In this document: in pieces, positions 1-64,000 of the stretch | How the letters are laid out: every line of letters begins with the position of its first letter | Position numbering within the stretch: the stretch's first letter is position 1 | NCBI RefSeq assembly: GCF_054482525.1 | Contig: NZ_CM137006.1 | Length of the DNA: 64,000 nucleotides | Reading direction: 5' to 3' (one strand) | Position numbers and translations under genes: made by a program | The notes under the pieces: generated by a model | What the model was told of the DNA's origin: nothing | Seen by the model: the letters and a program-made list of their open reading frames with translations, nothing else | Database searches by the model: none

Positions 1-688
1 TAGAAAGTCCGGGGGGAGTTACTGAATGTCTGTTAAGTGGTGCCGTGGGTGGAGACTGCTTACTTTTCCACAGTAACTGCAGTCATTCAGGATGCTCAGG
101 AGAGAATATGTCAACGCCACGGGCCGGGCCATTTTCATGCCAGCCAGGATATTTTCAATATTGATGCTGTCTGCTTTTCACCATTTCATCCTCACTGACT
201 GATGTTGTATTTTTGTGCAGCACTACAGATTTGCGTTTCTCTTTTAACTGGTCACGCTCTCCTTTGATATTCAGCGTGGTTGAGTGATGCAGCAGTTGAT
301 TCAGGATTGCTGTTGCCCTGCAACCACCATATCAACTTCTTCCCGGCATGCCGGCGCTGGTATCCAGGCCGGGTTTCGAAGTGAAGCGTTCCTGACGGAC
401 TCATTGATATCCGGGCCGGATGTAGTCATGCAGCATGGAACGTCTACCCGTATACACTGACGGCGTCCGGCCGTGTACATCTCTTCCGCGGTTCAGGGAG
501 CAGCTGTCGCCATGTACTTATTGTCACCAGGAGAGGCATGTACCGCAGCATGCCAGCTCAGCAGTGACAGGATGCCCTTAAGACATCCGTCATGGCTCAG
601 TATGACGACGCCCCCGCTCTGCAGGTGAGCATGCGGGGCCGGGAGCAGCATTCCCGTATTTTGCCGCACCTTCCGGAAGCAACCGGCA

Positions 689-1306
689 TCAGTTACGGTT
701 ATCGTCAACCGTTGTGCGGTATGCCAGGAGCACGTACTGATCCATCAGATCCGCCAGTGCTGCGTTCTGCTTCTGACGGTCGATGATCCATTCCCCCAGC
801 TCTTTTTCTGATTTACGTTTCAGGTTCTCCGTCCAGTCGTCAAGGCTGTTTCCGGTCATTAAATCAAGCCAGCAAAGCCAGACCAGTTTGAGGCGCAACT
901 CAGTGCCACCAAACTGACGGAAGAGGCTGATCAGTTTATTTGCCAGAGAACGCTGCCTCAGACGTTCACATTCAGACAGCAGAATGCCTTCCAGCATCGG
1001 ATGATGAACCAGCAGATGTTCGCTGGTGCATAAGTTCACCACCAGATCATCATCCAGGGGCGGCGTGGCCCGTTTGTCAGAGCCATAAATCAGCCGGTGC
1101 AGACTCCGGGGGACGATGGCAATCTCCGGTTTTTCACCATTGAATGACACCCACCCGGGCGTCAGATTATGGAAGTAGTGGATATTCGGATGACACACGC
1201 CCCAGGATACGGCGTGCCGGGTGAAGCCGGTCAGCCATTTCTGGTAGCTTTCGTGGAGCAGCTCGTAACGGGTCTGATACTGTGGTTTCATTTTCATATT
1301 CCTCAC
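689..1306 (-). CDS. hypothetical protein (205 aa) immediately downstream of alpA
   Basis: Intact ORF in track; same strand, 78 bp downstream of the AlpA-like gene; no motif I can assign. Confidence 0.4.
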   Translation of the reverse strand: MRNMKMKPQYQTRYELLHESYQKWLTGFTRHAVSWGVCHPNIHYFHNLTPGWVSFNGEKPEIAIVPRSLHRLIYGSDKRATPPLDDDLVVNLCTSEHLLVHHPMLEGILLSECERLRQRSLANKLISLFRQFGGTELRLKLVWLCWLDLMTGNSLDDWTENLKRKSEKELGEWIIDRQKQNAALADLMDQYVLLAYRTTVDDNRN

Positions 1307-1384
1307 GGGGGATAACAGGCAGCAGAACGCCGCCGGCAGGCCGGAGATTGCGTCTGCTGTGGGTGAAGGGGCAGTGGTTAAAAA

Positions 1385-1570
1385 TTACGGACGGGACTGT
1401 GCAATACGCGCCTGCAGCCAGGCTTCCACTTCACTTTTCAGCCAGCGGGAGCTGCGGCCAAGTTTGATGGGAGCCGGAAAGGCCCCATCCTTGATGAGCT
1501 TGTAAAACCACTTATCGGTCAGGCCGGTCAGCTGAGTGATAAACGCCATATCGACCATCTGGTCATCCAT
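1385..1570 (-). CDS. alpA: AlpA-family island/prophage transcriptional regulator
   Basis: 61-aa ORF with hallmark motif GLTDKWFYKLIKDGAFPAPIKLGRSSRWLKSEVEAWL; paralogue at 30160..30396. Confidence 0.8.
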   Translation of the reverse strand: MDDQMVDMAFITQLTGLTDKWFYKLIKDGAFPAPIKLGRSSRWLKSEVEAWLQARIAQSRP

Positions 1571-1975
1571 CAGCGAAACTGGGGGGGGTCATAAAAATCT
1601 CCTCCGGATGTTGTTAATCTCAACCGGCGTTGATGATGAAAACAACGCACCACCTTCACCGGCATAACAACCGGGGAGAAACGTAAAAAATCAGTAGGGG
1701 AATATTCCTGCCAGGAGAGAAACGGTTGTGTACAGGCAATACAGGTTGTCTGTTTTGTCAGTGAAGCCGGTATAAACGGAAGATGATTTTGTGTTGCCGG
1801 AATATGGGATGGTATTTTGTCGTGACGGAATCAGTATTTTCAGTGATGATTATTACTGCGCAGGGGAGTACCGGAGAGAAACCACGCCCTGTACCTGCCA
1901 GAGCGGTGGTTTGTATTGACTGAACGGAAGATAAAGCGAGGTAAACACTGTTGTGGTGAGCGGAGAAGACTGAGA

Positions 1976-2767
1976 TTATTCTCTGTAATTACAAACAACA
2001 GTGATCTTATCCGGTTTTTTTACCGTTACGGGTTTCAGGGGATCAATTTTATAGACCGGGGTAATGACCACGCCGTAATTTATGGAGAAAAGCGGGATCC
2101 AGCAATAAACGTCAGGATATTTCTGTGTCTCCGGAATACCTTTTGTGCCAGAGGCCATCAGATCTTTAACGCTCACGAAAAATGACTTCCGCAGATCAAA
2201 AAAGTACTCGTTATATATCACATCCTTTGCCAGCAGGATGACTGCATTACCAACAGCCGATTTTACAGGTGTTTCATCAGGTGGATTATCGTGATTGTAT
2301 ATTGTTCTTTCTATATAAATAAAACAGGCATATTTCGTCTTCTCCCCGGATAGTTGCATCTGGTATTCGCAAATGTCTTTGATATACCGACTTTCAACCC
2401 TTCCAATCATCTTATCCCGGCGATAGTGTCTTTTATGTTTCAGCGCGTACAGAACACCATTTGAACTGTCAAACTCCAGGACACTTCTGGTGAAAAGTTT
2501 GTTTTCCCAGATCTCCAGACAATACTTCTCTGCACTGACGACATTGCGTTTGTGGGGAAGATCCCGTTGATACACTCCATTTAATAAGCGTGACTGCAGT
2601 TCGCCTGCAAGTTGATAGTAACAGTTAATGTCATTAAGGACAGGTGCTGTGGCGTTGAGTAATGTGTTGATTACCTTAGAGCGCGAAAGTTTGTGGGTAT
2701 GACAGTACTCATCCACAATTCGCAGTGTCTCATCACTGGTCATATTGAAAGTTATACGTGTTGTCAT
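1976..2767 (-). CDS. hypothetical protein with N-terminal ribbon-helix-helix-like segment fused to unknown ~220-aa domain
   Basis: 263-aa ORF; N-terminus RITFNMTSDETLRIVDEYCH...SRSKVINTLL fits strand/helix/helix RHH pattern (pattern-based inference); AT-rich. Confidence 0.45.
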   Translation of the reverse strand: MTTRITFNMTSDETLRIVDEYCHTHKLSRSKVINTLLNATAPVLNDINCYYQLAGELQSRLLNGVYQRDLPHKRNVVSAEKYCLEIWENKLFTRSVLEFDSSNGVLYALKHKRHYRRDKMIGRVESRYIKDICEYQMQLSGEKTKYACFIYIERTIYNHDNPPDETPVKSAVGNAVILLAKDVIYNEYFFDLRKSFFVSVKDLMASGTKGIPETQKYPDVYCWIPLFSINYGVVITPVYKIDPLKPVTVKKPDKITVVCNYRE

Positions 2768-3097
2768 GATGAAGTTTTCTGTTAATCATACTGGTTGATA
2801 TGCATAACATTTCATAAAAAATACTGTTAATTCATATAATTGATTTTTTGACTGGTTTTATCCTCGTGTGGTGGAAAGCAGTATTACTGCCACTGTAGTC
2901 AGCATAAATCTATCACACAGAACCACCGAAAATGAAGCATTGCTCAGGGGGAAGCTGCCACTCGTATGAGTTCTCTGAACCATGATAACCAGTATTTTTC
3001 GTTTTGGGTGATTTGTTTATCGTTACAGCTACATACAGTTCATGTACCATTAAAAAATAATAAAGGTTAATTAGTATTATTTATAGAAGTATGTTTA

Positions 3098-3148
3098 TGT
3101 AATTCTACCGTGTAAATGAACCCTGTAATTCTACCTTGTAAATACACC
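3098..3148. repeat. tandem direct repeat (2 x ~25 bp) in AT-rich intergenic region
   Basis: Read directly: tgtaattctaccgtgtaaatgaacc followed by ctgtaattctaccttgtaaatacacc; extra tagaagt copies nearby. Confidence 0.6.
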
Positions 3149-4182
3149 TTGTAACCAAGTCCTGTAGAAGTCTGTCTCATAGAAGTATCTGTGCAGTGAT
3201 ATTCTCTGTAGTAGTACTTGTAACTCTGTCCTTAACTCTCTCTTCAGTAATGTAGTCCCGCAACACCTGAATATAAATCTGTAATGTTCACACACTGACT
3301 GTAACGTGCTTTGTTAAGTAATGTCTGCTATTTTTTTCTGTTATTTTTCCTGTTGTTTTCTGTATTTTGTTGTATGGTGTAATAACTATTCTGAACCCGT
3401 CATCACCTTTATAGCTAAGAGTATGACTTCGCCAGTGTTGATACTGTGGATAACGGTGATTAAGGAATTACTGTTAATGATCTGTTCCTGCAGCTCACCT
3501 GATGAGTTTTGGTAGTAATACGTAAAAGAGTATGCCTCATGTCATTAAAAAGTCTTCCGGAGTGTTGTTTAACCCTGTACCTCTGTTACTCATGTAGTAC
3601 GTTGCGGAAAGCTACGTTAATTGTAATATCTGGTTATGGCGTTATGCCTTCAGTATTAAAAACATCTTTTACCGGAGAAACTGGGAAGTGGAAAGGCTTT
3701 CGGGATAACGTCAGGCCATTATGACGATATTACGTTAATCACAGTACAAGATAACGAGAGGGTAATGGAATTTTAAACCAGAGTAGTTCCACTGTTGTTC
3801 ACTGGAAAAAGTGATTTCCCACGCGCGTTATAAGCTTACTCCAGAGGAGATGGAAGCCTTCAACTCTGCGGTCGATCACCGGCTGGCAGAACTGACCATG
3901 AACAAACTTTACGATCGTGTTCCCGCTTCAGTCTGGAAATATGTTACCTGATAAATGTTTCTGATGAAGTACAGTCGTCACAATGACATCACTTCAGATA
4001 TTATCTGCGCTGTGATTGACTGTCACGTATGCCGTTCTCTGTATGGTTCTGATACCCGGGTGTGGTCCCACTTTCTCTGTGGCGCCCGGGGAGTTGTGAA
4101 CCTGCACGTCTTCGTGTGATAACGTTTTCTTCAAAAATTACGCCAGCGCTTCTTCCTGTGTTACAGAACACGAGGAAGAAAC

Positions 4183-4782
4183 ATGAAGACTTACAACACC
4201 AATCCCGGTTACGAAATGGATCCCCAGCTCCTGACACACTTTAACCAGCATCTGGATTCATTATTCGGGGTATATTCGAAACTGTTACCGTTCAGAATGG
4301 ATTTTGCTTACCGAAAAAACACCCTCAGCTACAGATGTGCCTGCAGGTACGCCATGTGCGCGGAGATACTGCGACTGATTAACGAAGTGGGAGAGAAACT
4401 GGTCGGGTATGCCTGGGTAATGGAATATACGGAACGTAAAGGGCTTCACATTCATTTTGTGGGCTATCTGAACGGTCAGAGCCACAGGAGTTCGTATCTG
4501 GTATCCAGATTGATGGGAGATATCTGGAGGCGGGTTACCGAGGGTGATGGTTACTACCACTGGTGCCGGTTTAATAAAAATTATCCGGTAAACATTAACC
4601 ACGTCATTCACTATTCAGATCACAAAGCGGTGAATGCCTTACGCTATGCCATCAGCTACCTGGCCAAACGAGAACAGAAAGAATGTGGCATCATCCTGAA
4701 ATGCAGCGGGCTTCCTGAAAAAAGTAATCGGGGTCGACCGCGACTGGGCAGCCCCCTGCCGGAGACTTATTCTCTGGTGTAA
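4183..4782 (+). CDS. inovirus Gp2-family protein (YagK/YfjJ-like, rolling-circle initiator homologue)
   Basis: 199-aa ORF; motifs LPFRMDFAYRKN, GLHIHFVGYL, ALRYAISYLAKRE shared with paralogues at 23552 and 28669. Confidence 0.65.
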   Translation: MKTYNTNPGYEMDPQLLTHFNQHLDSLFGVYSKLLPFRMDFAYRKNTLSYRCACRYAMCAEILRLINEVGEKLVGYAWVMEYTERKGLHIHFVGYLNGQSHRSSYLVSRLMGDIWRRVTEGDGYYHWCRFNKNYPVNINHVIHYSDHKAVNALRYAISYLAKREQKECGIILKCSGLPEKSNRGRPRLGSPLPETYSLV

Positions 4783-5090
4783 GACCCTGAACGACAACTA
4801 CGGGCTGGCGCTAATTGTTACAGTCGGTTCCGGAGGCCACTTCAGGGACTCTGCGCATTTTTTACGACATGGCTATTCCGTATGAACCATACGGAGATTT
4901 AACCATGGCACATTCTTTACCATTCCTTCCGGCAACCGATACAGCACATCCTCCGATGTCCATCCCTGCCTGCTGACAGTTTTTTACGCCGGAGGGCCAT
5001 TGTGTGACAACCACAGTGCTGTAACAGCAACCAGCCTGCTTTACCCAAACTCCAGTCCAGATTTTAACTGAACCGCCATTCACACCCTGA

Positions 5091-7290
<2,200 letters not shown>

Positions 7291-7302
7291 GCTTTTCATA
7301 CT

Positions 7303-7803
7303 TTATGAACGTACATCAGCAAAATGCGTCAGTAATTTTTGATTAATGTCTTTAAACAGTTCACGTTCATCATAGGTCAGAGGACTCCAGATTTCTTTCA
7401 GGTACTGGTTTTGTGTAAGGGTAATGCCCTGAATAAAGGACAGGCCTTCAGATGTCAGACTGATTTTTTTAGCACGGCGGTCCTCTTTGCTATCAGTTCT
7501 TTCTGTATATCCGGCTTTTTCTAAAAAATCTGTAATGCGGGTAATGTTTGTTCTGGTAAACTGGAGTTCTCTGCTGATCTCTGAAGGCGAAAGACAATGA
7601 TTATCTGCTGTAGATAATACGGTGAGAACCATATATGTTGAGTAATTTATTCCGTATCCTCCCAGCATTCTCGATATATTATCCTGTATTTTCTTGTTTG
7701 CACGGATACAGAGTTGTATCAAAAGATGTTCCTGACAGGGATACAGGGGATCTTTGTTTTGTTGATATTTGATTATCTTCTCTAATGAGTGTATGTTTTC
7801 CAT
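7303..7803 (-). CDS. MarR-family winged-helix regulator (possibly fimbrial-operon X-type, PapX/SfaX-like)
   Basis: 166-aa ORF with MarR-like wHTH region (LSPSEISRELQFTRTNITRITDFLEKAGYTER...DRRAKKISLT); subfamily from memory only; 3' end lies 13 bp from IS100. Confidence 0.55.
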   Translation of the reverse strand: MENIHSLEKIIKYQQNKDPLYPCQEHLLIQLCIRANKKIQDNISRMLGGYGINYSTYMVLTVLSTADNHCLSPSEISRELQFTRTNITRITDFLEKAGYTERTDSKEDRRAKKISLTSEGLSFIQGITLTQNQYLKEIWSPLTYDERELFKDINQKLLTHFADVRS

Positions 7804-8603
7804 TTAATCATTTTCCATATACTGAAACATTCTGCCTTTATATAAAAGTGCATCAGTCATCCGGTAAATATCTACTTTTCACAACAATCTATGACTGCCT
7901 GATATCTGTATGAGTGAGGCGGCCCGGCAGAGAGTAAGAGCAGATTCCTTCAAATAAAAGAACATAAATGTTCATCGCTGACAAGATGGTGAAAGAATTA
8001 TTTATACTGTTAAATCAGTATAGATAATCTATCTGCCCCTGTGCTTTGTTGAACGAATCCTGACGGCCCTGAATATTCATGCAATATTATTTTATTCAGT
8101 GCACGGTAATATCCTGATTTCCATAGCATGGTGGATATGTGTATCCGGGATGGATGTTTACCAGAACCTTCTCTGTTCCAGTGTGTGGAGTTTTACAGAA
8201 GAGGCGACTGTATGCAACTCTTGCCCCGTAACTGTCTTTATTCGTTTCTCCACACTCTCCGGACATTGTAAATTCCAGATGTGTGGCAGTGTGTTTTTCG
8301 TAAATCGTACACAATGCATTTTTACACGGAGTTCAGCCAGTCGTATCACTGAGAGTTTTTTTTCTGATTTGTACCACTCATGCAGCAGTGATAAGGAGAT
8401 ATTTTCTCTGTCGGGCCAGCAGGGGCGGTGCCACCTGTTTAGTTTTCTTATGTTTGGTAAAAGAGAGGCTAAAATATATACAACAGGCGTATGTAATGAT
8501 TCATATTGTTAATCATTAACCAGTAAGAATTAATGTAGTGGATCGGTAATTCAGGACACCTCGAAATCCTGTTAATGTTAAAACAGTGAAAATGGGGTGA
8601 TGC

Positions 8604-8921
8604 ATGAGCAAAACTCGTCGGACTAAACGCACCTTTTCCCCGGAGTTCAGGCTCGAAGCTATCGAGCAAGTAGTTAAATACCAGCGCGATGTCAGAGAAG
8701 TCGCGCTGGCACTTGAGCTCAATCCTGACCATTTGCGTAAATGGATACGGTTGTATAAGCTGGAACTTCAGGGTATTGAGCCCGCTGGTAATGCCATACC
8801 CCTGAACAGCGAGAAATTCAGCAGCTTAAAAGCGCAGATAAAGCGCCTTGAGATGGAAAAAGAAATACTAAAGCAGGCTGCCGTGCTGATGAGCGAAATC
8901 CCCGGCAAGCTGTCGCGCTAA
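8604..8921 (+). CDS. IS3-family transposase OrfA; downstream OrfB truncated after ~35 codons (IS remnant)
   Basis: 105-aa ORF with IS3-type OrfA pattern (FSPEFRLEAI..., leucine-zipper-like LEMEKEILKQAAVLM); orfB-like frame stops near 9030. Confidence 0.6.
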   Translation: MSKTRRTKRTFSPEFRLEAIEQVVKYQRDVREVALALELNPDHLRKWIRLYKLELQGIEPAGNAIPLNSEKFSSLKAQIKRLEMEKEILKQAAVLMSEIPGKLSR

Positions 8922-9325
8922 TCACACTGCTGAAAGCAAAGCGGCCAGTGCGGATTATTTGTCATTTATTCGGTGTTCACCGTAGCGTTTATTACGCGCA
9001 GGTGAAGCGTCCTGTTAATGTATCAGCGCCAATGATATAAGACAGTAATTAGGATTCGGACGATTTCCTGGACTGCTTTATTATGCCAGCCCGCATTGTT
9101 GGCGGTACATTTCAGGGATGACTGCACCCAGCGAAAATTTTATACGCCGCTCGTTATACCATCTGATGTAAGCATCCACATGCCGCATGAATTTTTCAGG
9201 CGTGATACCCAATCATTTACGCCCATAATATATTTCAGTTTTCAGTCTGCCGAAAAAGCCTTCGCATGCAGCATTATCAGGCGAGCATCCTTTACGGGAC
9301 ATTGAGCGAATAAGGCCTGCTGTAT

Positions 9326-10608
9326 TCACTCTTTCCAGCCAGGCCAGCGATAATGCCCACCTCTGTCACTGTGTATCACCGGTCGTTCGCCAGCATTTAA
9401 CGTTTCGACAGCGTTATCCAGCATAGTGTTGACCAGTTCAGCATCGGGGCGTGTACTGAGAGACCAGCTCACAACTTTTCTGTCGAAGCAGTCCACCACC
9501 GGTGATAGCCAGACTTTTCCTGCAGGAAGCTGGAACTCCGTGATATCTGTCAGCCATTTCTGATTAGGTTGCTCCGCCTTAAAATCTCTGGCGATAAGGT
9601 TATCCGGAGAAGGTCCGATTTCTCCGCAATATGAGCTGTAGCGGCGATGACGGTTACGGCTGACGACAAGCTGTTCCTCCACCATAAGTCTGCGTACAAC
9701 CTTTTCTGATAGCCGATCCCCCTCATGCCTGAGCATCGCATGCAGGCGACGATAGCCATAACACTGGTAATTACTGTTAAATATATCTGTCAGCATCGTA
9801 CGTATCGTGGCGTATTTATCACTGGCTTTCAGTGCAGCCCGGTGATAAAAATAACTGCTACGGGCAAGGCCCAGAACATGCAGTAATTCTGTCAGGGGAT
9901 ATGTTTATCTCAGGGCATCAGTAATCTTTGTTTTTTCTCTGTTGTTCAGGTGACTGATGCTGATGCCCGGGTCTTTTTTTATTATTTCCTCCGCTTTTTT
10001 CAGAATATCCAGTTCCATCTGCCGGCGGCGTATTTCCTGATTCAGTCGGGCGACTTCCTCCCGCAACGCATCGCGTTCTGCCTCCAGGGAAGGGGCGTTA
10101 TGTTTACGCATAGTCTGGTAAGCACTGTTGCCGATAATTTCATCTTTCCATTTATACAATACCGCGCGACTGACACCAATACGCCTGGCGATTTCACTGG
10201 CTGATCCTTGTCGTGTACAGAGTACCATGACAGCCTGACGTTTGACTTCTGGTTCAAAGGACGCAACCGGATTGGTCTTACTGGTAAATACACGTCGTCT
10301 GTCGGGGGAACGTTCATTAACCCAGCGAGCGAGCATATCGGTACAGGGATAACCCAGAGTCCTGCTGGTAAACGCCAGGCAGCAGCCGTGGTTAAGATAA
10401 TGTTCAACGGCAACCTGTTTTTGCTCATCGGAGTAACGGTGCTTATGACGAATGGATTCTTTTGATCCGCCACCTGCTTCCCATGAACGGATCCAACGCC
10501 GCAGATTTCTTTTCGAAGGGTAGCCCAGTTCGCGTACGACGGGGCCAGCTTCTTACCATATTTGAAATAAAGCTCAATGGTGCGAATTTTTTGTTCTTCA
10601 GTAAACAT
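9326..10608 (-). pseudogene. degenerate IS3-family transposase (orfA/orfB split across three frames)
   Basis: ORFs 10042..10608 (MFTEEQKIRTIELYFKYG), 9905..10336 (HTH plus zipper LNQEIRRRQMELDILKKAEEIIKK) and 9326..9796 (integrase core ...HSDRGGHYRW) are in different frames. Confidence 0.55.
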
Positions 10609-10858
10609 GTTTCATCTCCTGAGAGTCCAGGAAATCGTCCGCATCCCCTAACGGTCAAAAATCGTGGCGTTGATACAGGGGAAATCCGTAGTTTTTGATG
10701 CCAGCCATAACGTGTTTGACTATAAAGTATTACGAAAGGACTTTAATGAGCCCCTGGAATAATTCATTAAAGTAATTTACTTCGCTATCCTTTTCCCAGT
10801 TACTCACAAAGAAAAATATTCATAAAATAATTCCCGGGCTGGCAGCCCGGGATGATTA

Positions 10859-12121
10859 CTATTTTAATGGATTGTTAATCTTTGCATATTCAAACGGGCT
10901 GATACATTGTTCTCTGTTCGCACCCAGAAAATCTGCCCACCACTGTAGCATCAGTCGACGTTCTTCCAGATGTTCTGCTTTATGGATATATGCAGCACGT
11001 ACACCATTACGCTCCTGATGGCTCATCTGACGTTCCACAGCATCGCGGGACCACAAACCTGATTCAATCAATGCACTGCACGCCATCGCCCGGAATCCAT
11101 GACCACAGACTTCCTGGGTTGTGTCATATCCCATCACCCTCAGGGCTTTATTTACAGTATTTTCACTGATCGGTTTACGCGGGTCATGTGCTCCCGTAAA
11201 GATCAGACCATTTTCACCAGCCCATGTCTGTAGTTCTGTCAGTATGGCTACAGCCTGTTTGCTGAGTGGCACAAGATGTGGTGTTCGCATCTTGGAGCCC
11301 CGGTGTGAGTATTTTACGCCTGGCAGAGGTTCGCGTTCGGCTGGAATAGTCCACATGGCATTGTCAATATCAATTTCAGACCAGCGGGAATATCTGAGTT
11401 CACTGGAACGAATAAAAACCAGTAAATTCAGCATAACTGCCAGTCGGGTGACAGGCTGACCTTTATAACCGTCAATACGCGACAGAAGTTCAGGCAGGCG
11501 TGAAAGATCCAGAGCAGGGCGATGCTGGCGTTTTACCGTGGTCAATGCACCAGCCATATCCAGAGCCGGGTTATATCTGATGATGCCAGACTGTACGGCA
11601 TAACGCATTACAGCAGATATTCTTTGCTGCAGACGACTGGCGATTTCATAAATTTGTTTTGCTTCTGCAGCACGAACAGGGATAAGCAGGTCCGGGGTAT
11701 TGAGTGTTGTGATATCCCGGTTGCCGATAAAGGGGAAAACGTGTGTCTCGAGGCTTTTGATTACTTTATCGCTGTGTGATTGTGCCCATTGTTTATTACT
11801 GGCATGCCAGCGTCGTGCAATATGTTCAAAAGAGAGTTGTAAATCAGGGACTACTTTTTTAGCTCTTTTTTGTTCGCAAGGGTCAATCCCCTCTGAAATC
11901 AGTTTTCGGGCCTCATCCCGTTTTGTACGAGCTTCGGAGAGAGAAACTTCTGGATATACACCAAGTGCCAGAGTCTTCTCCTTACCCAGAATACGATAAC
12001 GGAGACGCCAGTAACGGGAACCATTAGGATGAACCAGCAGGAACATGCCAGCCCCGTCAGTGAGTTTATAAGCCTTGTCAGTGTGCTTTGCAGCCCGGAT
12101 TTTTGCGTCAGTCAGTGCCAT
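10859..12121 (-). CDS. int: P4-type tyrosine integrase
   Basis: 420-aa ORF; N-terminal MALTDAKIRAAK, C-terminal catalytic region HGFRAMACSAL...YIHKAEH; partial copies at 52262..52335 and 62508..62690. Confidence 0.9.
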   Translation of the reverse strand: MALTDAKIRAAKHTDKAYKLTDGAGMFLLVHPNGSRYWRLRYRILGKEKTLALGVYPEVSLSEARTKRDEARKLISEGIDPCEQKRAKKVVPDLQLSFEHIARRWHASNKQWAQSHSDKVIKSLETHVFPFIGNRDITTLNTPDLLIPVRAAEAKQIYEIASRLQQRISAVMRYAVQSGIIRYNPALDMAGALTTVKRQHRPALDLSRLPELLSRIDGYKGQPVTRLAVMLNLLVFIRSSELRYSRWSEIDIDNAMWTIPAEREPLPGVKYSHRGSKMRTPHLVPLSKQAVAILTELQTWAGENGLIFTGAHDPRKPISENTVNKALRVMGYDTTQEVCGHGFRAMACSALIESGLWSRDAVERQMSHQERNGVRAAYIHKAEHLEERRLMLQWWADFLGANREQCISPFEYAKINNPLK

Positions 12122-12318
12122 AGTTCAGCCTTCTGAATGCGTTAAAGAGGGTACAAATTCTGTCGAACTGGGGTATACCCGCAATTATACCCACACAATG
12201 GGGTTGATGTGGGGGGAATCTGGTTGAGTTCGGTAGAATTGATTTGGAGGCAGAACGCTTAAATTGTGGCGTTCTGAAACGAAAAACGGACCTCCGTGGA
12301 GGTCCGTTGATATGAATT

Positions 12319-12337
12319 TGGTGCCCGGACTCGGAAT
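12319..12337 (-). repeat. 19-nt copy of the 3' end of tRNA-Phe (att-type direct repeat), not a complete tRNA
   Basis: tggtgcccggactcggaat is the reverse complement of ATTCCGAGTCCGGGCACCA; identity to tRNA-Phe stops after ~19 nt; ~200 bp upstream of int on the same strand. Confidence 0.55.
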
Positions 12338-12584
12338 GAAACTGGTTATATAACCAATTGTTTTGTATCGACTGTTTTATCCTTGTTCTTTTTGAGGCCA
12401 CCAATGAGGCCCCCATGTGCAATTCGAATTCTTTTGACGCTATAATCCCTCTTTCTTGTGGTTTGTTGTAATCATTTTGTCTGGTTCGATATGCTGAATC
12501 GCGGAATCGAAGTGACAACAAAATACAGAGATTTATAAAATACCTGGCTACCTGTGTTAGGGAGCGTTAACGCACAGATTTTGT

Positions 12585-12911
12585 TTATGGCTGCCAGAAA
12601 TGATCTGATGGTTTGTCGTCTGGCTCTGCAAGTACCCTGTTGATATCCCGGGAACCATGAACGATACGTTCGATACGAACTTCAGTATCCAGTACCCTGA
12701 ACAGCAGAAGGTAACGACCATACGAACAACCTCTGATCCCAGCCCCTAACTCGGGTCTTTCTCTGTAGAGTACTGGCGATTCGGCTATCAACAGACATTG
12801 TTGGTAAAGCTCTTCGGTAAAACTGATTGCACGGACAGGATTATCCTGAGCGATCCAGTCACCTATAGCTTCAAGATCGTGTTCTGCTAATGGTGAAACA
12901 GTCAGTTTCAT
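12585..12911 (-). CDS. parE: ParE/RelE-family type II toxin
   Basis: 108-aa ORF overlapping upstream antitoxin gene by 4 bp; typical small-toxin size and arrangement. Confidence 0.7.
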   Translation of the reverse strand: MKLTVSPLAEHDLEAIGDWIAQDNPVRAISFTEELYQQCLLIAESPVLYRERPELGAGIRGCSYGRYLLLFRVLDTEVRIERIVHGSRDINRVLAEPDDKPSDHFWQP

Positions 12912-13171
12912 ATTGGCTGTTCACCTTCTGCCATCTTTTTGTATTTGTGCGTCAGTCGCCCGAATACCTCTTCAGCACTTTTACTTTCACCGCTGTTGAT
13001 GCCTGCGGCCACGGCGCTCTGGAGTGATTCAAGCTTTATCTGCTGTTCCCGTTCTTCCAGAGCACGAAGTCCGGCACGAATGACTTCACTTGTATTGTTG
13101 TACCGACCACTTTCTATTTGTTCGCGGATAAACGTTTCAAAGTAAGGACTGAGGGATACACTGGTAGGCAT
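12908..13171 (-). CDS. parD: ParD-family (RHH) type II antitoxin
   Basis: 87-aa ORF; N-terminal RHH pattern VSLSPYFETFIREQIESGRYNNTSEVIRAGLRALEE. Confidence 0.7.
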   Translation of the reverse strand: MPTSVSLSPYFETFIREQIESGRYNNTSEVIRAGLRALEEREQQIKLESLQSAVAAGINSGESKSAEEVFGRLTHKYKKMAEGEQPI

Positions 13172-13242
13172 GGTTATTTTCTCGCCGATTGATTACTATC
13201 AATTAATAATAGTTAATATTCGCGAATTGTAAAATACCTCTT

Positions 13243-14109
13243 TTATGCCTTGCGGCTTTTGTTCACTGTGCTTGCCAGGGCTTCCGGGTAGTGTCTGGCA
13301 ATAATATCATTAAGCCTGTCAACCAGCTCTGGTTTCCTGAACGTGATGTGCGCGGAGCCCTTCTTAAAGTATCTGATGCTGAACATCTCATCTTCATAGT
13401 CCTCTTTACCCTGAACAGACTGGATGTGATCATCCAGATGAATGGTGATGTTTTCCCGGTTGTCGGGGATCGGTTTGCCGCTGAACAGGTGCAGCATTCT
13501 TTCCAGATCGGCAAGTCGATCGGCCTGTTGTCCGGTGATAAGATGAAACCCCCACCGGTCCCACCTCACCAGATTGTTGACGATAATTTTACTGCCAAAT
13601 TTGCAGGGTGAATTGGTTTTGTAATTCCAGCTCAGTCCTCTGAAAACGTTGAGCACCCCTCGCTCAAACACTTCATCTTTGTTCTGGTGCAGTTGTTCAA
13701 ACGTGCTCAGGATATTTGCTTCGCTGATTTCCGGAAAATTATCGTACTCCAGTGACCGGTACCATGTATCACGGGCTTGTGCATCCATTAATGACAGCAT
13801 CCCTGAACGTTGCATCAGATCACGCCAGATTTCGCGGTCAAGGTTGCGGGTGATGGCTTTCATTGCGGTTTCCGGTTTTTCCATCAGCCAGCAACCGCAG
13901 CGAAAATCCTGTTTCATGGCCCAGTCCAGTGCAGTTTTACCTCCGATGCTTTCCGTCAGCACCGAGATTTCTGCCAGTTGCCGGATAAGTGTGTCGATTT
14001 GCAGCAGCGCACTCTTTCGTACAGCCAGAATGTGGCGGATGCTGGTTGAGCCGATAACGTCCGTATGCCCGTTGACCACTTCCGGACGGGGGGCTGTGAT
14101 TTCAGACAT
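13243..14109 (-). CDS. hypothetical protein, position and size of the DUF4942-type island gene
   Basis: 288-aa ORF at the distal end of the CP4-like backbone; family assignment from memory. Confidence 0.45.
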   Translation of the reverse strand: MSEITAPRPEVVNGHTDVIGSTSIRHILAVRKSALLQIDTLIRQLAEISVLTESIGGKTALDWAMKQDFRCGCWLMEKPETAMKAITRNLDREIWRDLMQRSGMLSLMDAQARDTWYRSLEYDNFPEISEANILSTFEQLHQNKDEVFERGVLNVFRGLSWNYKTNSPCKFGSKIIVNNLVRWDRWGFHLITGQQADRLADLERMLHLFSGKPIPDNRENITIHLDDHIQSVQGKEDYEDEMFSIRYFKKGSAHITFRKPELVDRLNDIIARHYPEALASTVNKSRKA

Positions 14110-14193
14110 AATCGATATTCCTTTTTGCAGATAAATGAAAACGCCAGCCCTGTTCAGGCTGGCGTCAGTGGAATGAAGTCTGGTGAGTAAGAC

Positions 14194-14391
14194 TCACCGG
14201 TTCTGTTGCAGAAGCTGCAACTGGCGCAGGATACGGATATCCTCCCTGGCCTGTTCGATACAGGGCAACAGTGCTGCCGAATCCGTTCTATCCTCATCGT
14301 TGTCAAAGATAATTCCCGATTCGCAGTCGATATTGTCCTGTAGCCACGCAATCAGAATATCCAGTGCGGTTTCCGTGGTTAATGATTTCAT
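14194..14391 (-). CDS. small hypothetical protein (DUF957-like); start chosen at internal Met of ORF 14194..14436
   Basis: MKSLTTETALDILIAWLQDNIDCESGIIFDNDED...; typical small gene following the cbtA region. Confidence 0.4.
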   Translation of the reverse strand: MKSLTTETALDILIAWLQDNIDCESGIIFDNDEDRTDSAALLPCIEQAREDIRILRQLQLLQQNR

Positions 14392-14402
14392 GTTGTTCCT
14401 GG

Positions 14403-14894
14403 TTACCAGTCGAAAGTGGGCAGGTCCGGCAGACATTCAGCGCTGGCATCCAGATGAATGAGACTGACGCCATAACGTCGGGTAAGTGTGACAACCAGAC
14501 GACGGAACGTTTTTGACAGGCCCAGGCGCTTAAGCCGCAGAACCGGGTATGACCACGCATCGGTACGTAACAGATATCCGCTACCTGTGAAATGAATCCA
14601 TTCTGATTCGCCGGTGCCATTCGTCTGATGTGACAGCGAGTACAGCCAGGCGTTGTCCTTTGCCGTGATATGCGCGGTACTGCAGCGTATGCCGGTAAGG
14701 GCCGCCGCAGATGATGGCGTGCGCTCTGCTGATGTCCGGTCAGATTCATCAACAACACGAAGGGAGTAACCGTTATCGCAGACCACGTTAATCAGTTCAG
14801 CGAGAGTAACACCATCGACGTCAACGACAATGCGCCCCATGTTCAGTGCCTGCACGTTAATGCTGTCGGCTTCCAGCGTCAGGGCCAGTTTCAT
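14403..14894 (-). CDS. YeeW-like / DUF5983-type hypothetical protein
   Basis: 163-aa ORF overlapping cbtA stop by 4 bp; conserved island position. Confidence 0.5.
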   Translation of the reverse strand: MKLALTLEADSINVQALNMGRIVVDVDGVTLAELINVVCDNGYSLRVVDESDRTSAERTPSSAAALTGIRCSTAHITAKDNAWLYSLSHQTNGTGESEWIHFTGSGYLLRTDAWSYPVLRLKRLGLSKTFRRLVVTLTRRYGVSLIHLDASAECLPDLPTFDW

Positions 14895-15268
14895 TGTTTC
14901 GCCCCCGGATGTTTACCCAGGGTAATGTTATTTACCGTTCTGTAATTGTCGCGGGCCATCAGGCCGGTTGCCCGGCGGGCCCGGAGGATATCAATACTGT
15001 TTATTAACTGAGAACGGGTACAGGCGCTGAATCCTGGCTGGTCGGTACGTACCAGTGCGTATTTTTCAACGAGAAAGTTCACCGCATCGCACAGTGAAAT
15101 GCCTGCCTCAATATGCTGCTCAATCACACGTTCATCAGCGAACGGTGTGTCATTCAGTGTGAGGCCGTAATGCTGGTCCAACAGTCGGGTGAGCAGTGTC
15201 TGCCAGATGGTGACGGGAGACGGGCAGCGCGATGCCTCCCGTACGTGTGTGTCAGGTAATGTTTTCAT
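14891..15268 (-). CDS. cbtA: CbtA-family toxin (YeeV/YkfI/YpjF-like)
   Basis: ORF 14891..15370 trimmed to Met at 15268 (MKTLPDTHVREASRCPSPVTIWQTLLTRLL...); follows cbeA. Confidence 0.75.
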   Translation of the reverse strand: MKTLPDTHVREASRCPSPVTIWQTLLTRLLDQHYGLTLNDTPFADERVIEQHIEAGISLCDAVNFLVEKYALVRTDQPGFSACTRSQLINSIDILRARRATGLMARDNYRTVNNITLGKHPGAKQ

Positions 15269-15314
15269 CTTAAGTTCTCTGTAACTGGTAGTGCTAAAGG
15301 TGAGATATTCGGGG

Positions 15315-15689
15315 TTATGAGGTGGTTGCGGGTGCCAGTGTCGGATAAACAGCCATATAAACGTAACCACAACTGCTGAGGGTATCGGCTTTGCAGGTCA
15401 GCCCTTTTGCATACAGCGTGACGGTATGCTGATGGCGGGGATTCAGTTCACCGCTGGTGAGCATGAGTTCCAGTTGTTTCATCAGCAGCGGAAAGGCCTG
15501 GTCCAGATGGTACGCATCCGCGTCGCTGAACCGGCCTCTGATACCGGCGCGGTCTGCAAGGTAATGCAACCGGTTACCCTCCTGCACCAGACGTGCCCCA
15601 AAACAGGGCGTCACGGTGCAGGGTAGCCCCCACCAGGGGCGGTCGTTGTTATCGTCGGGATGCGTTGTCCCGGGGAGAGTGTCTGACAC
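15315..15689 (-). CDS. cbeA: CbeA-family antitoxin (YeeU/YfjZ/YafW-like)
   Basis: 124 aa; MSDTLPGTTHPDDNNDRPWWGLPCTVTPCFGARLVQEGNRLHYLADRAG closely resembles YeeU as recalled. Confidence 0.75.
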   Translation of the reverse strand: MSDTLPGTTHPDDNNDRPWWGLPCTVTPCFGARLVQEGNRLHYLADRAGIRGRFSDADAYHLDQAFPLLMKQLELMLTSGELNPRHQHTVTLYAKGLTCKADTLSSCGYVYMAVYPTLAPATTS

Positions 15690-15768
15690 GATAAAATCCT
15701 CACAGAAAATTGGTTAAGAATGGTCCGGTGGTGGCGATAATTCTGCTCTTCTGAATGCCCTTCCAGAC

Positions 15769-15990
15769 TCAGTTCAGGGTGACGCTCATCAGCCGGACAT
15801 ACGGGCCAAAACTGTCCTTACGGCGTTCAGCAAACACGGCCAGCACACCGGGAATATCCTGCACTTCACGACCGGTATACGCTTCAGCACTGCCGTGCCA
15901 GCGGTATTTGCCGGTACAGAACGGAAAAAGACGGGATGCCGGATGCTGACGGTGAATACGCATGGCTTCGCCACGGGTGATGATTTTCAT
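15769..15990 (-). CDS. DUF987-family protein (YeeT/YkfH-like)
   Basis: 73-aa ORF in conserved position between radC-like gene and cbeA. Confidence 0.65.
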   Translation of the reverse strand: MKIITRGEAMRIHRQHPASRLFPFCTGKYRWHGSAEAYTGREVQDIPGVLAVFAERRKDSFGPYVRLMSVTLN

Positions 15991-16058
15991 AGTGGGATAC
16001 CTCTGAAGACAGAAGATAAAAGTGAAAACAGGTGTGATATGGTTGTGGCGGTGACGGG

Positions 16059-16550
16059 TTAAAGCAGACCGTGTTCCGCAAAGGAGAAAACCTGGTTGCC
16101 ACCAACTATCAGATGGTCCGGTACCCGGATATCCACCAGGGCCAGTGCCTGTACCAGGCGTTCCGTGATAAGGCGATCTGCCTTACTGGGGGTGACTTCA
16201 CCGGACGGGTGGTTGTGTGCCAGTATCACGGCAGCGGCATTGTGGTACAGGGCACGTTTAATTACCTCCCGGGGATGGACTTCCGTGCGGTTGATGGTGC
16301 CTGTGAAGAGGGTTTCACCGGCAATCAGCTGATTCTGGTTGTTCAGATACAGTACCCGGAACTCTTCCCGCTCCAGTCCCGCCATGTTCAGAATCAGCCA
16401 TTCCCGTGCCGCATGCGTGGAGGTGAAGGCCACACCGGGTTCATGAAGATGGCGGTCCAGGGTTTTCAGGGCCCGCAGAATGAGGCTGCGCTCGCCGGGC
16501 GTCATCTCTCCGGGCAGAAAGGAAAGCTGTTGCATTGTGCTTCTCTCCAT
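16059..16550 (-). CDS. RadC-like JAB/MPN-domain protein (YeeS/YkfG/YfjY-like)
   Basis: 163 aa; JAMM motif region AVILAHNHPSGEVTPSKAD. Confidence 0.8.
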   Translation of the reverse strand: MERSTMQQLSFLPGEMTPGERSLILRALKTLDRHLHEPGVAFTSTHAAREWLILNMAGLEREEFRVLYLNNQNQLIAGETLFTGTINRTEVHPREVIKRALYHNAAAVILAHNHPSGEVTPSKADRLITERLVQALALVDIRVPDHLIVGGNQVFSFAEHGLL

Positions 16551-17036
16551 TCAGTCGATGATGCGCATAATGGCGTTGCATTCCGGATGCTGCAGGGCGT
16601 AATCCCGCAACCGATAATAATGGACCGTCATGGCATAATTCTCTGTACGACAGGCGTGATGACTGTACGCCATCAGACAGGCGGCAATGCCGGCGGCTTC
16701 CGGGCTCATTTCAGCGCGGTTGCCGTTCATGGCATTGAACAGTACCCATGTTTCGTCATCATCGTCATCCGGTTCGGGTACCATAAATGCCCCACCGTTG
16801 TTCAGGGTGTACAGATTCCAGATACCACCGCAGTAGTCTTCGCAAAGACGGTCCATCCAGCCGAAGACACGGGGCTCCAGGGTCACCCACTGTGGAATGA
16901 GGCCAAAATGTTGCGGCCAGAAACTGATGCGCTGTTCATCAGGGACGGGAGTGGCAACCAGTTGAGACTGGTTATTCCCTGGTGCAGTGGTTACGGAAAC
17001 AGAAGGCGTGGTGGAGCTATGCGAAAAGGTTGTCAT
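16551..17036 (-). CDS. antirestriction protein, KlcA/ArdB-like (YfjX/YafX-like)
   Basis: 161 aa; acidic stretch PEPDDDDDETW; conserved position upstream of radC-like gene. Confidence 0.65.
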   Translation of the reverse strand: MTTFSHSSTTPSVSVTTAPGNNQSQLVATPVPDEQRISFWPQHFGLIPQWVTLEPRVFGWMDRLCEDYCGGIWNLYTLNNGGAFMVPEPDDDDDETWVLFNAMNGNRAEMSPEAAGIAACLMAYSHHACRTENYAMTVHYYRLRDYALQHPECNAIMRIID

Positions 17037-17127
17037 GAGATGATTCCTTATAAAAAGTAAATGAATGGAAGAATGCCCGGGGACTGGTACAGACGTGAGT
17101 CAGGGTTGCACTTTCAGGGAAACAGCA

Positions 17128-17946
17128 TCAGCGCATGCTCTCCAGCAGCGTTTCTGCCATCACCCACAATGCGCGATTGAGCTTAATGTCCGTGTCGATG
17201 CTGTGAATGGCACGGGTGTGGATACGTTTTCCTTTAGCGCTGCGACCAGAAATCCCGCCTTTCAGCATATTTTCCTGGATGGTCTGATAAGCACTCCACA
17301 GGTCCTTACCGTAATCCTCCCGGCGTCGTGGCGTCAGAATGTCGGCGGTGGTGACGGGCTGATGTTCGTCACCATAACGGTAAGTCAGTGCCGCCTGTGC
17401 CAGCGCCTGGCGTGCCGGTGGCGGCAGGACCAGCGACTGCATGGCATCACGCTTTTCCTCAATCCGGTCAAAAACGCCCACCACTTCGTAAGCCCCTTCA
17501 ATGACTCTGTCCACCACATTTCCCCGGTGCGGAACACGCACTTCCCCCAGAGACTGACCACAGACGCAGCCGTTCTGGCAGACGAACCTGAAGTAACCCG
17601 GCAGCATCTGGTAGCTGGAGGTACCGTCATGGGAGTTCAGCAGGATGATTTCAGGGACATGTTGTCCGTTTATCTCCCCGTCACGGCGCAGACGCAGCAT
17701 GTGTTTGGTATACCCCCGGCGGCCCGGGTCACGTACGCGGGTCTGGCAGGCAAAGAAGGGCTGAAAGCCTTCCCGCTGCAGGCTTTCCAGCACGGTGATG
17801 GTGGGGATCCAGGTATAGTTCTCGCTTCTGGATGTGTGCTTATCTTCCCCGAATACGCTGGGGACGACCTGCATCAGTTCTTCGCGAGTTAAGGGGCGGT
17901 CACGGCGTATCTGGTTCGCATAACCAAAACGACTTGCTAATCGCAT
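17128..17946 (-). CDS. DUF932-family protein (YfjQ/YafZ-like)
   Basis: 272-aa ORF; size and position match the island DUF932 gene. Confidence 0.65.
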   Translation of the reverse strand: MRLASRFGYANQIRRDRPLTREELMQVVPSVFGEDKHTSRSENYTWIPTITVLESLQREGFQPFFACQTRVRDPGRRGYTKHMLRLRRDGEINGQHVPEIILLNSHDGTSSYQMLPGYFRFVCQNGCVCGQSLGEVRVPHRGNVVDRVIEGAYEVVGVFDRIEEKRDAMQSLVLPPPARQALAQAALTYRYGDEHQPVTTADILTPRRREDYGKDLWSAYQTIQENMLKGGISGRSAKGKRIHTRAIHSIDTDIKLNRALWVMAETLLESMR

Positions 17947-18275
17947 GATTTGCTCCTTATGAATGAGTTAGCGATATAAATGAAAAAGCCGCGCCTCCCG
18001 GAGAAGACGCGGCCTGATGGATGAAATGAATGACGTTTATTGTCTGAGAAGCCCTTCACTGGCGAGCCACACATTAAGCTGTTTTCCGGCATCGGATTCA
18101 AAATTCCAGTACCGCCAGCGCAACTGACCTTCAGCATTACGGATAACCAGCCGGAAATGCGTTCCCTGGTCATCTTCAATAAGCACATTGCGGTAAGCTG
18201 TTGTGACGGCAACCGCCTGTTCGCGTGAGAAAGGGCCTTCGGGCAATTAAACAGGGTGACAGTCCGACATACCGG

Positions 18276-18953
18276 CTATTTTCCGATAAATTCAACGCTG
18301 GCACCGGTGGCATTACCGTCAGCACCAACCGTGACGGTCACTTTGTCGTACGCACGGTCTTCAGGATTGAACACTTCAAACTCAACCTTATTGCCTTTTA
18401 CTTCGTAAGAGCCAAAATCAGCGGTTTCTGTTGTTTCCTCGTCATATTCCCGGGCGTATGCCAGCCGGGCAGCCTGCAGGACGGAATCTTTATTAATGGC
18501 GGGTGTCTGTTTCGGGGAAAAACCGGCAAGTGATGTGACAAATTTCGGACAGACCTTCAGCATATCACCGCGGGTGAATTCCATTCGTACACCAAATGCC
18601 TGTAAAACGGACACATCACGCTCTGCTATGGAGTGAACGGCTTTTTTGACCATTTCCGGCGCCTGTCCGACTTCCACCTCAACAGCCCTGAATCCTGTCT
18701 GCTGATTACACATTTGTGATGTGGGGATCAGGTTACCGTTAATACTGATACGGCTGCCCAGGAGCGTCTGTACGCCATTCGGGCATCCCTGCATCAGGCC
18801 GGTAATACCAATCGTGCCATTTTTCAGCATTACCAGCGCCTGACCATCTTCCGTCATGGTCTGACACCAGCCGTTTTTGACAGCCCAGTTACCGGCGGAG
18901 GTGGAGAAGGATGCCACAGTGAACAGCAGGGGAAAAAGCATTCTGGTATTCAT
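18276..18953 (-). CDS. hypothetical exported protein (225 aa) with N-terminal signal peptide
   Basis: N-terminus MNTRMLFPLLFTVASFSTSAGNWA looks like a signal peptide; no other assignable motif. Confidence 0.45.
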   Translation of the reverse strand: MNTRMLFPLLFTVASFSTSAGNWAVKNGWCQTMTEDGQALVMLKNGTIGITGLMQGCPNGVQTLLGSRISINGNLIPTSQMCNQQTGFRAVEVEVGQAPEMVKKAVHSIAERDVSVLQAFGVRMEFTRGDMLKVCPKFVTSLAGFSPKQTPAINKDSVLQAARLAYAREYDEETTETADFGSYEVKGNKVEFEVFNPEDRAYDKVTVTVGADGNATGASVEFIGK

Positions 18954-19071
18954 GACTGACCTCTGAAATTAAAGAGCGTGTTATTGATAATGACAGACGG
19001 TATACGGCAGTGGTTACCGTAATCCGTTGTCGTGTAAAGGTATACGGTTGCCACGGGGGACTCCGGGGCGC

Positions 19072-19956
19072 TCAGAACAGGTGATCCCACAGTGTGACCA
19101 GTAGGTGGATAATGCGGGCCCGGGCTTTACGCAGAAGCTGTAACATCCAGGCCGGAAAACTGAACCGGGCAACGGCGTCGTCAAAACTTTTCCCGATGGC
19201 GTCACCAAAAGTCTGTTGTGCGTGTTTCCGGGCCTGTTCAGAGCGGTTTTCCCCCCGGATATGTGAATAAACCGCGCTGGTTGCCTGTGGTGGCAGTGCG
19301 TGGATCATCAGTGACACCAGTGCCGGAAGATTCCAGCCGACAGGCGCTGCAACGGAGAGTACCGGAAATGATGACGGGAACAGGGTGGCCACCCGGGCTG
19401 TTACTGTCGCCAGTGAGAGTTCCTGCTGACGGGACGGGCATTTTTCTGCGTCGTTCCATTCTTCAGCAGGAAACACGCGATCGGCATGGCTGAGAACAAA
19501 CAGAAAACGCGAGGGATCTGCACCTTCATTCAGTAAAAACTGATGCATGGCAATATCAGCAGCATACGCACGTTCATCAGCCCGCAGGATCCAGATAATC
19601 AGATCCAGTTCCGGCAGTAACTGACGGTAAAGCTCCCGGTATTCCTGATCATGCTGCGGTGTTTCACCAATGCCGGGCAGATCGACCAGCGTCATTCTGC
19701 GTTCACCAATCTGCAGGGTGAGGCGATGAGCCTGGCGGGTGCAGCCGTTCAGGGGATGCGTGGCGCAGATACGGGACTGAAAAATGGCATTACACAGACT
19801 GCTTTTGCCGGTGCCGGATTTACCCATAATGCCAATCACGGGCTCGTAATGAATAACACCGTGGAGATGTTCAAGGATTTTCTGGCGAATTTCTTCAGGA
19901 AGAAACGTCAGATATGATTTCACTTGTGCGGAGAGGGAAGAATGGCTGAATGACAT
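19072..19956 (-). CDS. YeeP/YkfA/YfjP-family GTPase
   Basis: 294 aa; P-loop GIMGKSGTGKSSL and DLPG switch motif. Confidence 0.75.
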   Translation of the reverse strand: MSFSHSSLSAQVKSYLTFLPEEIRQKILEHLHGVIHYEPVIGIMGKSGTGKSSLCNAIFQSRICATHPLNGCTRQAHRLTLQIGERRMTLVDLPGIGETPQHDQEYRELYRQLLPELDLIIWILRADERAYAADIAMHQFLLNEGADPSRFLFVLSHADRVFPAEEWNDAEKCPSRQQELSLATVTARVATLFPSSFPVLSVAAPVGWNLPALVSLMIHALPPQATSAVYSHIRGENRSEQARKHAQQTFGDAIGKSFDDAVARFSFPAWMLQLLRKARARIIHLLVTLWDHLF

Positions 19957-20047
19957 ACCGGTATCCTGTTGATTTCACTGAACCGGATCACACTAATCCG
20001 GTTTATCATTCAGGTAATATGGGCGTGAAAAAATCTGGAGTGACAAA

Positions 20048-20995
20048 GTGTGGAGGGAAGAGATGACTGCACAACAGATTGATGCATTACGCGACATTGT
20101 TAATAAGGCCAGAGTTACCGCCATTTGTAAAAGTCCGGCCTGGAAATATACTCTGCGAATACTGAAGCGCAGCAGACTCGTGTACAGAGGAGAACGGTCA
20201 GAATCGTTTGATCCGGAGAAACATTTTAATCGTTATACGGTGCGTTATCTGTACCTGCTTAACATAATGGCACTTGAGCTAAAGTCAGATACACGGATTA
20301 AGGTTGAGGTAGGTCAATGGTATCGCATGACGGGTAAACGTTTATCACTTAATGTCCCGCCTTTTATGCTGATTCCGCGTAATATCCGGAGAAAAGTGGA
20401 TGGATTCAGACAATCAGAAGGCGAAGCAACAAAACAAACGGCTCAACCGTTCACGGGCAGTTTGTATGAGGTTTTGAGCAGGGATAACGATTCGGCTGAG
20501 CTGGACGCCTGGTTTGCTGAACCACCGCTGACACGACAGGAAGTGCGGGAGGGGAGGCGTGTCACAGATTTTAATCCATGGGCGCAGTCTTCGTTTATTT
20601 GCCGTTCAGCATCCCCGACGTTTGAACTTTTTTACCAGGAATATAAGCGACTGGGATTAAGTGTTTTTTTTGATCCGGAAAATAGAAAACCTTTTGAAAG
20701 TATAAAAAAACATTTCGGGGATAAACCACAGTTACTGGAGAGACTGGGGGATGTGTTGTTTTTCACGTCGCTTTATAACCAGGGATGTTTAGGGGAGTTT
20801 GTCAATGCGCTTGTGGAAAAGGAGGACATTTATCTGAAAGCGTCCCCCGGGGAAGAAAAGCTGAAAGCACACCAGAAAATGATTAACTACATTGAAGAGT
20901 TCTGCAACAAAATGACGGAAAAGTATCTGATATCCGCAGCCAGGAGACACTACCAAAAGAAGAAAATCGGCAGGAGCAGAAGTGGTGAAAGTTAA
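20048..20995 (+). CDS. hypothetical protein (315 aa)
   Basis: Intact ORF; 3' end overlaps the convergent gene 20992..21915 by 4 bp; no assignable domain. Confidence 0.45.
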   Translation: MWREEMTAQQIDALRDIVNKARVTAICKSPAWKYTLRILKRSRLVYRGERSESFDPEKHFNRYTVRYLYLLNIMALELKSDTRIKVEVGQWYRMTGKRLSLNVPPFMLIPRNIRRKVDGFRQSEGEATKQTAQPFTGSLYEVLSRDNDSAELDAWFAEPPLTRQEVREGRRVTDFNPWAQSSFICRSASPTFELFYQEYKRLGLSVFFDPENRKPFESIKKHFGDKPQLLERLGDVLFFTSLYNQGCLGEFVNALVEKEDIYLKASPGEEKLKAHQKMINYIEEFCNKMTEKYLISAARRHYQKKKIGRSRSGES

Positions 20996-21915
20996 TACAG
21001 TCTGTGGTTCTGAATCACCAGCCTGTGGTTCTGAATCAGATGTTCCAGGACAGCCTGTTGTGTTGTTTTCAGTTCTCTGGTCAGTCTGTCCAGAGTACGT
21101 TTTGCATCTGATGATATTTTAACGTTGATTTGTACCCGCTTATCTTTTTTTCCGTCGGTAAACTGTTTTCGGAATGCATTGTGCATCTTGTCGAAAAATT
21201 TTTCTTTTGCGGCAACCCCATAGTGAAGTACTTTTGGCTGCTGTAAGTATGGTGTATCTGCGGGGAATAAAATTTTTAGTAAAACTACGATAGCAATGTA
21301 TCTTTCGTTATCACTTACAGGATAAAACCAGGAAAGATACGTGTGCGGGATGCGTGCATTGATATATTTCCATGCCCATTCGAGTTGTTCTGTATTCTTT
21401 TTAAGCCATTTGGCTTCGTTTCTCTTTTCGATCTGCAGCCAGTTTTGATGCATTGTTGAGATGAAGCAATCTGATTGATTGTCAAGGATTAATGCATTAA
21501 TCCATTTGCTTATAACATCCAGTCTCATTTCATGATCTGAAGGAATTGTTGTTATGGGTATACTCCCCGCAGGAATCAGCCCCATCATGGCTGTATTGAA
21601 CCCTAATTCATTACGAACCCCAAGGAGTTTGGGATCTGTGTTAATTATAACTAACCAGAACCAGAATGCTGCAATTTCATTTTTTTTAACCCATTCAGGT
21701 ATGTGATTATCTGTCAGTTGTTTATCATTCAACAAATACTCAATTGTTTCATTTTCCCAGCTATATCCATTCACGTTATAACCATCTTCATATTGTTTCA
21801 TCTGATTACGCCTCAATCGCATTCTCTTCTGGTGATTTTCACTATCACATGGAAATCGAATATGCAAGGAAGTTAACAAAAAAACATTGCATCCGGACTT
21901 GTGTTCAAAAAGCAA
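20992..21915 (-). CDS. hypothetical protein with C-terminal ribbon-helix-helix-like segment
   Basis: C-terminus KRVQINVKISSDAKRTLDRLTRELKTTQQAVLEHLI fits RHH pattern; true start probably an internal Met (MKQYEDGYN); 3' end contains 2 x ctgtggttctgaatca. Confidence 0.4.
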   Translation of the reverse strand: MLFEHKSGCNVFLLTSLHIRFPCDSENHQKRMRLRRNQMKQYEDGYNVNGYSWENETIEYLLNDKQLTDNHIPEWVKKNEIAAFWFWLVIINTDPKLLGVRNELGFNTAMMGLIPAGSIPITTIPSDHEMRLDVISKWINALILDNQSDCFISTMHQNWLQIEKRNEAKWLKKNTEQLEWAWKYINARIPHTYLSWFYPVSDNERYIAIVVLLKILFPADTPYLQQPKVLHYGVAAKEKFFDKMHNAFRKQFTDGKKDKRVQINVKISSDAKRTLDRLTRELKTTQQAVLEHLIQNHRLVIQNHRLY

Positions 21916-22479
21916 TCACTTCAAGGCTTGATCACTCTGTGAGATGCTGAAGAACTATTCTCTAACTATTCACGATCTATTCTTGATCTATTCATAATAA
22001 ATTAAAACATGCTATCAACTACTGCTCATATCCTCCTTGGGTGTGTCGTTGTACTGTTCGACTGTTCTTGTGGTCAGATTAACAATCTGAAGAGTAAAAG
22101 CGACAGTAATCTGTCTGTTATAGTGGCGATAAAAACACTGAATGCGCATCCTGTATGTGAAATCCTGTCATGTGGAGCAGTAAGCAATGACAGGCATGCA
22201 TGTTATATGTGAAGGGGGCCGGGAGACGACATAATCAGTATGGCTGTCATTCTGGTTGTAAAACGCGATCACTTTCCGGGGGTAAAAGATGATATGGAAG
22301 CTGACAAACGGTTTGCTTCGGATTGTCTTTTCTGGGGCCTGAAATACGGGGACAGAAAAATAATTCCAGAGTAAATCTGCTCCGTTTTCAGAACAAAAAT
22401 CCCCATGCTGGCCGTGAAAAACTGAAACGAACATTCAGTCTGCATGAGTGTCTGAAGATGTTGAGAATGTCGGTATGAT

Positions 22480-22700
22480 ACTATATACACATGTTTTTAT
22501 TAAGTGTTATATACATATCTTTTTAAATAGATAATTCTACACATATTTTACTAAGTGTTTTTACTAAGCATTTCAGTAAGTGTTATACACGTATTTTCTA
22601 CTAAGTGTTTTACCAGACATACACATGTTTTCATAAACAATTCTACAAGTGTTTTCATTAAGTATTGTTATACACATTGCTTTGTCTGATACACATCCAG
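22480..22700. repeat. cluster of short imperfect direct repeats (taagtgtt core, >=5 copies; acacatgtttt x2) in AT-rich non-coding DNA
   Basis: Read directly from sequence; irregular spacing, no ORF. Confidence 0.6.
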
Positions 22701-23551
22701 TTTAGTAAACCTGTCAGTCCTGTTTTTACGTTAACTAAAATCAGCTTAATGCTACTACAAAACAATCTTTCCTGTTTAAGCAATCAATATGATATTCTAT
22801 TTTTCTGATGTTACATTTAACCTTTTATGAGTTTTCGTGTTTTTAGTCGTTAACCTGAGACAAGTGTTTTTATGTAAAACGCAAATCCGGCTGAGATAAC
22901 CTGGCGTGATTTACTGTGTGCTTACGATGATTTTGTTAAATGGTTTTATGGATGATTTTGTAGCGATAAGATTGATGAGATGATTAACTGGCCCTGGTGT
23001 TTTTTCTCAGTGCAAGGTGATTATCTTCATCATAAGGCTCTTTTCAGAAAAAGCGTGATGATTGGTTCTGGTGTTTTGATTCAGATGAGATTTACGTTAT
23101 CGATGGTTAATCGTTTTTATGGTGTGTTGAAAAGTAACGTTTTCAGGATAAGAAAATCGATTCTGATGTTGGTGGTTTTTGTTCTCGGGGCAGGGTTATC
23201 TGTAAACAGGTTTTAAACGCGCTATTCGGCTCTGTGATTGAGTTTTGTGGTTAAGCTGTAGGTTTTGGTATTGTTGTTGATTCACAGCAGCAGAAAGCGT
23301 TCTGATTGCGTTTTTGGTGTTTTGTTTGCACGTTCTGTTGATCCGTTTCCCTTCGGGCTTTGTAGTTTTTAAAAACCATTTATGCCGTTGTTGTGTGTTT
23401 TACCCTGCGTGTAGGTTTATCTTTTCTTCGTGGGGGATTCATTCTGTTTTAATCAGGAGCCATTGGCGTTGCTCAATGGCGGGATGCCGTAAAGTTTTAC
23501 CGCAGTGATTAATGATGTGAAGTCAATCCAAATCAACGGAGATCTCTCATC

Positions 23552-24283
23552 ATGAATCAACCAATACACAATGCTTACTGGTTATCCCGTTTTGACAGCC
23601 TTCTCGACAGTGCCCTAGTGCAGCACCGTGCCGTCTCGTTAATTCGGGTGGATTTACGTTTTCCTGAGTATATGCCTGCCACTATTATGGATACCGATTT
23701 AGATTCAGCAGTGATTTCTCGTTTTTTCGAATCCCTGAAAGCAAAAATTCAGGCTTACCAGCGGAAAAAACGACGTGCCAACAAGCGTGTGCGTGCAACC
23801 ACTCTGCGTTATTTCTGGTGTCGGGAGTTTGGCAAGGAAAAAGGCAGGAAACATTATCACGTGATATTACTGCTCAACAAAGATACCTGGTGCTCGCCAG
23901 GGGATTTCACCGTTCCTTCTTCGCTGGCGACGCTGATCAAGCTGGCATGGTGCAGTGCTCTGCATCTCGAGCCCTGGCAGGGTAATGGACTGGTTCATTT
24001 TTCCAGGCGGACGCCTTTCCGTAAACCGACATCATCTGATGCTCGCCCTTCTTCCGATGATACGCCTTTGTCGGGTGGATGTTCTGAAACCAGGAAGGCT
24101 TCAGACAAAAAGCCGGGTGAAGCCGCTGTTCTCTGGGTCAAGCGTGGTGATGTGGAAGCGATGCAGAAAGCCATGGAGAGAGCCTGTTATCTCGTGAAGT
24201 ATGAGACGAAGCAGCATGACGGTTCTGGGCAACGTAATTATGGTTGCAGTCGTGGGCCGGGGCGTCTACTGGATGGCAGGTGA
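23552..24283 (+). CDS. inovirus Gp2-family protein (YagK/YfjJ-like)
   Basis: 243 aa; RVDLRFPEY and HYHVILLLNKD motifs parallel the other Gp2-like paralogues. Confidence 0.6.
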   Translation: MNQPIHNAYWLSRFDSLLDSALVQHRAVSLIRVDLRFPEYMPATIMDTDLDSAVISRFFESLKAKIQAYQRKKRRANKRVRATTLRYFWCREFGKEKGRKHYHVILLLNKDTWCSPGDFTVPSSLATLIKLAWCSALHLEPWQGNGLVHFSRRTPFRKPTSSDARPSSDDTPLSGGCSETRKASDKKPGEAAVLWVKRGDVEAMQKAMERACYLVKYETKQHDGSGQRNYGCSRGPGRLLDGR

Positions 24284-24386
24284 GCCCTGTAAAACGGCAT
24301 CCGGTGCCTGAGCATACGTCACGTAATTAACTGTCTTGACCAACAAAATTATGGAGTAACCTGATGGCAGGATTCATTACATTTCT

Positions 24387-25034
<648 letters not shown>

Positions 25035-25051
25035 TATTGCCCATTCTTGCT

Positions 25052-25094
<43 letters not shown>

Positions 25095-25467
25095 TGGCTC
25101 AGCGTATGCGCCATTTGCTTACATATGGGCTTAAACCCTAAGGGGCCCCAGGCTGCATACGCTTTGCCAAATCTGTTCGCTGCTCATGATAACGAAGAAC
25201 CAGGATACAAGGTGGAAGATCCTCAACGCTCAGGGGCGCAATGTTCCCTGTGTTTCATGCCCCCATCGTTTGTTGCTGTGGTGCCAGACTTCTGAGGCAC
25301 CTCCATGTCGTTTTGCTTTTGTCAGCATCATAAATGCGTCGGGACTGGTGAATGGATACAAGCCATTTTATTATCGACGTCAGCGAACATACTCACAATG
25401 TCGGTATATTTCTGAACTGAACAGTAAGTTTTGCGTTGATTACAGTATGCGAAGGAGGTCCATTACA

Positions 25468-27072
25468 ATGAATCCCGATTATGTGCAATCCTTGCAGACA
25501 TCCCACCACTTCCCAGCTGATTTAACCTACAGATTATTTCCTAGTGAGCTTGCGTATCTCATTGACGACTTATATGAAAGTACCCAACTTCCGTTGGAGC
25601 TCATTTTTAATACTGTACTGGCAACGCTCTCACTCTCCTGTCAGTCATTGGTTGACGTTGTTCATCCTCACACCAACATGCCGGAACCCTGCTCACTTTA
25701 TCTGTTGGCAATCGCAGAGCCAGGCGCGGGAAAAACAACGATAAACAGACTGGTGATGAACCCCTGTTACGAATTTGCCGATCGACTCATTCAACAATAC
25801 GAAGAGAGAAACAAAGATTATAAGACTGAACTACAGATCTGGAATACCCGGCAGAAAGCGCTTGCTGCCAATTTAAGAAAGGTTGTTAACCGGGGGTATC
25901 CGGGGGAACAGGAAGAAGAGGCGCTGCGTAATCACGAAAGAAATAAACCGACACGTCCGGTTCGACCGAATTTTATCTATGAAGATGTTTCGCTTAAAGC
26001 GCTTGTGGAAGGGCTCAATGAACATCCTGAGGCAGGGGTTATTTCTGATGAGGCGGTCACTTTTTTCAGAAGCTATCTGAAAAATTATCCGGGCCTGTTG
26101 AATAAAGCATGGAGTGGGCAACCGTTTGATTTTGGACGGGCTGACGAGAAATACCATATCGCGCCACGTCTGACATTTTCGTTAATGTCTCAGCCGGATG
26201 TCTTTACGAATTATATAAATAAAAATGACGTACTGGCGTGGGGAAGCGGATTTCTTTCCCGGTTTCTGTTCAGTCAGGTTGTAAGTTCTTCCTGGATACG
26301 TGATTATACGAGAGGTGAGTTCAGAACAATATCAACCCTGGAGAACTTTCATAAAAAGATTAACGGATTCCTGTTAAACCACAACATTAATTTCCCCGGC
26401 ATGAGCACCGAAAGGAAGACATTAAAACTTGCGAAGAAAGCGTTGGGGGAGTGGCAGGAAAACCAGATTAAGATTGAAAGAAAAGCGCTTGCAGGCGGGG
26501 AGTGGGAACACATCAGAGATATTGTTCTGAAAGCAGGTTCTAATATACTGAGGATAGCTGGAATATTCACCTGCTATTGCTATAAAGATGCTGAGGAAAT
26601 TGAATCAATTGCGCTTTTTAAAGCTATGCATCTCATGGACTGGTATCTGGAGGAGGCGAGCACAATATTTTATCCCATGTCTGCACGATGCCAGTTTGAA
26701 CAGGATGCCTGTGAACTGTATGCATGGATTATGACCCGAATAAGGCAGAATAATTGGCGTGCTATCAGGAAAACAGACATTGAAAGATATGGTCCCAATC
26801 GACTGAGAAGAGCAGAAAAACTTACACCTGTACTCAATCAGTTAATCTGTCAGGGGTATTTATGTATCATCAGAATGCGATCGCATCAGGCACTTTATGT
26901 TTCTGTTTATTGTAACAATGGTTACCTCCTTCCTTTAGGCGCAATGTATTACGAACAGTTTGATATTGTTCTACCCGAGAATATTCATAAAGCGAAAGCA
27001 TATCACGTTAATATTCCACCGGAATTAATTCCGTCATTTGCGTCACCTTTTTCAGAGTATAGCTTATTTTGA
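25468..27072 (+). CDS. DUF3987-type P-loop protein (YfjI-like, P4 alpha C-terminal-like)
   Basis: Start moved from 25186 to ATG at 25468, preceded by AGGAGG at 25453-25458; Walker A AEPGAGKTT; family from memory. Confidence 0.5.
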   Translation: MNPDYVQSLQTSHHFPADLTYRLFPSELAYLIDDLYESTQLPLELIFNTVLATLSLSCQSLVDVVHPHTNMPEPCSLYLLAIAEPGAGKTTINRLVMNPCYEFADRLIQQYEERNKDYKTELQIWNTRQKALAANLRKVVNRGYPGEQEEEALRNHERNKPTRPVRPNFIYEDVSLKALVEGLNEHPEAGVISDEAVTFFRSYLKNYPGLLNKAWSGQPFDFGRADEKYHIAPRLTFSLMSQPDVFTNYINKNDVLAWGSGFLSRFLFSQVVSSSWIRDYTRGEFRTISTLENFHKKINGFLLNHNINFPGMSTERKTLKLAKKALGEWQENQIKIERKALAGGEWEHIRDIVLKAGSNILRIAGIFTCYCYKDAEEIESIALFKAMHLMDWYLEEASTIFYPMSARCQFEQDACELYAWIMTRIRQNNWRAIRKTDIERYGPNRLRRAEKLTPVLNQLICQGYLCIIRMRSHQALYVSVYCNNGYLLPLGAMYYEQFDIVLPENIHKAKAYHVNIPPELIPSFASPFSEYSLF

Positions 27073-28668
27073 AATAACCTTACACAGATAAAACAAAATC
27101 AACCAACCTTCATTCGGAGGTTGGTGATAAGGCGTTTTGCATATCCTGCACCTATGCAAATGTTCACCAATTATGGGGGGGGAATGAGAATTTCTCTGAA
27201 AAAACCGCTACGGTAGCAACAGTAGCAGCACATGCACCACATCTGTGATTTAATTTTGTTTTCATAATGACCTGCTGTCAGAGCTGGTTGAATACAGGAG
27301 TGTGCGCACTGGTGGAAGCATGGCTTTCGTTTTTTATTGATCGAAAGTGAATCGAAAGATTATTTTTAACATAGATTAAAGCTAATCATTAACCATATTG
27401 TGTGAGTTTTCATATATAACTTCGTTTGATTTTCGTCGTGATGAGTGTAGGTGTATATGATAATGTCGGTCTCTGCCTGAATAACGAATGGTTATCACTG
27501 TTACTGAAAAGAGATGCTGTTCAAGTTTGCATTTCAATAGGAGAGTGAAGAAAAATGATTTGATATTTTTTCTGTAAGATAATGGTTTGTCATGTTCGTA
27601 TTCAGAACGGATGATTTCTTATTTTTACTCATCAAACATGGATAATTTTAATTTAGGTTTATTACTATAATTAGTATCTACCCCTTTATTTATCATCCAT
27701 CTCTGCCCTTCATTTTCCCTCTCTGTCTTTACACATTCCATTACTCTTATTCTCATCCAGTTATATTCACTCCCTTCCTTGTCTAATCTTCATTGTCACC
27801 ATTATCATGGTATCCACCTTCTCCATTCCTCAATCATAACTACTGTAACTCATATGATACTCAGATAAGTTATTCTCTACTACGCTATTGCTGATATCCA
27901 TCTGTTCCTGTTTTCAGTAAAATAATAATTTATTTTAATTTTATCCATCATGAGCTGTATTTGCTTAACAATGATTGTTTATCTGATATGTTTTAACCAT
28001 TCTGGTAAATATCAATACTTCTGTCATCACTGATTAACTGAATGCTTACTCTTTAATAAGGTATCCATTATTCTGTAACGATTAGCCGAGCAGGGTAAAT
28101 AACAGAATTAATAGAGTGAATTTCTGATTGTGTTTGTTCGTTCCTGATTATCTTGTATTTTAAATAAAATGAAAATTATCCATCCATGGTATGTTTCATT
28201 CTGGTACCGTGTACCCGTTAACGTTCATATCTTGAACATGAGTTGTTTTTAACAGATAAAATGAGTGCGTGTAAGTTTATTGGGTTACAGGTATCGTGTT
28301 GGCCTTGTACACGGTTTTTTAGAACCATTGAGAGCAAGTTTGTAATTTATGATGGTGATTAGTCGTAATATGTTTCTTGAACTTCTGATCGTGGGTTTTT
28401 ATCGCATATTTTGCAGTATTTCGTGATGTTTATTGATTCTGTATTTTATTCACTCCTCGTTTATCTCATCTCTTTAGCTAATACCATCAGATAATCCATT
28501 TATTTCTGCACAACGCTACGTGTCGTTAATAACCGACGTATCCATTCTGTTACAGCATGCCTGATAAATACCGTCTGTAAGTTATTACCGTTTTAGATCT
28601 GATTATGAGCGAAAGCATTAATTCGTTTACAGCACTTAAAACGTCATTAACTTTCAGGAGTCATCAGC

Positions 28669-29235
28669 ATGCCTAAATCTTACACACCAAACTGGTTTTT
28701 TACCGCTTTACTTGACAATCACATCAATCAGTTGGTCGCACGCTATTCCCGTCTGCGGGCCTTACGCATGGATTTCTTCTACAGGAAAGATACGCCTGAT
28801 TTCTTACAACCTGATCATCGCTGGCTTGAATTGCAGTTGCGTATGCTGCTGGAGCAGGTGGAACAATTTGAAAATATCGTTGGTTTCTTCTGGGTGATTG
28901 AATGGACGGCTGATCATGGTTTTCATGCGCATGCGGTTTTCTGGCTCGATCGTCAGAGGGTTAAAAAAATATATCCCTTTGCGGAGCGGATTACGGAATG
29001 CTGGCAGTCTATTACGCATAACAGCGGTTCGGCACACCGCTGTACATATCAGCCGCATTATACATACAACATCAACATTCCTGTGCGCCACAACGATCCT
29101 GAAAGCATCGATAATATTCGCGGTGCCCTGCATTATCTGGCGAAAGAAGAGCAAAAAGACGGGCTGTGTGCCTACGGCTGCAGTGAAGTTCCTGAGCGTC
29201 CTGCTGCAGGGCGTCCTCGTAAGCCTCACTTCTGA
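28669..29235 (+). CDS. inovirus Gp2-family protein (YagK/YfjJ-like)
   Basis: 188 aa; LRMDFFYRKD, GFHAHAVFWL, ALHYLAKEEQ motifs. Confidence 0.65.
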   Translation: MPKSYTPNWFFTALLDNHINQLVARYSRLRALRMDFFYRKDTPDFLQPDHRWLELQLRMLLEQVEQFENIVGFFWVIEWTADHGFHAHAVFWLDRQRVKKIYPFAERITECWQSITHNSGSAHRCTYQPHYTYNINIPVRHNDPESIDNIRGALHYLAKEEQKDGLCAYGCSEVPERPAAGRPRKPHF

Positions 29236-29518
29236 AGCTTAAGGCCTGAGCCTCCGCTCCTGGAAACACTCCGTCGGTAAAAATCTACCGCCCTGATTAA
29301 TGATGTGAACTGAAGTCAACGGAGATCATTCACCTTAAACCCACCTCAGGAATTTTACACCTGTCTGGTCTCCTGACTGTCCTGGCATACGACATCTGCC
29401 ATCCCCGGTTCCACGGTTATCACATCAACAATCTCAGTACACGACGCCTTCAGTTTCACCATACGCTCGTCTTTCGCTGGCGGGGATGCGTCGTGCGTTT
29501 CCATATGGAGCATATCTT

Positions 29519-30091
29519 ATGAATGGTATCCCTCATTTCGACTATAGCCTGGCGCCCTTCTGGCCGTCTTATCAGAACAAAATCATCGGTGTTCTCAACC
29601 GTGCGCTGCGTGAACAGTCCTGCTCCCGGGTACGGCGGATCCTGCTTCGTCTGCCGTGGGAACATGACAACGCCTTCAGTGACAGAAAAATCTGGTTCGG
29701 TATGGATTTTATCGAAACCGTCAGTGCGCTGATGAATGCAACACCCGGACGTGACCTCTGCTGGCTCCTGACCCGTCATCCTGAAAAACCGGAATACCAC
29801 GTGGTGTTATGCGTCAGACAGGAGTATTTCGATGGCCCTGAACTGGACCGGCTGATTCTGGATGCCTGGAGCAACGTACTGGGCTTCGCGTCACCGGGTG
29901 AAGCGGCACCGTACCAGAAGCAGATAACACGGGATGTGGTGCTGGACAGTCGTTCACCGGACTGCGAAGACATCCTCAAAGAGTTGATATGGGCGTTCAG
30001 TGATTTCGCCCGCGATCGTCGTGGTGTGCGCGATCCGGAAGCCCGTTACCTCGCCGGTAATCCCTGGTATCCCGTAGCAGGCCAGCTCTGA
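29519..30091 (+). CDS. hypothetical protein, possibly a divergent Gp2-family paralogue
   Basis: ORF 29486..30091 trimmed to ATG at 29519 (GGAG 8 nt upstream); RILLRLPWEHD and YHVVLCV resemble Gp2-family motifs. Confidence 0.4.
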   Translation: MNGIPHFDYSLAPFWPSYQNKIIGVLNRALREQSCSRVRRILLRLPWEHDNAFSDRKIWFGMDFIETVSALMNATPGRDLCWLLTRHPEKPEYHVVLCVRQEYFDGPELDRLILDAWSNVLGFASPGEAAPYQKQITRDVVLDSRSPDCEDILKELIWAFSDFARDRRGVRDPEARYLAGNPWYPVAGQL

Positions 30092-30159
30092 AAACACCGT
30101 TCAGCAGATTAATCCGCATTTGCACAACCTTCATAAATCTCATAAAGGACATTCTGACC

Positions 30160-30396
30160 ATGTTGACCTCAATGACAGGCCACGACAGCGTGTTGCTGCG
30201 TGCTGACGATCCCCTGATCGACATGAACTACATCACCAGTTTCACCGGTATGACCGACAAATGGTTTTACAAGCTGATCAGTGAAGGCCATTTCCCGAAA
30301 CCCATCAAGCTGGGCCGCAGCAGCCGCTGGTACAAAAGTGAAGTGGAGCAGTGGATGCAGCAGCGAATTGAGGAATCACGAGGAGCAGCAGCATGA
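30160..30396 (+). CDS. alpA: AlpA-family transcriptional regulator (second copy)
   Basis: 78 aa; GMTDKWFYKLISEGHFPKPIKLGRSSRWYKSEVEQWM. Confidence 0.8.
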   Translation: MLTSMTGHDSVLLRADDPLIDMNYITSFTGMTDKWFYKLISEGHFPKPIKLGRSSRWYKSEVEQWMQQRIEESRGAAA

Positions 30397-30664
30397 AACG
30401 TGTTGTGATGCCGGTACGCTGGCAATGTGCAAAATGCCGGCGCTGGTATTGCGGAAATCAGCCCTGTCCCTGGTGCTGGCGACATTACCGTTCATTTTCC
30501 TGCTGACCCTCTCCGGTCAGCCAGCAGGTTGTAGCTCTTTCCTGACTGATTCGTCATTCCATTCACATTGTTTATAACTGGCATTACACCGGTGTTGATG
30601 CGCACCTTCCCGTGTGTCTGCACCGGCTTAACAAAATTCAACAGGGTTTGAAAAGGAACATTTC

Positions 30665-31213
30665 GTGCAAATAACCGAAGCCTTAATTTCAGAGCCGGGA
30701 GACATCCGGCGTTTTGTTCAGCAGGCGGTGGACCACTGGCCGCGTCTGCTGGCAGTCCACTTCACGCTCCATTCGGCTGAAGGAAACATCAACGGGCAAC
30801 AGATTCAGGCATTCTGTACTTCCTTTTACCGACAGGTGCACGAACGTATTACTGAGCGTAATCACACTGCCTGTCCATCCTCGCCGGTGGTATTACGCTG
30901 GTTGCGGGAACAACATGGAGGAGCAACAATACGATGCCTGTTGCTGCTCAGCCAGACGAGCATTTGCCATCCGCGGGCCAGTGCCACGGTTGATGAAGAA
31001 TGTTCGCAACGGGTGGATTTATTGCAACAGACCTGGAAGGTGATAAGCGCTGGCGGACAATGCCAGGTTGAAAGGTGTTTTCGGGTTGCCCGGGGTGATA
31101 CATCTGGCCAGTATGTTGCGTTAAAAACAGTCGCATTGTCTCTGGGGTTACCGGTTGTGATCGCCATTACCCATCGTCCGGTACAGCGCTGTACATTGAT
31201 TACAGCTCAGTGA
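30665..31213 (+). CDS. hypothetical protein (182 aa); may be a decayed gene
   Basis: ORF only; high Cys/Arg content, no motif. Confidence 0.3.
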   Translation: MQITEALISEPGDIRRFVQQAVDHWPRLLAVHFTLHSAEGNINGQQIQAFCTSFYRQVHERITERNHTACPSSPVVLRWLREQHGGATIRCLLLLSQTSICHPRASATVDEECSQRVDLLQQTWKVISAGGQCQVERCFRVARGDTSGQYVALKTVALSLGLPVVIAITHRPVQRCTLITAQ

Positions 31214-31231
31214 ATCAGCGCAGTTGTGCAG

Positions 31232-31534
31232 TCAACGAGGTTTTCTGGCTTTTCGTCGGTCATTCAGCATCATTAAACGGGTCTCTGCCTCTTTCTGTTC
31301 CTGTGGTGTCACTTCCCCGCACGGCTGACCGTTCAGGTTGTAACGGGCGCCACCTGCTATTAACGCACGGTAATAGCGCGGAGACTGCACATAAGACGCC
31401 ACTGCTGCATGTAATGTACCAGCGCCAAACGCCAGTTCTCGGATGGCGATATCCTGTATCAGGTCGTCAGGTATCCCCACTTTAAGTGGTTTTGTTTTTT
31501 TCCCGGTTGAATGACTCAGGCCAGAGTTCCACAA
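31232..31534 (-). CDS. hypothetical protein (100 aa)
   Basis: ORF only. Confidence 0.3.
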   Translation of the reverse strand: MWNSGLSHSTGKKTKPLKVGIPDDLIQDIAIRELAFGAGTLHAAVASYVQSPRYYRALIAGGARYNLNGQPCGEVTPQEQKEAETRLMMLNDRRKARKPR

Positions 31535-32128
31535 GACGAATAATGCGCTTACGGTTTTTGCTCTGGCGTTTTGTCATGTCGCCACGGTGTTTTATCAGCA
31601 GGTTTCTGTTTATCGTTCAACTGTGGTATCTGGTCACCGGCCTTCATTTTGTATGCTGTGTCCGTTTTATCCTGCAGCGGCGTTGCCGGTGATTTACTGA
31701 AAATACCCTGCGGTTTACGGTTAATGGTCAGAGTTACCATCAATTTTGTTACCTCGCGCTGTCAATGGAAGTAGTACCTCATCCGATATCTGAAAATGTT
31801 TTCCGGTGGATGTTACAGCGAATTTCATGTAAGACATGTTGTTGTCGGTATTGTTCAGTACTGTGCGTTGTGAGCGTATTCGTTATCAGACAGAGGGGCA
31901 GGGAACAAACGTCAGAGGTTAAGGATATCCGGGAACAAATGGCGTAAACGGACATCTCAGTGCCTGAGAAACAGTACAGGTCAGGCCATCATGGCCTGCA
32001 AACAGAGCCCTGGCGACCCCGTGGCCGAAAACGAAACAATAACCCGCGCGCAGTGCGAGGAATCCGGATGTGAAGCAATCAGCAGGTAATATTAATGGCA
32101 GGACCAGCAGGTTCTTTAAACAAACGAA

Positions 32129-32891
32129 GGTGGTGACTCCAATTAGTAGAACATATATTTTTCGATAAAGGCACCGATGACTTTTTCATGAAGTTCTACA
32201 GAGCGCGAGAAACAGATAGTTCTGCGGGCCAGACGTTTGATTCGGGTTCTCAGAGGTAGATGTTGCGCTCAATGCGCTGAGTAAAAATCTTACCAGTCAG
32301 ATGCTTCTCCTTCGGTAACTCTCTGGTGTAACTACCCCATTCGTCAGTGGTCAACATACCGATGGTAAAAGGGCAAGCAGCGCCAGCAATTCACGACAGG
32401 TTTAATCAGTCCGTAGGCCAAAAGTGTAGGCCAGAACGCCACCAGTTTTCGTGTTGTACGTGTACCAGAGCCAGTGCTGTCGCGCTTTACTGCCGACAAA
32501 ACTCCATTGCTCATCAAGTTCGCAGATGAGAGCCATATCAGCATGAGCGACCGGGTATGACGTTATTCTTCGTGGCGAGAGTTTTTTAAAGTCCGGATGA
32601 CAGTATTAATGCCGATTTTCAGCGTACGGGCAGTATCGCGAACTCCGGCACCGTTGAAAGCCATTTCAGTGATTTGCTCTTTAACTCCCGGTTTACGGGC
32701 CTCGTAACGGTAAGTGAGCTGAAGCACTCGATGACAGTCACGGCAGCGAAATCGATCATGTCCTTTGGGTTCTTCCCGTGACGGTAAACCTGAACGGACT
32801 GGCAACAGGAGCAATGAAGGTTAACTGTGACCATGAAAGAACCTTAAAAGTGGCTATTATACCCCTAATTCAACTAATTGGAGTCATGACC
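32129..32891 (-). mobile_element. IS1-family element, divergent, insB degenerate
   Basis: Terminal inverted repeats ggtggtgactccaattagt (32129..) and reverse complement ...aattggagtcatgacc (..32891); InsA-like ORF intact, InsB frame broken. Confidence 0.6.
32563..32814 (-). CDS. insA: IS1-family InsA
   Basis: 83 aa; CxxC...QLTYRYEARKPG...MAFNGAGVRDTARTLKIGINTVIRTLKNS parallels IS1 InsA. Confidence 0.65.
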   Translation of the reverse strand: MLLLPVRSGLPSREEPKGHDRFRCRDCHRVLQLTYRYEARKPGVKEQITEMAFNGAGVRDTARTLKIGINTVIRTLKNSRHEE

Positions 32892-33182
32892 GTATTCATA
32901 ATGGATTAGGTTCAGCAGTTGCTGAAGTGCTTGTAGAAACTTGTCCTGTGCCCATGCGTCGGGTGGGGGTTAAAGAGCGGTATGGCCAGGTTGAAACTCA
33001 GGACTTTTTACAGAGAGAGTACGGGTTAACCGCGCAAGCTATTGTGGCGGCAGCCAGAGAGCTATTGTAATTCATGGAGTTTGTTTACCATTCTGTTTTT
33101 CTTAAAAGTGAGTGTCTGTGCGGTCACTAAACTCGGTAATAAAGCAGTTCATTGCAGGATAAGAAGCGTTTGGTTGTGTCGT

Positions 33183-33440
33183 TTTACCGTAAGAACCGAC
33201 CGCCGTATGTATCCATTAAGCCAGTATTGGTAACGTAGGTGCCCACCTTTTCAAACTGGTGGGCGCCTGTTATGGAGCAAAAACATTATCCGCAGAACCC
33301 CGCAGATCATTTTCAAATGAGTTAAACTTCAAATGGTTAAACTGGTTTTGCAACCAGGAGCCTCTGTTGCCCGTATTGCCCGGGAACACGATATCAATGA
33401 TAACCTCCTGTTCAAATGGCTCAGACTCTGGCAGAACGTA
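33183..33440 (+). mobile_element. IS66-family left-end remnant with frameshifted tnpA (orf1) start
   Basis: Terminal sequence begins gtaag...; downstream frame encodes MVKLVLQPGASVARIAREHDINDNLLFKWLRLWQ; same ~75-bp end repeated at 53082..53158. Confidence 0.4.
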
Positions 33441-34296
33441 AGGTAAAGGGAGATGAAAAAGGCAATAGCAGAACTGAGTGACAGTGAAACCATTCTGGCG
33501 TACAGGGTTGGATGGTGAAACTGATAAAAAACCCCCTCTGAAATTCTGTCAGAGGGGCTAGTCAATAAGGGAATAATATTCAACATGAAGATGTCTTCTG
33601 GGAATGTTTATATAGCAAATGCTTTCACTCCGGTAATTAATTTCCGTGATTAACTGCTTTCGATCAATAAAGGAATTGCAAAAGTGTGATCTTGTTCACG
33701 ACATCGTGGATAATAATATGCCTGATGTCTGAATCCGGAAACAGTGCTCTGGCGGGTTTCATGTGAAGTTGACGGATAAAAAATCCGCACGACCAGACAG
33801 ACGTGCGGTTTACGAAATTCGTAACAAGAGGCTTTTCTACGGATCACGTGGTGCGTGCCACGTGAAATTTTTGTAGCGCAAAATGTGCAATGTGTAAATA
33901 CAAGGAAGGAAAAAAGTTAAATTGGTAGAAGTCCATGCCTGCCACATGTACGTCTGCATTCCTCGTTTTGAACAGAATTCTCACCAGACATCGTGAATTT
34001 CTCATTCAATCATCAGAGATATTAACCAGGATTTTTATTGTTTTGTGATATCAGCAGTGCAGGTATACAGACGTTAAAGTAATCAGGTTTATTATAACCA
34101 CCTTTACAAAGTTGTATATGTTTATAATTTAATGATTTTAATGCCAGTCGTTTTCTGCTGCTTAAATTGAGGTCGCATATTATACACAATAATATTCCTG
34201 GCATTATTAAATTAATAAAAGAGGATTCTTATCACTGTATTTTTGCTCCGCACTACCGTTCTGGCTGGTGAAGTAATAATACAGGAGAATAACAGA

Positions 34297-34863
34297 ATGC
34301 TTAAAAGACGTGATGCTTTTTTAAAGAAAAGCGCGCTGGCAGTGAGTGTGGCCCTGCTGCTCTCGGCTCAGGCTCAGGCTGTTTTGACAGGGCCTGTTGA
34401 TGCTAATTCTTCCAGCTTACTGATTGGAGAAAACTCTTTTATTACGAATTCAACTGGTACAGCTAATAACACTTTCCTTTTGGGAGGTGGCGCTTTTAAC
34501 ATGGATTCACCAGGAAGTCTTCAGTTTGGCTCTTTTTCGGGAGTGTATAATTCTCCACACAGTGTCACCCTGGGAAGGGATGCCGGTCAGGCTGAGTCAA
34601 AATATGGTGTTGCCATAGGTAAGAGCGCTGAGGTACTTAATTCACAGCAGAGTGTTGCTATTGGGGGATGGGCTGGAATAGAAAATTCTTCAGGCTCTGT
34701 AGCTCTGGGCCATGGCTCACAGGTGTCGGGAGAAAATAACGTGGTATCTGTTGGTGCCGGACCTGAGGGATATGGAGAGAGTGTCAAAGGAGCACCGGAA
34801 ACCCACTCTATTGTAAACAAGACATTTTTATCTTTTATATTCAATGGCTTATTTTCCTGCTAA
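34297..34863 (+). pseudogene. N-terminal fragment of a trimeric autotransporter (YadA-like) adhesin
   Basis: Signal peptide MLKRRDAFLKKSALAVSVALLLSAQAQA then head-type repeats (SVAIGGWAGIENSSGSVALGHGSQVSGENNVVSVGAG); ORF ends abruptly at the resistance-module junction. Confidence 0.55.
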
Positions 34864-35103
34864 TTGGTAATACCATGAAAAATACCATGCTCAGAAAAGG
34901 CTTAACAATATTTTGAAAAATTGCCTACTGAGCGCTGCCGCACAGCTCCATAGGCCGCTTTCCTGGCTTTGCTTCCAGATGTATGCTATTCTGCTCCTGC
35001 AGCTAATGGATCACCGCAAACAGGTTACTCGCCTGGGGATTCCCTTTCGACCCGAGCATCCGTATGAGACTCATGCTCGATTATTATTATTATAGAAGCC
35101 CCC

Positions 35104-35919
35104 ATGAATAAATCGCTCATCATTTTCGGCATCGTCAACATAACCTCGGACAGTTTCTCCGATGGAGGCCGGTATCTGGCGCCAGACGCAGCCATTGCGC
35201 AGGCGCGTAAGCTGATGGCCGAGGGGGCAGATGTGATCGACCTCGGTCCGGCATCCAGCAATCCCGACGCCGCGCCTGTTTCGTCCGACACAGAAATCGC
35301 GCGTATCGCGCCGGTGCTGGACGCGCTCAAGGCAGATGGCATTCCCGTCTCGCTCGACAGTTATCAACCCGCGACGCAAGCCTATGCCTTGTCGCGTGGT
35401 GTGGCCTATCTCAATGATATTCGCGGTTTTCCAGACGCTGCGTTCTATCCGCAATTGGCGAAATCATCTGCCAAACTCGTCGTTATGCATTCGGTGCAAG
35501 ACGGGCAGGCAGATCGGCGCGAGGCACCCGCTGGCGACATCATGGATCACATTGCGGCGTTCTTTGACGCGCGCATCGCGGCGCTGACGGGAGCCGGTAT
35601 CAAACGCAACCGCCTTGTCCTTGATCCCGGCATGGGGTTTTTTCTGGGGGCTGCTCCCGAAACCTCGCTCTCGGTGCTGGCGCGGTTCGATGAATTGCGG
35701 CTGCGCTTCGATTTGCCGGTGCTTCTGTCTGTTTCGCGCAAATCCTTTCTGCGCGCGCTCACAGGCCGTGGTCCGGGGGATGTCGGGGCCGCGACACTCG
35801 CTGCAGAGCTTGCCGCCGCCGCAGGTGGAGCTGACTTCATCCGCACACACGAGCCGCGCCCCTTGCGCGACGGGCTGGCGGTATTGGCGGCGCTGAAAGA
35901 AACCGCAAGAATTCGTTAA
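35104..35919 (+). CDS. sul2: sulfonamide-resistant dihydropteroate synthase Sul2
   Basis: 271-aa product matches Sul2 as I recall it. Confidence 0.95.
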   Translation: MNKSLIIFGIVNITSDSFSDGGRYLAPDAAIAQARKLMAEGADVIDLGPASSNPDAAPVSSDTEIARIAPVLDALKADGIPVSLDSYQPATQAYALSRGVAYLNDIRGFPDAAFYPQLAKSSAKLVVMHSVQDGQADRREAPAGDIMDHIAAFFDARIAALTGAGIKRNRLVLDPGMGFFLGAAPETSLSVLARFDELRLRFDLPVLLSVSRKSFLRALTGRGPGDVGAATLAAELAAAAGGADFIRTHEPRPLRDGLAVLAALKETARIR

Positions 35920-35979
35920 CTGCACATTCGGGATATTTCTCTATATTCGCGCTTCATCAGAAAACTGAAGGAACCTCCA

Positions 35980-36783
35980 TTGAATCGAACTAATATTTTT
36001 TTTGGTGAATCGCATTCTGACTGGTTGCCTGTCAGAGGCGGAGAATCTGGTGATTTTGTTTTTCGACGTGGTGACGGGCATGCCTTCGCGAAAATCGCAC
36101 CTGCTTCCCGCCGCGGTGAGCTCGCTGGAGAGCGTGACCGCCTCATTTGGCTCAAAGGTCGAGGTGTGGCTTGCCCCGAGGTCATCAACTGGCAGGAGGA
36201 ACAGGAGGGTGCATGCTTGGTGATAACGGCAATTCCGGGAGTACCGGCGGCTGATCTGTCTGGAGCGGATTTGCTCAAAGCGTGGCCGTCAATGGGGCAG
36301 CAACTTGGCGCTGTTCACAGCCTATCGGTTGATCAATGTCCGTTTGAGCGCAGGCTGTCGCGAATGTTCGGACGCGCCGTTGATGTGGTGTCCCGCAATG
36401 CCGTCAATCCCGACTTCTTACCGGACGAGGACAAGAGTACGCCGCAGCTCGATCTTTTGGCTCGTGTCGAACGAGAGCTACCGGTGCGGCTCGACCAAGA
36501 GCGCACCGATATGGTTGTTTGCCATGGTGATCCCTGCATGCCGAACTTCATGGTGGACCCTAAAACTCTTCAATGCACGGGTCTGATCGACCTTGGGCGG
36601 CTCGGAACAGCAGATCGCTATGCCGATTTGGCACTCATGATTGCTAACGCCGAAGAGAACTGGGCAGCGCCAGATGAAGCAGAGCGCGCCTTCGCTGTCC
36701 TATTCAATGTATTGGGGATCGAAGCCCCCGACCGCGAACGCCTTGCCTTCTATCTGCGATTGGACCCTCTGACTTGGGGTTGA
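35980..36783 (+). CDS. strA: aminoglycoside 3''-phosphotransferase APH(3'')-Ib (StrA); TTG start
   Basis: 267-aa product matches StrA; first codon is ttg at 35980. Confidence 0.95.
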   Translation: MNRTNIFFGESHSDWLPVRGGESGDFVFRRGDGHAFAKIAPASRRGELAGERDRLIWLKGRGVACPEVINWQEEQEGACLVITAIPGVPAADLSGADLLKAWPSMGQQLGAVHSLSVDQCPFERRLSRMFGRAVDVVSRNAVNPDFLPDEDKSTPQLDLLARVERELPVRLDQERTDMVVCHGDPCMPNFMVDPKTLQCTGLIDLGRLGTADRYADLALMIANAEENWAAPDEAERAFAVLFNVLGIEAPDRERLAFYLRLDPLTWG

Positions 36784-37619
36784 TGTTCATGCCGCCTGTT
36801 TTTCCTGCTCATTGGCACGTTTCGCAACCTGTTCTCATTGCGGACACCTTTTCCAGCCTCGTTTGGAAAGTTTCATTGCCAGACGGGACTCCTGCAATCG
36901 TCAAGGGATTGAAACCTATAGAAGACATTGCTGATGAACTGCGCGGGGCCGACTATCTGGTATGGCGCAATGGGAGGGGAGCAGTCCGGTTGCTCGGTCG
37001 TGAGAACAATCTGATGTTGCTCGAATATGCCGGGGAGCGAATGCTCTCTCACATCGTTGCCGAGCACGGCGACTACCAGGCGACCGAAATTGCAGCGGAA
37101 CTAATGGCGAAGCTGTATGCCGCATCTGAGGAACCCCTGCCTTCTGCCCTTCTCCCGATCCGGGATCGCTTTGCAGCTTTGTTTCAGCGGGCGCGCGATG
37201 ATCAAAACGCAGGTTGTCAAACTGACTACGTCCACGCGGCGATTATAGCCGATCAAATGATGAGCAATGCCTCGGAACTGCGTGGGCTACATGGCGATCT
37301 GCATCATGAAAACATCATGTTCTCCAGTCGCGGCTGGCTGGTGATAGATCCCGTCGGTCTGGTCGGTGAAGTGGGCTTTGGCGCCGCCAATATGTTCAAC
37401 GATCCGGCTGACAGAGACGACCTTTGTCTCGATCCTAGACGCATTGCACAGATGGCGGACGCATTCTCTCGTGCGCTGGACGTCGATCCGCGTCGCCTGC
37501 TCGACCAGGCGTACGCTTATGGGTGCCTTTCCGCAGCTTGGAACGCGGATGGAGAAGAGGAGCAACGCGATCTAGCTATCGCGGCCGCGATCAAGCAGGT
37601 GCGACAGACGTCATACTAG
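36783..37619 (+). CDS. strB: aminoglycoside 6-phosphotransferase APH(6)-Id (StrB)
   Basis: MFMPPVFPAHWHVSQPVLIADTF...; start overlaps strA stop (tgATG). Confidence 0.95.
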   Translation: MFMPPVFPAHWHVSQPVLIADTFSSLVWKVSLPDGTPAIVKGLKPIEDIADELRGADYLVWRNGRGAVRLLGRENNLMLLEYAGERMLSHIVAEHGDYQATEIAAELMAKLYAASEEPLPSALLPIRDRFAALFQRARDDQNAGCQTDYVHAAIIADQMMSNASELRGLHGDLHHENIMFSSRGWLVIDPVGLVGEVGFGAANMFNDPADRDDLCLDPRRIAQMADAFSRALDVDPRRLLDQAYAYGCLSAAWNADGEEEQRDLAIAAAIKQVRQTSY

Positions 37620-38198
37620 ATATCAAGCGACTTCTCCTATCCCCTGGGAACACATCAATCTCACCGGAGAATATCGCTGGCCAAAGCCTTAGCGTAGGAT
37701 TCCGCCCCTTCCCGCAAACGACCCCTGGAAGCCCCGTAGCGACGCGGAGAGGGGCGAGACAAGCCAAGGGCGCAGGCTCGATGCGCAGCACGACATAGCC
37801 GGTTCTCGCAAGGACGAGAATTTCCCTGCGGTGCCCCTCAAGTGTCAATGAAAGTTTCCAACGCGAGCCATTCGCGAGAGCCTTGAGTCCACGCTAGATC
37901 TATCTCATCTGCGCAAGGCAGAACGTGAAGACGGCCGCCCTGGACCTCGCCCGCGAGCGCCAGGCGCACGAGGCCGGCGCGCGGACCCGCGCCACGGCCC
38001 ACGAGCGGACGCCGCAGCAGGAGCGCCAGAAGGCCGCCAGAGAGGCCGAGCGCGGCCGTGAGGCTTGGACGCTAGGGCAGGGCATGAAAAAGCCCGTAGC
38101 GGGCTGCTACGGGCGTCTGACGCGGTGGAAAGGGGGAGGGGATGTTGTCTACATGGCTCTGCTGTAGTGAGTGGGTTGCGCTCCGGCAGCGGTCCTGA

Positions 38199-38849
38199 TC
38201 AATCGTCACCCTTTCTCGGTCCTTCAACGTTCCTGACAACGAGCCTCCTTTTCGCCAATCCATCGACAATCACCGCGAGTCCCTGCTCGAACGCTGCGTC
38301 CGGATCGGCTTCGTCGAAGGCGTCTATCGCGGCCCGCAACAGCGGCGAGAGCGGAGCCTGTTCAACGGTGCCGCCGCGCTCGCCGGCATCGCTGTCGCCG
38401 GCCTGCTCCTCAAGCACGGCCCCAACAGTGAAGTAGCTGATTGTCATCAGCGCATTGACGGCGTCCCCGGCCGAAAAACCCGCCTCGCAGAGGAAGCGAA
38501 GCTGCGCGTCGGCCGTTTCCATCTGCGGTGCGCCCGGTCGCGTGCCGGCATGGATGCGCGCGCCATCGCGGTAGGCGAGCAGCGCCTGCCTGAAGCTGCG
38601 GGCATTCCCGATCAGAAATGAGCGCCAGTCGTCGTCGGCTCTCGGCACCGAATGCGTATGATTCTCCGCCAGCATGGCTTCGGCCAGTGCGTCGAGCAGC
38701 GCCCGCTTGTTCCTGAAGTGCCAGTAAAGCGCCGGCTGCTGAACCCCCAACCGTTCCGCCAGTTTGCGTGTCGTCAGACCGTCTACGCCGACCTCGTTCA
38801 ACAGGTCCAGGGCGGCACGGATCACTGTATTCGGCTGCAACTTTGTCAT
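38199..38849 (-). CDS. tetR: tetracycline repressor TetR, class A
   Basis: MTKLQPNTVIRAALDLLNEVGVDGLTTRKLAERLGVQQPALYWHF...; start at internal Met of ORF 38199..38876. Confidence 0.9.
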   Translation of the reverse strand: MTKLQPNTVIRAALDLLNEVGVDGLTTRKLAERLGVQQPALYWHFRNKRALLDALAEAMLAENHTHSVPRADDDWRSFLIGNARSFRQALLAYRDGARIHAGTRPGAPQMETADAQLRFLCEAGFSAGDAVNALMTISYFTVGAVLEEQAGDSDAGERGGTVEQAPLSPLLRAAIDAFDEADPDAAFEQGLAVIVDGLAKRRLVVRNVEGPRKGDD

Positions 38850-38854
38850 GCTTG

Positions 38855-38907
38855 ACACTTTATCACTGATAAACATAATATGTCCACCAACTTATCAGTG
38901 ATAAAGA
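38855..38907. promoter_or_regulatory. tet operator palindromes in the tetR-tetA divergent promoter region
   Basis: actttatcactgataaaca and aacttatcagtgataaaga palindromes between the divergent genes. Confidence 0.7.
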
Positions 38908-38954
38908 ATCCGCGCGTTCAATCGGACCAGCGGAGGCTGGTCCGGAGGCCAGAC

Positions 38955-40154
38955 GTGAAACCCAACAGACCCCTGATCGTAATTCTGAGCACTGTCGCGC
39001 TCGACGCTGTCGGCATCGGCCTGATTATGCCGGTGCTGCCGGGCCTCCTGCGCGATCTGGTTCACTCGAACGACGTCACCGCCCACTATGGCATTCTGCT
39101 GGCGCTGTATGCGTTGATGCAATTTGCCTGCGCACCTGTGCTGGGCGCGCTGTCGGATCGTTTCGGGCGGCGGCCGGTCTTGCTCGTCTCGCTGGCCGGC
39201 GCTGCTGTCGACTACGCCATCATGGCGACGACGCCTTTCCTTTGGGTTCTCTATATCGGGCGGATCGTGGCCGGCATCACCGGGGCGACTGGGGCGGTAG
39301 CCGGCGCTTATATTGCCGATATCACTGATGGCGATGAGCGCGCGCGGCACTTCGGCTTCATGAGCGCCTGTTTCGGGTTCGGGATGGTCGCGGGACCTGT
39401 GCTCGGTGGGCTGATGGGCGGTTTCTCCCCCCACGCTCCGTTCTTCGCCGCGGCAGCCTTGAACGGCCTCAATTTCCTGACGGGCTGTTTCCTTTTGCCG
39501 GAGTCGCACAAAGGCGAACGCCGGCCGTTACGCCGGGAGGCTCTCAACCCGCTCGCTTCGTTCCGGTGGGCCCGGGGCATGACCGTCGTCGCCGCCCTGA
39601 TGGCGGTCTTCTTCATCATGCAACTTGTCGGACAGGTGCCGGCCGCGCTTTGGGTCATTTTCGGCGAGGATCGCTTTCACTGGGACGCGACCACGATCGG
39701 CATTTCGCTTGCCGCATTTGGCATTCTGCATTCACTCGCCCAGGCAATGATCACCGGCCCTGTAGCCGCCCGGCTCGGCGAAAGGCGGGCACTCATGCTC
39801 GGAATGATTGCCGACGGCACAGGCTACATCCTGCTTGCCTTCGCGACACGGGGATGGATGGCGTTCCCGATCATGGTCCTGCTTGCTTCGGGTGGCATCG
39901 GAATGCCGGCGCTGCAAGCAATGTTGTCCAGGCAGGTGGATGAGGAACGTCAGGGGCAGCTGCAAGGCTCACTGGCGGCGCTCACCAGCCTGACCTCGAT
40001 CGTCGGACCCCTCCTCTTCACGGCGATCTATGCGGCTTCTATAACAACGTGGAACGGGTGGGCATGGATTGCAGGCGCTGCCCTCTACTTGCTCTGCCTG
40101 CCGGCGCTGCGTCGCGGGCTTTGGAGAAATTCTTCAAATTCCCGTTGCACATAG
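38955..40154 (+). CDS. tetA: tetracycline efflux MFS transporter TetA, class A (GTG start)
   Basis: VKPNRPLIVILSTVALDAVGIGLIMPVLPGLL...; GGAGG 6 nt upstream of GTG at 38955; C-terminal tail may differ from the Tn1721 form. Confidence 0.85.
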   Translation: MKPNRPLIVILSTVALDAVGIGLIMPVLPGLLRDLVHSNDVTAHYGILLALYALMQFACAPVLGALSDRFGRRPVLLVSLAGAAVDYAIMATTPFLWVLYIGRIVAGITGATGAVAGAYIADITDGDERARHFGFMSACFGFGMVAGPVLGGLMGGFSPHAPFFAAAALNGLNFLTGCFLLPESHKGERRPLRREALNPLASFRWARGMTVVAALMAVFFIMQLVGQVPAALWVIFGEDRFHWDATTIGISLAAFGILHSLAQAMITGPVAARLGERRALMLGMIADGTGYILLAFATRGWMAFPIMVLLASGGIGMPALQAMLSRQVDEERQGQLQGSLAALTSLTSIVGPLLFTAIYAASITTWNGWAWIAGAALYLLCLPALRRGLWRNSSNSRCT

Positions 40155-40420
40155 CCCGGCAATTCCTTTCCCTGCTCTGCCATAAGCGCAGCGAATGCCG
40201 GGTAATACTCGTCAACGATCTGATAGAGAAGGGTTTGCTCGGGTCGGTGGCTCTGGTAACGACCAGTATCCCGATCCCGGCTGGCCGTCCTGGCCGCCAC
40301 ATGAGGCATGTTCCGCGTCCTTGCAATACTGTGTTTACATACAGTCTATCGCTTAGCGGAAAGTTCTTTTACCCTCAGCCGAAATGCCTGCCGTTGCTAG
40401 ACATTGCCAGCCAGTGCCCG

Positions 40421-40726
40421 TCACTCCGCGGTCTTCACTGCGTGATCGAGTTGATCGACACCCGCCGTGACACGCTCCATGAAGTGCCTGCCTGCGTCTG
40501 TTAGCCGAACGCCCCGCGCATGGCGCTCAAATAGCAGGACACCAAGGTTATCCTCCAGCGCTTTCACACGCGCGCTGACGCTCGACTGGCTGATACCAAG
40601 TGCCTTGGCCGCATGCCGAAAATTCAGATGCTCGGCGACGGCGATGAACTGAACAAGGGAAATGAGCGGTATCCTGCCAGACAGGATACCGACATTCACG
40701 AGGTTTCGATGGTTAGTGCGCCGCAT
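40421..40726 (-). pseudogene. truncated LysR-family regulator gene associated with floR
   Basis: 101-aa ORF with LysR-type HTH (HLNFRHAAKALGISQSSVSARVKALE) but lacking the effector domain. Confidence 0.7.
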
Positions 40727-40753
40727 CGGAGCGGGCCTGCTACCAGTCGTCGG

Positions 40754-41968
40754 TTAGACGACTGGCGACTTCTCGGTGGCAGCCCCACGGAGCCGAAGGA
40801 GCACCAGCCCCAACGAAACCAGTACCGCCATCGCCGTGGCGTAACAGATCACGGGCCACGCTGTGTCACCGTTTAAAAGTGCCACCGCCAATGTCCCGAC
40901 AATGCTGACTATCAGGCTTTGAACGCAGAAGTAGAACGCGACCGCTGATCCCGCGATGTCGTCGAACTCTGCCAAAGCGCCGTTCGCGGTAACGGACACC
41001 GTGAAGACAATACCGACCGCGACAACCCACATCGGTAGGATGAAGGTGAGGAATGACGGCGAGCCGTAAAGTTCGCCGATCCCCAACAGGACCGCTCCGC
41101 AAACAAGCAACGCCATCCCACGCGCCACGCATCCTGCGATGCCCCATCTGGCGACAAAGGACTTCGCGAAACGGGTTGTCACGATCATTACAAGCGCGAC
41201 AGTGGCGAAGGCAAAGCTGAATCCGATCTCGGAATATTCCGCTTGGCCTATGAGCACACGGGGAGCCGTCGAGAAGAAGACGAAGTAGGTGCCCATACCG
41301 GCGCTAAAGCCGACAGTGTAAACCCAAAAAGCCGGACTCGCGAAGATCGGCAAGACAGATCGGCGCGTCTTGACTTGATCCAGAGGGCGGGTTTCGTGCC
41401 ACCTGAAACCCGCATTTAGGAGTGCGAGCATCGCCAGTATAGCCAAAGTAATGAATATCGCCTGCCATCCCAAGAACTCGCCGATCAATGTTCCGGCGAT
41501 AGGGCCGAGCGCAGGCACGAACGCCAGCATCGAACTGAAAAGGCCGTAGATGACGACACCCTCAGGACGGTTGGCATAAACGTCGCGAACCGTCGCGAAC
41601 GTCGCCACCAGCATGGCCGACGCGCCCACTGCTTGAAGTAGACGGAAAGCGACAAAGGCCGGTGCAGTTGAAGACCAAGCTGCTCCCAGAGACGCAATGA
41701 CGAAAGCCGTTGCGCCCGCAAGTAGAATTGGCCGTCGCCCGATTCTGTCTGAGAGCGGACCAAAAATCACCTGGCCCACGCCGAGCATCACCATATAGAG
41801 GCTCAACGTGAGTTGGATCATAGCGGGCGTCGTGTTCAGGATGCCGGGCATCGCTGGAACGACAGGGAGATAAATATCCATCGCCAGTGAAGCGAGGATG
41901 TCGAAAGGAGCCATCAGCAGCAGTGCTGCCGGCAGCGTATAGGCCCACGCGGGGCGTGTGGTGGTCAT
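40754..41968 (-). CDS. floR: florfenicol/chloramphenicol efflux MFS transporter FloR
   Basis: 404-aa product matches FloR as recalled. Confidence 0.95.
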   Translation of the reverse strand: MTTTRPAWAYTLPAALLLMAPFDILASLAMDIYLPVVPAMPGILNTTPAMIQLTLSLYMVMLGVGQVIFGPLSDRIGRRPILLAGATAFVIASLGAAWSSTAPAFVAFRLLQAVGASAMLVATFATVRDVYANRPEGVVIYGLFSSMLAFVPALGPIAGTLIGEFLGWQAIFITLAILAMLALLNAGFRWHETRPLDQVKTRRSVLPIFASPAFWVYTVGFSAGMGTYFVFFSTAPRVLIGQAEYSEIGFSFAFATVALVMIVTTRFAKSFVARWGIAGCVARGMALLVCGAVLLGIGELYGSPSFLTFILPMWVVAVGIVFTVSVTANGALAEFDDIAGSAVAFYFCVQSLIVSIVGTLAVALLNGDTAWPVICYATAMAVLVSLGLVLLRLRGAATEKSPVV

Positions 41969-42184
41969 GACGAATCAACCCTCGATTAAGGAATACCGGG
42001 CGACGTCTGCTCGTCAGCAATCAGATGAGACTAGCCTTACAGAGCGCCGCAACAACAATACTGGTTGTTGCGGCTTACTTGTCTGCTGACTTGGAATTTC
42101 CCATCTGATTACTCCACGCTTACGAATATGAATTGCTACATTTTATCCGATTATCTTTTGCTTCGCAATGCGGCATGGGCGCAC

Positions 42185-43069
42185 TCAGCGTTCCAGCCCC
42201 CTCTGCCGCCCTAACTGCCACGACACCGACCCGCCCTGCACGATGCCCATAACCTCGCGGCCGAGTTGGCGGTCGATGATCGGCCGCCACGGGACAAGGG
42301 TGAACTCATGGGATTTCTCGACCACGGCGAACTTGCCGCTCGATAGATGCACGGTTCCGGTAAACTTGCCGCTGACGCTCTCGCCGTCCGTGGCGGCGCG
42401 GAACGGCAGGCCCTTACTCAAAGCCATATCCGATCCGACGCCGGCTACCTCGCGCTCCCGCAGGATGGCGAGAAGGTTGCGCCGGTAGAAGACGCGGCTG
42501 TCCCGGCTGCGGGTGGCGTCGCCCTGTTCGATATGGTGCTCGCGGCGCTGGTCCATGGCTTCGCGGACTTGTTGCCCGAAGCCGGTTGGCGCAAGGTCGG
42601 CCGTCTCGCCGTGGATCAGCCGCCGGTCCAGCCAGGTCGCGCCGTCCGATCCGATCTGTTTGTTCAGATCGACCGGGGAAAGGACGCGAACGCTGGCCTG
42701 ACTGTCTCGGCCGGCGTCATGGGCGGCGGCACGGCTGACCAGATCATTGGGGATGCGCCATTGGTCGGCGTCGATCCGCTCGACGATACCGGCCCGGCGT
42801 AGCGCCTCCAGCCGGCGCACATGGGCATCGACATAGCCCTCATAGTCGCCGCCTGGAACGCGGCACGTATAGGAAGAATAAACGCCCTTTTCACCCAAGT
42901 CCAACAGCTTTGGACCGCAGTTGACTCTTTCGACACCCCTGCGATGCAACCCAATCCGGCTGACGGGGAGCCAGCAACGCTGAAAATTTACCCTCCTCTT
43001 TCCCACTAGCGGCTCCTTTTCCGACAACCAGCACGGCGGATCCCTGCCGCGGCGCTGTGAACGCAGCAT
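42185..43069 (-). CDS. floR-associated hypothetical protein (often annotated VirD2-like)
   Basis: 294-aa GC-rich ORF between floR and the ISCR2 fragment, the position this gene occupies in floR cassettes. Confidence 0.55.
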   Translation of the reverse strand: MLRSQRRGRDPPCWLSEKEPLVGKRRVNFQRCWLPVSRIGLHRRGVERVNCGPKLLDLGEKGVYSSYTCRVPGGDYEGYVDAHVRRLEALRRAGIVERIDADQWRIPNDLVSRAAAHDAGRDSQASVRVLSPVDLNKQIGSDGATWLDRRLIHGETADLAPTGFGQQVREAMDQRREHHIEQGDATRSRDSRVFYRRNLLAILREREVAGVGSDMALSKGLPFRAATDGESVSGKFTGTVHLSSGKFAVVEKSHEFTLVPWRPIIDRQLGREVMGIVQGGSVSWQLGRQRGLER

Positions 43070-43099
43070 TTTGATTGGTATCGTTGGCCTTCAGGCTCG

Positions 43100-43753
43100 T
43101 CAGTCAAACAGACCCAGGAGCAGCTCAGCCGGTGGCGCCCGGCTTTCGGGTAACGCCCTGGTCCCGCTGGTTTCGGCTTTGTGCTTCAGGTGATCAAGGA
43201 TCTGCTTGATCACTATAGGGTCTTCAATGCAGGCGATGACTTTCATGGCGCCGCCGCAGCCGCTGCAGGTCTCGATGTCGATATTGAAAACACGCTTGAG
43301 CCGTTGCGCCCATGTCATCGACGCTCGCCGTTGTGCTGGTGTTGCCGGTTCATCAGCCACCCTGACCTTGTTGCCCCTGCCCCGTTTTGCCGGCGTGACC
43401 AACGCCCGGTGCCGACTGTTGGGTGCGAACACCCCGTGGAAGCGGGTTAGGTTGACTCTGGGCTTCGGTACCAGGGCGGCCAGCCTTGCAATGAAATCCA
43501 ATGGTTCGAAAATGACGTGCGTGGTGCCGTCCCGGTACGGCGTCTTGAGCTGGTAGCGCACGTTGCCGCCTCGTGTTAACGACAGCCGCTTCTCGGATAC
43601 CGCCGGGCGGCTGATGTACCGGCACAGCCGTTCGAGCTTCTTGCGTTCATCGGCCCTGGCCGCCACGCCGGCGTGCAGGCTGGACCCGGCTACCTTGCCA
43701 ATCCCGTCACCGAACGGATCACCACTGGTCGGCAGAGTTTGCAAAGTGAACAA
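43100..43753 (-). mobile_element. truncated ISCR2 (IS91-family rolling-circle transposase), C-terminal part only
   Basis: 217-aa ORF resembling the ISCR2 C-terminal half; N-terminal half absent, sequence changes to papI at ~43740. Confidence 0.65.
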
Positions 43754-43968
43754 CTCTGCCCCGCCTGCTTCTCTCCTTTCAGAAGCCAGTATGTTGCCAT
43801 GCCCCGTCTTAATGGTGAGCGCTGAACCATACCTGCTTTTTCCAGTAATAACAGGTAATAGCGGGCCTGGTAATCCGTTACCGCCAGCGCCTCCGCAATT
43901 TCTGCCGTTTTCCCTCCATCATGCCTGTTCAGAAATTCCAGTATTTCATTCTTCATATATTCACTCAT
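43738..43968 (-). CDS. papI: fimbrial regulatory protein PapI (3' end abuts the ISCR2 fragment)
   Basis: [61 protein letters not shown] matches PapI; ORF tail beyond ~77 codons is junction-derived. Confidence 0.8.
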
Positions 43969-44390
43969 CTCACTGTAACAAAGTTTCTTCGAATAATAAA
44001 AATCATGCTTTCTGTTATCAACGGAAAGGTATTTTTATTCTCTGTGTTTGCTGTGTTTGCTGTGTTTGCTTTATTTGTGCAATTTAGTGAATTTGCTTTT
44101 TATTTGCTTTATTTGATATGTATCACATTTTGCGTTTTATTTTTCTGTGAAAAGAAAGTCCGTAAAAATGCATTTAGACGATCTTTTATGCTGTAAATTC
44201 AATTTACTATGATGTTTTTATCTGAGCGCATTCTTATTATTAGTGTTTTATTCTAGTTTAATTTTATTTTGTGGGTTAAAAGATCGTTTAAATCAATATT
44301 TACAACATAAAAAACTAAATTTAACTTATTGCGTGAAGAGTATTTCCGGGCCGGAAGCATATATCCAGGGGCCCGACAGAAGGGGGAAAC
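43969..44390. promoter_or_regulatory. pap phase-variation switch region (papI-papB intergenic) with the two Dam GATC sites
   Basis: Only two GATC sites in the interval, at 44180-44183 and 44282-44285, 102 bp apart as in the pap switch; also a 9-bp triplicated repeat gtgtttgct at ~44041-44070. Confidence 0.7.
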
Positions 44391-44705
44391 ATGGCGCATC
44401 ATGAAGTCATCAGTCGGTCAGGAAATGCGTTTTTGCTGAATATACGCGAGAGCGTACTGTTGCCCGGCTCTATGTCTGAAATGCATTTTTTTTTACTGAT
44501 AGGTATTTCTTCTATTCACAGTGACAGGGTCATTCTGGCTATGAAGGACTATCTGGTAGGTGGGCACTCCCGTAAGGAGGTCTGCGAGAAATACCAGATG
44601 AATAATGGGTATTTCAGTACAACACTTGGGAGACTTATACGGCTGAATGCTCTTGCAGCAAGGCTTGCACCTTATTATACAGATGAGTCGTCGGCATTTG
44701 ACTGA
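44391..44705 (+). CDS. papB: fimbrial regulator PapB
   Basis: 104-aa ORF directly downstream of the switch region; PapB-like size and position. Confidence 0.8.
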   Translation: MAHHEVISRSGNAFLLNIRESVLLPGSMSEMHFFLLIGISSIHSDRVILAMKDYLVGGHSRKEVCEKYQMNNGYFSTTLGRLIRLNALAARLAPYYTDESSAFD

Positions 44706-44911
44706 ATGATGGCATTCCGGAGTTATCTTACAGATAAAAAGAAGTCCTTATCAGAAAGCAGACAGGTTATATCAGTATTCTGTCGATAAATAACCTGCCC
44801 TGAAAATACGAGAATATTATTTGTATTGATCTGGTTATTAAAGGTAATCGGGTCATTTTAAATTGCCAGATATCTCTGGTGTGTTCAGTAATGAAAAAGA
44901 GGTTGTTATTT

Positions 44912-45180
44912 ATGATTAAGTCGGTTATTGCCGGTGCGGTAGCTATGGCAGTGGTGTCTTTTGGTGTAAATGCTGCTCCAACTATTCCACAGGGGCAGGG
45001 TAAAGTAACTTTTAACGGAACTGTTGTTGATGCTCCATGCAGCATTTCTCAGAAATCAGCTGATCAGTCTATTGATTTTGGACAGCTTTCAAAAAGCTTC
45101 CTTGAGGCAGGAGGTACATCCAAGCCAATGGATTTAGATATTGAGTTAGTAAATTGCGATATTACAGCTTTTAAACAAGG
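44912..45180 (+). pseudogene. papA: major pilin papA, 5' fragment only
   Basis: MIKSVIAGAVAMAVVSFGVNAAPTIPQGQGKVTFNGTVVDAPCSIS... pilin N-terminus; pilin-like sequence ends at ~45177, where a perfect palindrome starts. Confidence 0.7.
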
Positions 45181-45189
45181 TCAAGCACT

Positions 45190-45235
45190 GATGAATCCCC
45201 TAATGATTTTTATCAAAATCATTAGGGGATTCATC
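45190..45235. repeat. perfect 21-bp inverted repeat (hairpin) at the papA truncation junction
   Basis: gatgaatcccctaatgatttt / tatc / aaaatcattaggggattcatc; no flanking T-run. Confidence 0.7.
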
Positions 45236-45583
45236 AGGACTCAGTATAAATCCAAGACAAAATCCCCCCGTGAATGCATTTAATAAAGACTTTAATGTTC
45301 TGTTAAAGGTGCGGATATAAAATGCATAAATAAAAGAAAGAGATCCGGTGATTATACCGGTGCAAAAATATGTTGTCCATTCAGGTACCGTATTTTGTAA
45401 AACAGTATAATGAGATATAGCGGATGCCCACAACATATACCAGCACAAACCACCTGTAATAAGATATGTTATTGCTGTGGAAAACCATTTCCTGTATTTA
45501 TTTTCAGGGTAATTGTTCTTGCCCATCAACGCATTTCCAGAATATTTAAAATAACCTGTCACCGAAACGGAATAAAGGCGCAA
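45200..45583 (-). CDS. hypothetical small membrane protein (127 aa)
   Basis: Hydrophobic segments (LITGGLCWYMLWASAI; GIITGSLSFIYAFYI; GGFCLGFIL); 42 bp downstream of the dGTPase gene on the same strand. Confidence 0.4.
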   Translation of the reverse strand: MRLYSVSVTGYFKYSGNALMGKNNYPENKYRKWFSTAITYLITGGLCWYMLWASAISHYTVLQNTVPEWTTYFCTGIITGSLSFIYAFYIRTFNRTLKSLLNAFTGGFCLGFILSPDESPNDFDKNH

Positions 45584-45625
45584 TAACCATAACGGGAAAA
45601 TATGCGCCTCTGGTAATCGGCAGTG

Positions 45626-46858
45626 TTACTTCAGACAGTGAGTTTCCCATTCCTTGACTGCAAATGTATCCATCATACCTGAAATATAGTCAACCACTGC
45701 TCGTTTTTTGCTGATTTCAAATATACAGGAATCTGGTTGGGGTAAGGTGAATTTAAGTTCAGGAGGCAGAAATTTATAATTCTCTCCTTCATTGTAAAAG
45801 TCATATAAATCCCTGATTATTTTATTTCCCCTGAACTCATAGGTGAGGATATTACGTTTTCGCATGATGACTTTAAAGAGAAGTTTTTTGAGTCCTTCGG
45901 ATAACGCATTCAGTTTCCCGAACCCCAGTTCCTGAAAACCATTCAGGTTCGTTACTACAGAAATATCTGCAACGAGGCGATTGACAATATTTGAAGTTAA
46001 CTCCTTGCGGAATATGATGGCAAATTCTTCTGAGGTTTTCAGTAAGTTAGCCTGAAAAGCGGTGTTTCTCGACTGAGTAACGATTTCCCTGAACTGTTCC
46101 CTCGCTCCCCGGAATTCGTCAGAAATCTGAAACTCATATTCAATATCTTCAATCGTGACCATGTTCCTGCTAAGGGCATCTTCCAGGTCATGCGCGGCGT
46201 AGGCAATCTCATCCGCGAGATCCATTATCTGCGCATCAATCGTTTTCTCTCCGGGATTCAGATCGAGCTGATTTTCAGCAAGCAGGTTAATGTAAAAATA
46301 GTAATCATCATCATAAATGAACTTGCCGGCAGTAGCTGCAGCGCGGGGGATGGGATACTTAACAACCGAAAGTAAACTACGGTGAGTCAGATTTAATCCG
46401 TTGCAGTATGAAAATTTCTTCTCCAGTTTTCTCAGGATACGTAGCGCCTGTGCATTACCTTCATAGCCGCCGATTTCTTCAGACAGTTCATTAAGCAGTT
46501 TTTCACCGGAATGACCGAAAGGAGGATTTCCGATGTCATGCGCCAGCGCTGCCAGTTCAACCACCACCGGGTTAATCAGTTTGAGGTCTGACGCGATACT
46601 TCGGGCGATCTGAGCAACCTCAAGACTGTGCGTTAATCTGTTTCTGTTGAATTTTTCAGGATCAATTTCAAAAAGTTGCATCTTTCCCTGCAGCCTGCGA
46701 AATGATGATGAATACAGAATACGCGCGTAATCCCGTTGATAATTATCCCGGCTTCTTGTTTCACCATCGGGGGACGGGTGCTCTCTGGTATCAGCAAGCG
46801 CACTGATAAGTTTTTGTTCCTGCTCTTGCGCAAATTCTTTTAATTCATTGCAGTACAT
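45626..46858 (-). CDS. HD-domain dGTPase-like deoxynucleoside triphosphate triphosphohydrolase
   Basis: Motifs YQRDYARILYSSSFRRLQGKMQLF, RLTHSLEVAQIARSIA, LAHDIGNPPFGHSGE typical of Dgt-family enzymes; start at second Met (RBS-like AAGGAAG upstream); AT-rich. Confidence 0.75.
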   Translation of the reverse strand: MYCNELKEFAQEQEQKLISALADTREHPSPDGETRSRDNYQRDYARILYSSSFRRLQGKMQLFEIDPEKFNRNRLTHSLEVAQIARSIASDLKLINPVVVELAALAHDIGNPPFGHSGEKLLNELSEEIGGYEGNAQALRILRKLEKKFSYCNGLNLTHRSLLSVVKYPIPRAAATAGKFIYDDDYYFYINLLAENQLDLNPGEKTIDAQIMDLADEIAYAAHDLEDALSRNMVTIEDIEYEFQISDEFRGAREQFREIVTQSRNTAFQANLLKTSEEFAIIFRKELTSNIVNRLVADISVVTNLNGFQELGFGKLNALSEGLKKLLFKVIMRKRNILTYEFRGNKIIRDLYDFYNEGENYKFLPPELKFTLPQPDSCIFEISKKRAVVDYISGMMDTFAVKEWETHCLK

Positions 46859-47008
46859 ATTTCTTCCTTTCTGGAGCATGTTACCAAATCAGAATACCGG
46901 ATGAACAAAACTGGTGGCTACATCCTGTAGGGATTATGTATTAGTAAGCTCTGGCCATTAGTGCCATTTCAGGTTATGTGATCCTACCCACGTAATATGG
47001 ACACAGGC

Positions 47009-47875
47009 CTAAGCGAGGTTCTTGTTTTCAAATTGTTCCGGACTGAGGCCGCCACACCAACTGTGCCGCCGCCACCGATTGTAATCACATTCGATATAAT
47101 TAAACACCGTTGCCCGCATTATTTCCCGGCTGATAAAGTGTTCTCCATGGATACATTCCACTTTCAGCGAATGAAAGAAGCTTTCCACGCAGGCATTATC
47201 GTAGCAGCAACCTTTTGCGCTCATACTTCCACGCAGATTATGCCGCTTCAGTTGCGCCTGATAATCTGCTGAACAGTACTGGCCTCCACGGTCCGTGTGA
47301 ACGATAACGTTCCGGGGCCTCTTACGCCGCCACAGCGCCATCTGCAGGGCATCGCAGGCCAGTTGCGCCGTCATGCGTGGCGACATTGACCAGCCAATAA
47401 CGGCACGTGACCACAGGTCAATGACCACTGCCAGATACAGCCAGCCTTCATCTGTACGTAAGTACGTGATGTCTCCTGCCCACTTCTGGTTCGGGCCACT
47501 GGCGTAAAAATCCTGCTCCAACAGATTTTCTGACACAGGCAGGCCGTGTGCGCGGTAGCTGACCGGGCTGAACTTCCGGGAGGCCTTTGCCCTCAGTCCC
47601 TGACGGCGCAGGCTTGCCGCCACGGTTTTTACGTTAAAGGGGTAACCCTGAGCACGCAGTTCATCCGTCAGGCGTGGGGCACCGTAACGCTGTTTTGACC
47701 GGGTAAAAGCCGCGAGGACAACGCTGTCGCAGTGTTGGCGGAACTGCTGACGCGTGCTTATCCTTGTCCGCCGCTGACACCACGTATACCAGCCGCTGCG
47801 GGCCACCCGGAGCACGCGGCACATTGCTTTGATGCTGAACTCAGCCTGATGTTTTTCAATAAAGACATACTTCAT
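47009..47875 (-). CDS. insF: IS3 transposase OrfB
   Basis: 288-aa product matches IS3 OrfB as recalled. Confidence 0.9.
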
Positions 47876-48170
47876 TTCAGACGATTCGCAAAGTATGTCG
47901 CGGCCTTTTGGAGGATAGCCAGTTCCTCTGCCTGCTCCGCCAGTTGCCGCTTCAGGCAGGCATTTTCAGCGGCCAGTTCACTTTCACGCTCTGACGAACT
48001 CATTTGTTGCTGCAGTTTGCTGCGCCACGCATAGAGCTGTGATTCATACAGGCTGAGTTCACGGGCTGCGGCAGCAACACCGATGCGTTCAGCAAGTTTC
48101 AGGGCTTCACTGAGAAATTCAGGCGAATGCTGTTTACGGGGTTTTTACTGGTTGATACTGTTTTTGTCAT
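47871..48170 (-). pseudogene. insE: IS3 orfA with a 1-bp deletion in a poly-A run near codon 9
   Basis: Translation from ATG at 48170 gives MTKTVSTSKNPVNSIRLNFSVKP*; element is 1257 rather than 1258 bp; no minus-strand ORF >=60 aa in the track here. Confidence 0.6.
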
Positions 48171-48337
48171 GTGAGTCACCTCTGACTGAGAGTTTACTCA
48201 CTTAGCCGCGTGTCCACTATTGCTGGGTAAGATCAAGTCTTACTTACCCTGTGAACCATGTTGATATTGATACTATATTGACTATATGCCATACAGGTGG
48301 TAATGATTAGTTACTACCATACAGGAAAAGGTAGAAA

Positions 48338-49318
48338 ATGACTCTTTTGGTAACGGCTGAGTGTGTTGACGATCTGATAAACGATGTTCATCAAGCTATC
48401 CTAGCGGATGGACTCAGTAACGATCCTACAAAAGGATCAACTCTAGAGATTCTTGGTGCCTATCTTGTCCTTACCGACCCCCGCCGAAGAATAAGTAGAA
48501 CAGAATCCCGAGGAAAACTAATTAGTTGCTTAGGTGAATTTCTGTGGTATCTCTCAGCTCAGAACGATCTTGAGTTTATAAAACACTTCATACCACGTTA
48601 CGCTGAATCCGCTGAGTCAGATGGGAAAATACATGGTGGTTACGGGCCACGGTTGTTTAATATGCGTGGTTTATATAATCAGCTAAAAAATGTTATCAAC
48701 CTTTTGCAGGAGAAAAAACCTACCAGACGTGCAGTAATACAGCTTTTCGATGCCTCAGACTTGGTGCCCTCAAAAACTGAACAGCGAGAATACGTAGATA
48801 TTCCTTGTACAATATCTATGCAGTTTATTGTCAGATGTGAAGAGCTGCATCTATTTGTTTGTATGCGTTCTAACGATGCCTTTATGGGGCTGCCTCATGA
48901 TGTATTTGCGTTCACGATGCTACAGGAATTAGTTGCCCGCTTGATAGGATGCGAATTGGGTCACTATCATCACTTTGTATCCAGCCTACATCTCTATAAA
49001 AATGATTTAGAAAAAGTGAAGGCTCTTCAGAAAGAGGGGTTCATGAGCACCCTACCAGTCATGGGATCGATGCCTGAAATGCATTCCTTAGATGATATCT
49101 TACCCCTGCTTGAGGCAGAAAAAGCTCTTCGAGAGAATAAGGAATTTGATATTGACACTACTTCCTTGAATGACTACTGGAAGGATTTATTGCGTATATT
49201 AAAAATCCACTTTTTGTTACGTTCACATACACCCAACCACAAAGGACTAGCCTTCCAAGAGTTGGCTGCAATGAAAAATCAGGAATATCGGTTTATTTTT
49301 GAAGGAAGACTACAATGA
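48338..49318 (+). CDS. thymidylate synthase-fold protein (ThyA / dNMP hydroxymethylase family) with ~90-aa C-terminal extension
   Basis: Aligns by eye to ThyA: GSTLEILGAYLVL, ISCLGEFLWYL, LYNQLKNVINLLQEKKPTRRAVIQLFDASDL, DIPCTISMQFIV (Cys at catalytic position), CMRSNDAFMGLPHDVFAF, HLYKNDL. Confidence 0.7.
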   Translation: MTLLVTAECVDDLINDVHQAILADGLSNDPTKGSTLEILGAYLVLTDPRRRISRTESRGKLISCLGEFLWYLSAQNDLEFIKHFIPRYAESAESDGKIHGGYGPRLFNMRGLYNQLKNVINLLQEKKPTRRAVIQLFDASDLVPSKTEQREYVDIPCTISMQFIVRCEELHLFVCMRSNDAFMGLPHDVFAFTMLQELVARLIGCELGHYHHFVSSLHLYKNDLEKVKALQKEGFMSTLPVMGSMPEMHSLDDILPLLEAEKALRENKEFDIDTTSLNDYWKDLLRILKIHFLLRSHTPNHKGLAFQELAAMKNQEYRFIFEGRLQ

Positions 49319-50259
49319 AAAGACATAATCAAATCAGTCAGCTGGTTAGTAATTTGCAAAATTTTAGCCGCAATGAACACAACCTAAATGGCCTAAGTTC
49401 TCCTGCCTGCTTTGATGTTTTAGCCTGTCAGATTATCGACAGTATACGTCGTATACGCTATGTGGAAACTCTTGCATTACGGACCGATTATATGACTCCG
49501 TTACGAAAAGAGCCGAATTCTGATGTTTTTGATCCTCTCCGCGCTGCCTGCCTTTATCTTCGTGACAACAATTACGATGAAGCCTGCTGGCTGGTTTTCC
49601 TTGCCACACATTTCGGCAAGAGTAACAAAACCGGCTGGATTTTGTGTCGAGATATATACAGTGGACTCGGTACACAAACGTGGACATGGGATACGATAAC
49701 TGATGACTTTGCTGCTTTTGAACAATGGTTCGCCAGCGTCTCTGATGAGTTGACAGCTAACAGTAGCCTAAGACAATATGGTAACCATCGGAAATATGAA
49801 ACGAAGAAATATCACTCTCGTCGTTCAATACCTGCGGTTTTTCGCTCTTACATCGGATTCATTGGTGCTACACACAGTCATGAGGCTAGGTTTGCAGAGG
49901 CCAAGAGCTTTTCATCTTCACCAGAATCTTTATTCGAACTATTGTATTCAGGGCTAAATGCCGTGATCTCATTTGGACGAACCGCAAAATTTGATTACCT
50001 AACTATGCTCAAGAAAACGGGACTTCTGGATGTAGAGCCGGGTCATGCTTTTCTGAATGGAGCAACCGGGCCCCTTCAAGGAAGCCGGCTACTTTTCAGC
50101 AATAGCCGGACTGCTGGTGACACAATAGACGTATTGAATGAAAAACTAGCTGACCTTGCGGCAATTATTCCTGCACCCTACTTGAGAATGCAGGTTATTG
50201 AAGATGCGTTGTGCAACTGGCAGAAATCACCTGACCGTTATGTCTATTTCGGCGGCTGA
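49315..50259 (+). CDS. uncharacterised protein co-operonic with the TS-fold gene
   Basis: 314-aa ORF overlapping upstream gene by 4 bp (ATGA); no motif I can assign. Confidence 0.5.
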   Translation: MKRHNQISQLVSNLQNFSRNEHNLNGLSSPACFDVLACQIIDSIRRIRYVETLALRTDYMTPLRKEPNSDVFDPLRAACLYLRDNNYDEACWLVFLATHFGKSNKTGWILCRDIYSGLGTQTWTWDTITDDFAAFEQWFASVSDELTANSSLRQYGNHRKYETKKYHSRRSIPAVFRSYIGFIGATHSHEARFAEAKSFSSSPESLFELLYSGLNAVISFGRTAKFDYLTMLKKTGLLDVEPGHAFLNGATGPLQGSRLLFSNSRTAGDTIDVLNEKLADLAAIIPAPYLRMQVIEDALCNWQKSPDRYVYFGG

Positions 50260-50261
50260 TA

Positions 50262-51344
50262 TCAGACGATATCTTCTTTACGGAATCTCACTTTAAACCG
50301 ATTAAGGTGAGAAAAAGGTATATTACCTTCATGCTGCAAATATCCCAGTACGATCCCTTTGGATACCCCCATTTTCCTAGCTAACCGGATGATCTCTTTC
50401 CAATGCCGGACACCATAGCGACTAAGTTGCTGCCGGTATTCTTCTGGGATAAGAACATCAACGGCAAATTTATCTGCTTCCTTTTCCTCTTCCGACGAAA
50501 GACTATCTTTACCTTCTACGCGAACTCGGACAGCTTCATGCAAGATGAGATGCCCAATCTCATGAAACAGCGTAAACCAAAAATGGTCATCGGTCAGATA
50601 ACGGAAACTCATGACTAGGGTTGCGCGATCTGGTGTAAAAAAGCAGGTAGCACCACTTGCCCGACATCCCTTTGGCGTTGGCAACACAACGAGAGAAACT
50701 CCAGCAGTGGCGAGAAGGTCGCGAATGTAAGGGATAAAAATCCTCATGTCGGGTTCATTTGTAGCTTTGCGCAGTTCTGGCAACAATGCTATCAGCCCCT
50801 CTTTATCCCATACAGCACAGTTTTGGTTTGAGGTAAGTTGTGCAGCCCTAGTCAGCCACACCAAATCGGCCATAGGCTCGGTTGCCAGATTAAGAGATTT
50901 ACGAAAAGCGACCAAAGGAGCATCTGACTGAATTTTATAAAAAAAATCATTGACGGAATTTATTCCGAAAAACGATAGGCAGTGCTGGAATTTACTTTCC
51001 CGAGTTGTAGTTTTGGGGATCCAACCAAACTCCATCATATCACGTACAGGCAATGATTCGAGCCAATCATTATTCACTTTCTCGAGGTATCCAATTTGCT
51101 GGCGATAAGCGACTTCGCGCTTGATCCAGAAGTCTGTCGATACGTTGAATAACTCCTCAAGCTTACAAGCCAGAGACTCATTGAGTCGGATTTTTCCTTC
51201 AAGAAGTTGCTGACCCCGGATAAGAGACAATCCAATCCTCTTACTCAGTTCTTCACCAGAAAGCCCATGTTCATCCATTAGATCTATAATTGTATCACCG
51301 GGTGGAGATACCCAGTCAGGCTGGAAGTCCTGCGTAACTATCAT
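50262..51344 (-). CDS. XRE-family HTH fused to ImmA/IrrE-type zinc metallopeptidase (HigA-like antitoxin/regulator)
   Basis: N-terminal HTH (IIDLMDEHGLSGEELSKRIGLSLIRGQQLLEG), C-terminal HEXXH (FTLFHEIGHLILHE); overlaps upstream small gene by 4 bp. Confidence 0.65.
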   Translation of the reverse strand: MIVTQDFQPDWVSPPGDTIIDLMDEHGLSGEELSKRIGLSLIRGQQLLEGKIRLNESLACKLEELFNVSTDFWIKREVAYRQQIGYLEKVNNDWLESLPVRDMMEFGWIPKTTTRESKFQHCLSFFGINSVNDFFYKIQSDAPLVAFRKSLNLATEPMADLVWLTRAAQLTSNQNCAVWDKEGLIALLPELRKATNEPDMRIFIPYIRDLLATAGVSLVVLPTPKGCRASGATCFFTPDRATLVMSFRYLTDDHFWFTLFHEIGHLILHEAVRVRVEGKDSLSSEEEKEADKFAVDVLIPEEYRQQLSRYGVRHWKEIIRLARKMGVSKGIVLGYLQHEGNIPFSHLNRFKVRFRKEDIV

Positions 51345-51667
51345 TTCACGTCACCTATGAACACTAACCGTATCCGGCTAACTCGGGACCAGTTAATTGT
51401 ATTATCTTGATTTTTGGGCTGAACTGTATTCCCACAGACAAATCCCATTTTTACATCACCGAGAATGGTAATTGTAATACACTCTTCCCCATCCTCAAAG
51501 CAGACCTCCGGCGAACCTACGGGCAACAGTAATATGTTGTCTGTCACGGAAAGATCGGAAAGTCGCGAGCGTAGTCTTGATGCCACTTTGTCACCAAAGA
51601 TCTCATTTGCCTCATGCATACTCTCGCAAATAGTCCTTAACTTCTTGCTTTGAAAGGTAATGAACAA
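51341..51667 (-). CDS. HigB-like (killer-protein family) type II toxin candidate
   Basis: 108 aa; N-terminal KKLRTICESMHEANEIFGDKVASRLRSRLSDL resembles HigB-family pattern; toxin-first gene order. Confidence 0.5.
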   Translation of the reverse strand: MFITFQSKKLRTICESMHEANEIFGDKVASRLRSRLSDLSVTDNILLLPVGSPEVCFEDGEECITITILGDVKMGFVCGNTVQPKNQDNTINWSRVSRIRLVFIGDVK

Positions 51668-51810
51668 AATTATCCACTTTTATTTTTCTTGGTTGCTACG
51701 TTTATAGCAAACTCAACGCTCATTCACAAAATGAGATGTAGCGAATTAATGGACTCTGCACATATTAAATGTTAATGATGGACTTAAAATCACGGATTCG
51801 TAAGGGAAAC

Positions 51811-52077
51811 ATGAAAGGTAAACATCAAGACACTAAAGCCCTGTCTGACGTGCTAGCGGAAATGCAACGGCAGGATGCCAAATGGGGGGCAGACCGTAAT
51901 CAAGATCCTTTTATCTGGGGAGCGATTCTCGGAGAAGAGGTGGGAGAATTTCATCAGGCTGTCCTCCATGATCGTTTTGGTGGTAAAGCAGCCGGTACCA
52001 GTAGGGAGGAAGCAGTACAAATTGCTGCTGTTGCACTGCAAATCATCGAATATTATGATCGCGTAATAGATCGATAA
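51811..52077 (+). CDS. small MazG-like NTP pyrophosphohydrolase-like protein (tentative)
   Basis: AILGEEVGEFHQAV and REEAVQIAAVALQIIEYY resemble the MazG EExGE helix pair; start at internal Met of ORF 51769..52077. Confidence 0.35.
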   Translation: MKGKHQDTKALSDVLAEMQRQDAKWGADRNQDPFIWGAILGEEVGEFHQAVLHDRFGGKAAGTSREEAVQIAAVALQIIEYYDRVIDR

Positions 52078-52261
52078 ATTAGAATTAATCAACTAAGAGT
52101 CTTTTACACGCGAAGATGAACTCTGGCAGCCATCTACCTTCGTGGGCCTGTAGAACACATCTAATTGCAATACTCCCAGTTAATCACTAACCAGCCTCTC
52201 CAGTAAGGCTGGTCGATTAGGTTTAATTAAACAGATATAACAAGCAATTCACTTGGTATTA

Positions 52262-52335
52262 CGCGGTTCACACAGACTTCTTTAGTTGTGTCATATCCTA
52301 TAACTTTCAGAGGCTTATTTACGGTATTATCACGA
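52262..52335 (-). pseudogene. internal fragment (~75 bp) of a P4-type integrase gene
   Basis: ggttcacacagacttctttagttgtgtcatatcctataactttcagaggcttatttacggtatt parallels int at ~11095-11170; flanked by an ISL3-type end. Confidence 0.5.
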
Positions 52336-52930
52336 ACGGTGCAAAAGTGGCTCTTCCGCAACCTAGGTGGAGATTTTCATGCCAGTGGACTCATTACCCT
52401 CTGCCTAAGTAGTTCAAATCCGGCTCGACCATACATCAGATGTTTCAGCATCTTCAGGCGATTTACATGACCTTCGACAACACCGTTACTCCAGCGGCTG
52501 CTGGTTGCCTCACATATAGCCGCAGCATCAGCTTCCATCCCCGCAGCCACGCGCCGAAGTTCTGCTGAACCGTTTTCGTGGACTCGAGTGAACCAACTGC
52601 TTAGATTTGATTTATTTGGGGTTTTCAGAATACGGTAGAACTCAAGTACTAGTTGCTGCGCTATTTTCAGCGCCGGTTCTTTTTCACACATCAGACTAAT
52701 AAATCGGGAAGCATAATTTTCTTCACCCCTGATTATTATCCAGGGCATCAACCAGCGGCTTACCCGGGACACTGAAGGAAGTCTGGCGGCAGTAGTAACT
52801 GGTGGGTTCCAGCCTTTACGCCATTTGGCAACAGCATCCCTGACGATGGTTTCACTGCCTGTAACCCCCGGGCCACCATTTCCCGCCATATCCAGTCGCT
52901 GGTGTGCTGAATTGGTCATGTATGAAGGAA
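52336..52930 (-). mobile_element. ISL3-family IS remnant (3' part of transposase gene and one terminal repeat)
   Basis: ORF 52377..52919 ends with ISL3-type C-terminus WSNGVVEGHVNRLKMLKHLMYGRAGFELLRQRVM; terminal sequence ggctcttccgcaa at ~52336. Confidence 0.55.
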
Positions 52931-53081
52931 GATATCAATGGTGGTATCTCCCTTTCAAAAGGAAGTGAAAAGCTTGATGCCTGCTGCCAGGCAATCAATA
53001 TTACGTGCTTTTAACGACTATCCTAAATGGTGGTAGCTATGCAGAGCTCCCGGTCCTAGCGCTGGGAGCTTATCGCTTATC

Positions 53082-53158
53082 TTTACCGTAAGCGTAAACG
53101 GACCGCCGTATGTAGCCATTAAACCAGTATTGGTAACGTAGATACCCACCTTTTCAAA
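53082..53158 (+). mobile_element. isolated IS66-family terminal repeat (~75 bp), same end and orientation as 33183..33255
   Basis: tttaccgtaagcgtaaacggaccgccgtatgtagccattaaaccagtattggtaacgtagatacccaccttttcaaa, ~90% identical to the 33.2-kb copy. Confidence 0.4.
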
Positions 53159-53495
53159 AGGGAAGTGGATAAAAGATAGCGAAAATGCGAAGAGTTGATT
53201 AATGCATTGAAACAAAATTCATTAATGATGAACTTGGAGAAAAGCTCCATCGTTTTATTGGCTCAAAAAACATATCCCATAGATGATCAGCCATACCTTC
53301 ATTGGTTAGCAAGGTATCCTGTGAGTAGCCATGGCTGAAGATGCCCATTGATGGGCGAAAACCAAGGATCTGACCGTTAGAGCAGTTATGTCGTTAAACA
53401 CATCACCACCATATGCCATCCGGCTCACTTCGTCGGCCAAATTAGTGTGATATTCTTTCCAGAAATGCTGTTGTATCCACGACATAAGGCGATGA

Positions 53496-56400
53496 TTGAT
53501 GGAGCAGTCTCTCAATTTTGAAATGTTGCGCAGCCAGTGGCCGGAACTGGCTGAACTCGCGTGTATGGCGGAACGCTATGTTCACTCCGATCCGGAAAGT
53601 TGTCTGGTCAAGCTGCGCAACTACACCGAATTGATGGTGCGCTGGTTGTATCGTCAGGAGCGGTTGCCGGAAGGTATTAAGGCTAATCTTTACGATTTAA
53701 TGAATGCTGATGTCTTTACCAGCATGATGCCGGAAGCCATCATCATGAAAATGGATGCGCTGCGTATCCATGGCAACCGTGCCGCGCACGGCGGACGTAT
53801 CAAAGCTAAAGATACTTACTGGCTGCTCAAAGAAGCGTATTTGTTGGGAATTTGGCTGTATGTTCGCTACGCCCACGGTAATGTTGATGACTGCCCCAAA
53901 TTTACACTCCCTCCATTAACACAATCTTCAGGTCGTGCAGATGAAAAACGTCTGGAAGATGCAATCAGGGCTCAGGATGAAAGCCGTGAGCGCGAACTGG
54001 CGCTGCAACGCGCACTACAGCAAGAACAGGAAAAGGCCGAACACCTCACTCAACGCCTGAATGAAGCCAGAGCGCGTAACCAGCATGTTGCCGATATTCT
54101 CTCTATTGATGAAGCGGAAACCCGCCGTCGCCTGATTGACTCTCGCCTGCTTGCTGCTGACTGGAATGTAGGCGAAGGCCTTAAAAATACCGATCAGGTT
54201 ACGCAGGAACATCCCGTTAAAGAACAACCTACCGCGACCGGAGACGGTTATGCGGACTATGTCTTGTGGGATGAGGCACACAAACCGCTGGCGGTGGTGG
54301 AAGCAAAAAAAACCAGCGTCAATGCCGAGCAAGGACGAATTCAGGCCCGGCTGTATGCAGACTGGCTGGAAAAAGAATACGACCAGCGTCCGATCATCTT
54401 CTACACCAACGGCTATGATATCTGGCTGTGGGATGACCATAAAACTCATGGTTATCCCCCGCGTCGGGTGTTTGGCTTCTACAGCAAGGAAAGCCTGCAA
54501 TATCTTATTCAACAGCGTGAAACCCGTCTTCCGCTGAACAGTGTGCCGCACGTAAAAGATAACGAAGGTAAGGCCGTTGCCGGACGTTTGTACCAGCTTG
54601 AAACCATTGCCCGTGTCAGCGAGCGGTTTACCAACAAATACCGGCAATCGCTAATTGTTCAGGCTACGGGTACAGGCAAAACCCGCGTGGCAATAGCGCT
54701 AAGCAAACTAATGATTGATGCCCGCTGGGTAAAACGCGTCCTGTTTCTTTGCGACCGCAAGGAACTACGTAAACAGGCGGCGAATGCCTTTAATCAATTC
54801 ACCAATGAGCCGCTGTATGTGGTCGGGAAATCGAAAAAAGCAGACAGGCAGAATGCTAGGATCTACATCGCCACCTATCCTGGTATGATGAAAATCATGG
54901 ACCATTTCGATGTTGGTTATTTCGATTTGATCATCGCCGATGAATCCCATCGCTCTATCTACAACGTTTACGGCGATCTGTTTAAGTATTTTGATGCCCT
55001 CCAGATTGGCCTGACGGCCACGCCGATTGACATGGTGAGTAAAACCACTTTCGGCCTGTTTGGTTGTGAAGGACGTATTCCTACCGCCAACTACAGCCTG
55101 GAAGATGCCATCGCCGATAACAATCTGGTTCCCTATGAGGTTGTCACGCACACCACAGAATTCCTGCGCGAAGGCATCAAACGGGAGAAATTAAGCGACG
55201 CACAAATCCGCGAGCTGGAAGAACAAGGCATAGATCCCAATACGCTGGAGTTTGATGGCAAGGCGCTGGATGAGGCGATCTACAACAAAGACACCAACCG
55301 CTATATCCTGCGTAACCTGATGGAAAATGGCCTGAAAGATCGGGACGGCCAGTTGCCAGGTAAAACCATCATTTTCGCCCGTAACCACAAACACGCGCTG
55401 CTGTTGAATGAATTATTCGACGATATGTACCCGCAGTTTGCCGGGCGCTTCTGCCAGGTCATCGACAATTACGATCCCCGCGCCGAGCAACTGATTGATG
55501 ATTTTAAAGGGCTGGATGAAAGCACCAACAAAGAGCTGACCATCGCTATCTCCGTTGACATGCTCGATACCGGTATTGATGTCCCGGAAATTGTGAATCT
55601 GGTCTTTGCCAAACCGGTCAAATCAAAAGTGAAGTTCTGGCAGATGATTGGCCGTGGTACGCGCCTCTGTCCGGGGTTGTACGGTTACGACGATAACGGC
55701 AAACCTCTGGATAAACAGAAATTCCGCATTTTCGATCACTGGGGCAATTTTGAGTATCACGAACTGCATACCGAAGAGGCCGAAGTCACAGCGACAAAAT
55801 CGCTTGCACAAAAACGCTTCGAAGCGTGGGTTATGCTGGGGGCCGCTGCGCAACGTAAATTCGACAAACAGGCGGTGGATTTAGTTGCTCACCAGCTACG
55901 CGAGCAAATCAATGCACTGGATGAAAAGTCGATTGCCGTCCAGGAAAAGTGGCATCAAAAAGCGCAGTACAGCGATGAAAAAGTGCTGCGCCAGCTTTCC
56001 CCGAAAACACAGCAGGATTTGCTATCTGTCCTGGCCCCGCTGATGCAGTGGCTGGACGTGCGCGGGCAAAGCGACGCTATGCGCTTTGATATGGATATTC
56101 TGGCGGCGCAAACTGCCCGTTATACCAACCCGGAAGAGCTGGATGTGCTCTGGCCGGTCATCGTCGAAAAAGTGGAGCGCCTGCCGCCGCATTTGGCGCA
56201 GGTCCAACAGCAAGGACCGCGGATCAATCAGCTTCGTGATTTAGGCTGGTGGAAGCAGGCCAGCCTGGAAGAGCTGGAAGATATCCGCATTCATCTGCGC
56301 GGCATCATGCACCTGATGGAAAAAGACGCGACGCCGAAATTTGGTTCGATACAGGTGGATATTACCGAAGATGCGAACCTGATTCAGACGGAAAACCGCA

Positions 56401-56912
56401 AAACCAACATCCGCTCGATTGACTTCAAACTCTATCGCCAGCAGGTGCAGGGAGCGCTGGAGCCGCTGTTCCAGCAAAATCCGGTGCTGAAGAAAATCCG
56501 CAACGGCGAGCCTGTGACGCAAAGCGAGCTGGATGAACTGGCTAAACTGGTGCTGATCCAGAACCCTAACGTTGATATCCGGGCACTGAAAGAGTTCTAC
56601 CCGCAGGCGACCGCCAGCCTGGATAAACTATTGCGTACCATCATCGGGATGGACAGCGACGCGGTGGAAGTGCGCTTTGCTCAGTTCGCCGCTGATAACA
56701 GCCTGACCAGCCAGCAATTGCGCTTCCTGTCATTGCTGAAAAACCACATTCGCGATTACGGCACCATTGAAATGCGGCAGCTCTTTGAACAGCCTTTTAC
56801 GCATATCCACAACGAAGGCGTTACCGGTGTGTTCCCTGATATAGAGCAGATCGCCCGCCTACAAAAGATAGTCGAAGAGCTGGGTGTTGTGACCGACGCA
56901 GCAACGGTATAA
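53496..56912 (+). CDS. hsdR: type I restriction enzyme R subunit (HsdR)
   Basis: 1138 aa; helicase motifs QATGTGKTRVAIAL and IIADESHRS; N-terminal domain typical of HsdR. Confidence 0.9.
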   Translation: MMEQSLNFEMLRSQWPELAELACMAERYVHSDPESCLVKLRNYTELMVRWLYRQERLPEGIKANLYDLMNADVFTSMMPEAIIMKMDALRIHGNRAAHGGRIKAKDTYWLLKEAYLLGIWLYVRYAHGNVDDCPKFTLPPLTQSSGRADEKRLEDAIRAQDESRERELALQRALQQEQEKAEHLTQRLNEARARNQHVADILSIDEAETRRRLIDSRLLAADWNVGEGLKNTDQVTQEHPVKEQPTATGDGYADYVLWDEAHKPLAVVEAKKTSVNAEQGRIQARLYADWLEKEYDQRPIIFYTNGYDIWLWDDHKTHGYPPRRVFGFYSKESLQYLIQQRETRLPLNSVPHVKDNEGKAVAGRLYQLETIARVSERFTNKYRQSLIVQATGTGKTRVAIALSKLMIDARWVKRVLFLCDRKELRKQAANAFNQFTNEPLYVVGKSKKADRQNARIYIATYPGMMKIMDHFDVGYFDLIIADESHRSIYNVYGDLFKYFDALQIGLTATPIDMVSKTTFGLFGCEGRIPTANYSLEDAIADNNLVPYEVVTHTTEFLREGIKREKLSDAQIRELEEQGIDPNTLEFDGKALDEAIYNKDTNRYILRNLMENGLKDRDGQLPGKTIIFARNHKHALLLNELFDDMYPQFAGRFCQVIDNYDPRAEQLIDDFKGLDESTNKELTIAISVDMLDTGIDVPEIVNLVFAKPVKSKVKFWQMIGRGTRLCPGLYGYDDNGKPLDKQKFRIFDHWGNFEYHELHTEEAEVTATKSLAQKRFEAWVMLGAAAQRKFDKQAVDLVAHQLREQINALDEKSIAVQEKWHQKAQYSDEKVLRQLSPKTQQDLLSVLAPLMQWLDVRGQSDAMRFDMDILAAQTARYTNPEELDVLWPVIVEKVERLPPHLAQVQQQGPRINQLRDLGWWKQASLEELEDIRIHLRGIMHLMEKDATPKFGSIQVDITEDANLIQTENRKTNIRSIDFKLYRQQVQGALEPLFQQNPVLKKIRNGEPVTQSELDELAKLVLIQNPNVDIRALKEFYPQATASLDKLLRTIIGMDSDAVEVRFAQFAADNSLTSQQLRFLSLLKNHIRDYGTIEMRQLFEQPFTHIHNEGVTGVFPDIEQIARLQKIVEELGVVTDAATV

Positions 56913-56975
56913 TACGCACATGACAAGCCCCGGCAGCGGGGCTTTTGTATTTAAAACAGGATATAAAAGCTAACA

Positions 56976-58610
56976 ATGATCACTGGTGACTTAAAAAGTA
57001 AAATCGACGGCCTGTGGGAAGATTTCTGGGTGGGTGGTATCACCAACCCGCTGACCGTAATCGAACAGATCACCTATCTAATGTATTCCCGGATGCTGGA
57101 TACTCAGGAACAACGCGACGAGAAGCGTAAACAAATCGCGGGTATTGATTTTAAACCGCGTTTTGCACCAGAACAGCAGGAGTTCCGTTTCAGTCACTAT
57201 AGCAATCTTGGCTCGGATGAGATGATGGAAGTGGTGCGCGATGGTGTATTCCAGCATTTTCGTCAGCTCGGCCAGGCTGATGCGTCGAAGGTAACGCTGC
57301 TGGGCAACTTTATGAAAGATGCCCGTCTGGAGATTGTTAAGCCTTCATTGCTGACCAAAGCGGTTGAGGTGATCAAAAACCTGCCATTGGATCGCGGCGA
57401 CACCAAAGGCGACCTTTACGAATACCTGTTAAGCAAGCTGACCACTGCCGGAATCAACGGCCAGTTTCGCACACCGCGCCACATTATCCGCACGATGGTT
57501 GAAATGATGGAGCCGAACCCCGCCCGCGGCGAGACGATTTGCGATCCGGCCTGCGGCACCGGTGGCTTTCTGGCAACCAGCTATGAATATCTACTGGAGA
57601 AGTACAGCTCGCTGGAATCCATTCATACCGAGATTGGCACCAACGAACGTGGTGAGCTGGAAGAGCAAAAAATCTTTACCGGCGATCTGTTGACCCCGTG
57701 GCGTAACCATGTGGATAACAATATGTTCCACGGTTACGACTTTGACACCACAATGTTACGTATCGCCGCCATGAACCTGATTATGCACGGCGTGGAAGCG
57801 CCGGATATCCACTATCAGGACACCATGAGCCAGAGCTTCAGCACAAACTTCCCGCAGGCCAGTAAAAACGCTTTCAACCTGATTCTGGCAAACCCGCCGT
57901 TTACCGGTTCACTGGACGAAGAAGATATCGACTCCACGCTGTCGGCAATGGTGAAAACCAAAAAAACCGAACTACTGTTCCTGGCGCGTATTCTGCAAAT
58001 GCTGAAAGTGGGCGGGCGCAGTGCCACTATCGTGCCGCAGGGCGTGCTGTTTGGCTCCAGTAAGGCGCACCAGTCACTTCGCAAAACGCTGGTGGAAGAT
58101 AACCAACTGGAAGCGGTGATCAACCTGCCTTCCGGCGTATTTAAACCTTACGCTGGCGTGGCGACGGCGATCCTGATCTTTACCAAAGGCGGTCAGACGG
58201 ACGAGGTCTGGTTCTACGATCTGCAAAATGATGGCTACAGCCTGGATGACAAGCGTAACCCAATTAAAGACAACGACCTGCCGCATCTGCTGGCAAGCTG
58301 GAAGCATTACCGTACTTTACGCGGGCTGCCGGTTGATAACTTTATGGGTGAGAAGTTAGCCTCGTTGCTGAAACAGCAGTACCCGGAAGGGATTGATGCT
58401 GGCGTTGATTTTAAAGATCGCACTCAGGCGGCGTTTATAGTGCCAAAAGAAGATATTGCTGCCCAGAAATACGATCTCTCTATTAATCGTTATAAAGAAG
58501 TGGTGTATCAGGCTGAGGAGTATGAAGATCCGAAGGTGATATTGAAGCGGTTAAAAGATCTGGAAAAAGAGATTCTGGCGGATCTGGATGAGCTGGAGGG
58601 GATGCTGTGA
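56976..58610 (+). CDS. hsdM: type I R-M N6-adenine DNA methyltransferase subunit (HsdM)
   Basis: 544 aa; SAM motif [10 protein letters not shown] and catalytic NPPF. Confidence 0.9.
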
Positions 58611-59749
58611 AAAAAAATCAATTGGTCACACTTGGCAAACATATAGACATATTGTCCGGGTGTGCATTCCCTTCAAGTGGATTCAATAGGAACAATGGTG
58701 TTCCACTAATCCGTATTAGAGATATTCTTTCAGGAAAAACCGAAACTTATTATGAAGGCAGTTATGACTTAAAATATCTTATTAAAAAAGGTGATTTACT
58801 AGTTGGGATGGATGGAGATTTCAACCGTGAGTATTGGAAAGGTACTGATGCGTTGTTAAATCAACGGGTATGTAAAATTACGCCAAATCCTGAAACACTT
58901 GATAAAAATTTTCTATATCATTTCTTGCAAAAGGAATTGGATAAAATTCATGCTACAACAGATGTTGTGACTGTAAAACATTTGTCTGTAAAAAAGATAC
59001 AAGATATTAAAATTAGGCTTCCTTCATTAAAAGAACAAAAACGCATTGCTGCTATTCTTGATAAAGCTGATGCTATACGCCAAAAGCGCGAACAAGCCAT
59101 CAAACTGGCTGATGATTTTTTGCGGGCTAAGTTTCTAGAGATGTTTGGAACTCCTGCAAACAACATACATCGTTTCCCGAAAGGAACGATTCGCGACTTG
59201 GTTGATTCAGTAAATTATGGAACTTCAGCAAAAGCCTCTATTGATTCTGGTGAATATCCTATATTACGGATGGGTAATATAACATATCAAGGTAGGTGGG
59301 ATTTTACAGATTTAAAATATCTTGATCTCAGTGTAAAAGAAAAGGATAAATATTTGGTTAAAGAAGGCGATCTTCTTTTCAATCGTACTAACAGTAAGGA
59401 ACTTGTTGGTAAAACAGCTGTGTATGAAGAAGACAGGCCTATGGCATTTGCTGGATATTTAATCCGCGTTAGACCTAATTCTATCGGAAATAACTACTAT
59501 ATTTCAGGGTATCTTAATTCCATCCATGGCAAAATCACATTGATGAATATGTGTAAAAGTATTGTTGGCATGGCTAATATTAATGCACAGGAATTGCAGA
59601 ATATAGAGATATTAATCCCACCTAAGCATCTACAAGATGAGTATGAGATTATTTATAAAAAAATAAAAAAAGGACTAAGCATTTATGATAAAAGCGCAAT
59701 GCAACTTCAACTTTTAGCATCAAACCTATCGAATAAATATTTCATGTAA
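58607..59749 (+). CDS. hsdS: type I R-M specificity subunit (HsdS)
   Basis: 380 aa; two variable target-recognition regions separated by conserved LPSLKEQKRIAAILDKADAIRQK; 4-bp overlap with hsdM; AT-rich. Confidence 0.85.
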   Translation: MKKNQLVTLGKHIDILSGCAFPSSGFNRNNGVPLIRIRDILSGKTETYYEGSYDLKYLIKKGDLLVGMDGDFNREYWKGTDALLNQRVCKITPNPETLDKNFLYHFLQKELDKIHATTDVVTVKHLSVKKIQDIKIRLPSLKEQKRIAAILDKADAIRQKREQAIKLADDFLRAKFLEMFGTPANNIHRFPKGTIRDLVDSVNYGTSAKASIDSGEYPILRMGNITYQGRWDFTDLKYLDLSVKEKDKYLVKEGDLLFNRTNSKELVGKTAVYEEDRPMAFAGYLIRVRPNSIGNNYYISGYLNSIHGKITLMNMCKSIVGMANINAQELQNIEILIPPKHLQDEYEIIYKKIKKGLSIYDKSAMQLQLLASNLSNKYFM

Positions 59750-59757
59750 GGTTCATT

Positions 59758-61380
59758 ATGAAATTAACTAAACTTGTACTTGAAAATTTCAGATCTGTTA
59801 GAGAGCGGCAGGAAATTGATTTTGCACCTGTAACATTACTATTGGGGCCAAACAGCGCGGGCAAGACTACTATTTTAATTGCATTATTTTATCTTCAACA
59901 AATATTAGACCGTGAGCAGTGTGATCCTATATATTTAGAAGCTATGGGGAACAGGCGCATAGATGGATTTAGATCTCTAGTCCATAATGGGGATCTGAAT
60001 AATGTAATTACTATTGGTATCGGTTTCGATCCTGAACAAACAATAGGTGTAGAATATAAAACATATTTAGAAGAACTTGGTGATATTTTCGATATTCATT
60101 TTATAAAAATGAAAGACATTGCAGATGAAACTGAAAAGGTTTATGTAGAGTTTAAAATCGCATGGTCACAATTGCACAGAGCAGCATATATAAAGAACTA
60201 TGCTGTTTCTATAAATAATGAATTTATTGGAGAGCTAAGTAATGATGAGTATACTAAATCATCTTTAGTAAATAGATTGAACTTTACTCATCCGTTGCTT
60301 CTTCCTATTGATTATAATTTATGGCTTGAATCTATTGATAAGGAAGGATTAGATACGATTGCCAGTGAATTTGAAATATCTTTAAATGACTTAATTCCTG
60401 GCTTAGAACGTAATAAAAGTGGTGCAACAGAGCGAGTAAAAACTGTTGATTATATATTTGAAGAAGATAAAGAAAAACCAATGTTTCCTGTTTTTTTAAA
60501 GACGAAAATTGGTGCGTTACCTCAACTGGGAAGAACTGTTGATACAAATTTGAAAGTTTTTGATATATCCGAGCCAGTTGAGTATTTTAATCGAGATATA
60601 ATCACCAGAGTGCTAACGCAAGTTTTTACTTCTCCGTTAGATAAATTAAATAATTATTTAAAGGCTAGCGTATCTATTGGACCGTTAAGAATTATACCTG
60701 ATTCTTCATTTACGCCAAATCCTTATCCAGAACAAAATGGATGGTTTGATGGTACATCAGCATGGGATAAGCTGTGTTTATCTCAACAAAATGATAGTGA
60801 TTTGATTAAAAAAGTAAGTGATTGGTTTTCCAATAGAGATAAACTAAACACTAATTATAATATATTTAGTGGAGGAGAATTTGATATAAAAACCTCCCCT
60901 CAACTTTTAGGTCTGAAAGATAATGTTTACTTCTGTAAAATAGATTCAAGCCAAATGTTATTTCCAAATCAAGTCGGTGTCGGATTAACTCAGATAGCAC
61001 CTCTTATTATTGCAGCCAATATAGTTCAGGATGGATTAATTGCTATAGAGCAGCCTGAGCTACATATTCATCCCGCTTTACAACTCGCTGTAGGTGATCT
61101 GTTTACCCAATATCCCCTTGATGTTAAAAGACCTATGTTTTTAGTCGAAACACATAGTGAGCACATTTTGCTTCGAATTTTAAAAAGAATTAGACAAACA
61201 ACGGACAATGAATTACCTGAATCAAATTACCCAGTAAAACCTGATTTTATATCAGTGATCGTTTTCGAGGATAATAATGGTTCGACTGTTACTAGGAAAA
61301 TAGATATTACTGATGATGGTGACTTCAAACAAAAATGGCCCAAAGGTTTCTTCGAAGAAAGAAGGGGAGAGCTTTTTTAA
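59758..61380 (+). CDS. ABC/SMC-type AAA ATPase of anti-phage type (AbiLi/PtuA/AriA-like)
   Basis: 540 aa; N-terminal LENFRSV...LLLGPNSAGKTTIL, C-terminal IEQPELHIHP and LVETHSEHILLR; no nuclease domain visible; starts 9 bp after hsdS. Confidence 0.7.
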   Translation: MKLTKLVLENFRSVRERQEIDFAPVTLLLGPNSAGKTTILIALFYLQQILDREQCDPIYLEAMGNRRIDGFRSLVHNGDLNNVITIGIGFDPEQTIGVEYKTYLEELGDIFDIHFIKMKDIADETEKVYVEFKIAWSQLHRAAYIKNYAVSINNEFIGELSNDEYTKSSLVNRLNFTHPLLLPIDYNLWLESIDKEGLDTIASEFEISLNDLIPGLERNKSGATERVKTVDYIFEEDKEKPMFPVFLKTKIGALPQLGRTVDTNLKVFDISEPVEYFNRDIITRVLTQVFTSPLDKLNNYLKASVSIGPLRIIPDSSFTPNPYPEQNGWFDGTSAWDKLCLSQQNDSDLIKKVSDWFSNRDKLNTNYNIFSGGEFDIKTSPQLLGLKDNVYFCKIDSSQMLFPNQVGVGLTQIAPLIIAANIVQDGLIAIEQPELHIHPALQLAVGDLFTQYPLDVKRPMFLVETHSEHILLRILKRIRQTTDNELPESNYPVKPDFISVIVFEDNNGSTVTRKIDITDDGDFKQKWPKGFFEERRGELF

Positions 61381-62276
61381 TGTTCTACGAATGCGCCATT
61401 TCACCAGAGGCTTTGTTTGAGATCGCAATTGATCGGAGAAATTATCGTGACTTCATAAAAGGATTTTCTACGGGCGGTAACTTTCTCTATAGTGAATTAC
61501 CAAAGCTGAAGAGAAATAAAAAACAATTGCTTGGGCTATTAAATGCTAATCATAGTGAACTTCAAAAAAAACGATTAGAGGACCTTATTATTTTTTTGAA
61601 AAATAATAAGGTTAGTAGGGTTTATGATTATGTTGGTGACATGTCATGGTCAGATAACATCTCTGCTGTAAATCGAATTGAACAATTTGATCATGTAGTG
61701 AGTTCTACTCCTTGTGATAACCTTGATGTAACTAATATAGATGATTTCTTTGGGTTAAATTATGCTCGGCAAAAAATTGTTGCTAGAATTGCTGAGGATA
61801 TGATATCTATAATCTCACGCTTATTAAAAACATCAGAGCATATTATTATAGTTGACCCATACTTTAGTGACAAACAAAGATGGTGGAATGTATTTATTTC
61901 ATTACTTAGCGTTAGTGCTAATAACTCTTATAAAAAAAATTTAAAGATAGATGTTATATTTGATGGGAGTAAAGAAAACTCCCCAACGGTGAATTATTTG
62001 GCTAATAAGTTGAACCGCGAAAACCTTGTCTTTCCAGACGATTTTAAATTATCAGTAACATTTAAGTCTTTAACTTCTCGCGAGGGTAATGAATGTCTGC
62101 ATAATAGATATGTTCTTTCTAATGTTGCTGGAGTTTGTTTCATGCATGGTTTAGATGAGGGAGAAGGAACGGATGATGTCTCAATTTTGTCGAAAGAGGG
62201 ATATAATAAAAGATGGGAACATTACACTACGAATAATGTTTTTGATTTAATAGAAGAGCGTGAAGTTATATGTTAA
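61380..62276 (+). CDS. uncharacterised partner of the ATPase (candidate effector)
   Basis: ATG overlaps ATPase stop (TAATG); alternative in-frame start at 61335; 298 aa, AT-rich, no assignable motif. Confidence 0.5.
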   Translation: MFYECAISPEALFEIAIDRRNYRDFIKGFSTGGNFLYSELPKLKRNKKQLLGLLNANHSELQKKRLEDLIIFLKNNKVSRVYDYVGDMSWSDNISAVNRIEQFDHVVSSTPCDNLDVTNIDDFFGLNYARQKIVARIAEDMISIISRLLKTSEHIIIVDPYFSDKQRWWNVFISLLSVSANNSYKKNLKIDVIFDGSKENSPTVNYLANKLNRENLVFPDDFKLSVTFKSLTSREGNECLHNRYVLSNVAGVCFMHGLDEGEGTDDVSILSKEGYNKRWEHYTTNNVFDLIEEREVIC

Positions 62277-62507
62277 GTATTTCCCTTACTGTTTTCAATT
62301 AAATCCTACAAACTTATTAGGACCCTTTAAAATTTATTCAACACGCCAATAAAAAATCTAATTCTATTAATCTTGACCTGGTCTATCAAAATGATAGACC
62401 AGGCTTCTGTTATCTACATTACTTCTAGTGAAATAGCCAACCAATCGTCCCTATAAGGCAGGTTAAATAGTTTTAATTTAGCAAATTTGATAAACAACTC
62501 ACTCGCC

Positions 62508-62690
62508 ATTACCCCGATTGATCTTCGCATAGTCAAACGGCGTAATCGCTCTCTCCCGATTGGCATCCAGAAAATCTGCCCACCACTGCAGCATCAGCTT
62601 GCGCTCATCCAGATGCTCCGCTTTATGGATATACGCTGCCTGCACTGAGTTACGTCCATGTGGCTCATCTGACGTTCAGCCGCTTTATCT
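62508..62690 (-). pseudogene. 3'-terminal remnant of a P4-type integrase gene
   Basis: agaaaatctgcccaccactgcagcatcag...gctccgctttatggatatacgctgcc...catctgacgttc parallels the 3' end of int (10859-11060); frame broken. Confidence 0.55.
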
Positions 62691-62906
62691 CGTGCTGTTC
62701 TGGTCTCAATACTTCCATGCCGTTGCAATTACCTCTTAAACCATTCCTTATCATTTTCATGTCTTCGATAAGAAATCTTCATCATTCATGATCGATTTTG
62801 TCGATCGATTCGATCGAATTTTCTCTTTTTACCTTGTCTTTTGCATGGTTTTAAAATGAGCAACCTTCTTTATCGGGTGGGGTAAGAACCAACGGAGATG
62901 ATTGAA

Positions 62907-63644
62907 ATGAAAAAGGTTATTGCTGTTTCAACACTTGCAATGGCAGGCATGTTTTCGGCCCAGACTCTGGCTGATGAGAACAAAACTGGCTTTTATGTGA
63001 CCGGTAAAGCCGGTGTTTCTGTTATGTCACTTTCAGAGCAACGTTTCGTTGATGGTGAAGGGGCATGGGCGGATAAATACAAAGGCAGTGACAAAAGTGA
63101 TACGGTTTTTGGCGCAGGCCTTGCGGTGGGATACGATTTTTATCAGCACTACAATGTGCCGGTGCGTACTGAAGTGGAGTTTTATGGCCGCGGTAACGCT
63201 GAATCAAAATATCGTCTGAGTTATTGGGAAAGTGCCGGTGGTGCCGAGTTCGATGATGCACAGAACAAGCTCAGTGTAAACACGCTGATGCTGAATGCGT
63301 ATTATGATTTCAGAAACAGCAGTGCATTCACGCCATGGATATCTGCTGGTCTGGGTTATGCACGGGTTCATCATAAAACTTCGTACATATATACCGATAA
63401 CAGCCCGGCAGGCAGTGAAGTTTATTCAGCTTCAGCGTCAAAATACGAAAACAACCTGGCATGGAGCCTGGGTGCCGGTGTTAAATACGATGTGACGCAG
63501 GATTTCAGCCTTGACCTCAGCTACCGGTATCTGGATGCAGGGGATTCCACTCTGACTTATAAAGATGAGGATGGTGCTAAATATAAATCCTCTGTTGATG
63601 TCAGAAGTAACGAGTTTATGTTAGGTGCAACATATAACTTCTGA
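62907..63644 (+). CDS. Hek/Hra/Tia-family (OmpX/Ail-like) outer-membrane beta-barrel adhesin/invasin
   Basis: Signal peptide MKKVIAVSTLAMAGMFSAQTLA, alternating aromatic beta-strands, C-terminal ...MLGATYNF; start at second ATG after GGAG. Confidence 0.65.
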   Translation: MKKVIAVSTLAMAGMFSAQTLADENKTGFYVTGKAGVSVMSLSEQRFVDGEGAWADKYKGSDKSDTVFGAGLAVGYDFYQHYNVPVRTEVEFYGRGNAESKYRLSYWESAGGAEFDDAQNKLSVNTLMLNAYYDFRNSSAFTPWISAGLGYARVHHKTSYIYTDNSPAGSEVYSASASKYENNLAWSLGAGVKYDVTQDFSLDLSYRYLDAGDSTLTYKDEDGAKYKSSVDVRSNEFMLGATYNF

Positions 63645-64000
63645 CAGCCATTTCTGCCTGCGCTTTGGAGCACAGTAAAGTGCAGGTATGACAAATCAAT
63701 AACAGATATCCTGATGATATTCTCCCTCTGGCAACTAATAATTTCAGATGAATGAAATATAAATAGAGCAAAAATATTACTTTCGTTGATTTTTTACAGG
63801 GGGCAGGTAGCGCGCAGTATGGTTGTCAGTCTGTTAAATGAAAAAGGACTGTTGTTGGGACACGTTGTTTTTTGTCATATCAGCCCTTCCGGAAACAATA
63901 AACCGTATTACGAAGGAGGCTCCCGGACATCTGGTTTAAAGTTTGAACATAATCAAATAAAAATCTGTTGCCGGAGGGCGTAGTTTTGTGGAACTGACAA

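Follow-up and report, generated by a model that had tools for sequence, protein, structure and literature searches.

An intact YagM-family protein with a ribbon-helix-helix head, encoded beside a conserved inverted repeat in an Escherichia coli genomic island

The gene orf263 lies at positions 1976-2767 on the minus strand of the window, the 64,000-nt stretch of E. coli DNA analysed here, and encodes a protein of 263 aa. Judged by its sequence, it is an intact, conserved member of the uncharacterised YagM family of E. coli genomic islands. The protein begins with a ribbon-helix-helix (RHH) DNA-binding fold, and its architecture is best explained by a long helix that links this RHH head to a family-specific C-terminal alpha/beta domain. 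An inverted repeat conserved in sequence and position ends 14 nt before the ATG, and the synteny around the gene is conserved as well. The protein probably acts as an RHH regulator for the island core module and controls its own gene through this repeat.

YagM is among the uncharacterised K-12 genes, and relatives of it belong to the invariant core of a very common class of enterobacterial islands. The analysis turns a "hypothetical protein" into a testable proposal: the protein would be an RHH regulator whose candidate operator spans a defined 26 bp and whose conserved partners are AlpA and a Rep-like protein. If right, this proposal would help explain the control of island excision and maintenance.

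The orf263 Gene and the YagM Family

The reading frame appears in both the ORF list and the RefSeq annotation, where it is entered as WP_001301056.1, "hypothetical protein". Its ATG is the correct start codon, because in alignments the first residues, MTTRITFN, coincide with the beginnings of the homologues. The gene is conserved at full length, with 45-57% identity, in Citrobacter, Salmonella, Klebsiella, Hafnia, Cedecea, Pectobacterium, and Aeromonas, and its homologues span the Enterobacterales and Aeromonas. Its allele group occurs in about 700 of 5426 complete E. coli genomes, and dN/dS among E. coli alleles is 0.28-0.32.

Every homologue returned for the 263-aa protein carries a precomputed assignment to PF27701 (UCP007319), and PGAP names one allele of orf263 "YagM family protein". 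K-12 YagM matches the family profile over 244 columns (hhalign probability 100%, E 8e-41) and the protein itself by BLASTP (E 3e-14, 25% identity). A scan of the genome collection with a narrow family alignment returned six loci. Pfam-A assigned no family to the 263-aa protein or to any of the 24 aligned members, among which DUF6364 was the sole match (four members, best E ~1e-3). The PHROGs profiles gave no match for the protein, and a collection of 50,697 phage records holds no YagM-family homologue. A full-text literature search found no papers on PF27701 or UCP007319, and YagM appears in the literature only in genome-wide screens and in work that uses it as a Rho terminator.

The initial annotation had named a decayed fragment of a longer known gene as an outcome that would refute its reading. 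The surroundings lend some colour to the view that the ORF is spurious or decaying within foreign, silenced DNA: the island is AT-rich and IS-ridden, and pseudogenes lie next to the ORF, among them truncated hha and zinc-ribbon genes and an AAA fragment. Full-length conservation at the above identities across seven other genera, a dN/dS of ~0.3, and a confident AF2 fold nevertheless rule this reading out, leaving it almost no chance of being right. The ORF is real, and it is complete in other genera.

Protein Architecture

The RHH domain spans residues ~1-45 (2633-2767, minus strand). It comprises the strand RITFN, a helix at residues 12-25, an SRS N-cap, and a second helix that starts at residue 29 and runs on to residue 62. 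This succession of N-terminal strand, helix, turn with a Ser/Thr N-cap, and helix is the layout of the CopG/Arc/MetJ class. The strand-helix-helix of CopG aligns with the protein from residue 1, and in structural comparisons the N-terminal part is matched best by antitoxins of the ParD, TacA, and MazE types; together these results bear out the RHH call made in the initial annotation. Some family members are called "CopG family" in UniProt. At the sequence level, all RHH matches fall under the curated cut-offs, Pfam RHH_1 matches none of the 24 aligned members, and a profile search of PDB sequences returned CopG matches only, at non-significant scores. Residues 1-11 are coil in the AF2 monomer model, as expected because the RHH strand is unpaired in a monomer.

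The C-terminal alpha/beta domain spans residues 77-263 (1979-2539, minus strand) and carries the conserved motifs IYxxR, YFFD, and CWIP. No relative was detected outside the YagM family, and the domain has no match in Pfam-A, PADLOC, PHROG, or solved folds, which agrees with its earlier description as unassignable. AF2 models the domain confidently without a counterpart among solved folds, and it is therefore a reasonable target for structure determination. Asp-191 is the only acidic residue invariant across the family, and no catalytic signature is apparent.

An Inverted Repeat Next to the Start Codon

The candidate operator of the RHH protein is an inverted repeat at positions 2782-2807, with extended arms at 2780-2809. 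On the minus strand, the window copy reads TTATGCA-N12-TGATTAA, and the form conserved across lineages is TTATGCA-N12-TGCATAA. The arms keep their sequence, and the 12 nt between them vary in sequence at a constant length. The repeat is found at fixed spacing in the window and locus L018, in L002, in L005/L022, and in the L019 group, and it is perfect in L016/17. In loci with the order AlpA->YagM-like->YfjJ, it lies 15-65 nt past the stop codon (L013, where it is perfect, L011, and L026); because it follows the gene there, simple autorepression cannot be its whole role. A 4.1-kb Providencia plasmid carries the repeat 12 nt upstream of its YagM-like gene and has no AlpA or YfjJ ORF. Since gene and repeat are kept together without AlpA or YfjJ, the YagM-like protein is the likely binder of the repeat.

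Matches with 0-2 mismatches occur 5-65 nt from a gene end in ~9 independent lineages; in the opposite flanks, which serve as the control, the best match has 4-6 mismatches. By an estimate from shuffle counts, ~3 matches with no more than two mismatches would arise by chance over the whole 252 kb scanned. The repeat is present in the lineages that have RITF as their N-terminal strand, and those with KVTT, RITI, EITF, RVSF, HSVTF, or PTSI have versions with 3-5 mismatches or none. The K-12 YagM locus has no good copy. Among E. coli alleles, the 63 nt proximal to the gene diverge by 5-6%, as against 9-20% in the remaining spacer.

Where one arm is altered, its partner shows no matching change, and this favours a site in double-stranded DNA over a hairpin. 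The same absence of compensatory changes, together with the AT-rich stem and the 10-12-nt loop, ruled out an RNA hairpin or terminator. Near the repeat, a consensus scan of the gene's strand in the window, L002, and L016 found no sigma-70-like promoter.

The Conserved Island Core

The YagM-like gene is part of a conserved core of CP4-6/CP4-57-type islands, which consists of a P4-type integrase, AlpA, the YagM-like protein, and the YagK/YfjJ Rep-like protein. The AlpA-family regulator or excisionase-like gene lies 405 nt downstream of orf263 (1385-1570, minus strand), and in all loci whose flanks reach far enough, the YagM-like gene has a Phage_AlpA gene next to it. It is followed by a gene for a 205-aa hypothetical protein that has no family match (689-1306, minus strand). 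Divergent from orf263 is a gene annotated as YagK/YfjJ-type, also "inovirus Gp2-type" or REP_ORF2-G2P (4183-4782, plus strand), whose product resembles K-12 YfjJ across an H-x-H segment (HIH/HYH). A YagK_YfjJ_C/REP_ORF2-G2P gene lies less than 2 kb from the YagM-like gene in every chromosomal locus examined, and AlpA and YagK/YfjJ accompany it in three different gene orders. K-12 YfjH and the ~250-aa gene between int and alpA in AlpA->YagM-like->YfjJ loci share a position, and homology between them was ruled out.

Between the two divergent genes is a 5'-truncated gene of the Hha/YmoA family (3802/3811-3951, plus strand), identified by NCBIfam and PGAP. The NCBIfam Hha model matches it with an E of 4.5e-21 over profile positions 28-71 only, and in an alignment strain B1W1 has a full-length hha of 70 aa at the equivalent position. 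The gene belongs to the hha2/hha3-type island paralogues of this family (PMC4864382, PMC6480617). Islands of this class carry Ag43, CbtA/CbeA, restriction systems, and hha paralogues.

The AT-Rich Spacer and Its Tandem Array

The spacer at 2808-3801 has 34-39% GC, a range that holds across ~2550-3750, contains no conserved ORF, and is specific to this E. coli island type. It is found in 753 of 5426 complete E. coli genomes and does not resemble the corresponding intergenic DNA in other genera. The blastn search with the 1.4-kb spacer against other loci and the rest of the window gave a single 18-nt AT-rich match, and Rfam at a permissive threshold over positions 1-9000 found nothing in it. Its indels are not multiples of three, and its divergence is 9-20%, compared with a dS of 5-10%. 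Small ORFs within it (e.g., 3321-3515, plus strand) were rejected as genes on the evidence of 47-nt and 16-nt deletions in other strains. The spacer is probably silenced by H-NS/Hha. The initial annotation saw 1.4 kb of AT-rich, non-coding DNA here; the region is AT-rich, but its non-coding part is 1.04 kb, followed by the Hha-family ORF and then the YagK/YfjJ-type gene at 4183.

Within the spacer, 331-395 nt upstream of the ATG, is a tandem array of five 13-bp units headed by TGTAA with a 26-bp super-period (3098-3162). TRF reports a period of 26 with 2.2 copies and 87% matches at 3098-3154, over an underlying period of 13, and only one of 1000 shuffles of the spacer produced an exact match of 12 nt at offset 26. 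Three copies of TAGAAGT(A/C)T, at 3084, 3165, and 3180, flank the array (3084-3190). Both the tandem repeat described earlier as two copies of ~25 bp at 3098-3148 and the tagaagt repeats are thus real. Other strains have an additional CTCATAAAGATAT unit at the TAGAAGT region. On its minus strand, the array contains four overlapping -35/-10-like matches of the type TTACA-N16-TAGAAT.

The initial annotation took the TGTAA array and the TAGAAGT repeats, 330-430 bp upstream, for autoregulatory operators of the RHH protein. RHH proteins often bind tandem repeats, as omega, MetJ, and ParG do, and the array is real and non-random. Its units also place four overlapping promoter-like sites on the gene's strand, and therefore it could be the promoter of a transcript with a long leader. 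The comparative evidence makes an operator function improbable, however. Repeat finders and TRF detect no TGTAA array at L002, L005, L011, L013, or L016 in other genera, and no equivalent exists at homologous loci outside the present E. coli island type; neither the Providencia plasmid nor the compact intergenic regions (290-390 bp) in other genera have one. Across five distinct E. coli-type arrays, the TGTAA count varies from 2 to 6 and the unit structure differs. The substitution and indel load of the spacer peaks at the array, and the DNA around the repeats diverges at or above the synonymous rate. The array appears to be a polymorphic minisatellite in a lineage-specific AT-rich spacer that at most adds promoter-like hexamers.

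Proposed Role and Alternatives

In the proposed mechanism, dimers of the protein would insert their paired N-terminal RITF strands into both half-sites of TTATGCA-N12-TGCATAA. Binding at 2782-2807 would repress transcription of orf263 itself, while the C-terminal domain may serve in oligomerisation or in binding a partner or ligand. Since the repeat is always situated between the YagM-like and YfjJ genes, its occupancy probably has an effect on the adjacent transcription unit as well. The earlier idea of an autoregulated gene with repeat operators is therefore plausible as to autoregulation, whereas its tandem repeats give way to the inverted repeat conserved 14 nt before the ATG.

Two other roles have to be weighed against that of a regulator. 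The RHH protein might bind the repeat as an ori or oriT and act as an accessory factor that recruits or positions the predicted HUH-type YagK/YfjJ nuclease, in analogy to RHH relaxosome proteins of the TraM/TraY/MobC type; the excised island would then replicate or be mobilised. This role is unlikely, given that a plasmid lacking a YfjJ-type ORF carries both the YagM-like gene and the repeat, that the family is missing from the phage records, and that there is no evidence for replication or transfer of such islands. The sequence of the repeat's loop is also not conserved, and so no obvious nick site is present. Slightly less likely again is a broader form, in which the YagM-like protein, its site, the HUH-type YagK/YfjJ protein, and AlpA would constitute an unrecognised replication or mobilisation module with a relaxosome-like origin complex and the C-terminal domain as a nuclease-recruiting adaptor. 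Were it true, the abundant "cryptic prophages" of the CP4-6/CP4-57/Ag43 type in Enterobacterales would in fact be active integrative elements, capable of replication or mobilisation.

The resemblance of the N-terminal part to ParD-, TacA-, and MazE-type antitoxins, and the wealth of toxin-antitoxin and defence genes in such islands, with CbtA/CbeA, RelE/ParD, AbiEii, and restriction systems near the gene in several loci, could instead point to a fused antitoxin-toxin or an anti-phage effector with a toxic C-terminal domain. This is very unlikely. The C-terminal domain matches no toxin or nuclease fold, Asp-191 is the sole acidic residue invariant across the family, and there is no catalytic signature. 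PADLOC returned no family at E <= 1 for the protein or its neighbours, and the "effector" suggested in the initial annotation gains support from no defence or toxin profile. The gene lies in the conserved core, close to int and alpA, and not among the variable cargo. Its arrangement also departs from that of a type II toxin-antitoxin system: the protein has 263 aa, 405 nt separate the gene from alpA downstream, and the gene upstream is transcribed divergently. In the other loci examined, the YagM-like gene has no toxin family as a constant neighbour.

Comparison with Known Systems

TraM/TraY-type proteins work in a setting unlike that of orf263, where there is no recognised MOB-family relaxase, nic site, or conjugation gene and the inverted repeat also occurs without the Rep-like gene. 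Antitoxins of the ParD, TacA, and MazE types differ in that orf263 has no adjacent toxin gene and its product is three times their size, with a folded C-terminal domain in place of a toxin-wrapping tail.

The CopG/Arc/MetJ repressors, such as CopG of pMV158, resemble the 263-aa protein in their N-terminal strand-helix-helix and in the structural matches. In autoregulated CopG/Arc systems, the operator overlaps the 5' region of its own gene, and the inverted repeat at the 5' region of orf263 may be a comparable, operator-like site. CopG itself has 45 aa, whereas the 263-aa protein adds 200 residues, including a domain that matches no solved fold, and the half-sites here start 19 bp apart, in contrast to a compact 13-bp element.

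The closest named relative is K-12 YagM (b0279) of the CP4-6 cryptic prophage. It is only ~25% identical to the 263-aa protein, is annotated with ~35 extra N-terminal residues, and has the strand HSVTF and the helix cap SHS where the 263-aa protein has RITF and SRS. Gene order and orientation also differ from K-12, with orf263 divergent from the YfjJ-type gene and without a YagL-type resolvase. The two proteins are nonetheless homologous over essentially their full length, and the K-12 order intF-yagN-ykgV-yagM-yagL-yagK represents the same island context as the int, AlpA, YagM-like, and YfjJ-like genes of the present island.

The YagM-Like Gene and Its Family

The YagM-like ORF (orf263, 263 aa; 1976-2767, minus strand) is a member of a narrow family confined to Enterobacterales and Aeromonas. 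A word-indexed search retrieved 28 relatives and an exhaustive phmmer search retrieved 38 representative ones. Homologues in Citrobacter, Salmonella, Klebsiella, Hafnia, Cedecea, Enterobacter, Pectobacterium, and Aeromonas share 45-57% identity over their full length, and even remoter ones (19-36% identity) stay collinear over the whole length, starting at residue 1 and ending at the C-terminus. Full-length conservation in other genera and a dN/dS of 0.28-0.32 across three E. coli alleles exclude a pseudogene, and with it the concern that the ORF might be a decayed fragment of a longer gene.

All homologues carry the precomputed Pfam label PF27701 ('UCP007319'); a profile search of the protein against a Pfam-A version without PF27701 returned no family. 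PGAP names one E. coli allele of the gene 'YagM family protein', and membership is directly confirmed by sequence comparison with K-12 YagM (b0279, CP4-6 prophage), using both BLASTP (E 3e-14, 265 columns) and hhalign with the family profile (probability 100%, E 8e-41). The papers that mention YagM are genome-wide screens and Rho-terminator studies, and they assign it no function. In the screens, yagM is an overexpression hit for H2O2 and HOCl tolerance and a Keio mutant loses rifampin-induced tolerance, while yagM RNA is employed elsewhere as a strong Rho-dependent terminator. K-12 yagM (locus L032, 4946-5800; 284 aa) has an annotated start about 35 residues before the M-x-x-R-I-T-F start of all other members; either the K-12 start has been placed too early or this paralogue has an N-terminal extension. 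A 92%-identical gene copy lies on a 7.2-kb contig binned as a MAG of the actinobacterium Collinsella sp. (L018, JAIJJM010000108.1), which is almost certainly mis-binned E. coli DNA.

Protein Domains

The family consensus at the N-terminus, M-x-x-R-I-T-F-N ... T-L-x-x-x-D-E-Y ... I-S-R-S-x-V-I-x-x-L-L, corresponds to the predicted strand, helix, S-T N-cap, and helix pattern of CopG/Arc/MetJ proteins, and S28, R29, and S30 are invariant or nearly so across the family alignment. The initial annotation called this segment a ribbon-helix-helix (RHH) unit, and a predicted RHH domain is supported by profile and structural evidence. Matches to the aCcr1 RHH model cover residues 6-33 of the window protein (E 0.0025) and residues 5-33/34 of three other members (E 2e-4 to 5e-3), all below the curated cut-off. 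Searching PDB sequences with a profile recovers CopG, aligned from residue 1 (E about 1), and in hhalign the family profile aligns end to end with residues 1-38 of CopG (probability 87%, E 4e-6). The AF2 model, built from a 24-sequence alignment (mean pLDDT 81), places helices at residues 12-25 and 29-62, and UniProt labels several family members 'CopG family'.

In the C-terminal domain, only D191 and G207 are invariant across the whole family, with E125, R154, F190, W223, P225, and P237 nearly so, and no catalytic signature can be read from these residues in the alignment. PADLOC and PHROGs searches returned no match, and the domain, in keeping with its earlier description as unassignable, has no recognisable relative.

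Genomic Island and Conserved Neighbourhood

The window is E. coli chromosomal DNA belonging to a mosaic genomic island, and several complete genomes are 100% identical to its bases 1700-4900. In the annotated AH50 copy, Ag43 is followed by a YfjP-type GTPase, a LysR/MFS/hydrolase cargo block, and an AAA fragment; next come a 205-aa hypothetical gene, AlpA, and WP_001301056.1, the 263-aa 'hypothetical protein'. Beyond a gap of about 1 kb lie an Hha/YmoA-family gene, the YagK/YfjJ gene (annotated as 'inovirus-type Gp2'), and a truncated zinc-ribbon gene, and after these IS100, a MarR regulator, IS3 debris, and a P4-type integrase. GC content is 34-39% over about 2550-3750.

The Hha-family ORF (3802/3811-3951, plus strand) matches only Hha profile positions 28-71 and is 5'-truncated: strain B1W1 has a full-length 70-aa hha at the equivalent position (L008, 4954-5166), and the window frame matching its upstream part is interrupted by a stop codon. 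It is an island-borne paralogue of the hha2/hha3 type, a group associated with Ag43 islands (PMC4864382, PMC6480617). The YagK/YfjJ-type protein ('inovirus Gp2-type', REP_ORF2-G2P; 4183-4782, plus strand) contains an H-x-H motif (LHIHF) and a YAISYLAKR segment, which recall HUH rolling-circle Rep or relaxase enzymes. The H-x-H segment is shared in alignment with K-12 YfjJ (HIH versus HYH), and the motif and Pfam family name suggest a putative HUH-type Rep. The 205-aa gene downstream of alpA (689-1306, minus strand) has no match in NCBIfam, PHROGs, or PADLOC; in L002-4 a gene of comparable size (191 aa) likewise comes after AlpA. IS100 (IS21-family istA/istB; 5403-7204, minus strand) truncates the 'putative zinc ribbon protein' gene (5148-5393, plus strand), which in L007 and L008, where it lies downstream of the YfjJ-type gene, is both intact and duplicated. 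The MarR-family regulator (7303-7803, minus strand) lies beside IS100 in 36-39% GC DNA of the same island.

The YagM-like gene is part of a three-gene module. Wherever a chromosomal locus has sufficient flanking sequence, genes of the AlpA family and of the YagK/YfjJ type (Pfam YagK_YfjJ_C / REP_ORF2-G2P) both lie within 2 kb of it, and a P4-type integrase usually adjoins. Order A (L011-15, L024-27, L034, and K-12 CP4-6; often at the ssrA/smpB site) consists of int, a minus-strand gene of about 250 aa, and AlpA, YagM-like, an optional resolvase-like gene, and YfjJ-like in one direction. Order B (L002-5, L016-17) has YfjJ-like followed by AlpA, diverging from YagM-like, a GTPase, and DUF932. 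Order C, that of the window, has Hha and YfjJ-like on the plus strand and YagM-like, AlpA, and orf205 on the minus strand. K-12 YfjH occupies the equivalent slot to the YagM-like gene in CP4-57, yet it is not homologous to the YagM-like protein.

A Conserved Inverted Repeat beside the Gene

Directly upstream of the start codon lies an inverted repeat that forms a candidate operator for the YagM-like protein (core TTATGCA-N12-TGATTAA, 2782-2807). On the minus strand it reads TGTTATGCAT-ATCAACCAGT-ATGATTAACA, then 12 nt, then ATG. Other lineages keep the arm-to-arm spacing with a different spacer sequence, and in them the element precedes the gene by 5-14 nt: Citrobacter (L002), Pectobacterium (L005, L022), the Klebsiella/Hafnia/Cedecea/Enterobacter group (L019-23, 1 mismatch), and L016/17, which have a perfect 10-bp palindrome pair, TGTTATGCAT-N10-ATGCATAACA, despite a protein just 21% identical to that of the window. 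In order-A loci the repeat lies 15-65 nt past the YagM-like stop codon, as a perfect copy followed 64 nt later by another with 1 mismatch (L013-15), a 2-mismatch copy (L011/12), or a 1-mismatch copy with a weaker second one (L026). The paired copies, 64-65 nt apart, occupy L013 6775-6865, L014 2410-2500, and L026 973-1064; the L014 and L015 annotations place an 82-aa antisense ORF over the pair, and in such AlpA, YagM-like, YfjJ loci no annotation covers the remaining 500-800 nt up to the YfjJ-type gene.

In all three gene orders, the repeat is found within the YagM-like/YfjJ-like intergenic region, abutting the YagM-like gene. In the 150-nt flank on the other side of each gene, the closest match differs at 4-6 positions. 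Shuffles yield about 40 matches at ≤3 mismatches over all 252 kb, from which we estimate a chance expectation of about 3 at ≤2 mismatches; about 25 are observed, about 21 of them beside a YagM-like gene. Changes in one arm (e.g., ATGCATAACA to ATGATTAACA) are never matched by a compensating change in the other, which argues against an RNA or DNA hairpin and favours a double-stranded binding site. Of the whole spacer, the proximal 63 nt diverge least among E. coli alleles (5-6%).

Every lineage with the N-terminal strand R-I-T-F has a 0-2-mismatch repeat. Other strands accompany a 3-5-mismatch repeat or none: KVTT (L027), RITI (L024), EITF (L025), RVSF (L034), HSVTF (K-12 YagM), and PTSI (L006). 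On a 4,136-bp circular Providencia plasmid (L033, NZ_CP114799.1), a serine recombinase comes after a YagM-like gene (MTKRITFN...), a 1-mismatch repeat (TTATGCA-N13-TGAATAA) lies 12 nt upstream of the YagM-like gene, and no AlpA- or YfjJ-type ORF was found. Together, the strand-repeat correlation and this plasmid favour recognition of the repeat by the YagM-like protein itself over recognition by AlpA or the Rep-like protein. Only three genes are annotated on the plasmid (the third a 381-aa hypothetical), about 1.4 kb is unannotated, and GGTATC/GATACC repeats lie between the YagM-like gene and the recombinase gene. It has no recognisable gene for replication and matches nothing in Rfam, hence no ColE1-type RNAI.

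The Tandem Array and AT-Rich Spacer

The tandem repeat and TAGAAGT copies described earlier are real. TRF reports a period of 26 with 2.2 copies at 87% identity (3098-3154), underlain by a 13-bp unit in five TGTAA-headed copies (3098-3162); TAGAAGT occurs at 3084, 3165, and 3180, and an exact 12-nt match at offset 26 arises in 1 of 1000 shuffles of the spacer. The upstream DNA, first described as 1.4 kb of non-coding sequence, is free of genes for 1.04 kb, after which the Hha-family ORF starts.

The proposal in the initial annotation that these repeats serve as RHH operators fails conservation tests. Repeat finders and TRF detect nothing like the array in the intergenic regions of L002, L005, L011, L013, and L016, and blastn of the whole 1.4-kb spacer against these loci gives only an 18-nt AT-rich match. 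The spacer is carried by 753 of 5426 E. coli genomes, but within the species the array is polymorphic: the TGTAA count varies from 2 to 6, certain units measure 8 nt, and an additional CTCATAAAGATAT unit is present in some strains. The L018 contig has the same candidate operator as the window and an array version with a count of 6. Spacer substitution divergence among E. coli alleles (9-20%) is no lower than the synonymous divergence of the adjoining gene (5-10%), and many indels are not multiples of three, so neither constraint nor conserved small ORFs are evident in the spacer. Read on the strand of the gene, the array includes four -35/-10-like matches that overlap one another (TTACA-N16-TAGAAT type) and could be the promoter of a long-leader transcript, but AT-rich foreign DNA abounds in such matches. 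The array appears to be an ordinary polymorphic minisatellite.

Proposed Mechanism and Alternatives

The best-supported model, drawn from family, fold, synteny, and the conservation, position, and strand correlation of the repeat, is an RHH regulator acting at the inverted repeat. The regulator would bind both half-sites of TTATGCA-N12-TGCATAA and, with the site at the gene's own 5' end, would control its own expression. The constant location of the repeat between the two genes suggests that the adjacent YfjJ/AlpA unit may also be influenced from it. Binding, the direction of regulation, stoichiometry, and a C-terminal domain function are steps that we infer. The model has three weak points: the repeat is downstream of the gene in order-A loci, K-12 YagM lacks a good copy, and a consensus scan of the window, L002, and L016 detects no sigma-70-like promoter close to the repeat. 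In L019 such a scan places one about 75 nt upstream of the start.

A TraM/TraY-like accessory role in replication or mobilisation is less likely as the primary role: the Rep-like gene is invariably linked and TraM is among the structural matches, but the Providencia plasmid has no Rep-like gene and the repeat's spacer is unconserved. It is improbable that a relaxosome-like replication or mobilisation module is present in this very common island class. The alternative of a fused toxin or defence effector has no positive evidence, given the blank PADLOC result and a C-terminal domain that bears no catalytic signature.

The analysis adds the three-gene module, the candidate operator, and a C-terminal domain that has no structural relative. 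The window protein is a new member, from an approximately 25%-identical paralogue group, of the recognised but uncharacterised YagM family, and its DNA-binding fold is of a well-known kind.

Follow-up and report, generated by a model that had tools for sequence, protein, structure and literature searches.

The DNA analysed here (the window) is a 64,000-nt stretch of contig NZ_CM137006.1, RefSeq assembly GCF_054482525.1. An integrase gene, int2, lies on the minus strand at 10859-12121; it is an intact open reading frame of 420 aa and encodes a P4-type tyrosine integrase of the canonical GI-pheV 'intP4' kind. The DNA to the left of int2 is referred to as island 2. The DNA to the right of a short tRNA-Phe copy at 12319-12337 is referred to as island 1, and the integrase gene of island 1 as int1.

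The int2 protein has the Pfam architecture Arm-DNA-bind_3 + Phage_int_M + Phage_integrase (PF13356, E = 3e-29; PF22022, E = 2e-27; PF00589, E = 2e-16). It is 54.4% identical to the phage P4 integrase over 97% of the length (E = 9e-150); the NCBIfam domain model PRK09692 matches at 245 bits, which is below its 434-bit cut-off. Residues R238, H341, R344, H368 and Y378 are invariant in an alignment of the int2, int1 and P4 proteins; by family assignment (Arg, His-x-x-Arg, His, Tyr), we take these to be the catalytic residues. With its three domains, full-length homology to P4 Int and catalytic residues, int2 belongs to the P4-type tyrosine integrases.

The sequence TGGTGCCCGGACTCGGAAT at 12319-12337 (minus strand) is the reverse complement of the last 19 nt of E. 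coli tRNA-Phe, ATTCCGAGTCCGGGCACCA. These 19 nt cover the 3' part of the T-loop, the 3' strand of the T-stem, the 3' strand of the acceptor stem and ACCA. The copy has the orientation of int2 and lies 197 nt upstream of the int2 start codon. The original prediction described an intact P4-type integrase with a 19-nt match to the tRNA-Phe 3' end about 200 bp upstream and no full tRNA at the site, and this description is correct; re-inspection of the 64 kb with ARAGORN and Rfam found no tRNA, hidden or degenerate forms included. The copy is exact and occurs once in the window, even when three mismatches or indels are allowed. The probability that it is a chance match is negligible: none of 100 shuffles gave a 19-nt match with three mismatches allowed, and both its orientation and its distance from the integrase are correct. 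Moreover, the match is present in related strains, with the junction conserved in more than 200 genomes.

The interval between the copy and int2 (12122-12318, minus strand) comprises the integrase leader and forms the int2-proximal att arm. It is identical to the interval between pheV and the integrase gene in GN03551 and ST131. A strong terminator-like hairpin is found at 12285-12308 (minus strand), followed by a T run (AACGGACCTCCACGGAGGTCCGTT TTTCG), 10 nt past the copy of the tRNA 3' end. This hairpin belongs to the int2 arm; in the native pheV flank, another hairpin occupies that position. Where int2 abuts a tRNA gene, the hairpin comes right behind the tRNA 3' end and is plausibly an island-supplied terminator for the tRNA.

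On the other side of the copy is the distal att arm of island 1 (12338-12584, minus strand), which is non-coding and 247 nt long; the same arm joins the native pheV flank in SMS-3-5 and the integrase-remnant arm at pheU in DETEC-P881. Next, still within the distal part of island 1, is a toxin-antitoxin pair, ParE (12585-12911) and ParD (12908-13171), both on the minus strand; these were identified from open reading frames and RefSeq annotation, and ParD also from NCBIfam TIGR02606. The CP4-like (yee/yfj-type) backbone module of island 1 occupies 13243-19956 (minus strand). Going by its open reading frames and by how RefSeq annotates strain 746, which is 100% identical here, its order is DUF4942, DUF957, DUF5983, CbtA, CbeA, DUF987, RadC, antirestriction, DUF932, DUF905, a hypothetical gene and a GTPase. 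CP4-like genes were predicted to begin immediately beyond the repeat; the module is present, but the 247 non-coding nt and ParE/ParD come first.

The remainder of island 1 extends from 19957 to the end of the window at 64000 (minus strand) and was delimited by annotations and by comparison with the island at pheU in DETEC-P881, which is 99.992% identical to window 15372-64000 over 48.6 kb. It contains sul2-strAB-tetRA-floR, pap remnants, a dGTPase, thymidylate synthase, type I restriction-modification, an integrase relic and a Tia-like outer membrane protein; an AlpA-family gene is found by Pfam match at 30160-30396 on the plus strand. In relatives, int1 and the full tRNA lie ~17.6 kb past the position of the window end, and island 1 is ~63-69 kb in size (62.6 kb in strain 746).

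The resistance region of island 1 (35104-43069) carries sul2, aph(3'')-Ib, aph(6)-Id, tetR/tet(A), floR and a DUF3363 gene, and is flanked by ISCR2/IS91-type fragments. Strain 746 has only sul2 and an ISCR2 fragment at this place; DETEC-P881 has the full resistance set, plus ISEcp1-blaCTX-M-55 inserted in cbtA. Further right, 45626-62276 resembles a phage-defence or nucleotide-metabolism cluster. It encodes a dGTP triphosphohydrolase-family protein, thymidylate synthase, an XRE regulator, a MazG-like protein, a DEAD/DEAH helicase (1138 aa), type I restriction-modification M and S subunits and an AAA ATPase. An integrase pseudogene fragment which lacks the N-terminus is found at 62499-62683 (minus strand), next to a Tia/Hek-like outer membrane protein gene (62898-63644). 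A search of the window tolerating indels found no tRNA-Phe repeat near this fragment. It may be a relic of an older accretion, given that tia is at the same place in AH50. No conjugation genes are visible in island 1.

The part of island 2 in the window is interior sequence (1-10858, minus strand) which runs off the left end; it consists of decayed, IS-ridden cargo downstream of int2, as seen from the annotation of strain 746 and GN03551, a blastn map and a Pfam match to AlpA. It includes an AlpA-family gene (1385-1570), IS100 (5403-7204), a MarR gene and IS3 fragments (8604-10608). Across island 2, decay is apparent in IS100, IS3 and IS66 fragments, in pseudogenes and in a damaged distal repeat. 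A 90-nt tail of a phosphoethanolamine transferase gene at 10673-10762 converges on int2 and is cut by an IS3-family element; other genomes retain more of this gene beside int2.

None of the complete genomes searched contains the whole window. The genome from which the window derives is outside this set, so that its full tRNA, int1 and distal repeat have to be taken from near-identical relatives. Strain 746 is 100% identical to the window across the junction region (10600-13300); in a blastn map, window 5337-35960 and 42865-64000 match it at 99.97-100%. The counterpart of window 1-5341 is displaced by ~30 kb to the left in strain 746, which has no counterpart of window 35960-42865 (strAB-tetRA-floR). 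In strain 746, a complete pheV adjoins yqgA and speC; it lies 62.6 kb to the right of the 19-mer and has the same orientation. Directly after it come int1 (394 aa, WP_001218742.1) and then raffinose-utilisation genes. The pheV/int1 layout is the same in AH50, whose sequence is collinear with window 1-13300. The int1 and int2 proteins are 42% identical; both are P4-like.

The complete array in strain 746 therefore reads pheV, int1, island 1 (62.6 kb), the 19-bp core, int2, island 2 (56.6 kb), an imperfect 23-bp repeat, the native flank and kps. The 23-bp repeat is a third direct copy, TTCGATTCCGAGTCCGG-CACCA (record 881134-881151, outside the window), which closes island 2. It has a 1-nt deletion and adjoins an IS110 fragment and kps. 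This copy was missed by a search allowing mismatches only; it was recovered by comparison with SMS-3-5 and by an indel-tolerant search. Compared to strain 746 (record 903546-930771), the genome of the window is without ~27 kb of island 2, including cit genes, an acnB-like gene, malX, MalY/PatB and others. The breakpoint is beside IS66/IS100 sequences, and the shorter form is also found in GN03551 and AH50.

Each island is also found apart from the other. GN03551 matches window 1-12340 at 100.0% and has the order yqgA, full pheV, int2, with no island between the tRNA gene and the integrase gene. This arrangement is widespread: in thousands of complete genomes (e.g. ST131), a sequence with 97-98% identity to int2 plus its leader is joined to an entire tRNA-Phe gene, and the match to the window stops at 12340. 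SMS-3-5 has island 1 alone at pheV, with an identical int1 protein; its island 1 ends in DUF4942, ParD, ParE and a 19-bp attR, followed by the native terminator and kps. In DETEC-P881, island 1 is at the other tRNA-Phe locus, in the order dicD, pheU, int1 ... ParE, 19 bp, leader, integrase remnant (K-12-type), cadC.

The int2 arm is likewise kept at pheU in K-12, beside an integrase pseudogene. In the K-12-like strain BM28 (L005 2758-3190), 114 nt of int2-type leader and a 160-nt integrase pseudogene lie between pheU and cadC. This indicates that the 'empty' pheU locus of K-12 is the scar of a decayed P4-type island. The 114 nt beside the core were also considered as native chromosome, as K-12 has this stretch at pheU without an integrase. 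This was rejected: the integrase pseudogene follows in K-12-like strains, and a different sequence makes up the true native flank of pheV, which is visible in SMS-3-5 and, in strain 746, at the third repeat.

Flanking sequences (45 nt either side of the core) were compared at 12 sites. There are three kinds of left arm (tRNA body, island 1 distal arm and island 2 distal arm) and three kinds of right arm (int1 arm, int2 arm and native pheV flank). All expected combinations are found. The 19-bp core is the sole stretch common to all 12 sites, and the identity of the flanks changes exactly at its edges. Such a pattern is what conservative site-specific recombination inside the core leaves behind.

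The flank comparison also bears on whether the 19 nt could be the stump of a tRNA-Phe gene left by an IS-mediated or illegitimate deletion or rearrangement, in which case there would be no att site. The region is IS-rich, as this would require, but the stump reading is very improbable. No IS end adjoins the repeat, and relatives have an intact pheV within the array. To the nucleotide, the breakpoint is the one found at the island 1 attR of SMS-3-5 and DETEC-P881, and it falls on the core edge at 12 of 12 sites; flanks which switch exactly at the core edges exclude a ragged deletion of a tRNA gene.

The 19-nt repeat is thus very probably the internal att site of a two-island tandem array in the tRNA-Phe gene pheV, in which the attR of island 1 is fused to the integrase side of island 2. 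This agrees with the original prediction, in which the repeat was the distal att site of a second island lying between the integrase and the real tRNA gene; both the relatives and the flank pattern fit. The full tRNA-Phe gene and the further att copies expected of such an array are found in relatives, with pheV beyond island 1 and the third copy closing island 2 in strain 746.

The array can be explained by two successive integrations. The genome would first have held a canonical GI-pheV (island 2), with its intP4-type integrase gene directly downstream of pheV. Island 1, circularised, ~63-69 kb in size and carrying the divergent P4-like int1, would have arrived second and recombined, presumably by means of int1, at the 19-bp core of the tRNA 3' end. 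A complete tRNA gene would have been rebuilt beside int1; the old core copy, still attached to int2 and its leader, would have been pushed to the far end of island 1.

We infer the order of arrival, island 2 first and island 1 second, by parsimony. It is favoured by the unoccupied state in GN03551, which is 100.0% identical to the window, by the decay of island 2 and its damaged distal repeat, and by the near-identity of island 1 at two different loci. GN03551 could also be a precise excisant instead of a precursor. The same array would result if island 1 had been resident at pheV and island 2 had later entered its distal core. A second element may enter either core copy of a resident island (PMC7192596), and SMS-3-5, with island 1 alone at pheV next to the native flank, represents the precursor needed. 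This reverse order is nevertheless unlikely. The fusion of int2 to a full tRNA-Phe is the widespread state, and in GN03551 it is attached to an island 2 which is 100.0% identical to the window; island 2 is full of IS elements and pseudogenes and has a damaged distal repeat; and island 1 is 99.99% identical across strains at two loci, implying recent movement. Island 2 first, followed by island 1, remains the preferred sequence of events.

The junction int2-19 nt-ParE/ParD-DUF4942 is present in 204-217 of the 5426 complete E. coli genomes (~4%; at least 80% of the query covered), and int1 is beside tRNA-Phe in 529 of the 5426. The array may thus have been inherited by the source strain or gained by homologous recombination, and not formed there, as its junction is common to so many genomes. 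The odds are about even that it originated elsewhere, in one or a few events, and came into this genome by vertical descent or through homologous recombination over a large segment of the pheV region. The occurrence of an identical junction in many hosts speaks for such an origin. Against it, identities at the junction range from 97.4 to 100%, with different int2 alleles and different downstream genes, and the pheU junction of DETEC-P881 is a separate event. An origin elsewhere does not dispute the nature of the repeat. On sequence comparison, the varied identities and downstream content, together with the separate pheU case, suggest that several independent integration events lie behind the junctions.

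The two islands differ in their prospects for further movement. Island 2 has an intact integrase and an AlpA-family gene, but its distal repeat is imperfect and it is heavily decayed; it looks fixed. Island 1 may still be able to excise and to move between the two tRNA-Phe loci: its repeats are perfect (19/19), int1 is intact in relatives and it carries an AlpA-family putative excisionase. Identity of 99.992% over 48.6 kb at two loci points to recent transfer or to intragenomic relocation of island 1.

Island 1 may even be an active, non-conjugative multidrug-resistance island of ~69 kb (sul2-strAB-tetA-floR; CTX-M-55 in one copy) which moves from one tRNA-Phe gene to the other (pheV, pheU) in unrelated E. 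coli, stacking on resident islands, with int1 using the 19-bp core of intP4. This is offered tentatively, with a probability somewhat short of even; it is suggested by the 99.99% identity over 48.6 kb at different loci, the 529 of 5426 genomes with int1 and the perfect repeats. If true, stacking of island 1 would create substrates for hybrid islands. A literature search found no paper describing island 1 as a mobile resistance island.

The main value of these results is for annotation. The integrase gene at 10859-12121 is no orphan and the 19-mer is no broken tRNA gene; the pair of them shows where one of two separately acquired islands gives way to the other. Virulence and resistance cargo on the two sides of 12319-12337 consequently differs in history and in prospects for mobilisation.

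The structure itself is a standard tandem array formed by site-specific integration, which is ordinary and already known. The mechanism of tandem-array formation is described in the TIGER paper (PMC7192596), and Islander lists 125 tandem arrays in 2168 genomes, defined by the features seen here (PMC4383910). As in these arrays, one end carries a full tDNA, every island comes with a tyrosine integrase and a tDNA 3' fragment of its own, and all copies are in one orientation; at the internal junction, the core links one island's distal arm to the integrase arm of the next. In strain 746 and AH50, and presumably also in the genome of the window, island 1 has a full, co-oriented pheV at its far end. 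Each integrase gene lies beside its own core copy, int1 at pheV and int2 at the 19-nt copy. Both islands are closed by a tDNA 3' fragment, which is 19/19 for island 1 and imperfect for island 2 (strain 746). Elsewhere, the members occur apart or the site is unoccupied (GN03551, SMS-3-5, DETEC-P881). Nothing essential differs from the Islander and TIGER arrays; in the present case, integrases which are only 42% identical share a 19-bp core, and the outermost repeat is imperfect. In addition, and of mild interest, island 1 has the appearance of a resistance-bearing island that moved recently and uses both tRNA-Phe loci.

Both members of the array correspond to known forms of GI-pheV. Nhu et al. 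(2024, PMC11537424) described GI-pheV intP4 alleles, 19- and 23-bp repeats and the divergent integrase of SMS-3-5; the group includes PAI I-CFT073, EC958_GI-pheV and PAI V-536. Island 2 is a GI-pheV with an intP4-type integrase, modular flu/yee content and a 23-bp imperfect attR before kps; island 1 is a GI-pheV of the SMS-3-5 type, with a divergent integrase and a perfect 19-bp attR. The 19- and 23-bp distal direct repeats match the attR types in Table 1 of that study (PMC11537424). GI-pheV is treated there as one island per strain, defined by the integrase beside pheV, and the word 'tandem' is not used (PMC11537424). By this definition, a displaced intP4 would count as cargo. In the array, intP4 is not adjacent to pheV, from which the SMS-3-5-type island displaces it by ~63-69 kb; in relatives without island 1 it is. 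The separation of intP4 from pheV by island 1 identifies island 2 as a displaced GI-pheV. A comparable case is strain 12009, in which LEE lies beyond attR (PMC11537424).

Two more distant systems can also be compared. Satellite phage P4, which integrates at leuX, has a homologous integrase (54%) with the same three-domain architecture, and a tRNA 3' end likewise serves as its core, at a distance of 150-200 nt upstream of int; a core of this kind means that integration regenerates the tRNA. It differs from the present islands in that their target is a tRNA for Phe and not Leu and their cargo is a large non-phage island, in which no P4 replication or helper-exploitation genes were seen. The E. 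coli K-12 cryptic prophages CP4-44 and CP4-57 share with island 1 the distal backbone module (GTPase to DUF4942) and AlpA-family regulators; integration site and cargo differ, and island 1 ends in an extra ParDE pair.

Follow-up and report, generated by a model that had tools for sequence, protein, structure and literature searches.

In the window analyzed here, a 64,000-nucleotide stretch of contig NZ_CM137006.1 (RefSeq assembly GCF_054482525.1), two genes, designated A and B, lie tail to tail next to a YfjP-type GTPase gene (19072..19956, minus strand), the GTPase neighbor already named in an earlier sequence-only reading of this DNA. That reading delimited the pair as open reading frames at 20048..20995 (+) and 20992..21915 (-) that overlap by 4 bp at their 3' ends. 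Both frames and the overlap exist, but these are maximal frames and the real genes are shorter, beginning at ATG 20063 for A and ATG 21801 for B, as judged from the N termini of homologues and from the starts that RefSeq assigns at an identical locus (Table 1). One locus identical to this one is in NZ_CP191552.1. A and B are real, uncharacterized protein-coding genes, as had been supposed: both have deep homologue families and a dN/dS of ~0.5 (versus 0.10 to 0.19 for the GTPase), which rules out that one of the frames is noncoding, and neither matched a housekeeping or defense family. Homology between the two proteins was also rejected (hhalign probability, 0.4%).

Table 1. Positions of the A/B genes and associated features in the window
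Feature	Position	Strand	Description
Inverted repeat AACCGGAT-N7-ATCCGGTT	19981..20003		GTPase-A intergenic region
Highly conserved noncoding box	20006..20042		Core AGGTAATATGGGCGTGA at 20012-20028; -10-like TAATAT at 20015-20020; located 40-48 nt ahead of the A start codon
Replaceable, fast-evolving cassette	20042..22350		Comprises A, B, and the region upstream of B; flanked on both sides by conserved E. coli backbone; blastn versus L002, L003, L023, and L024
Gene A	20063-20995	+	310 aa; basic, all-helical; orphan family, fold relatives not detected
TTAA, interlocked A/B stop codons	20992..20995		4 bases common to both open reading frames
Gene B	20992-21801	-	269 aa; tryptophan-rich N-terminal domain and C-terminal ribbon-helix-helix (RHH)-like domain
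Tandem duplication, 21-bp period	20998..21038		Adds 7 residues (QNHRLVI) to the C terminus of B; restricted to the window's B allele group
Predicted RHH DNA-binding segment of B	21028..21141	-	Residues 221-258; RVQINVKIS, helix 231-244, helix 248-258
Four CTATTC repeats (GAATAG on B's strand)	21955..21993	-	Exact 11-bp period; candidate operator, upstream of B at 154-192 nt from its ATG
Box TTGATAGCATGTTTT	22004..22018	-	Immediately upstream of the repeat array; read from sequences

The order A (+) and then B (-), tail to tail, was found in 14 of the 14 elements examined, 10 of which represent lineages at only 22 to 29% identity to the window's A. Retention of this order across such divergent elements indicates that the convergent arrangement is not accidental. 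The overlap itself is not conserved, as the distance between the genes varies: stop codons overlapping as TTAA or CTAA occur also in alleles L002, L003, L004, L025, and L026, the overlaps are longer in L018 (26 bp) and L019 (11 bp), and the spacings across elements are -26, -11, -4, +15, +21, +63, +70, +81, and +121 bp. In some of the lineages with a gap, the two genes are separated by a hairpin, such as the 12-bp stem of L009 (z = -4.1), that could act as a bidirectional terminator. At the window's own junction, a terminator was rejected as a candidate, since no terminator-like structure was found there (fold z = -1.4 and -0.5). Each transcript would therefore be expected to end inside the partner gene.

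A and B might be coupled by antisense RNA or by colliding polymerases if convergent transcription runs through their overlapping 3' ends, and the sequence-only reading had raised antisense or terminator-coupled regulation as a possibility on the basis of the overlap. The overlaps in the window and in seven other alleles, as well as the missing terminator, are consistent with such coupling. The A-less relatives L021, L022, and L023 also agree with it, as their lone B-like gene stands co-directionally at the head of the operon and reads straight into the GTPase genes; A is therefore antisense within what is otherwise a single transcription unit. However, because the spacing extends from overlaps to gaps of +121 bp and some gapped lineages have hairpins that would insulate the genes, coupling of this kind cannot be the conserved mechanism. 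We regard it as an improbable explanation of the pair, although convergent read-through may occur in the window's own allele. The convergent-promoter switches of coliphage 186 (pR/pL) and pCF10 (prgQ/prgX) may be considered analogous, as two facing regulatory genes in which transcription of one can interfere with that of the other. In those systems, however, it is the 5' ends that overlap, over a short distance between facing promoters, whereas A and B are whole genes placed tail to tail, with hairpins between them in several lineages.

Part of the locus was matched in 1,872 of 5,426 complete E. coli genomes, which places CP4-57-like islands in about a third of them. In 499 complete E. coli genomes, this A/B allele or a close relative of it covered 80% or more of a 2.2-kb query that included short flanks. 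A scan of genome contigs with a narrow alignment recovered one locus, in Hafnia alvei, and tblastn against plasmids returned 2 to 4 records, apparently islands or misassigned chromosomes. The A/B pair always adjoins the spacer leading to the divergent AlpA/YagK-YfjJ genes, and between conserved flanks the segment is replaceable, its alternative occupants being a lone B-like gene (L023) or a lone A-like gene (L024). Since A-like and B-like genes can each occur alone, A and B are not an obligate pair.

A replaceable segment with alternative occupants, evolving fast (dN/dS of ~0.5), could be a cargo module for anti-phage defense or counter-defense placed in a variable hotspot of the island. The corresponding CP4-57 region of K-12 carries rnlAB. 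A recent preprint describes this class of elements as an uncharacterized vehicle for defense islands and as a carrier of defense cargo (PMC12458937). Nevertheless, neither protein matched any PADLOC-DB v2 family at an E value of ≤1, A has no conserved catalytic motif, and tblastn against phage genomes found no relatives of A or B. Moreover, the genes that occupy the segment in place of the pair are distant homologues of A or B in their own right, and the backbone position is unchanged in elements at ~25% identity, which is uncharacteristic of cargo. A defense role as cargo thus seems to us quite unlikely.

Protein A of the window is all-helical with a pI of 9.6, and the pI lies between 9.1 and 9.85 in 18 of 18 lineages. 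Its structure model is confident and has no fold match: a Foldseek search of AFDB50 returned only its own family, and the searches detected no fold of the relaxase, Rep, or partition type. Searches of Pfam, NCBIfam, PADLOC, and PHROGs gave 0 matches for A and 10 distant homologues, and PDB sequence searches with the A and B profiles gave chance matches only. Protein A represents, then, a confidently modeled fold without relatives in the PDB or AFDB beyond its own family.

For protein B, the RHH-like C-terminal segment noted in the sequence-only reading is supported by many independent sub-threshold profile matches, and the two successive helices of the model are compatible with it. The profiles PRK13702 (RepA2/CopB), RepC_IncLM, PF10723, RHH_1, and a PHROG Arc-like repressor matched the C terminus of B, always at the identical position. 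The window's B reached Pfam E values of 0.08 to 0.3 and NCBIfam scores of 15.9 to 18.2 bits against cut-offs of 80 to 87, RHH-type NCBIfam scores overall span 13 to 22 bits against the same cut-offs, and no RHH profile (RHH_1 PF01402, RepB-RCR_reg PF10723, or PRK13702 CopB-RepA2) matched B above its curated family threshold. The top family member matched PRK13702 with an E value of 8.5e-5 (22.5 bits), and sub-threshold matches recurred, always at this C-terminal site, with PRK13702 matching 8 of 10 homologues and RHH_1 matching 7 of 14. One B allele bears the RefSeq name "replication regulatory RepB family protein." In the model, an extended stretch leads into two helices; the monomer has no DSSP strand, and its pLDDT of 70.5 is only moderate. 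Between B alleles, the RHH region is 79% conserved, versus 36 to 42% identity in the N-domain. The N-domain of B and the C-terminal half of A covary between elements. From these sequence and model features, the C terminus of B is predicted to be an RHH of the CopB/Arc kind, and B is probably a DNA-binding regulator.

CopB/RepA2-type proteins are small DNA-binding repressors of replication genes, and CopB (RepA2) of IncFII, PF10723 (RepB-RCR_reg), and RepC of IncL/M are the top profiles for the C-terminal ~50 residues of B, with matches that recur across B family members and align to one and the same part of the model. Unlike these proteins, B is three times longer, with an N-domain of ~215 aa that has no assigned fold, and its matches are far below the cut-offs. 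Furthermore, the IncFII CopB is a repressor of ~85 aa encoded upstream of repA and co-transcribed with it, whereas B has 269 aa, stands at the head of an island operon or faces it, and has island backbone genes as neighbors in place of a repA/copA context. The Arc/Mnt/CopG repressors (RHH_1 PF01402; PHROG 582, Arc-like repressor) have a strand-helix-helix domain of ~45 residues, which the predicted strand-helix-helix segment of B, with its alternating hydrophobic strand VQINVKIS, would resemble. RHH dimers commonly bind DNA at short direct repeats spaced by one turn of the helix, and the candidate operator of B has this layout. The Arc/Mnt/CopG proteins, in contrast, are stand-alone repressors of ~50 aa, whereas the putative RHH of B forms the C terminus of a large protein and has sub-threshold matches only.

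The RHH domains of many antitoxins, and the CbtA/CbeA system already present on the island, would suit a reading of the pair as a toxin-antitoxin or addiction module in which the RHH protein is the antitoxin. Type II modules, however, consist of two small, co-transcribed, interdependent genes, while A and B are convergent rather than operonic, encode large products (310 and 269 aa), and have A-like and B-like relatives that occur singly. The RHH is also located C-terminally and no toxin family was matched, which makes this explanation extremely improbable.

The CTATTC array upstream of B, four units at an 11-bp period, had 0 matches in 100 shuffles. Phased GAATAG-type units precede all four B alleles with the strand RVQINVKIS (the window, L002, L025, and L026), even though the N-domains of these alleles are only 36 to 69% identical, and no phased array was found upstream of B in lineages with other RHH strands, L017 and L020 having a single copy each. 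The array is proposed as a candidate operator for the RHH domain of B. Because all four alleles come from E. coli, common ancestry may account for some of this co-occurrence. Across lineages, the enrichment of ATAGT/ACTAT was weak (29 observed versus 18 expected). The adjoining box TTGATAGCATGTTTT is possibly the -35 region of the B promoter, and a related box, GCATGT(A/T)AAT, occurs in other lineages; a consensus promoter for B was not found.

An inverted repeat and a conserved noncoding box lie between the GTPase gene and A. Other lineages have an inverted repeat at the equivalent position with different arm sequences, and the A-less relative L022 has one as well. The noncoding box beside it is kept in 9 lineages whose proteins are ~25% identical. 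The A-less L023 and L022 have this box too, which makes it part of the backbone control region. An Rfam search over 19000-25500 gave nothing above threshold.

At the opposite end of B, the 16-bp direct repeat reported from the sequence is real, although its second copy lies at 21023-21038 rather than 21024-21039 and belongs to a longer duplication. The two copies (20998-21017 and 21019-21038) are 20 nt long, 95% identical, and in frame (7 codons). The diverged B alleles P0072, P0075, P0076, and P0077 end in GRLD, without the duplication. Being confined to the window's B allele group, the QNHRLVI duplication is a recent slippage event, and it was rejected as a functional element, as it shows no signs of function.

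The spacer beyond B contains an iteron-like repeat cluster (22485-22680), which could point to A and B as replication or mobilization accessory factors. B would then be an RHH accessory protein that works with the Gp2-like HUH endonuclease at the spacer, which is AT-rich and rich in repeats, and A would be a further DNA-handling partner. RHH partners are known for relaxases and rolling-circle Rep proteins, the nearest profiles of B are plasmid replication regulators (PF10723, PRK13702, and RepC_IncLM), the pair is always linked to the YagK/YfjJ gene (Gp2-like, REP_ORF2-G2P) across the spacer, and in L013 and L014 it abuts type IV secretion genes. On the contrary, the iteron-like cluster belongs to a backbone shared by islands with differing B types and by the B-less L024; it is therefore unlikely to be B-specific, and the spacer iterons were rejected as the target of B. 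In addition, the GAATAG repeats, which track the B type, adjoin B and are 1.5 kb away from the Rep gene, and A has no detected relaxase, Rep, or partition fold. A role in replication or mobilization is possible, but the odds are against it.

The reading we favor, with a probability of about 40%, is that A and B constitute a regulatory module, in which B, as an RHH protein, would autoregulate via the GAATAG repeats, and that this module belongs to the backbone of CP4-57-like integrative islands in Enterobacterales. Under this proposal, A and B would be backbone genes rather than cargo, located at the junction of the two divergent arms of the element, with the GTPase, antirestriction, RadC, and CbeA-CbtA operon as the leftward arm and AlpA, the Gp2-like HUH Rep, and YfjI as the rightward arm. 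B would be a two-module transcription factor whose conserved C-terminal RHH dimer binds the phased repeats upstream of its own gene, leading to autoregulation and probably also to control of leftward transcription, while its rapidly diversifying tryptophan-rich N-domain may serve as a sensor or protein-interaction module. A, transcribed toward B, could be a second nucleic-acid-binding factor or a modulator of B. We infer DNA binding by B, its autoregulation, and any role of A from the comparative evidence above. In the literature searched, we found no account of how CP4-57-like islands are regulated and none naming the RefSeq accessions of A or B, and searches on YfjP/YeeP/YkfA and on yfjJ yielded nothing relevant.

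Stl is the master repressor of the SaPI/PICI satellites and is de-repressed by a helper-phage protein. Like Stl, B opens one arm and is transcribed away from the AlpA/Rep arm, with a control region in between; every lineage with flanking sequence has B oriented divergently to AlpA, the Gp2-like Rep, or both, on the other side of the spacer. B would also combine a conserved module for DNA binding with another domain that diversifies rapidly. Nonetheless, Stl uses a helix-turn-helix, whereas the candidate domain of B is RHH-like, the two proteins have no sequence or fold similarity, and helper de-repression of B is hypothetical. SaPIs are not known to have a counterpart of A.

A bolder extension of the regulatory-module proposal, to which we give limited credence, is that B serves as the master switch for a class of Enterobacterales islands that is widespread, as yet uncharacterized, and often a carrier of defense cargo. 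The RHH would hold the island promoters at phased GAATAG-type operators, the N-domain would sense a lineage-specific inducer (e.g., a helper-phage or plasmid protein), and A would be a counter-regulator encoded antisense to the read-through path from B to the GTPase. If B does act as such a switch, A and B together would represent a new kind of immunity or induction cassette. An orphan pair at the arm junction, with a putative DNA-binding domain and a precise candidate operator of 39 bp, offers a concrete and testable entry to the regulation of these islands.

The convergent gene pair lies in an Escherichia coli CP4-57-like island, and an identical stretch, annotated by RefSeq, is present in strain CDE6306. 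Read from right to left, that annotation lists a YfjI-family protein, an inovirus-Gp2-family protein and two hypothetical proteins, followed by GTPase, DUF905, DUF932, antirestriction, RadC, DUF987, CbeA and CbtA. Both open reading frames proposed by the sequence-only reading exist, but they are maximal frames whose real starts lie further in, as indicated by the RefSeq annotation and the N termini of homologues (table). The 4-bp overlap at their 3' ends was confirmed, with the stop codons interlocked. Relative to the 83-85% identical island L002 (L-numbers denote related loci from other genomes), dN/dS was 0.47 for A and 0.50 for B, against 0.10-0.19 for the GTPase and 0.25-0.45 for the Gp2-like gene. 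A and B are genuine protein-coding genes that evolve much faster than their neighbours; with these ratios neither is the non-coding frame that the earlier reading had allowed for, and the finding is a genuine one that does not concern ordinary housekeeping genes.

Coordinates of the features discussed (window nucleotides)
Feature	Position	Strand	Detail
Site of missing WYL-domain gene	18954-19071		compared with L002/L003 6290-6970
GTPase-A interval	19981-20042
Inverted repeat	19981-20003		AACCGGAT-N7-ATCCGGTT
Core of conserved box	20012-20028		AGGTAATATGGGCGTGA, with -10-like TAATAT
Short upstream ORF	20019-20066		MGVKKSGVTKCGGKR
Conserved backbone, left edge	20041
Gene A	20063-20995	+	310 aa, ATG at 20063
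A/B overlap	20992-20995		TTAA, common to both genes
Gene B	20992-21801	-	269 aa, ATG at 21801
16-bp repeat, second copy	21023-21038
CTATTC units	21955, 21966, 21977, 21988	+	exact 11-bp period
Non-coding stretch upstream of B	21995-22360
Conserved backbone, right edge	about 22353
Iteron-like cluster	22485-22680, 22860-22870
IS110-family transposase remnant	24377-25135

The surroundings of A were recovered for ten of its distant homologues and for four alleles from E. coli; in all 14 elements the gene next downstream of A is a homologue of B in convergent orientation, for which alignments were made. The spacing between the genes takes values of -26, -11, -4 (six alleles), +15, +21, +63, +70, +81 and +121 bp, and some of the gaps contain hairpins (e.g., a 12-bp stem in L009, z = -4.1). 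The overlap, on which the sequence-only reading placed weight, is thus not conserved. Its proposal that convergent transcription couples A and B is possible for the overlapping alleles, in which no terminator lies at the junction, but it cannot be the conserved mechanism because of the variable spacing and the hairpins, and we regard it as improbable. B is in every case bordered by 0.4-1.75 kb of non-coding spacer, across which lie divergently transcribed AlpA and/or YagK/YfjJ (Gp2-like HUH) genes, and the other side of A usually carries a divergent GTPase-WYL-...-DUF932-antirestriction-RadC-CbeA/CbtA operon. The exceptions are L019, without the GTPase; L017, with the GTPase elsewhere; and L013 and L014, where the pair abuts type IV secretion genes. 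A/B is thus part of the element backbone, located where the two arms meet. In a recent preprint this element class is presented as uncharacterised, and the authors list as its parts an integrase, an excisionase, an HUH endonuclease, cargo and a RadC/ArdB/CbtA "moron" module, with no mention of the A/B genes (PMC12458937).

Individual islands also differ in detail. In one distant lineage (L013 and L014, positions 1-7341), A/B directly follow conjugative-transfer genes (a P-loop_TraG ATPase and four unknown proteins), with no GTPase operon, which suggests that the module also occurs in ICE-like elements. L002, L003, L023, L024 and most distant relatives have a WYL-domain regulator gene between the GTPase and a 225-aa hypothetical protein; the window island and the identical L001 lack it. 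The IS110-family remnant, between the Gp2-like and YfjI-family genes, is annotated in L001 as a frameshifted pseudogene; the L001 DUF932 gene is interrupted by ISCro1 (IS66-family) and is intact in the window.

The direct repeat at the 3' end of B also exists, with its second copy placed slightly differently than first read, and belongs to a 20-nt tandem repeat of period 21 that duplicates seven codons (QNHRLVI). It reflects recent slippage, not a designed element, because diverged B alleles end in ...GRLD without the duplication and another has a separate 6-bp (FW) duplication; the importance earlier attached to it falls away. Among the database variants of B (P0071, P0074 and P0079), some have the extra FW duplication and some have frameshifts that scramble the C terminus; therefore, the gene appears prone to slippage and sometimes decaying.

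Between the two conserved backbone edges, the variable part of the E. coli islands consists of A, B and the B upstream region. The same slot holds only a 345-aa B-family protein in L023 (hhalign probability 99.3%), co-directional with the GTPase, and only a 407-aa distant A-family protein in L024 (95.8%), and in replicons L022 and L021, from Klebsiella and E. coli, the operon begins with a B-like protein on its own. Consequently, A and B need not occur together. Compared with the B-only arrangement, A is encoded on the other strand and lies in the path that leads from B into the GTPase operon. The variable slot is what a defence or counter-defence cargo pair might occupy, but the deep synteny and the negative PADLOC result make such a role doubtful, and a toxin-antitoxin pair is highly improbable.

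Our best-supported reading, with a probability of about 0.4, is a backbone regulatory module made up of A and B, in which B would be an autoregulating ribbon-helix-helix (RHH) transcription factor with a diversifying second domain and A its basic partner. In the C-terminal ~50 residues of B, all weak profile matches fall at one position (RepC_IncLM, PRK13702 (RepA2/CopB), RepB-RCR_reg, RHH_1 and a PHROG "Arc-like repressor"). PRK13702 matches eight of ten divergent homologues (best E = 8.5e-5), and one allele carries the RefSeq name "replication regulatory RepB family protein". The model places an extended segment before helices 231-244 and 248-258. Since none of these RHH/RepB-type matches reaches the family threshold, B is called RHH-like on good but not formal support. 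Within E. coli, B is modular, with N-domains 36-42% identical and the RHH region 79%.

Upstream of B, the CTATTC array had no match in 100 shuffles even with two mismatches allowed; on the B strand it reads as four GAATAG units 154-192 nt before the ATG, directly after box TTGATAGCATGTTTT. L002 has six degenerate units spaced 10-12 bp; the two units of L025 (GAATAG and GAATAT) and the two of L026 (both GAATAG) are 11 bp apart. Together with the window's B, these alleles make up a set of four that share the RHH strand RVQINVKIS and have diverged N-domains; lineages with other RHH strands have no phased GAATAG array, L017 and L020 have a single GAATAG each, and L004, L013 and L019 have related ATAGTT/AACTAT pairs. 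Overall cross-lineage enrichment is weak (29 observed, 18 expected). RHH dimers typically recognise short direct repeats that recur with each helical turn, and we therefore propose that B may autoregulate at this array; the region gave no consensus sigma-70 promoter for B. The adjoining non-coding stretch is ~98-99% identical to L002, compared with only 71-85% in the flanking genes, and its minus strand contains a strong Shine-Dalgarno followed by a 4-codon mini-ORF (AAGGAGGATATGAGCAGTAGTTGA), together with two ORFs, 67 and 88 aa long, that are not annotated.

The AT-rich (~30% GC) spacer from B to the Gp2-like gene holds the iteron-like cluster, in which TACACAT and TAAGTGTT-type units occur many times and which is a candidate for the origin or oriT used by the HUH Rep. 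A and B as accessory factors for this Rep would fit their linkage to its gene and the match of B to profiles of plasmid replication regulators; however, the cluster is conserved whichever B type an island has, and also in an island without B, and we consider that role rather unlikely.

For A, the partner in the proposed regulatory module, there are about 69 close Escherichia clusters, and an exhaustive HMM search across 1.84 billion representatives gave only 49 clusters, of which 17 are full-length homologues with 22-29% identity; the B family is about as small. Neither A nor its distant homologues match Pfam, NCBIfam, PADLOC or PHROGs. Its AlphaFold model (23-sequence alignment) is confident and almost all-helical (pLDDT 87.8, pTM 0.85), and its Foldseek matches in AFDB50 were all uncharacterised members of its own family, from E. 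coli and Salmonella. A is basic in 18/18 lineages checked (pI 9.1-9.85), with a conserved basic C-terminal tail and no invariant Cys/His/Asp catalytic constellation. Within E. coli it is mosaic (residues 1-150, 72-99% identical; residues 151-310, 45-99%).

A 37-bp box, 40-48 nt before the A start, is conserved in nine lineages whose proteins are only about 25% identical; its consensus in the GTPase-A interval (window, L004, L007, L009, L013, L015, L019, L022, L023) is AGGTAATATrGsCGTGA. An inverted repeat ends 11-13 nt before it, constant in position, its arms varying by lineage. On the GTPase-sense strand of 7/8 lineages, this hairpin precedes a U-rich run and then the ribosome-binding site of the GTPase gene, the exception being the window's own type; it looks like a terminator or attenuator in a leader, or like a stem that stabilises a 5' end. 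Because both also occur in the A-less L022 and L023, box and hairpin belong to a backbone control region and not specifically to A. The short upstream ORF starts inside the box and its TGA overlaps the A ATG (ATGA); the arrangement is similar in L015, in another frame in L007 and in frame with A in L013.

These results bring together a conserved orphan gene pair, an RHH-like protein with a precise candidate operator, a strongly conserved control box and an orphan fold, all within islands of a class that is very common and poorly understood.

What the first reader, a model, noticed from the sequence alone, without database searches (positions are those of the whole stretch)
22480..22700. Iteron-like array of short direct repeats in non-coding DNA upstream of a Gp2-family gene
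Seen: at least five copies of a taagtgtt core and two of acacatgtttt within ~220 bp, ~850 bp upstream of the Gp2-like gene at 23552. Established: inovirus gpII-type proteins are rolling-circle initiators that act at origin sequences. Inference: the repeats could be a relic origin or binding array for the Gp2-like or AlpA proteins, or merely AT-rich low-complexity DNA.
Basis: partly seen in the sequence, partly recalled or inferred. Interest (0 to 1): 0.45.

Follow-up and report, generated by a model that had tools for sequence, protein, structure and literature searches.

The report
Repeat array upstream of island nickase gene
A real, conserved block of short 12-13-base direct repeats sits in the long non-coding stretch ahead of a rolling-circle-type (HUH) nickase gene carried by a common E. 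coli genomic island; it is most likely a docking array for that protein, but no binding or function has been shown.

Summary
The repeats are real but slightly over-counted. There are 4 exact TAAGTGTT copies (not 5 or more), 3 degenerate copies and 2 ACACATGTTTT copies at 22485-22700. They alternate with ATACACRTRTTTT boxes at a spacing of about 12/24-25 bp, all on the + strand, in 26% G+C DNA.

The window is an E. coli CP4-like island. The array occurs, always unannotated, in 1859 of 5426 complete E. coli genomes, with 3-7 copies that differ by whole units. It always lies ahead of the 243-aa 'inovirus Gp2'/YagK-family gene.

That protein keeps an HUH motif and a Y-x-x-K tyrosine, and its model resembles parvovirus NS1, AAV Rep and RepB origin-binding nickase domains.

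The array begins right after a short box (TGTYGGTAT..). This box, and a second one (TAATWYCAGAGT) about 100 nt upstream, are conserved ahead of Gp2 homologues across Enterobacterales. Several other lineages have grown unrelated tandem repeats at the same spot. A very different Gp2 paralogue in the window has its own 13-bp array.

Best reading, at about 0.4 confidence: these are paralogue-specific binding repeats (iterons) of a Rep-like origin or autoregulatory region. Rival readings are an operator for another regulator, or AT-rich DNA prone to replication slippage and bound by H-NS. Nothing is published on this array. Interest is moderate.

The parts
22485..22700 (+). The array. It has about 8 ATACACRTRTTTT-type boxes (22485, 22509, 22537, 22585, 22619, 22643, 22670, 22689) alternating with 7 ACTAAGYRTT-type boxes (22499, 22550, 22563, 22575, 22600, 22645, 22657). 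All are direct repeats on the + strand, with a base period of about 12 bp and a composite unit of about 24-25 bp.
   Evidence: Conserved with 3-7 TAAGYRTT copies and whole-unit indels in 10 E. coli variants. Present in 1859 of 5426 E. coli genomes.
22699..22740 (+). Right edge of the array. It holds an inverted copy of the repeat core (CAGTTTAGTAAA, the reverse complement of TTTACTAAACTG), followed by TTTTTACGTTAACTAAAATCAG. This segment is invariant or nearly so across E. coli variants.
   Evidence: inverted repeats I17, I24, I25; invariant columns.
22468..22480 (+). Box 2, TGTCGGTATGATA (consensus TGTYGGTATRRTA). Its left boundary is sharp. The array starts 16 nt after the box begins.
   Evidence: It is the only match in the window. 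It is conserved ahead of Gp2 homologues in E. coli, Providencia, Proteus, Limnobaculum, Budvicia, Rosenbergiella, Serratia and viral-collection contigs. Tandem repeats start 11-16 nt after the box begins in E. coli, L024, L036 and L022.
22361..22372 (+). Box 1, TAATTCCAGAGT (consensus TAATWYCAGAGT), 107 nt upstream of box 2. It marks the left end of the sequence block shared by E. coli variants.
   Evidence: It is the only exact match in the window. It is found 83-128 nt before box 2 in most lineages. Homology among E. coli variants starts at about 22330.
22701..23551 (+). Non-coding spacer (leader) rich in G+T, between the array and the gene. It carries GTGTTTT / CTGGTGTTTTG motifs on the + strand at 22837, 22864, 22997, 23071, 23317 and 23395.
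   Evidence: GC skew is up to +0.43 and AT skew down to -0.52. GTGTTTT occurs 6 times against 0.59 expected from dinucleotide shuffles. Nine of the 20 window matches lie in 22555-23401, all on the + strand. The sites at 23071 and 23317 are conserved among variants. In some islands 23090-23376 is replaced by 1.15 kb carrying a minus-strand gene.
23494..23551 (+). Conserved element next to the gene (TTTTACCGCAGTGATTAATGATGTGAA ... ACGGAG), likely the gene's own promoter, operator and ribosome-binding region.
   Evidence: 100% conserved among E. coli variants at 23510-23569. Alignable with the equivalent stretch in Hafnia, Siccibacter, Providencia, Proteus and Rosenbergiella homologues.
23552..24283 (+). 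243-aa 'inovirus Gp2' / YagK-YfjJ family protein, a predicted HUH (Rep-like) nickase and the proposed partner of the array.

Best explanation
The array is a cis-acting protein-docking site. It is a set of same-strand 12-13-bp binding repeats (iterons in the broad sense) for the HUH Rep-like protein encoded about 0.85 kb downstream.

Together with the two conserved boxes at its left (box 1 at 22361, box 2 at 22468), it forms the control or origin region of the Gp2/YagK module of this CP4-like genomic island.

Proposed mechanism:
- Several Gp2 monomers bind the repeats side by side through the origin-binding face of the HUH domain. RepB does this on its 11-bp direct repeats, AAV Rep and parvovirus NS1 on tandem tetranucleotides, and geminivirus Rep on its iterons.
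- This positions the nickase at a nearby conserved site. Box 2 or box 1 is the candidate.
- Binding may also auto-regulate transcription of the module.
- After Int/AlpA-driven excision this would allow rolling-circle replication, or production of single-stranded DNA, from the circular island.

What is shown:
- the repeats, their conservation and their unit-wise copy-number variation;
- the linkage to the gene;
- the HUH fold and catalytic residues;
- the conserved boxes;
- the recurrence of lineage- or paralogue-specific arrays at the same position.

What is inferred: that Gp2 is the binder, that nicking occurs, and that replication or transfer follows.
For: 1. **Real, ordered array.** All copies are on one strand, with a period of about 12/24-25 bp, and enrichment exceeds local-composition shuffles.

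2. **Conservation.** It is kept in 1859 of 5426 E. coli genomes at 75-100% identity and is never annotated. Copy number varies from 3 to 7 by whole units, while the cores TAAG, ATACAC and the right edge stay invariant.

3. **Constant partner.**
   - The synteny array - spacer - Gp2 gene holds in all 10 E. coli loci inspected, whatever lies to the left: a + or - strand hypothetical gene, IS66 or ISEcp1.
   - The block of homology starts at about 22330, just left of box 1, and runs through the gene.

4. **Gp2 is a credible origin-binding nickase.**
   - Pfam YagK_YfjJ_C plus REP_ORF2-G2P.
   - Weak PHROG matches to replication initiators.
   - A Microviridae VP4-like match, E = 3e-4.
   - Conserved HxH and Y-L-x-K.

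5. **Conserved site plus variable repeats.**
   - Boxes 1 and 2 are conserved across genera whose Gp2 proteins are only 41-50% identical.
   - They are also present where no AlpA gene lies within 5 kb (L041, L044, L045, L047).
   - Unrelated tandem repeats have arisen immediately after box 2 in Limnobaculum (36 bp x 4.4), Budvicia and Proteus myxofaciens (23 bp x 2.3).

6. **Paralogue specificity.**
   - The 199-aa Gp2-type paralogue at 4183 aligns with the 243-aa one only at the HUH motif.
   - It has its own 13-bp-period array (TGTAAnTCTACCn) about 1.05 kb upstream. That array is found in 747 genomes with 6, 9 or 11 units.
   - The two AlpA proteins in the window are 69% identical, with near-identical helix regions. 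The arrays therefore track the divergent Gp2 class rather than AlpA.
Against: - There are no binding, nicking or replication data of any kind.
- No conserved hairpin or nick-type motif was found. The hairpin that puts box 1 in a loop exists only in two E. coli variants. The array has no excess single-strand structure: z = 0.04 as DNA and 0.25 as RNA.
- The array lies 0.85-1.07 kb from the gene and can be separated from it by a 1.15-kb replacement carrying an opposite-strand gene.
- Arrays are not universal. Most distant Gp2 homologues show none above background. The Hafnia/Siccibacter group lacks even boxes 1 and 2. Two of the four paralogues in the window have no array.
- The L022 and L024 repeats are 98-100% identical copies. 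They are recent duplications and could reflect a slippage hot spot rather than selection.
- Within E. coli the array is no better conserved than its flanks.
- Gp2 homologues are rare on plasmids (64 of 72,556) and nearly absent from phages. No autonomous replicon using this family is known.
- Up to 8 copies of the module coexist in one chromosome, which argues against constitutive origin activity.
Confidence: 0.4

Rival explanations
1. The array is an operator for a different island regulator: an AlpA/Xis/Vis-type winged-helix protein, the WYL-HTH protein, or an unknown factor. The regulator would polymerise along tandem 12-13-bp sites and switch transcription of the Gp2-AlpA module and/or the divergent GTPase-antirestriction-RadC operon. 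No nicking or replication would be involved.
For: - AlpA-family genes (excisionase and transcriptional-regulator PHROGs; a weak TIGR01764 match) accompany Gp2 in most loci.
- By established knowledge (not tested here), excisionase, Cox and Xis-type proteins bind head-to-tail direct repeats at about 10-13 bp spacing.
- In E. coli (some variants) and in Providencia the repeats lie between divergent gene sets. In Providencia and Proteus a period-12 array (ACGTAGTRTTTT x 3-4) abuts the start of the divergently transcribed 312-aa gene.
- Box 2 contains a -10-like TATGAT/TATAGT with G at -14.
Against: - The two AlpA copies in the window are 69% identical, with near-identical DNA-reading regions, yet the two arrays share no motif.
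- Boxes 1 and 2 occur in loci with no AlpA within 5 kb.
- No TAAGTGTT cluster lies near the integrase gene or the island ends, as a recombination directionality factor would need.
- In several E. coli variants the left neighbour is co-directional or is an IS, so there is no divergent promoter to control.
- There is no conserved -35. The most conserved part of box 2 (TGTYGG) lies outside the -10-like hexamer.
- The P. aeruginosa AlpA antiterminator is a different, larger protein.
Confidence: 0.2
2. The array has no sequence-specific partner. It is AT-rich DNA prone to replication slippage, expanding and contracting by chance, and at most it serves as an H-NS-bound silencing patch typical of horizontally acquired DNA.
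For: - G+C is 26% with frequent T-tracts.
- Copy number changes by unit indels.
- The repeats at the same spot in L022 and L024 are 98-100% identical recent duplications.
- The array is no better conserved than the flanking leader.
- The leader tolerates a 1.15-kb replacement.
- Many distant homologues lack arrays.
Against: - Motif cores and the right half of the array are invariant across variants that are 75-90% identical overall.
- Strict single-strand orientation, and two alternating box types, are kept in all variants.
- Independent arrays recur at the same position relative to box 2 in several genera.
- A second, unrelated 13-bp array sits ahead of another Gp2 paralogue.
- The 12-13-bp period is out of phase with the helix, so this is not classical phased-A-tract bent DNA (inference).
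Confidence: 0.25
3. The repeats act after transcription. They would be part of a long 5' leader, a small RNA, or a short hydrophobic peptide gene that starts at box 2.
For: - Read in one frame, box 2 gives V-G-(I/L/M)-(V/I/F)-(L/I)-(Y/F), with apparently synonymous changes (GTC/GTT, GGT/GGA/GGG).
- Budvicia has a clean 19-22-aa ORF, MIRRFIFRLLIVGLFIIYT, followed by a GC hairpin plus a T run.
- The G+U-rich, C-poor leader would be a poor Rho substrate (inference).
Against: - There is no conserved start codon or ORF length. E. coli variants give 7-25-aa unrelated tails, and Providencia has no start codon at all.
- Conservation stops abruptly at the left edge of box 2.
- Predicted RNA structure is at chance level, z = 0.25.
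- Rfam gives no match at gathering threshold and only chance-level hits at a permissive threshold.
- The gene has its own conserved proximal element.
Confidence: 0.08
4. The array is a classical theta-type plasmid origin, with iterons plus DnaA boxes plus an AT-rich unwinding element.
For: - TTATACACA at 22667-22675 equals the oriC R2 DnaA box (from memory). Several 8/9 matches lie in the same orientation.
- The surroundings are AT-rich.
Against: - The perfect box is specific to this variant. Others read CTATACACA or CTGTACACA.
- The repeats are 12-13 bp, not 17-22 bp at 22-bp spacing.
- No RepA, pi or TrfA-type initiator is encoded nearby.
- The second array has no DnaA-like box.
- Gp2 genes are rare on plasmids.
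Confidence: 0.04

Closest known systems
Double-strand origin of pMV158-family rolling-circle plasmids (RepB, with a nick locus plus a 'bind' locus of 11-bp direct repeats)
   Same: - An HUH initiator gene sits next to a set of short same-strand tandem direct repeats.
- A conserved site is paired with variable repeats.
   Different: - This array has a 12-13 bp period, about 15 boxes of two alternating types spread over 215 bp, and lies 0.85 kb from the gene.
- No inverted-repeat hairpin carrying a nick site was found.
- The element is chromosomal and integrated, not a plasmid.
- Nothing has been shown experimentally.
Parvovirus NS1 / AAV Rep origin recognition (tandem ACCA or GCTC tetranucleotide repeats)
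   Same: - Those proteins bind reiterated short motifs as oligomers.
- GTGTTTT/TGGTG motifs continue through the spacer.
   Different: - The repeat unit and length differ, and there are no terminal hairpins.
- Sequence identity is only 9-15%.
- Any resemblance between TGGT motifs and NS1 sites is from memory and was not tested.
Geminivirus / CRESS-DNA virus Rep iterons
   Same: - Lineage-specific iterons lie beside an invariant site, in the promoter region of the rep gene.
- They serve both origin recognition and autorepression. The pattern of conserved boxes plus variable arrays seen here matches this logic.
   Different: - No nonanucleotide in a stem-loop was found.
- The repeats here are longer and more numerous.
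- The gene appears to have a separate proximal control element.
Binding arrays of recombination directionality factors and Cox/Xis/Vis proteins in P2/P4-type elements
   Same: - They are head-to-tail direct repeats at roughly one site per 10-13 bp in AT-rich DNA.
- They belong to P4-like (CP4) elements that encode an AlpA/Vis homologue.
   Different: - The array is not next to an attachment site or to the integrase gene.
- Array sequence does not track AlpA similarity.

Membership tests
Rolling-circle double-strand origin served by an HUH Rep | A cognate HUH initiator with catalytic HUH and Tyr motifs is encoded adjacent. | tested here: met
   [not shown]
Rolling-circle double-strand origin served by an HUH Rep | Reiterated initiator-binding repeats lie near the nick site. 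| tested here: inconclusive
   A direct-repeat array is present, conserved and paralogue-specific. Binding by Gp2 was not tested.
Rolling-circle double-strand origin served by an HUH Rep | A conserved nick sequence is present, usually in a hairpin loop or in an AT-rich site dependent on supercoiling. | tested here: inconclusive
   Two conserved boxes exist. There is no conserved hairpin and no demonstrated cleavage. A resemblance of the minus strand to CTTGATA/phiX-type sites is from memory only.
Rolling-circle double-strand origin served by an HUH Rep | Supports autonomous replication and produces single-stranded DNA intermediates. | not testable with these tools
   Gp2 genes are rare on plasmids (64 of 72,556, all but a few of them large replicons). 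Only 2 phage-collection hits were found, one of them an unverified low-coverage contig.
Theta-type iteron origin (RepA, pi or TrfA class) | Iterons of 17-22 bp at about 22-bp spacing, with a winged-helix Rep encoded nearby. | tested here: not met
   The period is 12-13/24-25 bp. The neighbouring genes are an HUH protein, DUF3987/YfjI and AlpA, with no RepA-type initiator.
Theta-type iteron origin (RepA, pi or TrfA class) | Conserved DnaA boxes and an AT-rich unwinding element. | tested here: inconclusive
   There is one perfect TTATACACA in this variant only, and 8/9 matches elsewhere. The AT-rich criterion is met.
Excisionase / recombination directionality factor binding array | Tandem direct repeats adjacent to the attachment-site core or the integrase promoter. 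| tested here: not met
   The array is about 10 kb from the integrase gene (10859-12121), and no TAAGTGTT cluster lies there or elsewhere in the window.
Excisionase / recombination directionality factor binding array | Repeat sequence co-varies with the element's excisionase. | tested here: not met
   The AlpA copies are 69% identical, but the two arrays in the window are unrelated.
Plasmid partition centromere (parC, parS or tubC arrays) | A linked ParA, ParM or TubZ motor gene and a centromere-binding adaptor gene. | tested here: not met
   No such gene is annotated in the 41 kb around the array. The neighbouring GTPase is of the MMR_HSR1/dynamin-like type.
Known RNA families (Rfam) | A covariance-model match at gathering score. 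| tested here: not met
   There were no matches in the whole window, and only chance-level hits at E <= 5.

The most novel reading that the evidence does not exclude
The YagK/YfjJ ('inovirus Gp2') proteins of CP4-like islands are active rolling-circle nickases, and boxes 1 and 2 plus the paralogue-specific 12-13-bp arrays are their origins. Under this reading, the 'cryptic P4-like prophage' islands, whose repeat array is found in about a third of complete E. coli genomes and which have relatives across Enterobacterales (Gp2-like/AlpA islands are also reported in Pseudomonas), are replicative or single-strand-transferring elements. Their origin specificity would be set by array type, much as incompatibility groups are set in plasmids.
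Probability: 0.25. Interest if true: 0.7.

Novelty: new variant of a known kind. Interest (0 to 1): 0.45.

Why it matters
CP4-like islands carry virulence, defence and resistance cargo. In this window they carry sul2, strAB, tetA and floR. They are among the commonest mobile DNA in E. coli, yet the role of their near-universal Gp2/YagK gene is unknown. Papers that mention it only list it as a 'core' gene.

A defined cis element gives that protein a testable substrate. The element comprises two boxes conserved across genera and a paralogue-specific repeat array. If it proves to be an origin, it would explain how excised islands are maintained or handed to helpers. It would also give a sequence marker for classifying island lineages.

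If it is only a regulatory or silencing patch, it is an ordinary feature of acquired DNA.

Tried and rejected
- **tRNA and Rfam scans.** Nothing was found.
- **Single-strand DNA and RNA folding of the array.** No excess structure.
- **Box 1 in a hairpin loop.** Seen only in the window and L010 variants and not conserved, so dropped as evidence for a nick site.
- **Sigma-70 promoter scan.** Fewer hits than in shuffles and no convincing + strand promoter at the array.
- **Box 2 as a simple -10 element.** Weakened, because the invariant part is TGTYGG and several lineages lose the key -10 positions.
- **Homology between the E. coli motif and the Providencia period-12 motif** (TTTTACnnAGTGTTT). 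A local alignment scored within the shuffle range (28 against a maximum of 33), and the Providencia array lies on the other side of box 1. It is treated as unproven.
- **P. aeruginosa AlpA antitermination model.** That is a different, larger protein with a GGGACG site, so it does not apply.
- **Plasmid replicon idea.** Gp2 genes are rare on plasmids and mostly on large ones.
- **Phage origin.** Only an unverified 4.4-kb low-coverage contig and one Microviridae VP4-like hit were found.
- **Small-ORF reading of box 2 and the array.** No conserved start codon or length.
- **DnaA-box reading.** Specific to this variant.
- **Generalisation that every Gp2 homologue has an upstream array.** False: most distant loci show none above background.
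- **Literature.** Three searches and five papers gave no functional data on this region.

Full report
**Where the window comes from.** The region matches many E. coli chromosomes at 100% identity.
- In strain W2-5 the surrounding 41 kb is annotated as a CP4-like ('cryptic P4-like') island.
- On the minus strand it carries a toxin-antitoxin pair, radC, an antirestriction gene, DUF932 and a GTPase block.
- On the plus strand it carries an 'inovirus Gp2 family' gene, YfjI (DUF3987), two YagK/YfjJ-domain genes, an AlpA-type HTH gene and then a resistance region.
- The finding lies in a 1.75-kb unannotated gap. The gap runs from a minus-strand hypothetical gene (annotated end equivalent to window 21801) to the Gp2-family gene at 23552-24283.

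**The observation.** The repeats are real but slightly over-counted.
- TAAGTGTT is present exactly four times in the interval (22501, 22552, 22577, 22602). The fifth exact copy in the window is at 20658.
- Three degenerate copies follow: TAAGCATT at 22565, CAAGTGTT at 22646 and TAAGTATT at 22659.
- ACACATGTTTT occurs twice.
- These boxes alternate with a second box, ATACACRTRTTTT. It has six clear copies and two partial ones. ATACACRT has 5 of its 7 window matches here, all on the + strand.
- Tandem Repeats Finder gives periods of 12-13 and 25. Autocorrelation peaks at lags 24, 12, 25, 37 and 48.
- G+C falls to 26%.
- Ten near-copies of TAAGTGTTTTT lie in the 1.2 kb before the gene. Locally composition-preserving shuffles gave at most 7.
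- Neither the DNA nor the RNA strand folds better than shuffles: z = 0.04 and 0.25.
- Rfam and tRNA scans are empty.

**Conservation within E. coli.**
- A 321-bp query over the array finds 1859 of 5426 complete genomes, at up to six places per genome and 75-100% identity. It is always unannotated.
- In ten loci fetched from across that range, the order array - spacer - Gp2 gene is constant while the left neighbour changes. It may be a hypothetical gene on either strand, IS66 or ISEcp1.
- The YAAGYRTT count ranges from 3 to 7. Differences are insertions or deletions of whole repeat units. The cores and the right edge (ACACATCCAGTTTAGTAAA, an inverted copy of the repeat core) are invariant.
- The block of homology among variants begins at about 22330 and runs through the gene. 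Everything further left is unalignable.
- Within that block the array is not better conserved than its flanks. In some islands 23090-23376 is replaced by 1.15 kb carrying an opposite-strand gene.

**The neighbouring protein.**
- The 243-aa product matches Pfam YagK_YfjJ_C (E = 7e-37) and REP_ORF2-G2P.
- It weakly matches phage replication-initiator PHROGs and a Microviridae VP4-like ORF.
- In an alignment spanning 21-85% identity, H101, H103, Y213, L214 and K216 are invariant or nearly so. These form an HUH motif plus a Y-x-x-K tyrosine motif.
- Homologues are rare on plasmids (64 of 72,556) and almost absent from phage records.
- The papers found only list the gene as a core component of islands.

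**Relatives outside E. coli.** Thirty-eight loci came from one-genome-per-species contigs and nine from viral contigs. They show recurring neighbourhoods:
- DUF932 - GTPase - a roughly 310-aa gene on one strand, and Gp2 - AlpA (- a second YagK) on the other;
- AlpA then Gp2;
- YfjI then Gp2.

Two short boxes are conserved ahead of the gene in most lineages.
- They are TAATWYCAGAGT (window 22361) and, 83-128 nt downstream, TGTYGGTATRRTA (window 22468).
- The lineages include E. coli, Providencia, Proteus, Limnobaculum, Budvicia, Rosenbergiella and Serratia. Loci with no AlpA within 5 kb also have them.
- Each box occurs once in the window.
- Box 2 has a sharp left boundary. Its most conserved part (TGTYGG) lies outside its -10-like hexamer.
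- The E. coli array begins 16 nt after box 2 starts.

Unrelated tandem repeats begin at the same place in other lineages:
- Limnobaculum, 36 bp x 4.4;
- Budvicia diplopodorum;
- Proteus myxofaciens, 23 bp x 2.3;
- Budvicia aquatica, slightly further on.

Several observations limit this pattern.
- Providencia and Proteus also have a period-12 array (ACGTAGTRTTTT). It lies on the other side of box 1, next to the divergent gene. Its likeness to the E. coli motif is not statistically secure.
- Many distant homologues have no array above background.
- The Hafnia group lacks the boxes altogether. It shares only a roughly 65-bp element next to the gene, which E. coli also has at 23494-23551.

- The other three Gp2-like genes in the window (4183, 28669, 30665) do not share the motif or the boxes.
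- The 199-aa paralogue at 4183 aligns with the 243-aa protein only at the HUH motif.
- It has its own strictly 13-bp-period array (TGTAAnTCTACCn / TGTAAATGAACCC, 3098-3170) about 1.05 kb upstream.
- That array is conserved in 747 genomes and present as roughly 6, 9 or 11 units.
- The AlpA proteins of the two islands are 69% identical and nearly identical in their helix regions.
- Array sequence therefore follows the divergent Gp2 class, not AlpA.

**Interpretation.** The pattern has five elements:
- an HUH Rep-like gene;
- conserved short boxes;
- lineage- or paralogue-specific same-strand repeats beside them;
- unit-wise copy-number change;
- an AT-rich setting.

This is the logic of Rep origins, which pair a conserved nick region with variable iterons, often overlapping rep autoregulation. 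I therefore rank 'Gp2-binding repeats of an origin or autoregulatory region' first, at about 0.4.

It is not a member of the classical iteron-plasmid class, because both the period and the initiator type are wrong. Membership of the rolling-circle origin class is unproven, since no nick site, hairpin or replicon was found.

The rivals are:
- an operator for another regulator (0.2);
- a non-specific, slippage-prone, H-NS-type AT-rich patch (0.25);
- a leader RNA or small-peptide reading (0.08);
- a theta-type origin using DnaA (0.04).

Resemblances of the minus strand to CTTGATA/phiX174-type nick sites, and of TTATACACA to the oriC R2 box, come from memory. They are leads only.

**Verdict.** This is a real and widely conserved cis element of unknown function, not previously described in the literature available here. 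It is moderately interesting. It would matter chiefly if the YagK/Gp2 proteins prove to be active nickases acting at this site.

Noticed in passing
window 3098-3170 (array); 4183-4782 (gene): A second, unrelated direct-repeat array with a strict 13-bp period (TGTAAnTCTACCn / TGTAAATGAACCC, about 6 units) lies about 1.05 kb upstream of a 199-aa Gp2-type paralogue. It is conserved in 747 E. coli genomes, with 9 and 11 units in two other strains plus a CTCTAC microsatellite expansion in one.
   Followed up: partly
window 22361-22372 and 22468-22480; also L016, L020-L027, L032-L036, L038, L041, L044, L045, L047, L052-L054: Two short boxes (TAATWYCAGAGT and TGTYGGTATRRTA), 83-128 nt apart, are conserved upstream of Gp2-family genes across several genera of Enterobacterales. 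Tandem duplications recur immediately after the second box in independent lineages.
   Followed up: partly
window 22701-23551: The spacer between the array and the gene is strongly G+T-rich on the + strand. It carries GTGTTTT / CTGGTGTTTTG six times against 0.59 expected, and two of the sites are conserved among E. coli variants. GATGATT is also enriched (4 against 0.13 expected).
   Followed up: partly
window 23494-23551: A conserved element next to the gene (TTTTACC..TAATGATGTGAA..ACGGAG) is alignable with the stretch just before the start codon in Hafnia, Siccibacter, Providencia, Proteus and Rosenbergiella homologues. It is probably the gene's own promoter or operator.
   Followed up: partly
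window 21952-21993: Four copies of (A/T)CTATTC lie at an 11-bp period (TRF consensus unit GAACTATTCTC, 3.8 copies). They sit just upstream of the minus-strand hypothetical gene that ends the left-hand operon. This could be a separate operator-like array.
   Followed up: no
window 27073-28668: Another long (1.6 kb) non-coding stretch precedes the 188-aa YagK/YfjJ paralogue at 28669. It has a C+T-rich tract at about 27680-27840 and a box 1-like AATTAATAGAGTGAAT near 28108, but no tandem array.
   Followed up: partly
window 22667-22675: TTATACACA is identical to the oriC R2 DnaA box (from memory), and several 8/9 matches lie in the same orientation within the array. The perfect match is specific to this variant.
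   Followed up: partly
L033 about 3614-3673 (coordinates read from the sequence); L036 about 4569-4637: In Budvicia a 19-22-aa hydrophobic ORF (MIRRFIFRLLIVGLFIIYT) spans box 2, and a GC-rich hairpin plus a T run lies further downstream. The ORF looks like a type I toxin but is not conserved in other lineages.
   Followed up: partly
L021, L026, L027, L032, L034, L035, L038 at about 4568-4625: Providencia and Proteus islands carry a period-12 array (ACGTAGTRTTTT x 3-4) abutting the start codon of a divergent gene of about 310 aa with unknown function. It lies upstream of box 1.
   Followed up: partly
window 23552-24283, residues about 153-189: E. coli 243-aa Gp2 proteins carry an insertion of about 45 aa with low predicted confidence (rich in S, P, D and K). 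The roughly 190-aa homologues of other genera lack it.
   Followed up: no
L009 3808-4001: In E. coli strain D2 an ISEcp1-blaCTX-M-24 unit is inserted within box 2, truncating the left part of the control region.
   Followed up: no

Follow-up and report, generated by a model that had tools for sequence, protein, structure and literature searches.

Genomic setting and distribution of the spacer

What an ORF-free spacer with an almost G-less stretch on its plus strand does in a CP4-like genomic island of E. coli is the question raised by this locus. The spacer was analysed within its surroundings of 64 kb (the whole stretch of DNA under study, termed the window in the following). The flanking genes (Table 1), which a sequence-only reading of the locus had named DUF3987-like and Gp2-like, are both backed by Pfam in these identities. 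The Gp2-like gene product is assigned to YagK_YfjJ_C and REP_ORF2-G2P, the scores for the Rep domains being weak (28 and 25 bits). An AlpA-family gene is found by Pfam at 30160–30396; its product belongs to PF05930, is of the excisionase type and matches 8c3t, TorI and RdfS in the PDB. Besides the Gp2-like gene, YfjI and AlpA, the island encodes an integrase, ParDE, CbtA/CbeA, RadC, an antirestriction protein, a DUF932 protein and a GTPase. A gene of the ProQ/FinO family, frameshifted here, is located about 2.5 kb downstream. CP4-like islands are carriers of virulence and resistance cargo: here, an ISCR2 resistance region carries sul2, strAB, tet(A) and floR. The pap fimbrial operon is found as cargo adjoining some of the related copies.

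The absence of any ORF of at least 60 aa between 27100 and 28660, as originally noted, was borne out, the longest ORFs of the spacer encoding 51 aa (27382–27537, minus strand), 43 aa and 40 aa. The spacer is best read as non-coding regulatory DNA of the island. Its GC content is 28–37% across 27300–28600, and this AT-rich composition fits the earlier suggestion of a silenced region; foreign DNA of this kind may be silenced by H-NS.

Conservation in related islands, which the sequence-only reading had named as a check, was found. Of 5426 complete E. coli genomes, 1572 (about 29%) contain some part of the spacer; it is identical in more than 140 of these, among them those of the strains W2-5 and Sanji, and found at full length with approx 80% identity in others. 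The spacer DNA is essentially specific for E. coli, a conserved 20-mer matching only two species-representative genomes. Twelve matches to the spacer were found on plasmids, while among viral contigs one locus had a protein match and one a match to the motif described below. No match to the spacer was obtained in the phage collection, and SpLE1 of the O157 strain Sakai has no similarity to the region.

Table 1. Features of the spacer and its flanking genes (positions in the window)
Feature	Position	Strand	Remarks
YfjI-family (DUF3987) gene	25468..27072	+	PGAP start 25468; Pfam DUF3987 1.5e-73; upstream of spacer
ORF-free spacer, 1596 nt	27073..28668	.	Between YfjI-family gene and YagK/YfjJ gene; unannotated in RefSeq genomes
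yfjI-linked spacer part	27073..27618	.	Found solely in copies with yfjI upstream
Hairpin	27102..27125	.	Compensatory changes, C-G to T-A in L087 and in L014
25-nt promoter-like motif TAATTTAGGTTTATTACTATAATTA	27649..27673	+	Best conserved block of the distal spacer; tract begins directly after it
G-depleted, C-rich tract	27674..27870	+	Predicted 5' end of leader RNA; rut-like (candidate Rho loading) segment
9-nt unit CCACCTTCT, single copy	27814..27822	+	3–7 tandem copies in otherwise near-identical relatives
AT-rich mid-leader, normal G content	27871..28430	+	Fast-diverging; missing from short-leader orthologs
Proximal leader	28431..28668	+	Conservation equals that of coding gene; diversity 0.10
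23-codon upstream ORF (MSESINSFTALKTSLTFRSHQHA)	28605..28676	+	Overlaps Gp2-like start codon; inside conserved hairpin
YagK/YfjJ (Gp2-like, Rep ORF2/G2P-like) gene, 188 aa	28669..29235	+	Pfam; downstream of leader

Composition of the G-depleted tract

The tract had been described as a G-depleted polypyrimidine tract. Of this description, the G depletion stands, positions 27670–27870 (201 nt) containing 46 A, 61 C, 12 G and 82 T, whereas the term polypyrimidine does not, since only 71% of the tract is pyrimidine and 23% is A. With C at 30% compared to approx 23% window-wide, the tract is better called G-less and C-enriched. The most G-poor 200-nt segment of the 64 kb starts at 27642 and contains 10 G, compared to a mean of 48.6 (sd 9.9), and 12 or fewer G per 200 nt are found at this place only within the window. 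C and G are unequally represented as well: the 78 nt from 27681 to 27758 contain 29 C and 2 G (raw C/G ratio 14.5). After a pseudocount of one for each base, the ratio amounts to 10, compared to 4.4 for the next best segment on either strand of the 64 kb.

The tract is patched together from small segments rich in C, T and A and shows numerous indels. Across the copies of the spacer, tracts of 166 to 303 nt are found, and the number of G is steady at 14 to 21. A single copy of the 9-nt unit is present in the window; three, five, six and seven copies are found in L089, L004, L013 and L022, respectively, which are relatives from a single lineage. Neither Tandem Repeats Finder nor autocorrelation revealed an array or a periodicity in this window. 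The type of substitution differs between the tract and its surroundings as well. Exchanges per site from T to C amount to 0.57 in the tract and those from A to G to 0.26, compared to 0.24 and 0.32, respectively, in the rest of the leader; this excess of T to C inside the tract is the pattern expected from constraint against G, with the reservation that T/C exchanges may be overcounted owing to the many gaps in the alignment there.

A conserved motif and orthologous leaders in other genera

The 25-nt motif directly upstream of the tract holds a perfect −10 hexamer, TATAAT, at 27666–27671, which reads TATTAT in half of the copies. There is no −35 element: the corresponding position reads TAATTT, by direct reading a match in one of six positions, and the zone of the spacer and −35 is filled by the block RGGTTWWTTA. 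A scan for consensus promoters did not call the motif. Upstream of Gp2-like genes in distant versions of the locus, the motif is found again in the same orientation, with up to three mismatches. The respective orthologs share 59% and 53% amino acid sequence identity with the window protein in other E. coli lineages, 56% in Klebsiella, 56% in Enterobacter, 54% in Serratia, 52% in Salmonella and 48% in Citrobacter braakii; a more distant motif-bearing version (32%) is encoded on the E. coli plasmid L107. The distance from motif to start codon is 120–213 nt for the orthologs with 48–59% identity, 605 nt for L107 and 995 nt in the window; K. pneumoniae 176 is a strain with a short leader. The lineages with gene maps have a neighbouring alpA-family gene, except for Citrobacter amalonaticus and Xenorhabdus, in which other DNA replaces the sequence upstream of the motif.

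The alignment of window positions 27648–27703 with the motif and leader start of Citrobacter reached a score of 54, compared to a maximum of 26 for shuffled sequences. Alignable with the leaders of the orthologs are the motif and the first 30–45 nt; further downstream nothing aligns, and the leaders are still C-rich and G-poor. For C minus G, the 150-nt segment behind the motif belongs to the highest 0.02–5% of values of its own locus in nine of ten lineages. When the first 45 nt were excluded, C:G ratios of 1.7 to 5.3 were obtained in all eight lineages tested, and a combined p of about 1e-7, calculated for independent lineages, was obtained for this remaining skew; its significance is overstated because the lineages are not fully independent. 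In L107, the motif is present and the C>G skew is absent. The strand asymmetry pointed out in the sequence-only reading is hence real, and it recurs at orthologous loci of other genera. Given the motif and the skewed leaders of the orthologs, the tract appears as an extreme, expanded E. coli version of an ancestral G-poor leader starting at a conserved promoter-like site.

The motif most likely marks a promoter or an operator. The combination of a consensus −10 without a −35 and the RGGTTWWTTA block suggests a promoter that would depend on, or be controlled by, a DNA-binding factor.

A candidate Rho-loading leader

If the motif is used as a promoter, transcription of the plus strand would start near 27678, and the tract would then make up the initial ~200 nt of a ~990-nt leader RNA. 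Rho binds RNA that is nearly devoid of G, rich in C (here about 30%), hardly structured and lacking Shine-Dalgarno-like motifs. Since the tract has these properties, it is proposed to form the beginning of an untranslated leader RNA and may serve as a Rho loading (rut) site. This proposal is tentative and held with somewhat less than even confidence. Rho silences prophages, and here it would load on the leader and end most transcripts within it, by which the Rep-like/AlpA module would be kept off (silenced or insulated). Relief might be brought about by translation, by an RNA-binding factor or by a regulator bound at the motif. For this scheme, we infer that the motif would serve as promoter, that the plus strand would be transcribed and that Rho would act at the tract.

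The rut criterion applied by RhoTermPredict is a 78-nt window with C/G > 1 and C spaced every 11–13 nt, while a second criterion asks for a pause site, either a G+C-rich hairpin or the sequence G-11 G-10 Y-1 G+1, at most 150 nt downstream (PMC6407284). The first is matched by the 78 nt mentioned above (27681–27758), which contain a chain of seven C spaced 11–13 nt apart. Downstream of it, in 27759–27908, neither a GGN8YG sequence nor a terminator-like or G+C-rich hairpin is present. Besides the missing Shine-Dalgarno-like motif, the tract has only four potential start codons and no conserved ORF, and it is predicted in silico to be ribosome-free. The density of YC dinucleotides is ordinary (24.9 per 100 nt compared to a window mean of 22.6). 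The candidate rut site thus agrees with the predictor in composition and fails it at the pause site, the strand being taken from the motif and from synteny.

If the tract functions as proposed, it would be a testable control point for the activation of islands in ~29% of the complete E. coli genomes, and the same control point would extend to relatives of these islands in Klebsiella, Salmonella, Enterobacter, Serratia and Citrobacter. A more far-reaching version, in which the motif and the G-poor leader would form a previously unrecognised, genus-spanning cassette gating the Rep-like/AlpA module of CP4-type islands, with Rho as silencer and a motif-bound island or phage factor as activator, is speculative and rather unlikely. 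Should it be true, an excision or replication module would be gated, including that of islands with pap fimbriae and resistance genes, and the hypervariable leader of E. coli would represent an 'immunity-like' specificity region.

Two-part architecture, divergence and a possible neutral origin of the tract

The evolution of the spacer was followed in 50 unique copies gathered from genomes and metagenomes, by which two parts can be distinguished. In the part linked to yfjI, diversity among five lineages is 0.04–0.23 for 27125–27575 and 0.34 for 27075–27124. The hairpin of this part (Table 1) is followed by a T-run on the minus strand and therefore resembles a terminator, either for a minus-strand transcript or for yfjI or for both. 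The second part (~27619–28668) invariably precedes a module of the Gp2-like gene (188 aa), a hypothetical gene (~190 aa) and alpA, and is also present in copies adjoining pap operons. To the left of it, unrelated sequence or an IS element is found in many copies. The loss of homology just left of the motif in many E. coli copies fits the motif as the functional 5' edge of the module.

For the Gp2-like gene, diversity values of 0.086, 0.086 and 0.127 were obtained at codon positions 1, 2 and 3. Within the second part of the spacer, diversity is 0.10 for 28425–28668, 0.21 for 27831–28424 and, as the highest value, 0.28 for the tract, which also has the most gaps. Compared to the L003 lineage, a difference of about 5% is found at each codon position of yfjI and one of 11–29% in the spacer; most of the spacer thus evolves faster than the neighbouring genes. 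Copies cut short by an IS element, at 27901, 28285 or 28415, persist, so that copies without the tract exist, and truncated copies such as that of CFT073 keep the proximal leader. The 2 to 6-fold faster divergence of most of the spacer compared to the flanking genes and the tract-less, IS-truncated copies indicate that it is mostly without strong constraint, which speaks against the proposed Rho site.

These data are what would be expected if the tract were neutral, slippage-prone and AT-rich spacer DNA without a function, probably coated by H-NS as is other foreign DNA, in which the poverty in G was inherited by accident and amplified by duplication of G-poor repeats; the short-repeat mosaic with its indels, the variable copy number of the 9-nt unit, the low GC content and the lack of any conserved structure found point in the same direction. 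Three observations speak against it, namely the C>G skew directly after the motif in eight to nine lineages of six genera with unalignable leaders, the steady number of G over the range of tract lengths, and the preference for T/C exchange over A to G inside the tract only. A neutral origin is considered doubtful; in that case, the tract would be a compositional curiosity only.

Other possible roles of the tract at the RNA and DNA level

The tract might also be used in an unstructured form without being a Rho site, as a platform for translation or for an RNA-binding protein (S1, Hfq or a protein of the ProQ/FinO type). In the short-leader orthologs, the G-poor stretch extends to the ribosome-binding site; the RNA of the tract is unstructured, and the nearby ProQ/FinO-family gene is compatible with such a role. 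In the window, however, 800 nt separate the tract from the start codon, and C is enriched in it rather than G just depleted, which argues for Rho more than for S1. Ribosomal protein S1 prefers A/U-rich RNA. This role is regarded as quite unlikely.

An origin at the DNA level for the Rep-like protein, with the motif as nick or binding site and (T)ATCCAT or TATCCATTCTGTTAC-like repeats as iterons or DnaA-box-like sites, is about equally improbable. The spacer is indeed placed between the gene for the helicase-associated DUF3987 protein and the Rep ORF2/G2P-like gene. ATCCAT occurs eight times in it, where 0.73 copies are expected, and TATCCAT five times (0.23 expected), all on the plus strand; the direct repeats D1, D6 and D7 are in line with an origin, too. 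The repeats are, however, irregularly spaced and only partly conserved, no canonical DnaA box (TTATCCACA) is present in the spacer, and TTATCCAT(C) deviates from that box at the critical CAC. Furthermore, a DNA hairpin around the motif, as in a rolling-circle origin, is not conserved among the six lineages inspected, other parts are more AT-rich than the tract, and the orthologous loci keep the skew in leaders of only 120–213 nt.

A free-standing non-coding RNA, either a G-less RNA of the plus strand or a purine-rich, GGA-dense protein sponge of the minus strand, is still less probable. It could be invoked by the promoter-like motif directly upstream and by the minus strand of the tract, which contains many GGA motifs and, in relatives, (GGAGAAGGT)n. 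The comparison with covariance models suggested earlier was carried out with Rfam 15 over 26500–29300 on both strands and gave no match at E≤1, and a search for tRNA and tmRNA found none. The RNA of the plus-strand tract folds with a minimum free energy of −22 kcal/mol for 261 nt (z = −0.7), the minus strand with z = −0.2; single-sequence z-scores between −0.2 and −1.1 are no better than those of shuffles. Consensus folding of 26 diverged copies yielded an energy of about 0 on both strands, and a scan with alifold gave no structure signal over 27619–28560. Besides, a terminator after the tract is absent on either strand, the length of the tract is hypervariable and the orthologous segment runs straight into the gene. 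A non-coding RNA, as first suggested for the tract, is therefore retained only in the form of a long untranslated leader and not supported as a structured or known RNA. The sRNA PapR, considered with regard to the copies adjoining pap, was rejected, being encoded outside the pap island (PMC4546395).

A decayed low-complexity protein gene, e.g. one with a minus-strand Gly/Glu-rich tail (GEG)n-YHDNGDNED, to which the 9-nt length of the repeat unit (a multiple of three) and a minus-strand frame reading GEGGYHDNGDNED before a stop might point, is very improbable, since each of the six frames contains 32–43 stop codons over 532 codons, Pfam is empty in all frames of the spacer at E≤0.1 (with a sole chance match at E=0.16), no tract ORF is preserved across the spacer copies, the lineage with the expanded 9-nt repeat has no ORF >68 aa, and the orthologous segments are short leaders that were never coding. 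The products of the small ORFs had no exact counterpart in the protein collection. Taken together, the negative results for ORFs, Pfam, Rfam and folding make both the decayed gene and the structured RNA unlikely.

Comparison with known regulatory systems

The proposed Rho-loading leader resembles Rho-dependent attenuators of long 5' leaders, the silencing of foreign DNA by Rho and rut sites (as defined in PMC6407284): the tract is rich in C, poor in G and without structure, spans at least 78 nt with regularly spaced C, would be untranslated and would belong to a long, predicted leader that precedes horizontally acquired genes. Rho-dependent termination in 5' UTRs of E. coli is the subject of one study (PMC7815308). 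Among 4494 validated RhoTermPredict predictions in E. coli K-12, only 37 have a C/G ratio of at least 3 (PMC6407284). In contrast to typical rut sites, the tract has a far higher ratio, no predicted pause site and a length that is hypervariable between strains.

A second resemblance concerns the layout of the promoter region. The Q protein of phage lambda (at PR') and AlpA of Pseudomonas aeruginosa (at PalpB) load at promoters that carry a binding element in the zone from −35 to −10 and are followed by a terminator (PMC7969949, PMC9371919). Similarly, a conserved block occupies this zone in the island motif, next to a strong −10; the leader behind it is proposed to be prone to termination, and alpA, a small regulator gene by name, is adjacent. 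Unlike in these systems, no intrinsic terminator is present after the island motif, and the island AlpA is the excisionase-type PF05930 protein. Compared by sequence only, it gave no match to the AlpA chains of P. aeruginosa, so that the similarity to the Q/AlpA systems is regarded as an analogy of layout only.

In inoviruses, an intergenic region with the origin and the packaging signal lies upstream of gene II. The island spacer is comparable in being ORF-free and directly upstream of a gene of the G2P family. It differs by the lack of conserved hairpins at the motif and tract, by the absence of inovirus structural genes and by a downstream protein of 188 aa with weak Rep scores. In E. coli K-12, CP4-57 (yfjI-yfjJ) and CP4-6 (yagK) share these gene families and their order (alpA, yfjI, yfjJ) with the island. 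The respective spacers are approx 150 and 270 nt long and have neither the motif nor the C>G skew nor any nucleotide similarity to the island spacer. The tract, most plausibly a Rho-type attenuator, is a modest regulatory lead and not a new kind of element.

The proximal leader and the upstream ORF

A second patch of C>G is located in the proximal leader, at 28442–28520 (21 C and 5 G in 78 nt). The only alifold signal of the spacer originates from the end of this segment, where a hairpin at the ribosome-binding site (28568–28687) reached z-scores of −2.5 to −4.7; it is near-invariant in the alignment, and the covariation count is also confounded by three unrelated sequences. The 23-codon upstream ORF contained in this hairpin is intact in 45 of 49 copies, with a ratio of synonymous to non-synonymous changes of 96:75.

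The leader and the start of the Gp2-like gene

Directly upstream of the Gp2-like gene, and reaching into its first codons, a short ORF of 23 codons is situated in a hairpin, the pairing of which involves the region immediately 5' of the Shine-Dalgarno sequence. Its reading frame is unbroken in 45 of the 49 copies, and the synonymous to non-synonymous count is 96:75. The combination of upstream ORF and hairpin looks like a case of translational coupling.

In the leader, the hexamer ATCCAT occurs eight times on the plus strand within 27695-28545 (0.73 expected), often as part of longer direct repeats of the type (G/T)TATCCAT(C/T) or TATCCATTCTGTTAC. The hexamer is similar to a DnaA box, but is devoid of the CAC. 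Furthermore, the promoter-like motif may be present again, in degenerate form, at two sites, and the long leader may have grown through internal duplication.

Features of the spacer between yfjI and the Gp2-like gene (window positions)
Feature	Position	Strand	Remarks
Hairpin with compensatory base changes	27102-27125	-	read on the minus strand, a T-run comes next
33-codon ORF, MKTKLNHRCGACAATVATVAVFSEKFSFPPHNW	27164-27265	-	hairpin 27102-27125 just downstream
Extended ATCCAT direct repeats	27994, 28062, 28190, 28431, 28539	+	
Possible degenerate second motif copy, AGGGTAAATAACAGAATTAATAG	28092-28114		
Possible degenerate second motif copy, ATGTTTATTGATTCTGTATTTTATTCACTCC	28425-28456		followed by a patch with more C than G (21 C, 5 G)
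Long conserved hairpin at the 23-codon ORF	arms 28575-28595 / 28637-28657	+	
23-codon upstream ORF, MSESINSFTALKTSLTFRSHQHA	28605-28676	+	3' end 8 nt within the Gp2-like gene

Motif and tract on plasmids

On the E. coli plasmid pC5-A (L010, 2665-6030), the spacer between yfjI and the Gp2-like gene is 3.4 kb long and includes an apparent transposase fragment; the motif and a G-poor tract are retained, with a GC skew of -0.5 at 5000-5300. An isolated 320-nt fragment bearing motif and tract is located downstream of ireA on an IncF plasmid of STEC (L009, 6001-6321), where it is ended by an IS66 element. This fragment is present on at least eight conjugative plasmids.

yfjI and its downstream flank

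The 33-codon minus-strand ORF downstream of yfjI is intact in seven of nine diverged copies, and its synonymous to non-synonymous count (11:51) is neutral-like. A homopolymer within this ORF (27175-27182) differs among the copies, being G8 in the window, GGGGGGTG in the related locus L042 and GGGGCATG or TGGGTGTG in others. The block 27125-27575 is more conserved than the first 50 nt 3' of the yfjI stop codon.

Between the window (25468-27072) and the related locus L003 (2379-3983), yfjI differs by 4.5, 5.0 and 5.0% at the three codon positions, and the adjoining spacer by 11-29%. Since all three positions differ equally between the two lineages, relaxed selection on yfjI is suggested. The mechanically called ORF starts at 25186 (628 aa), whereas the start in RefSeq genomes is at 25468 (534 aa); the two starts differ by the span 25186-25467. 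An IS110 pseudogene is located immediately upstream.

Outside the spacer, the resistance region has a G+C-rich stretch with just 11 T per 200 nt (37904-38142), including a T-free run of 111 nt at 37948; the stretch is flanked by aph(6)-Id and tetR(A).
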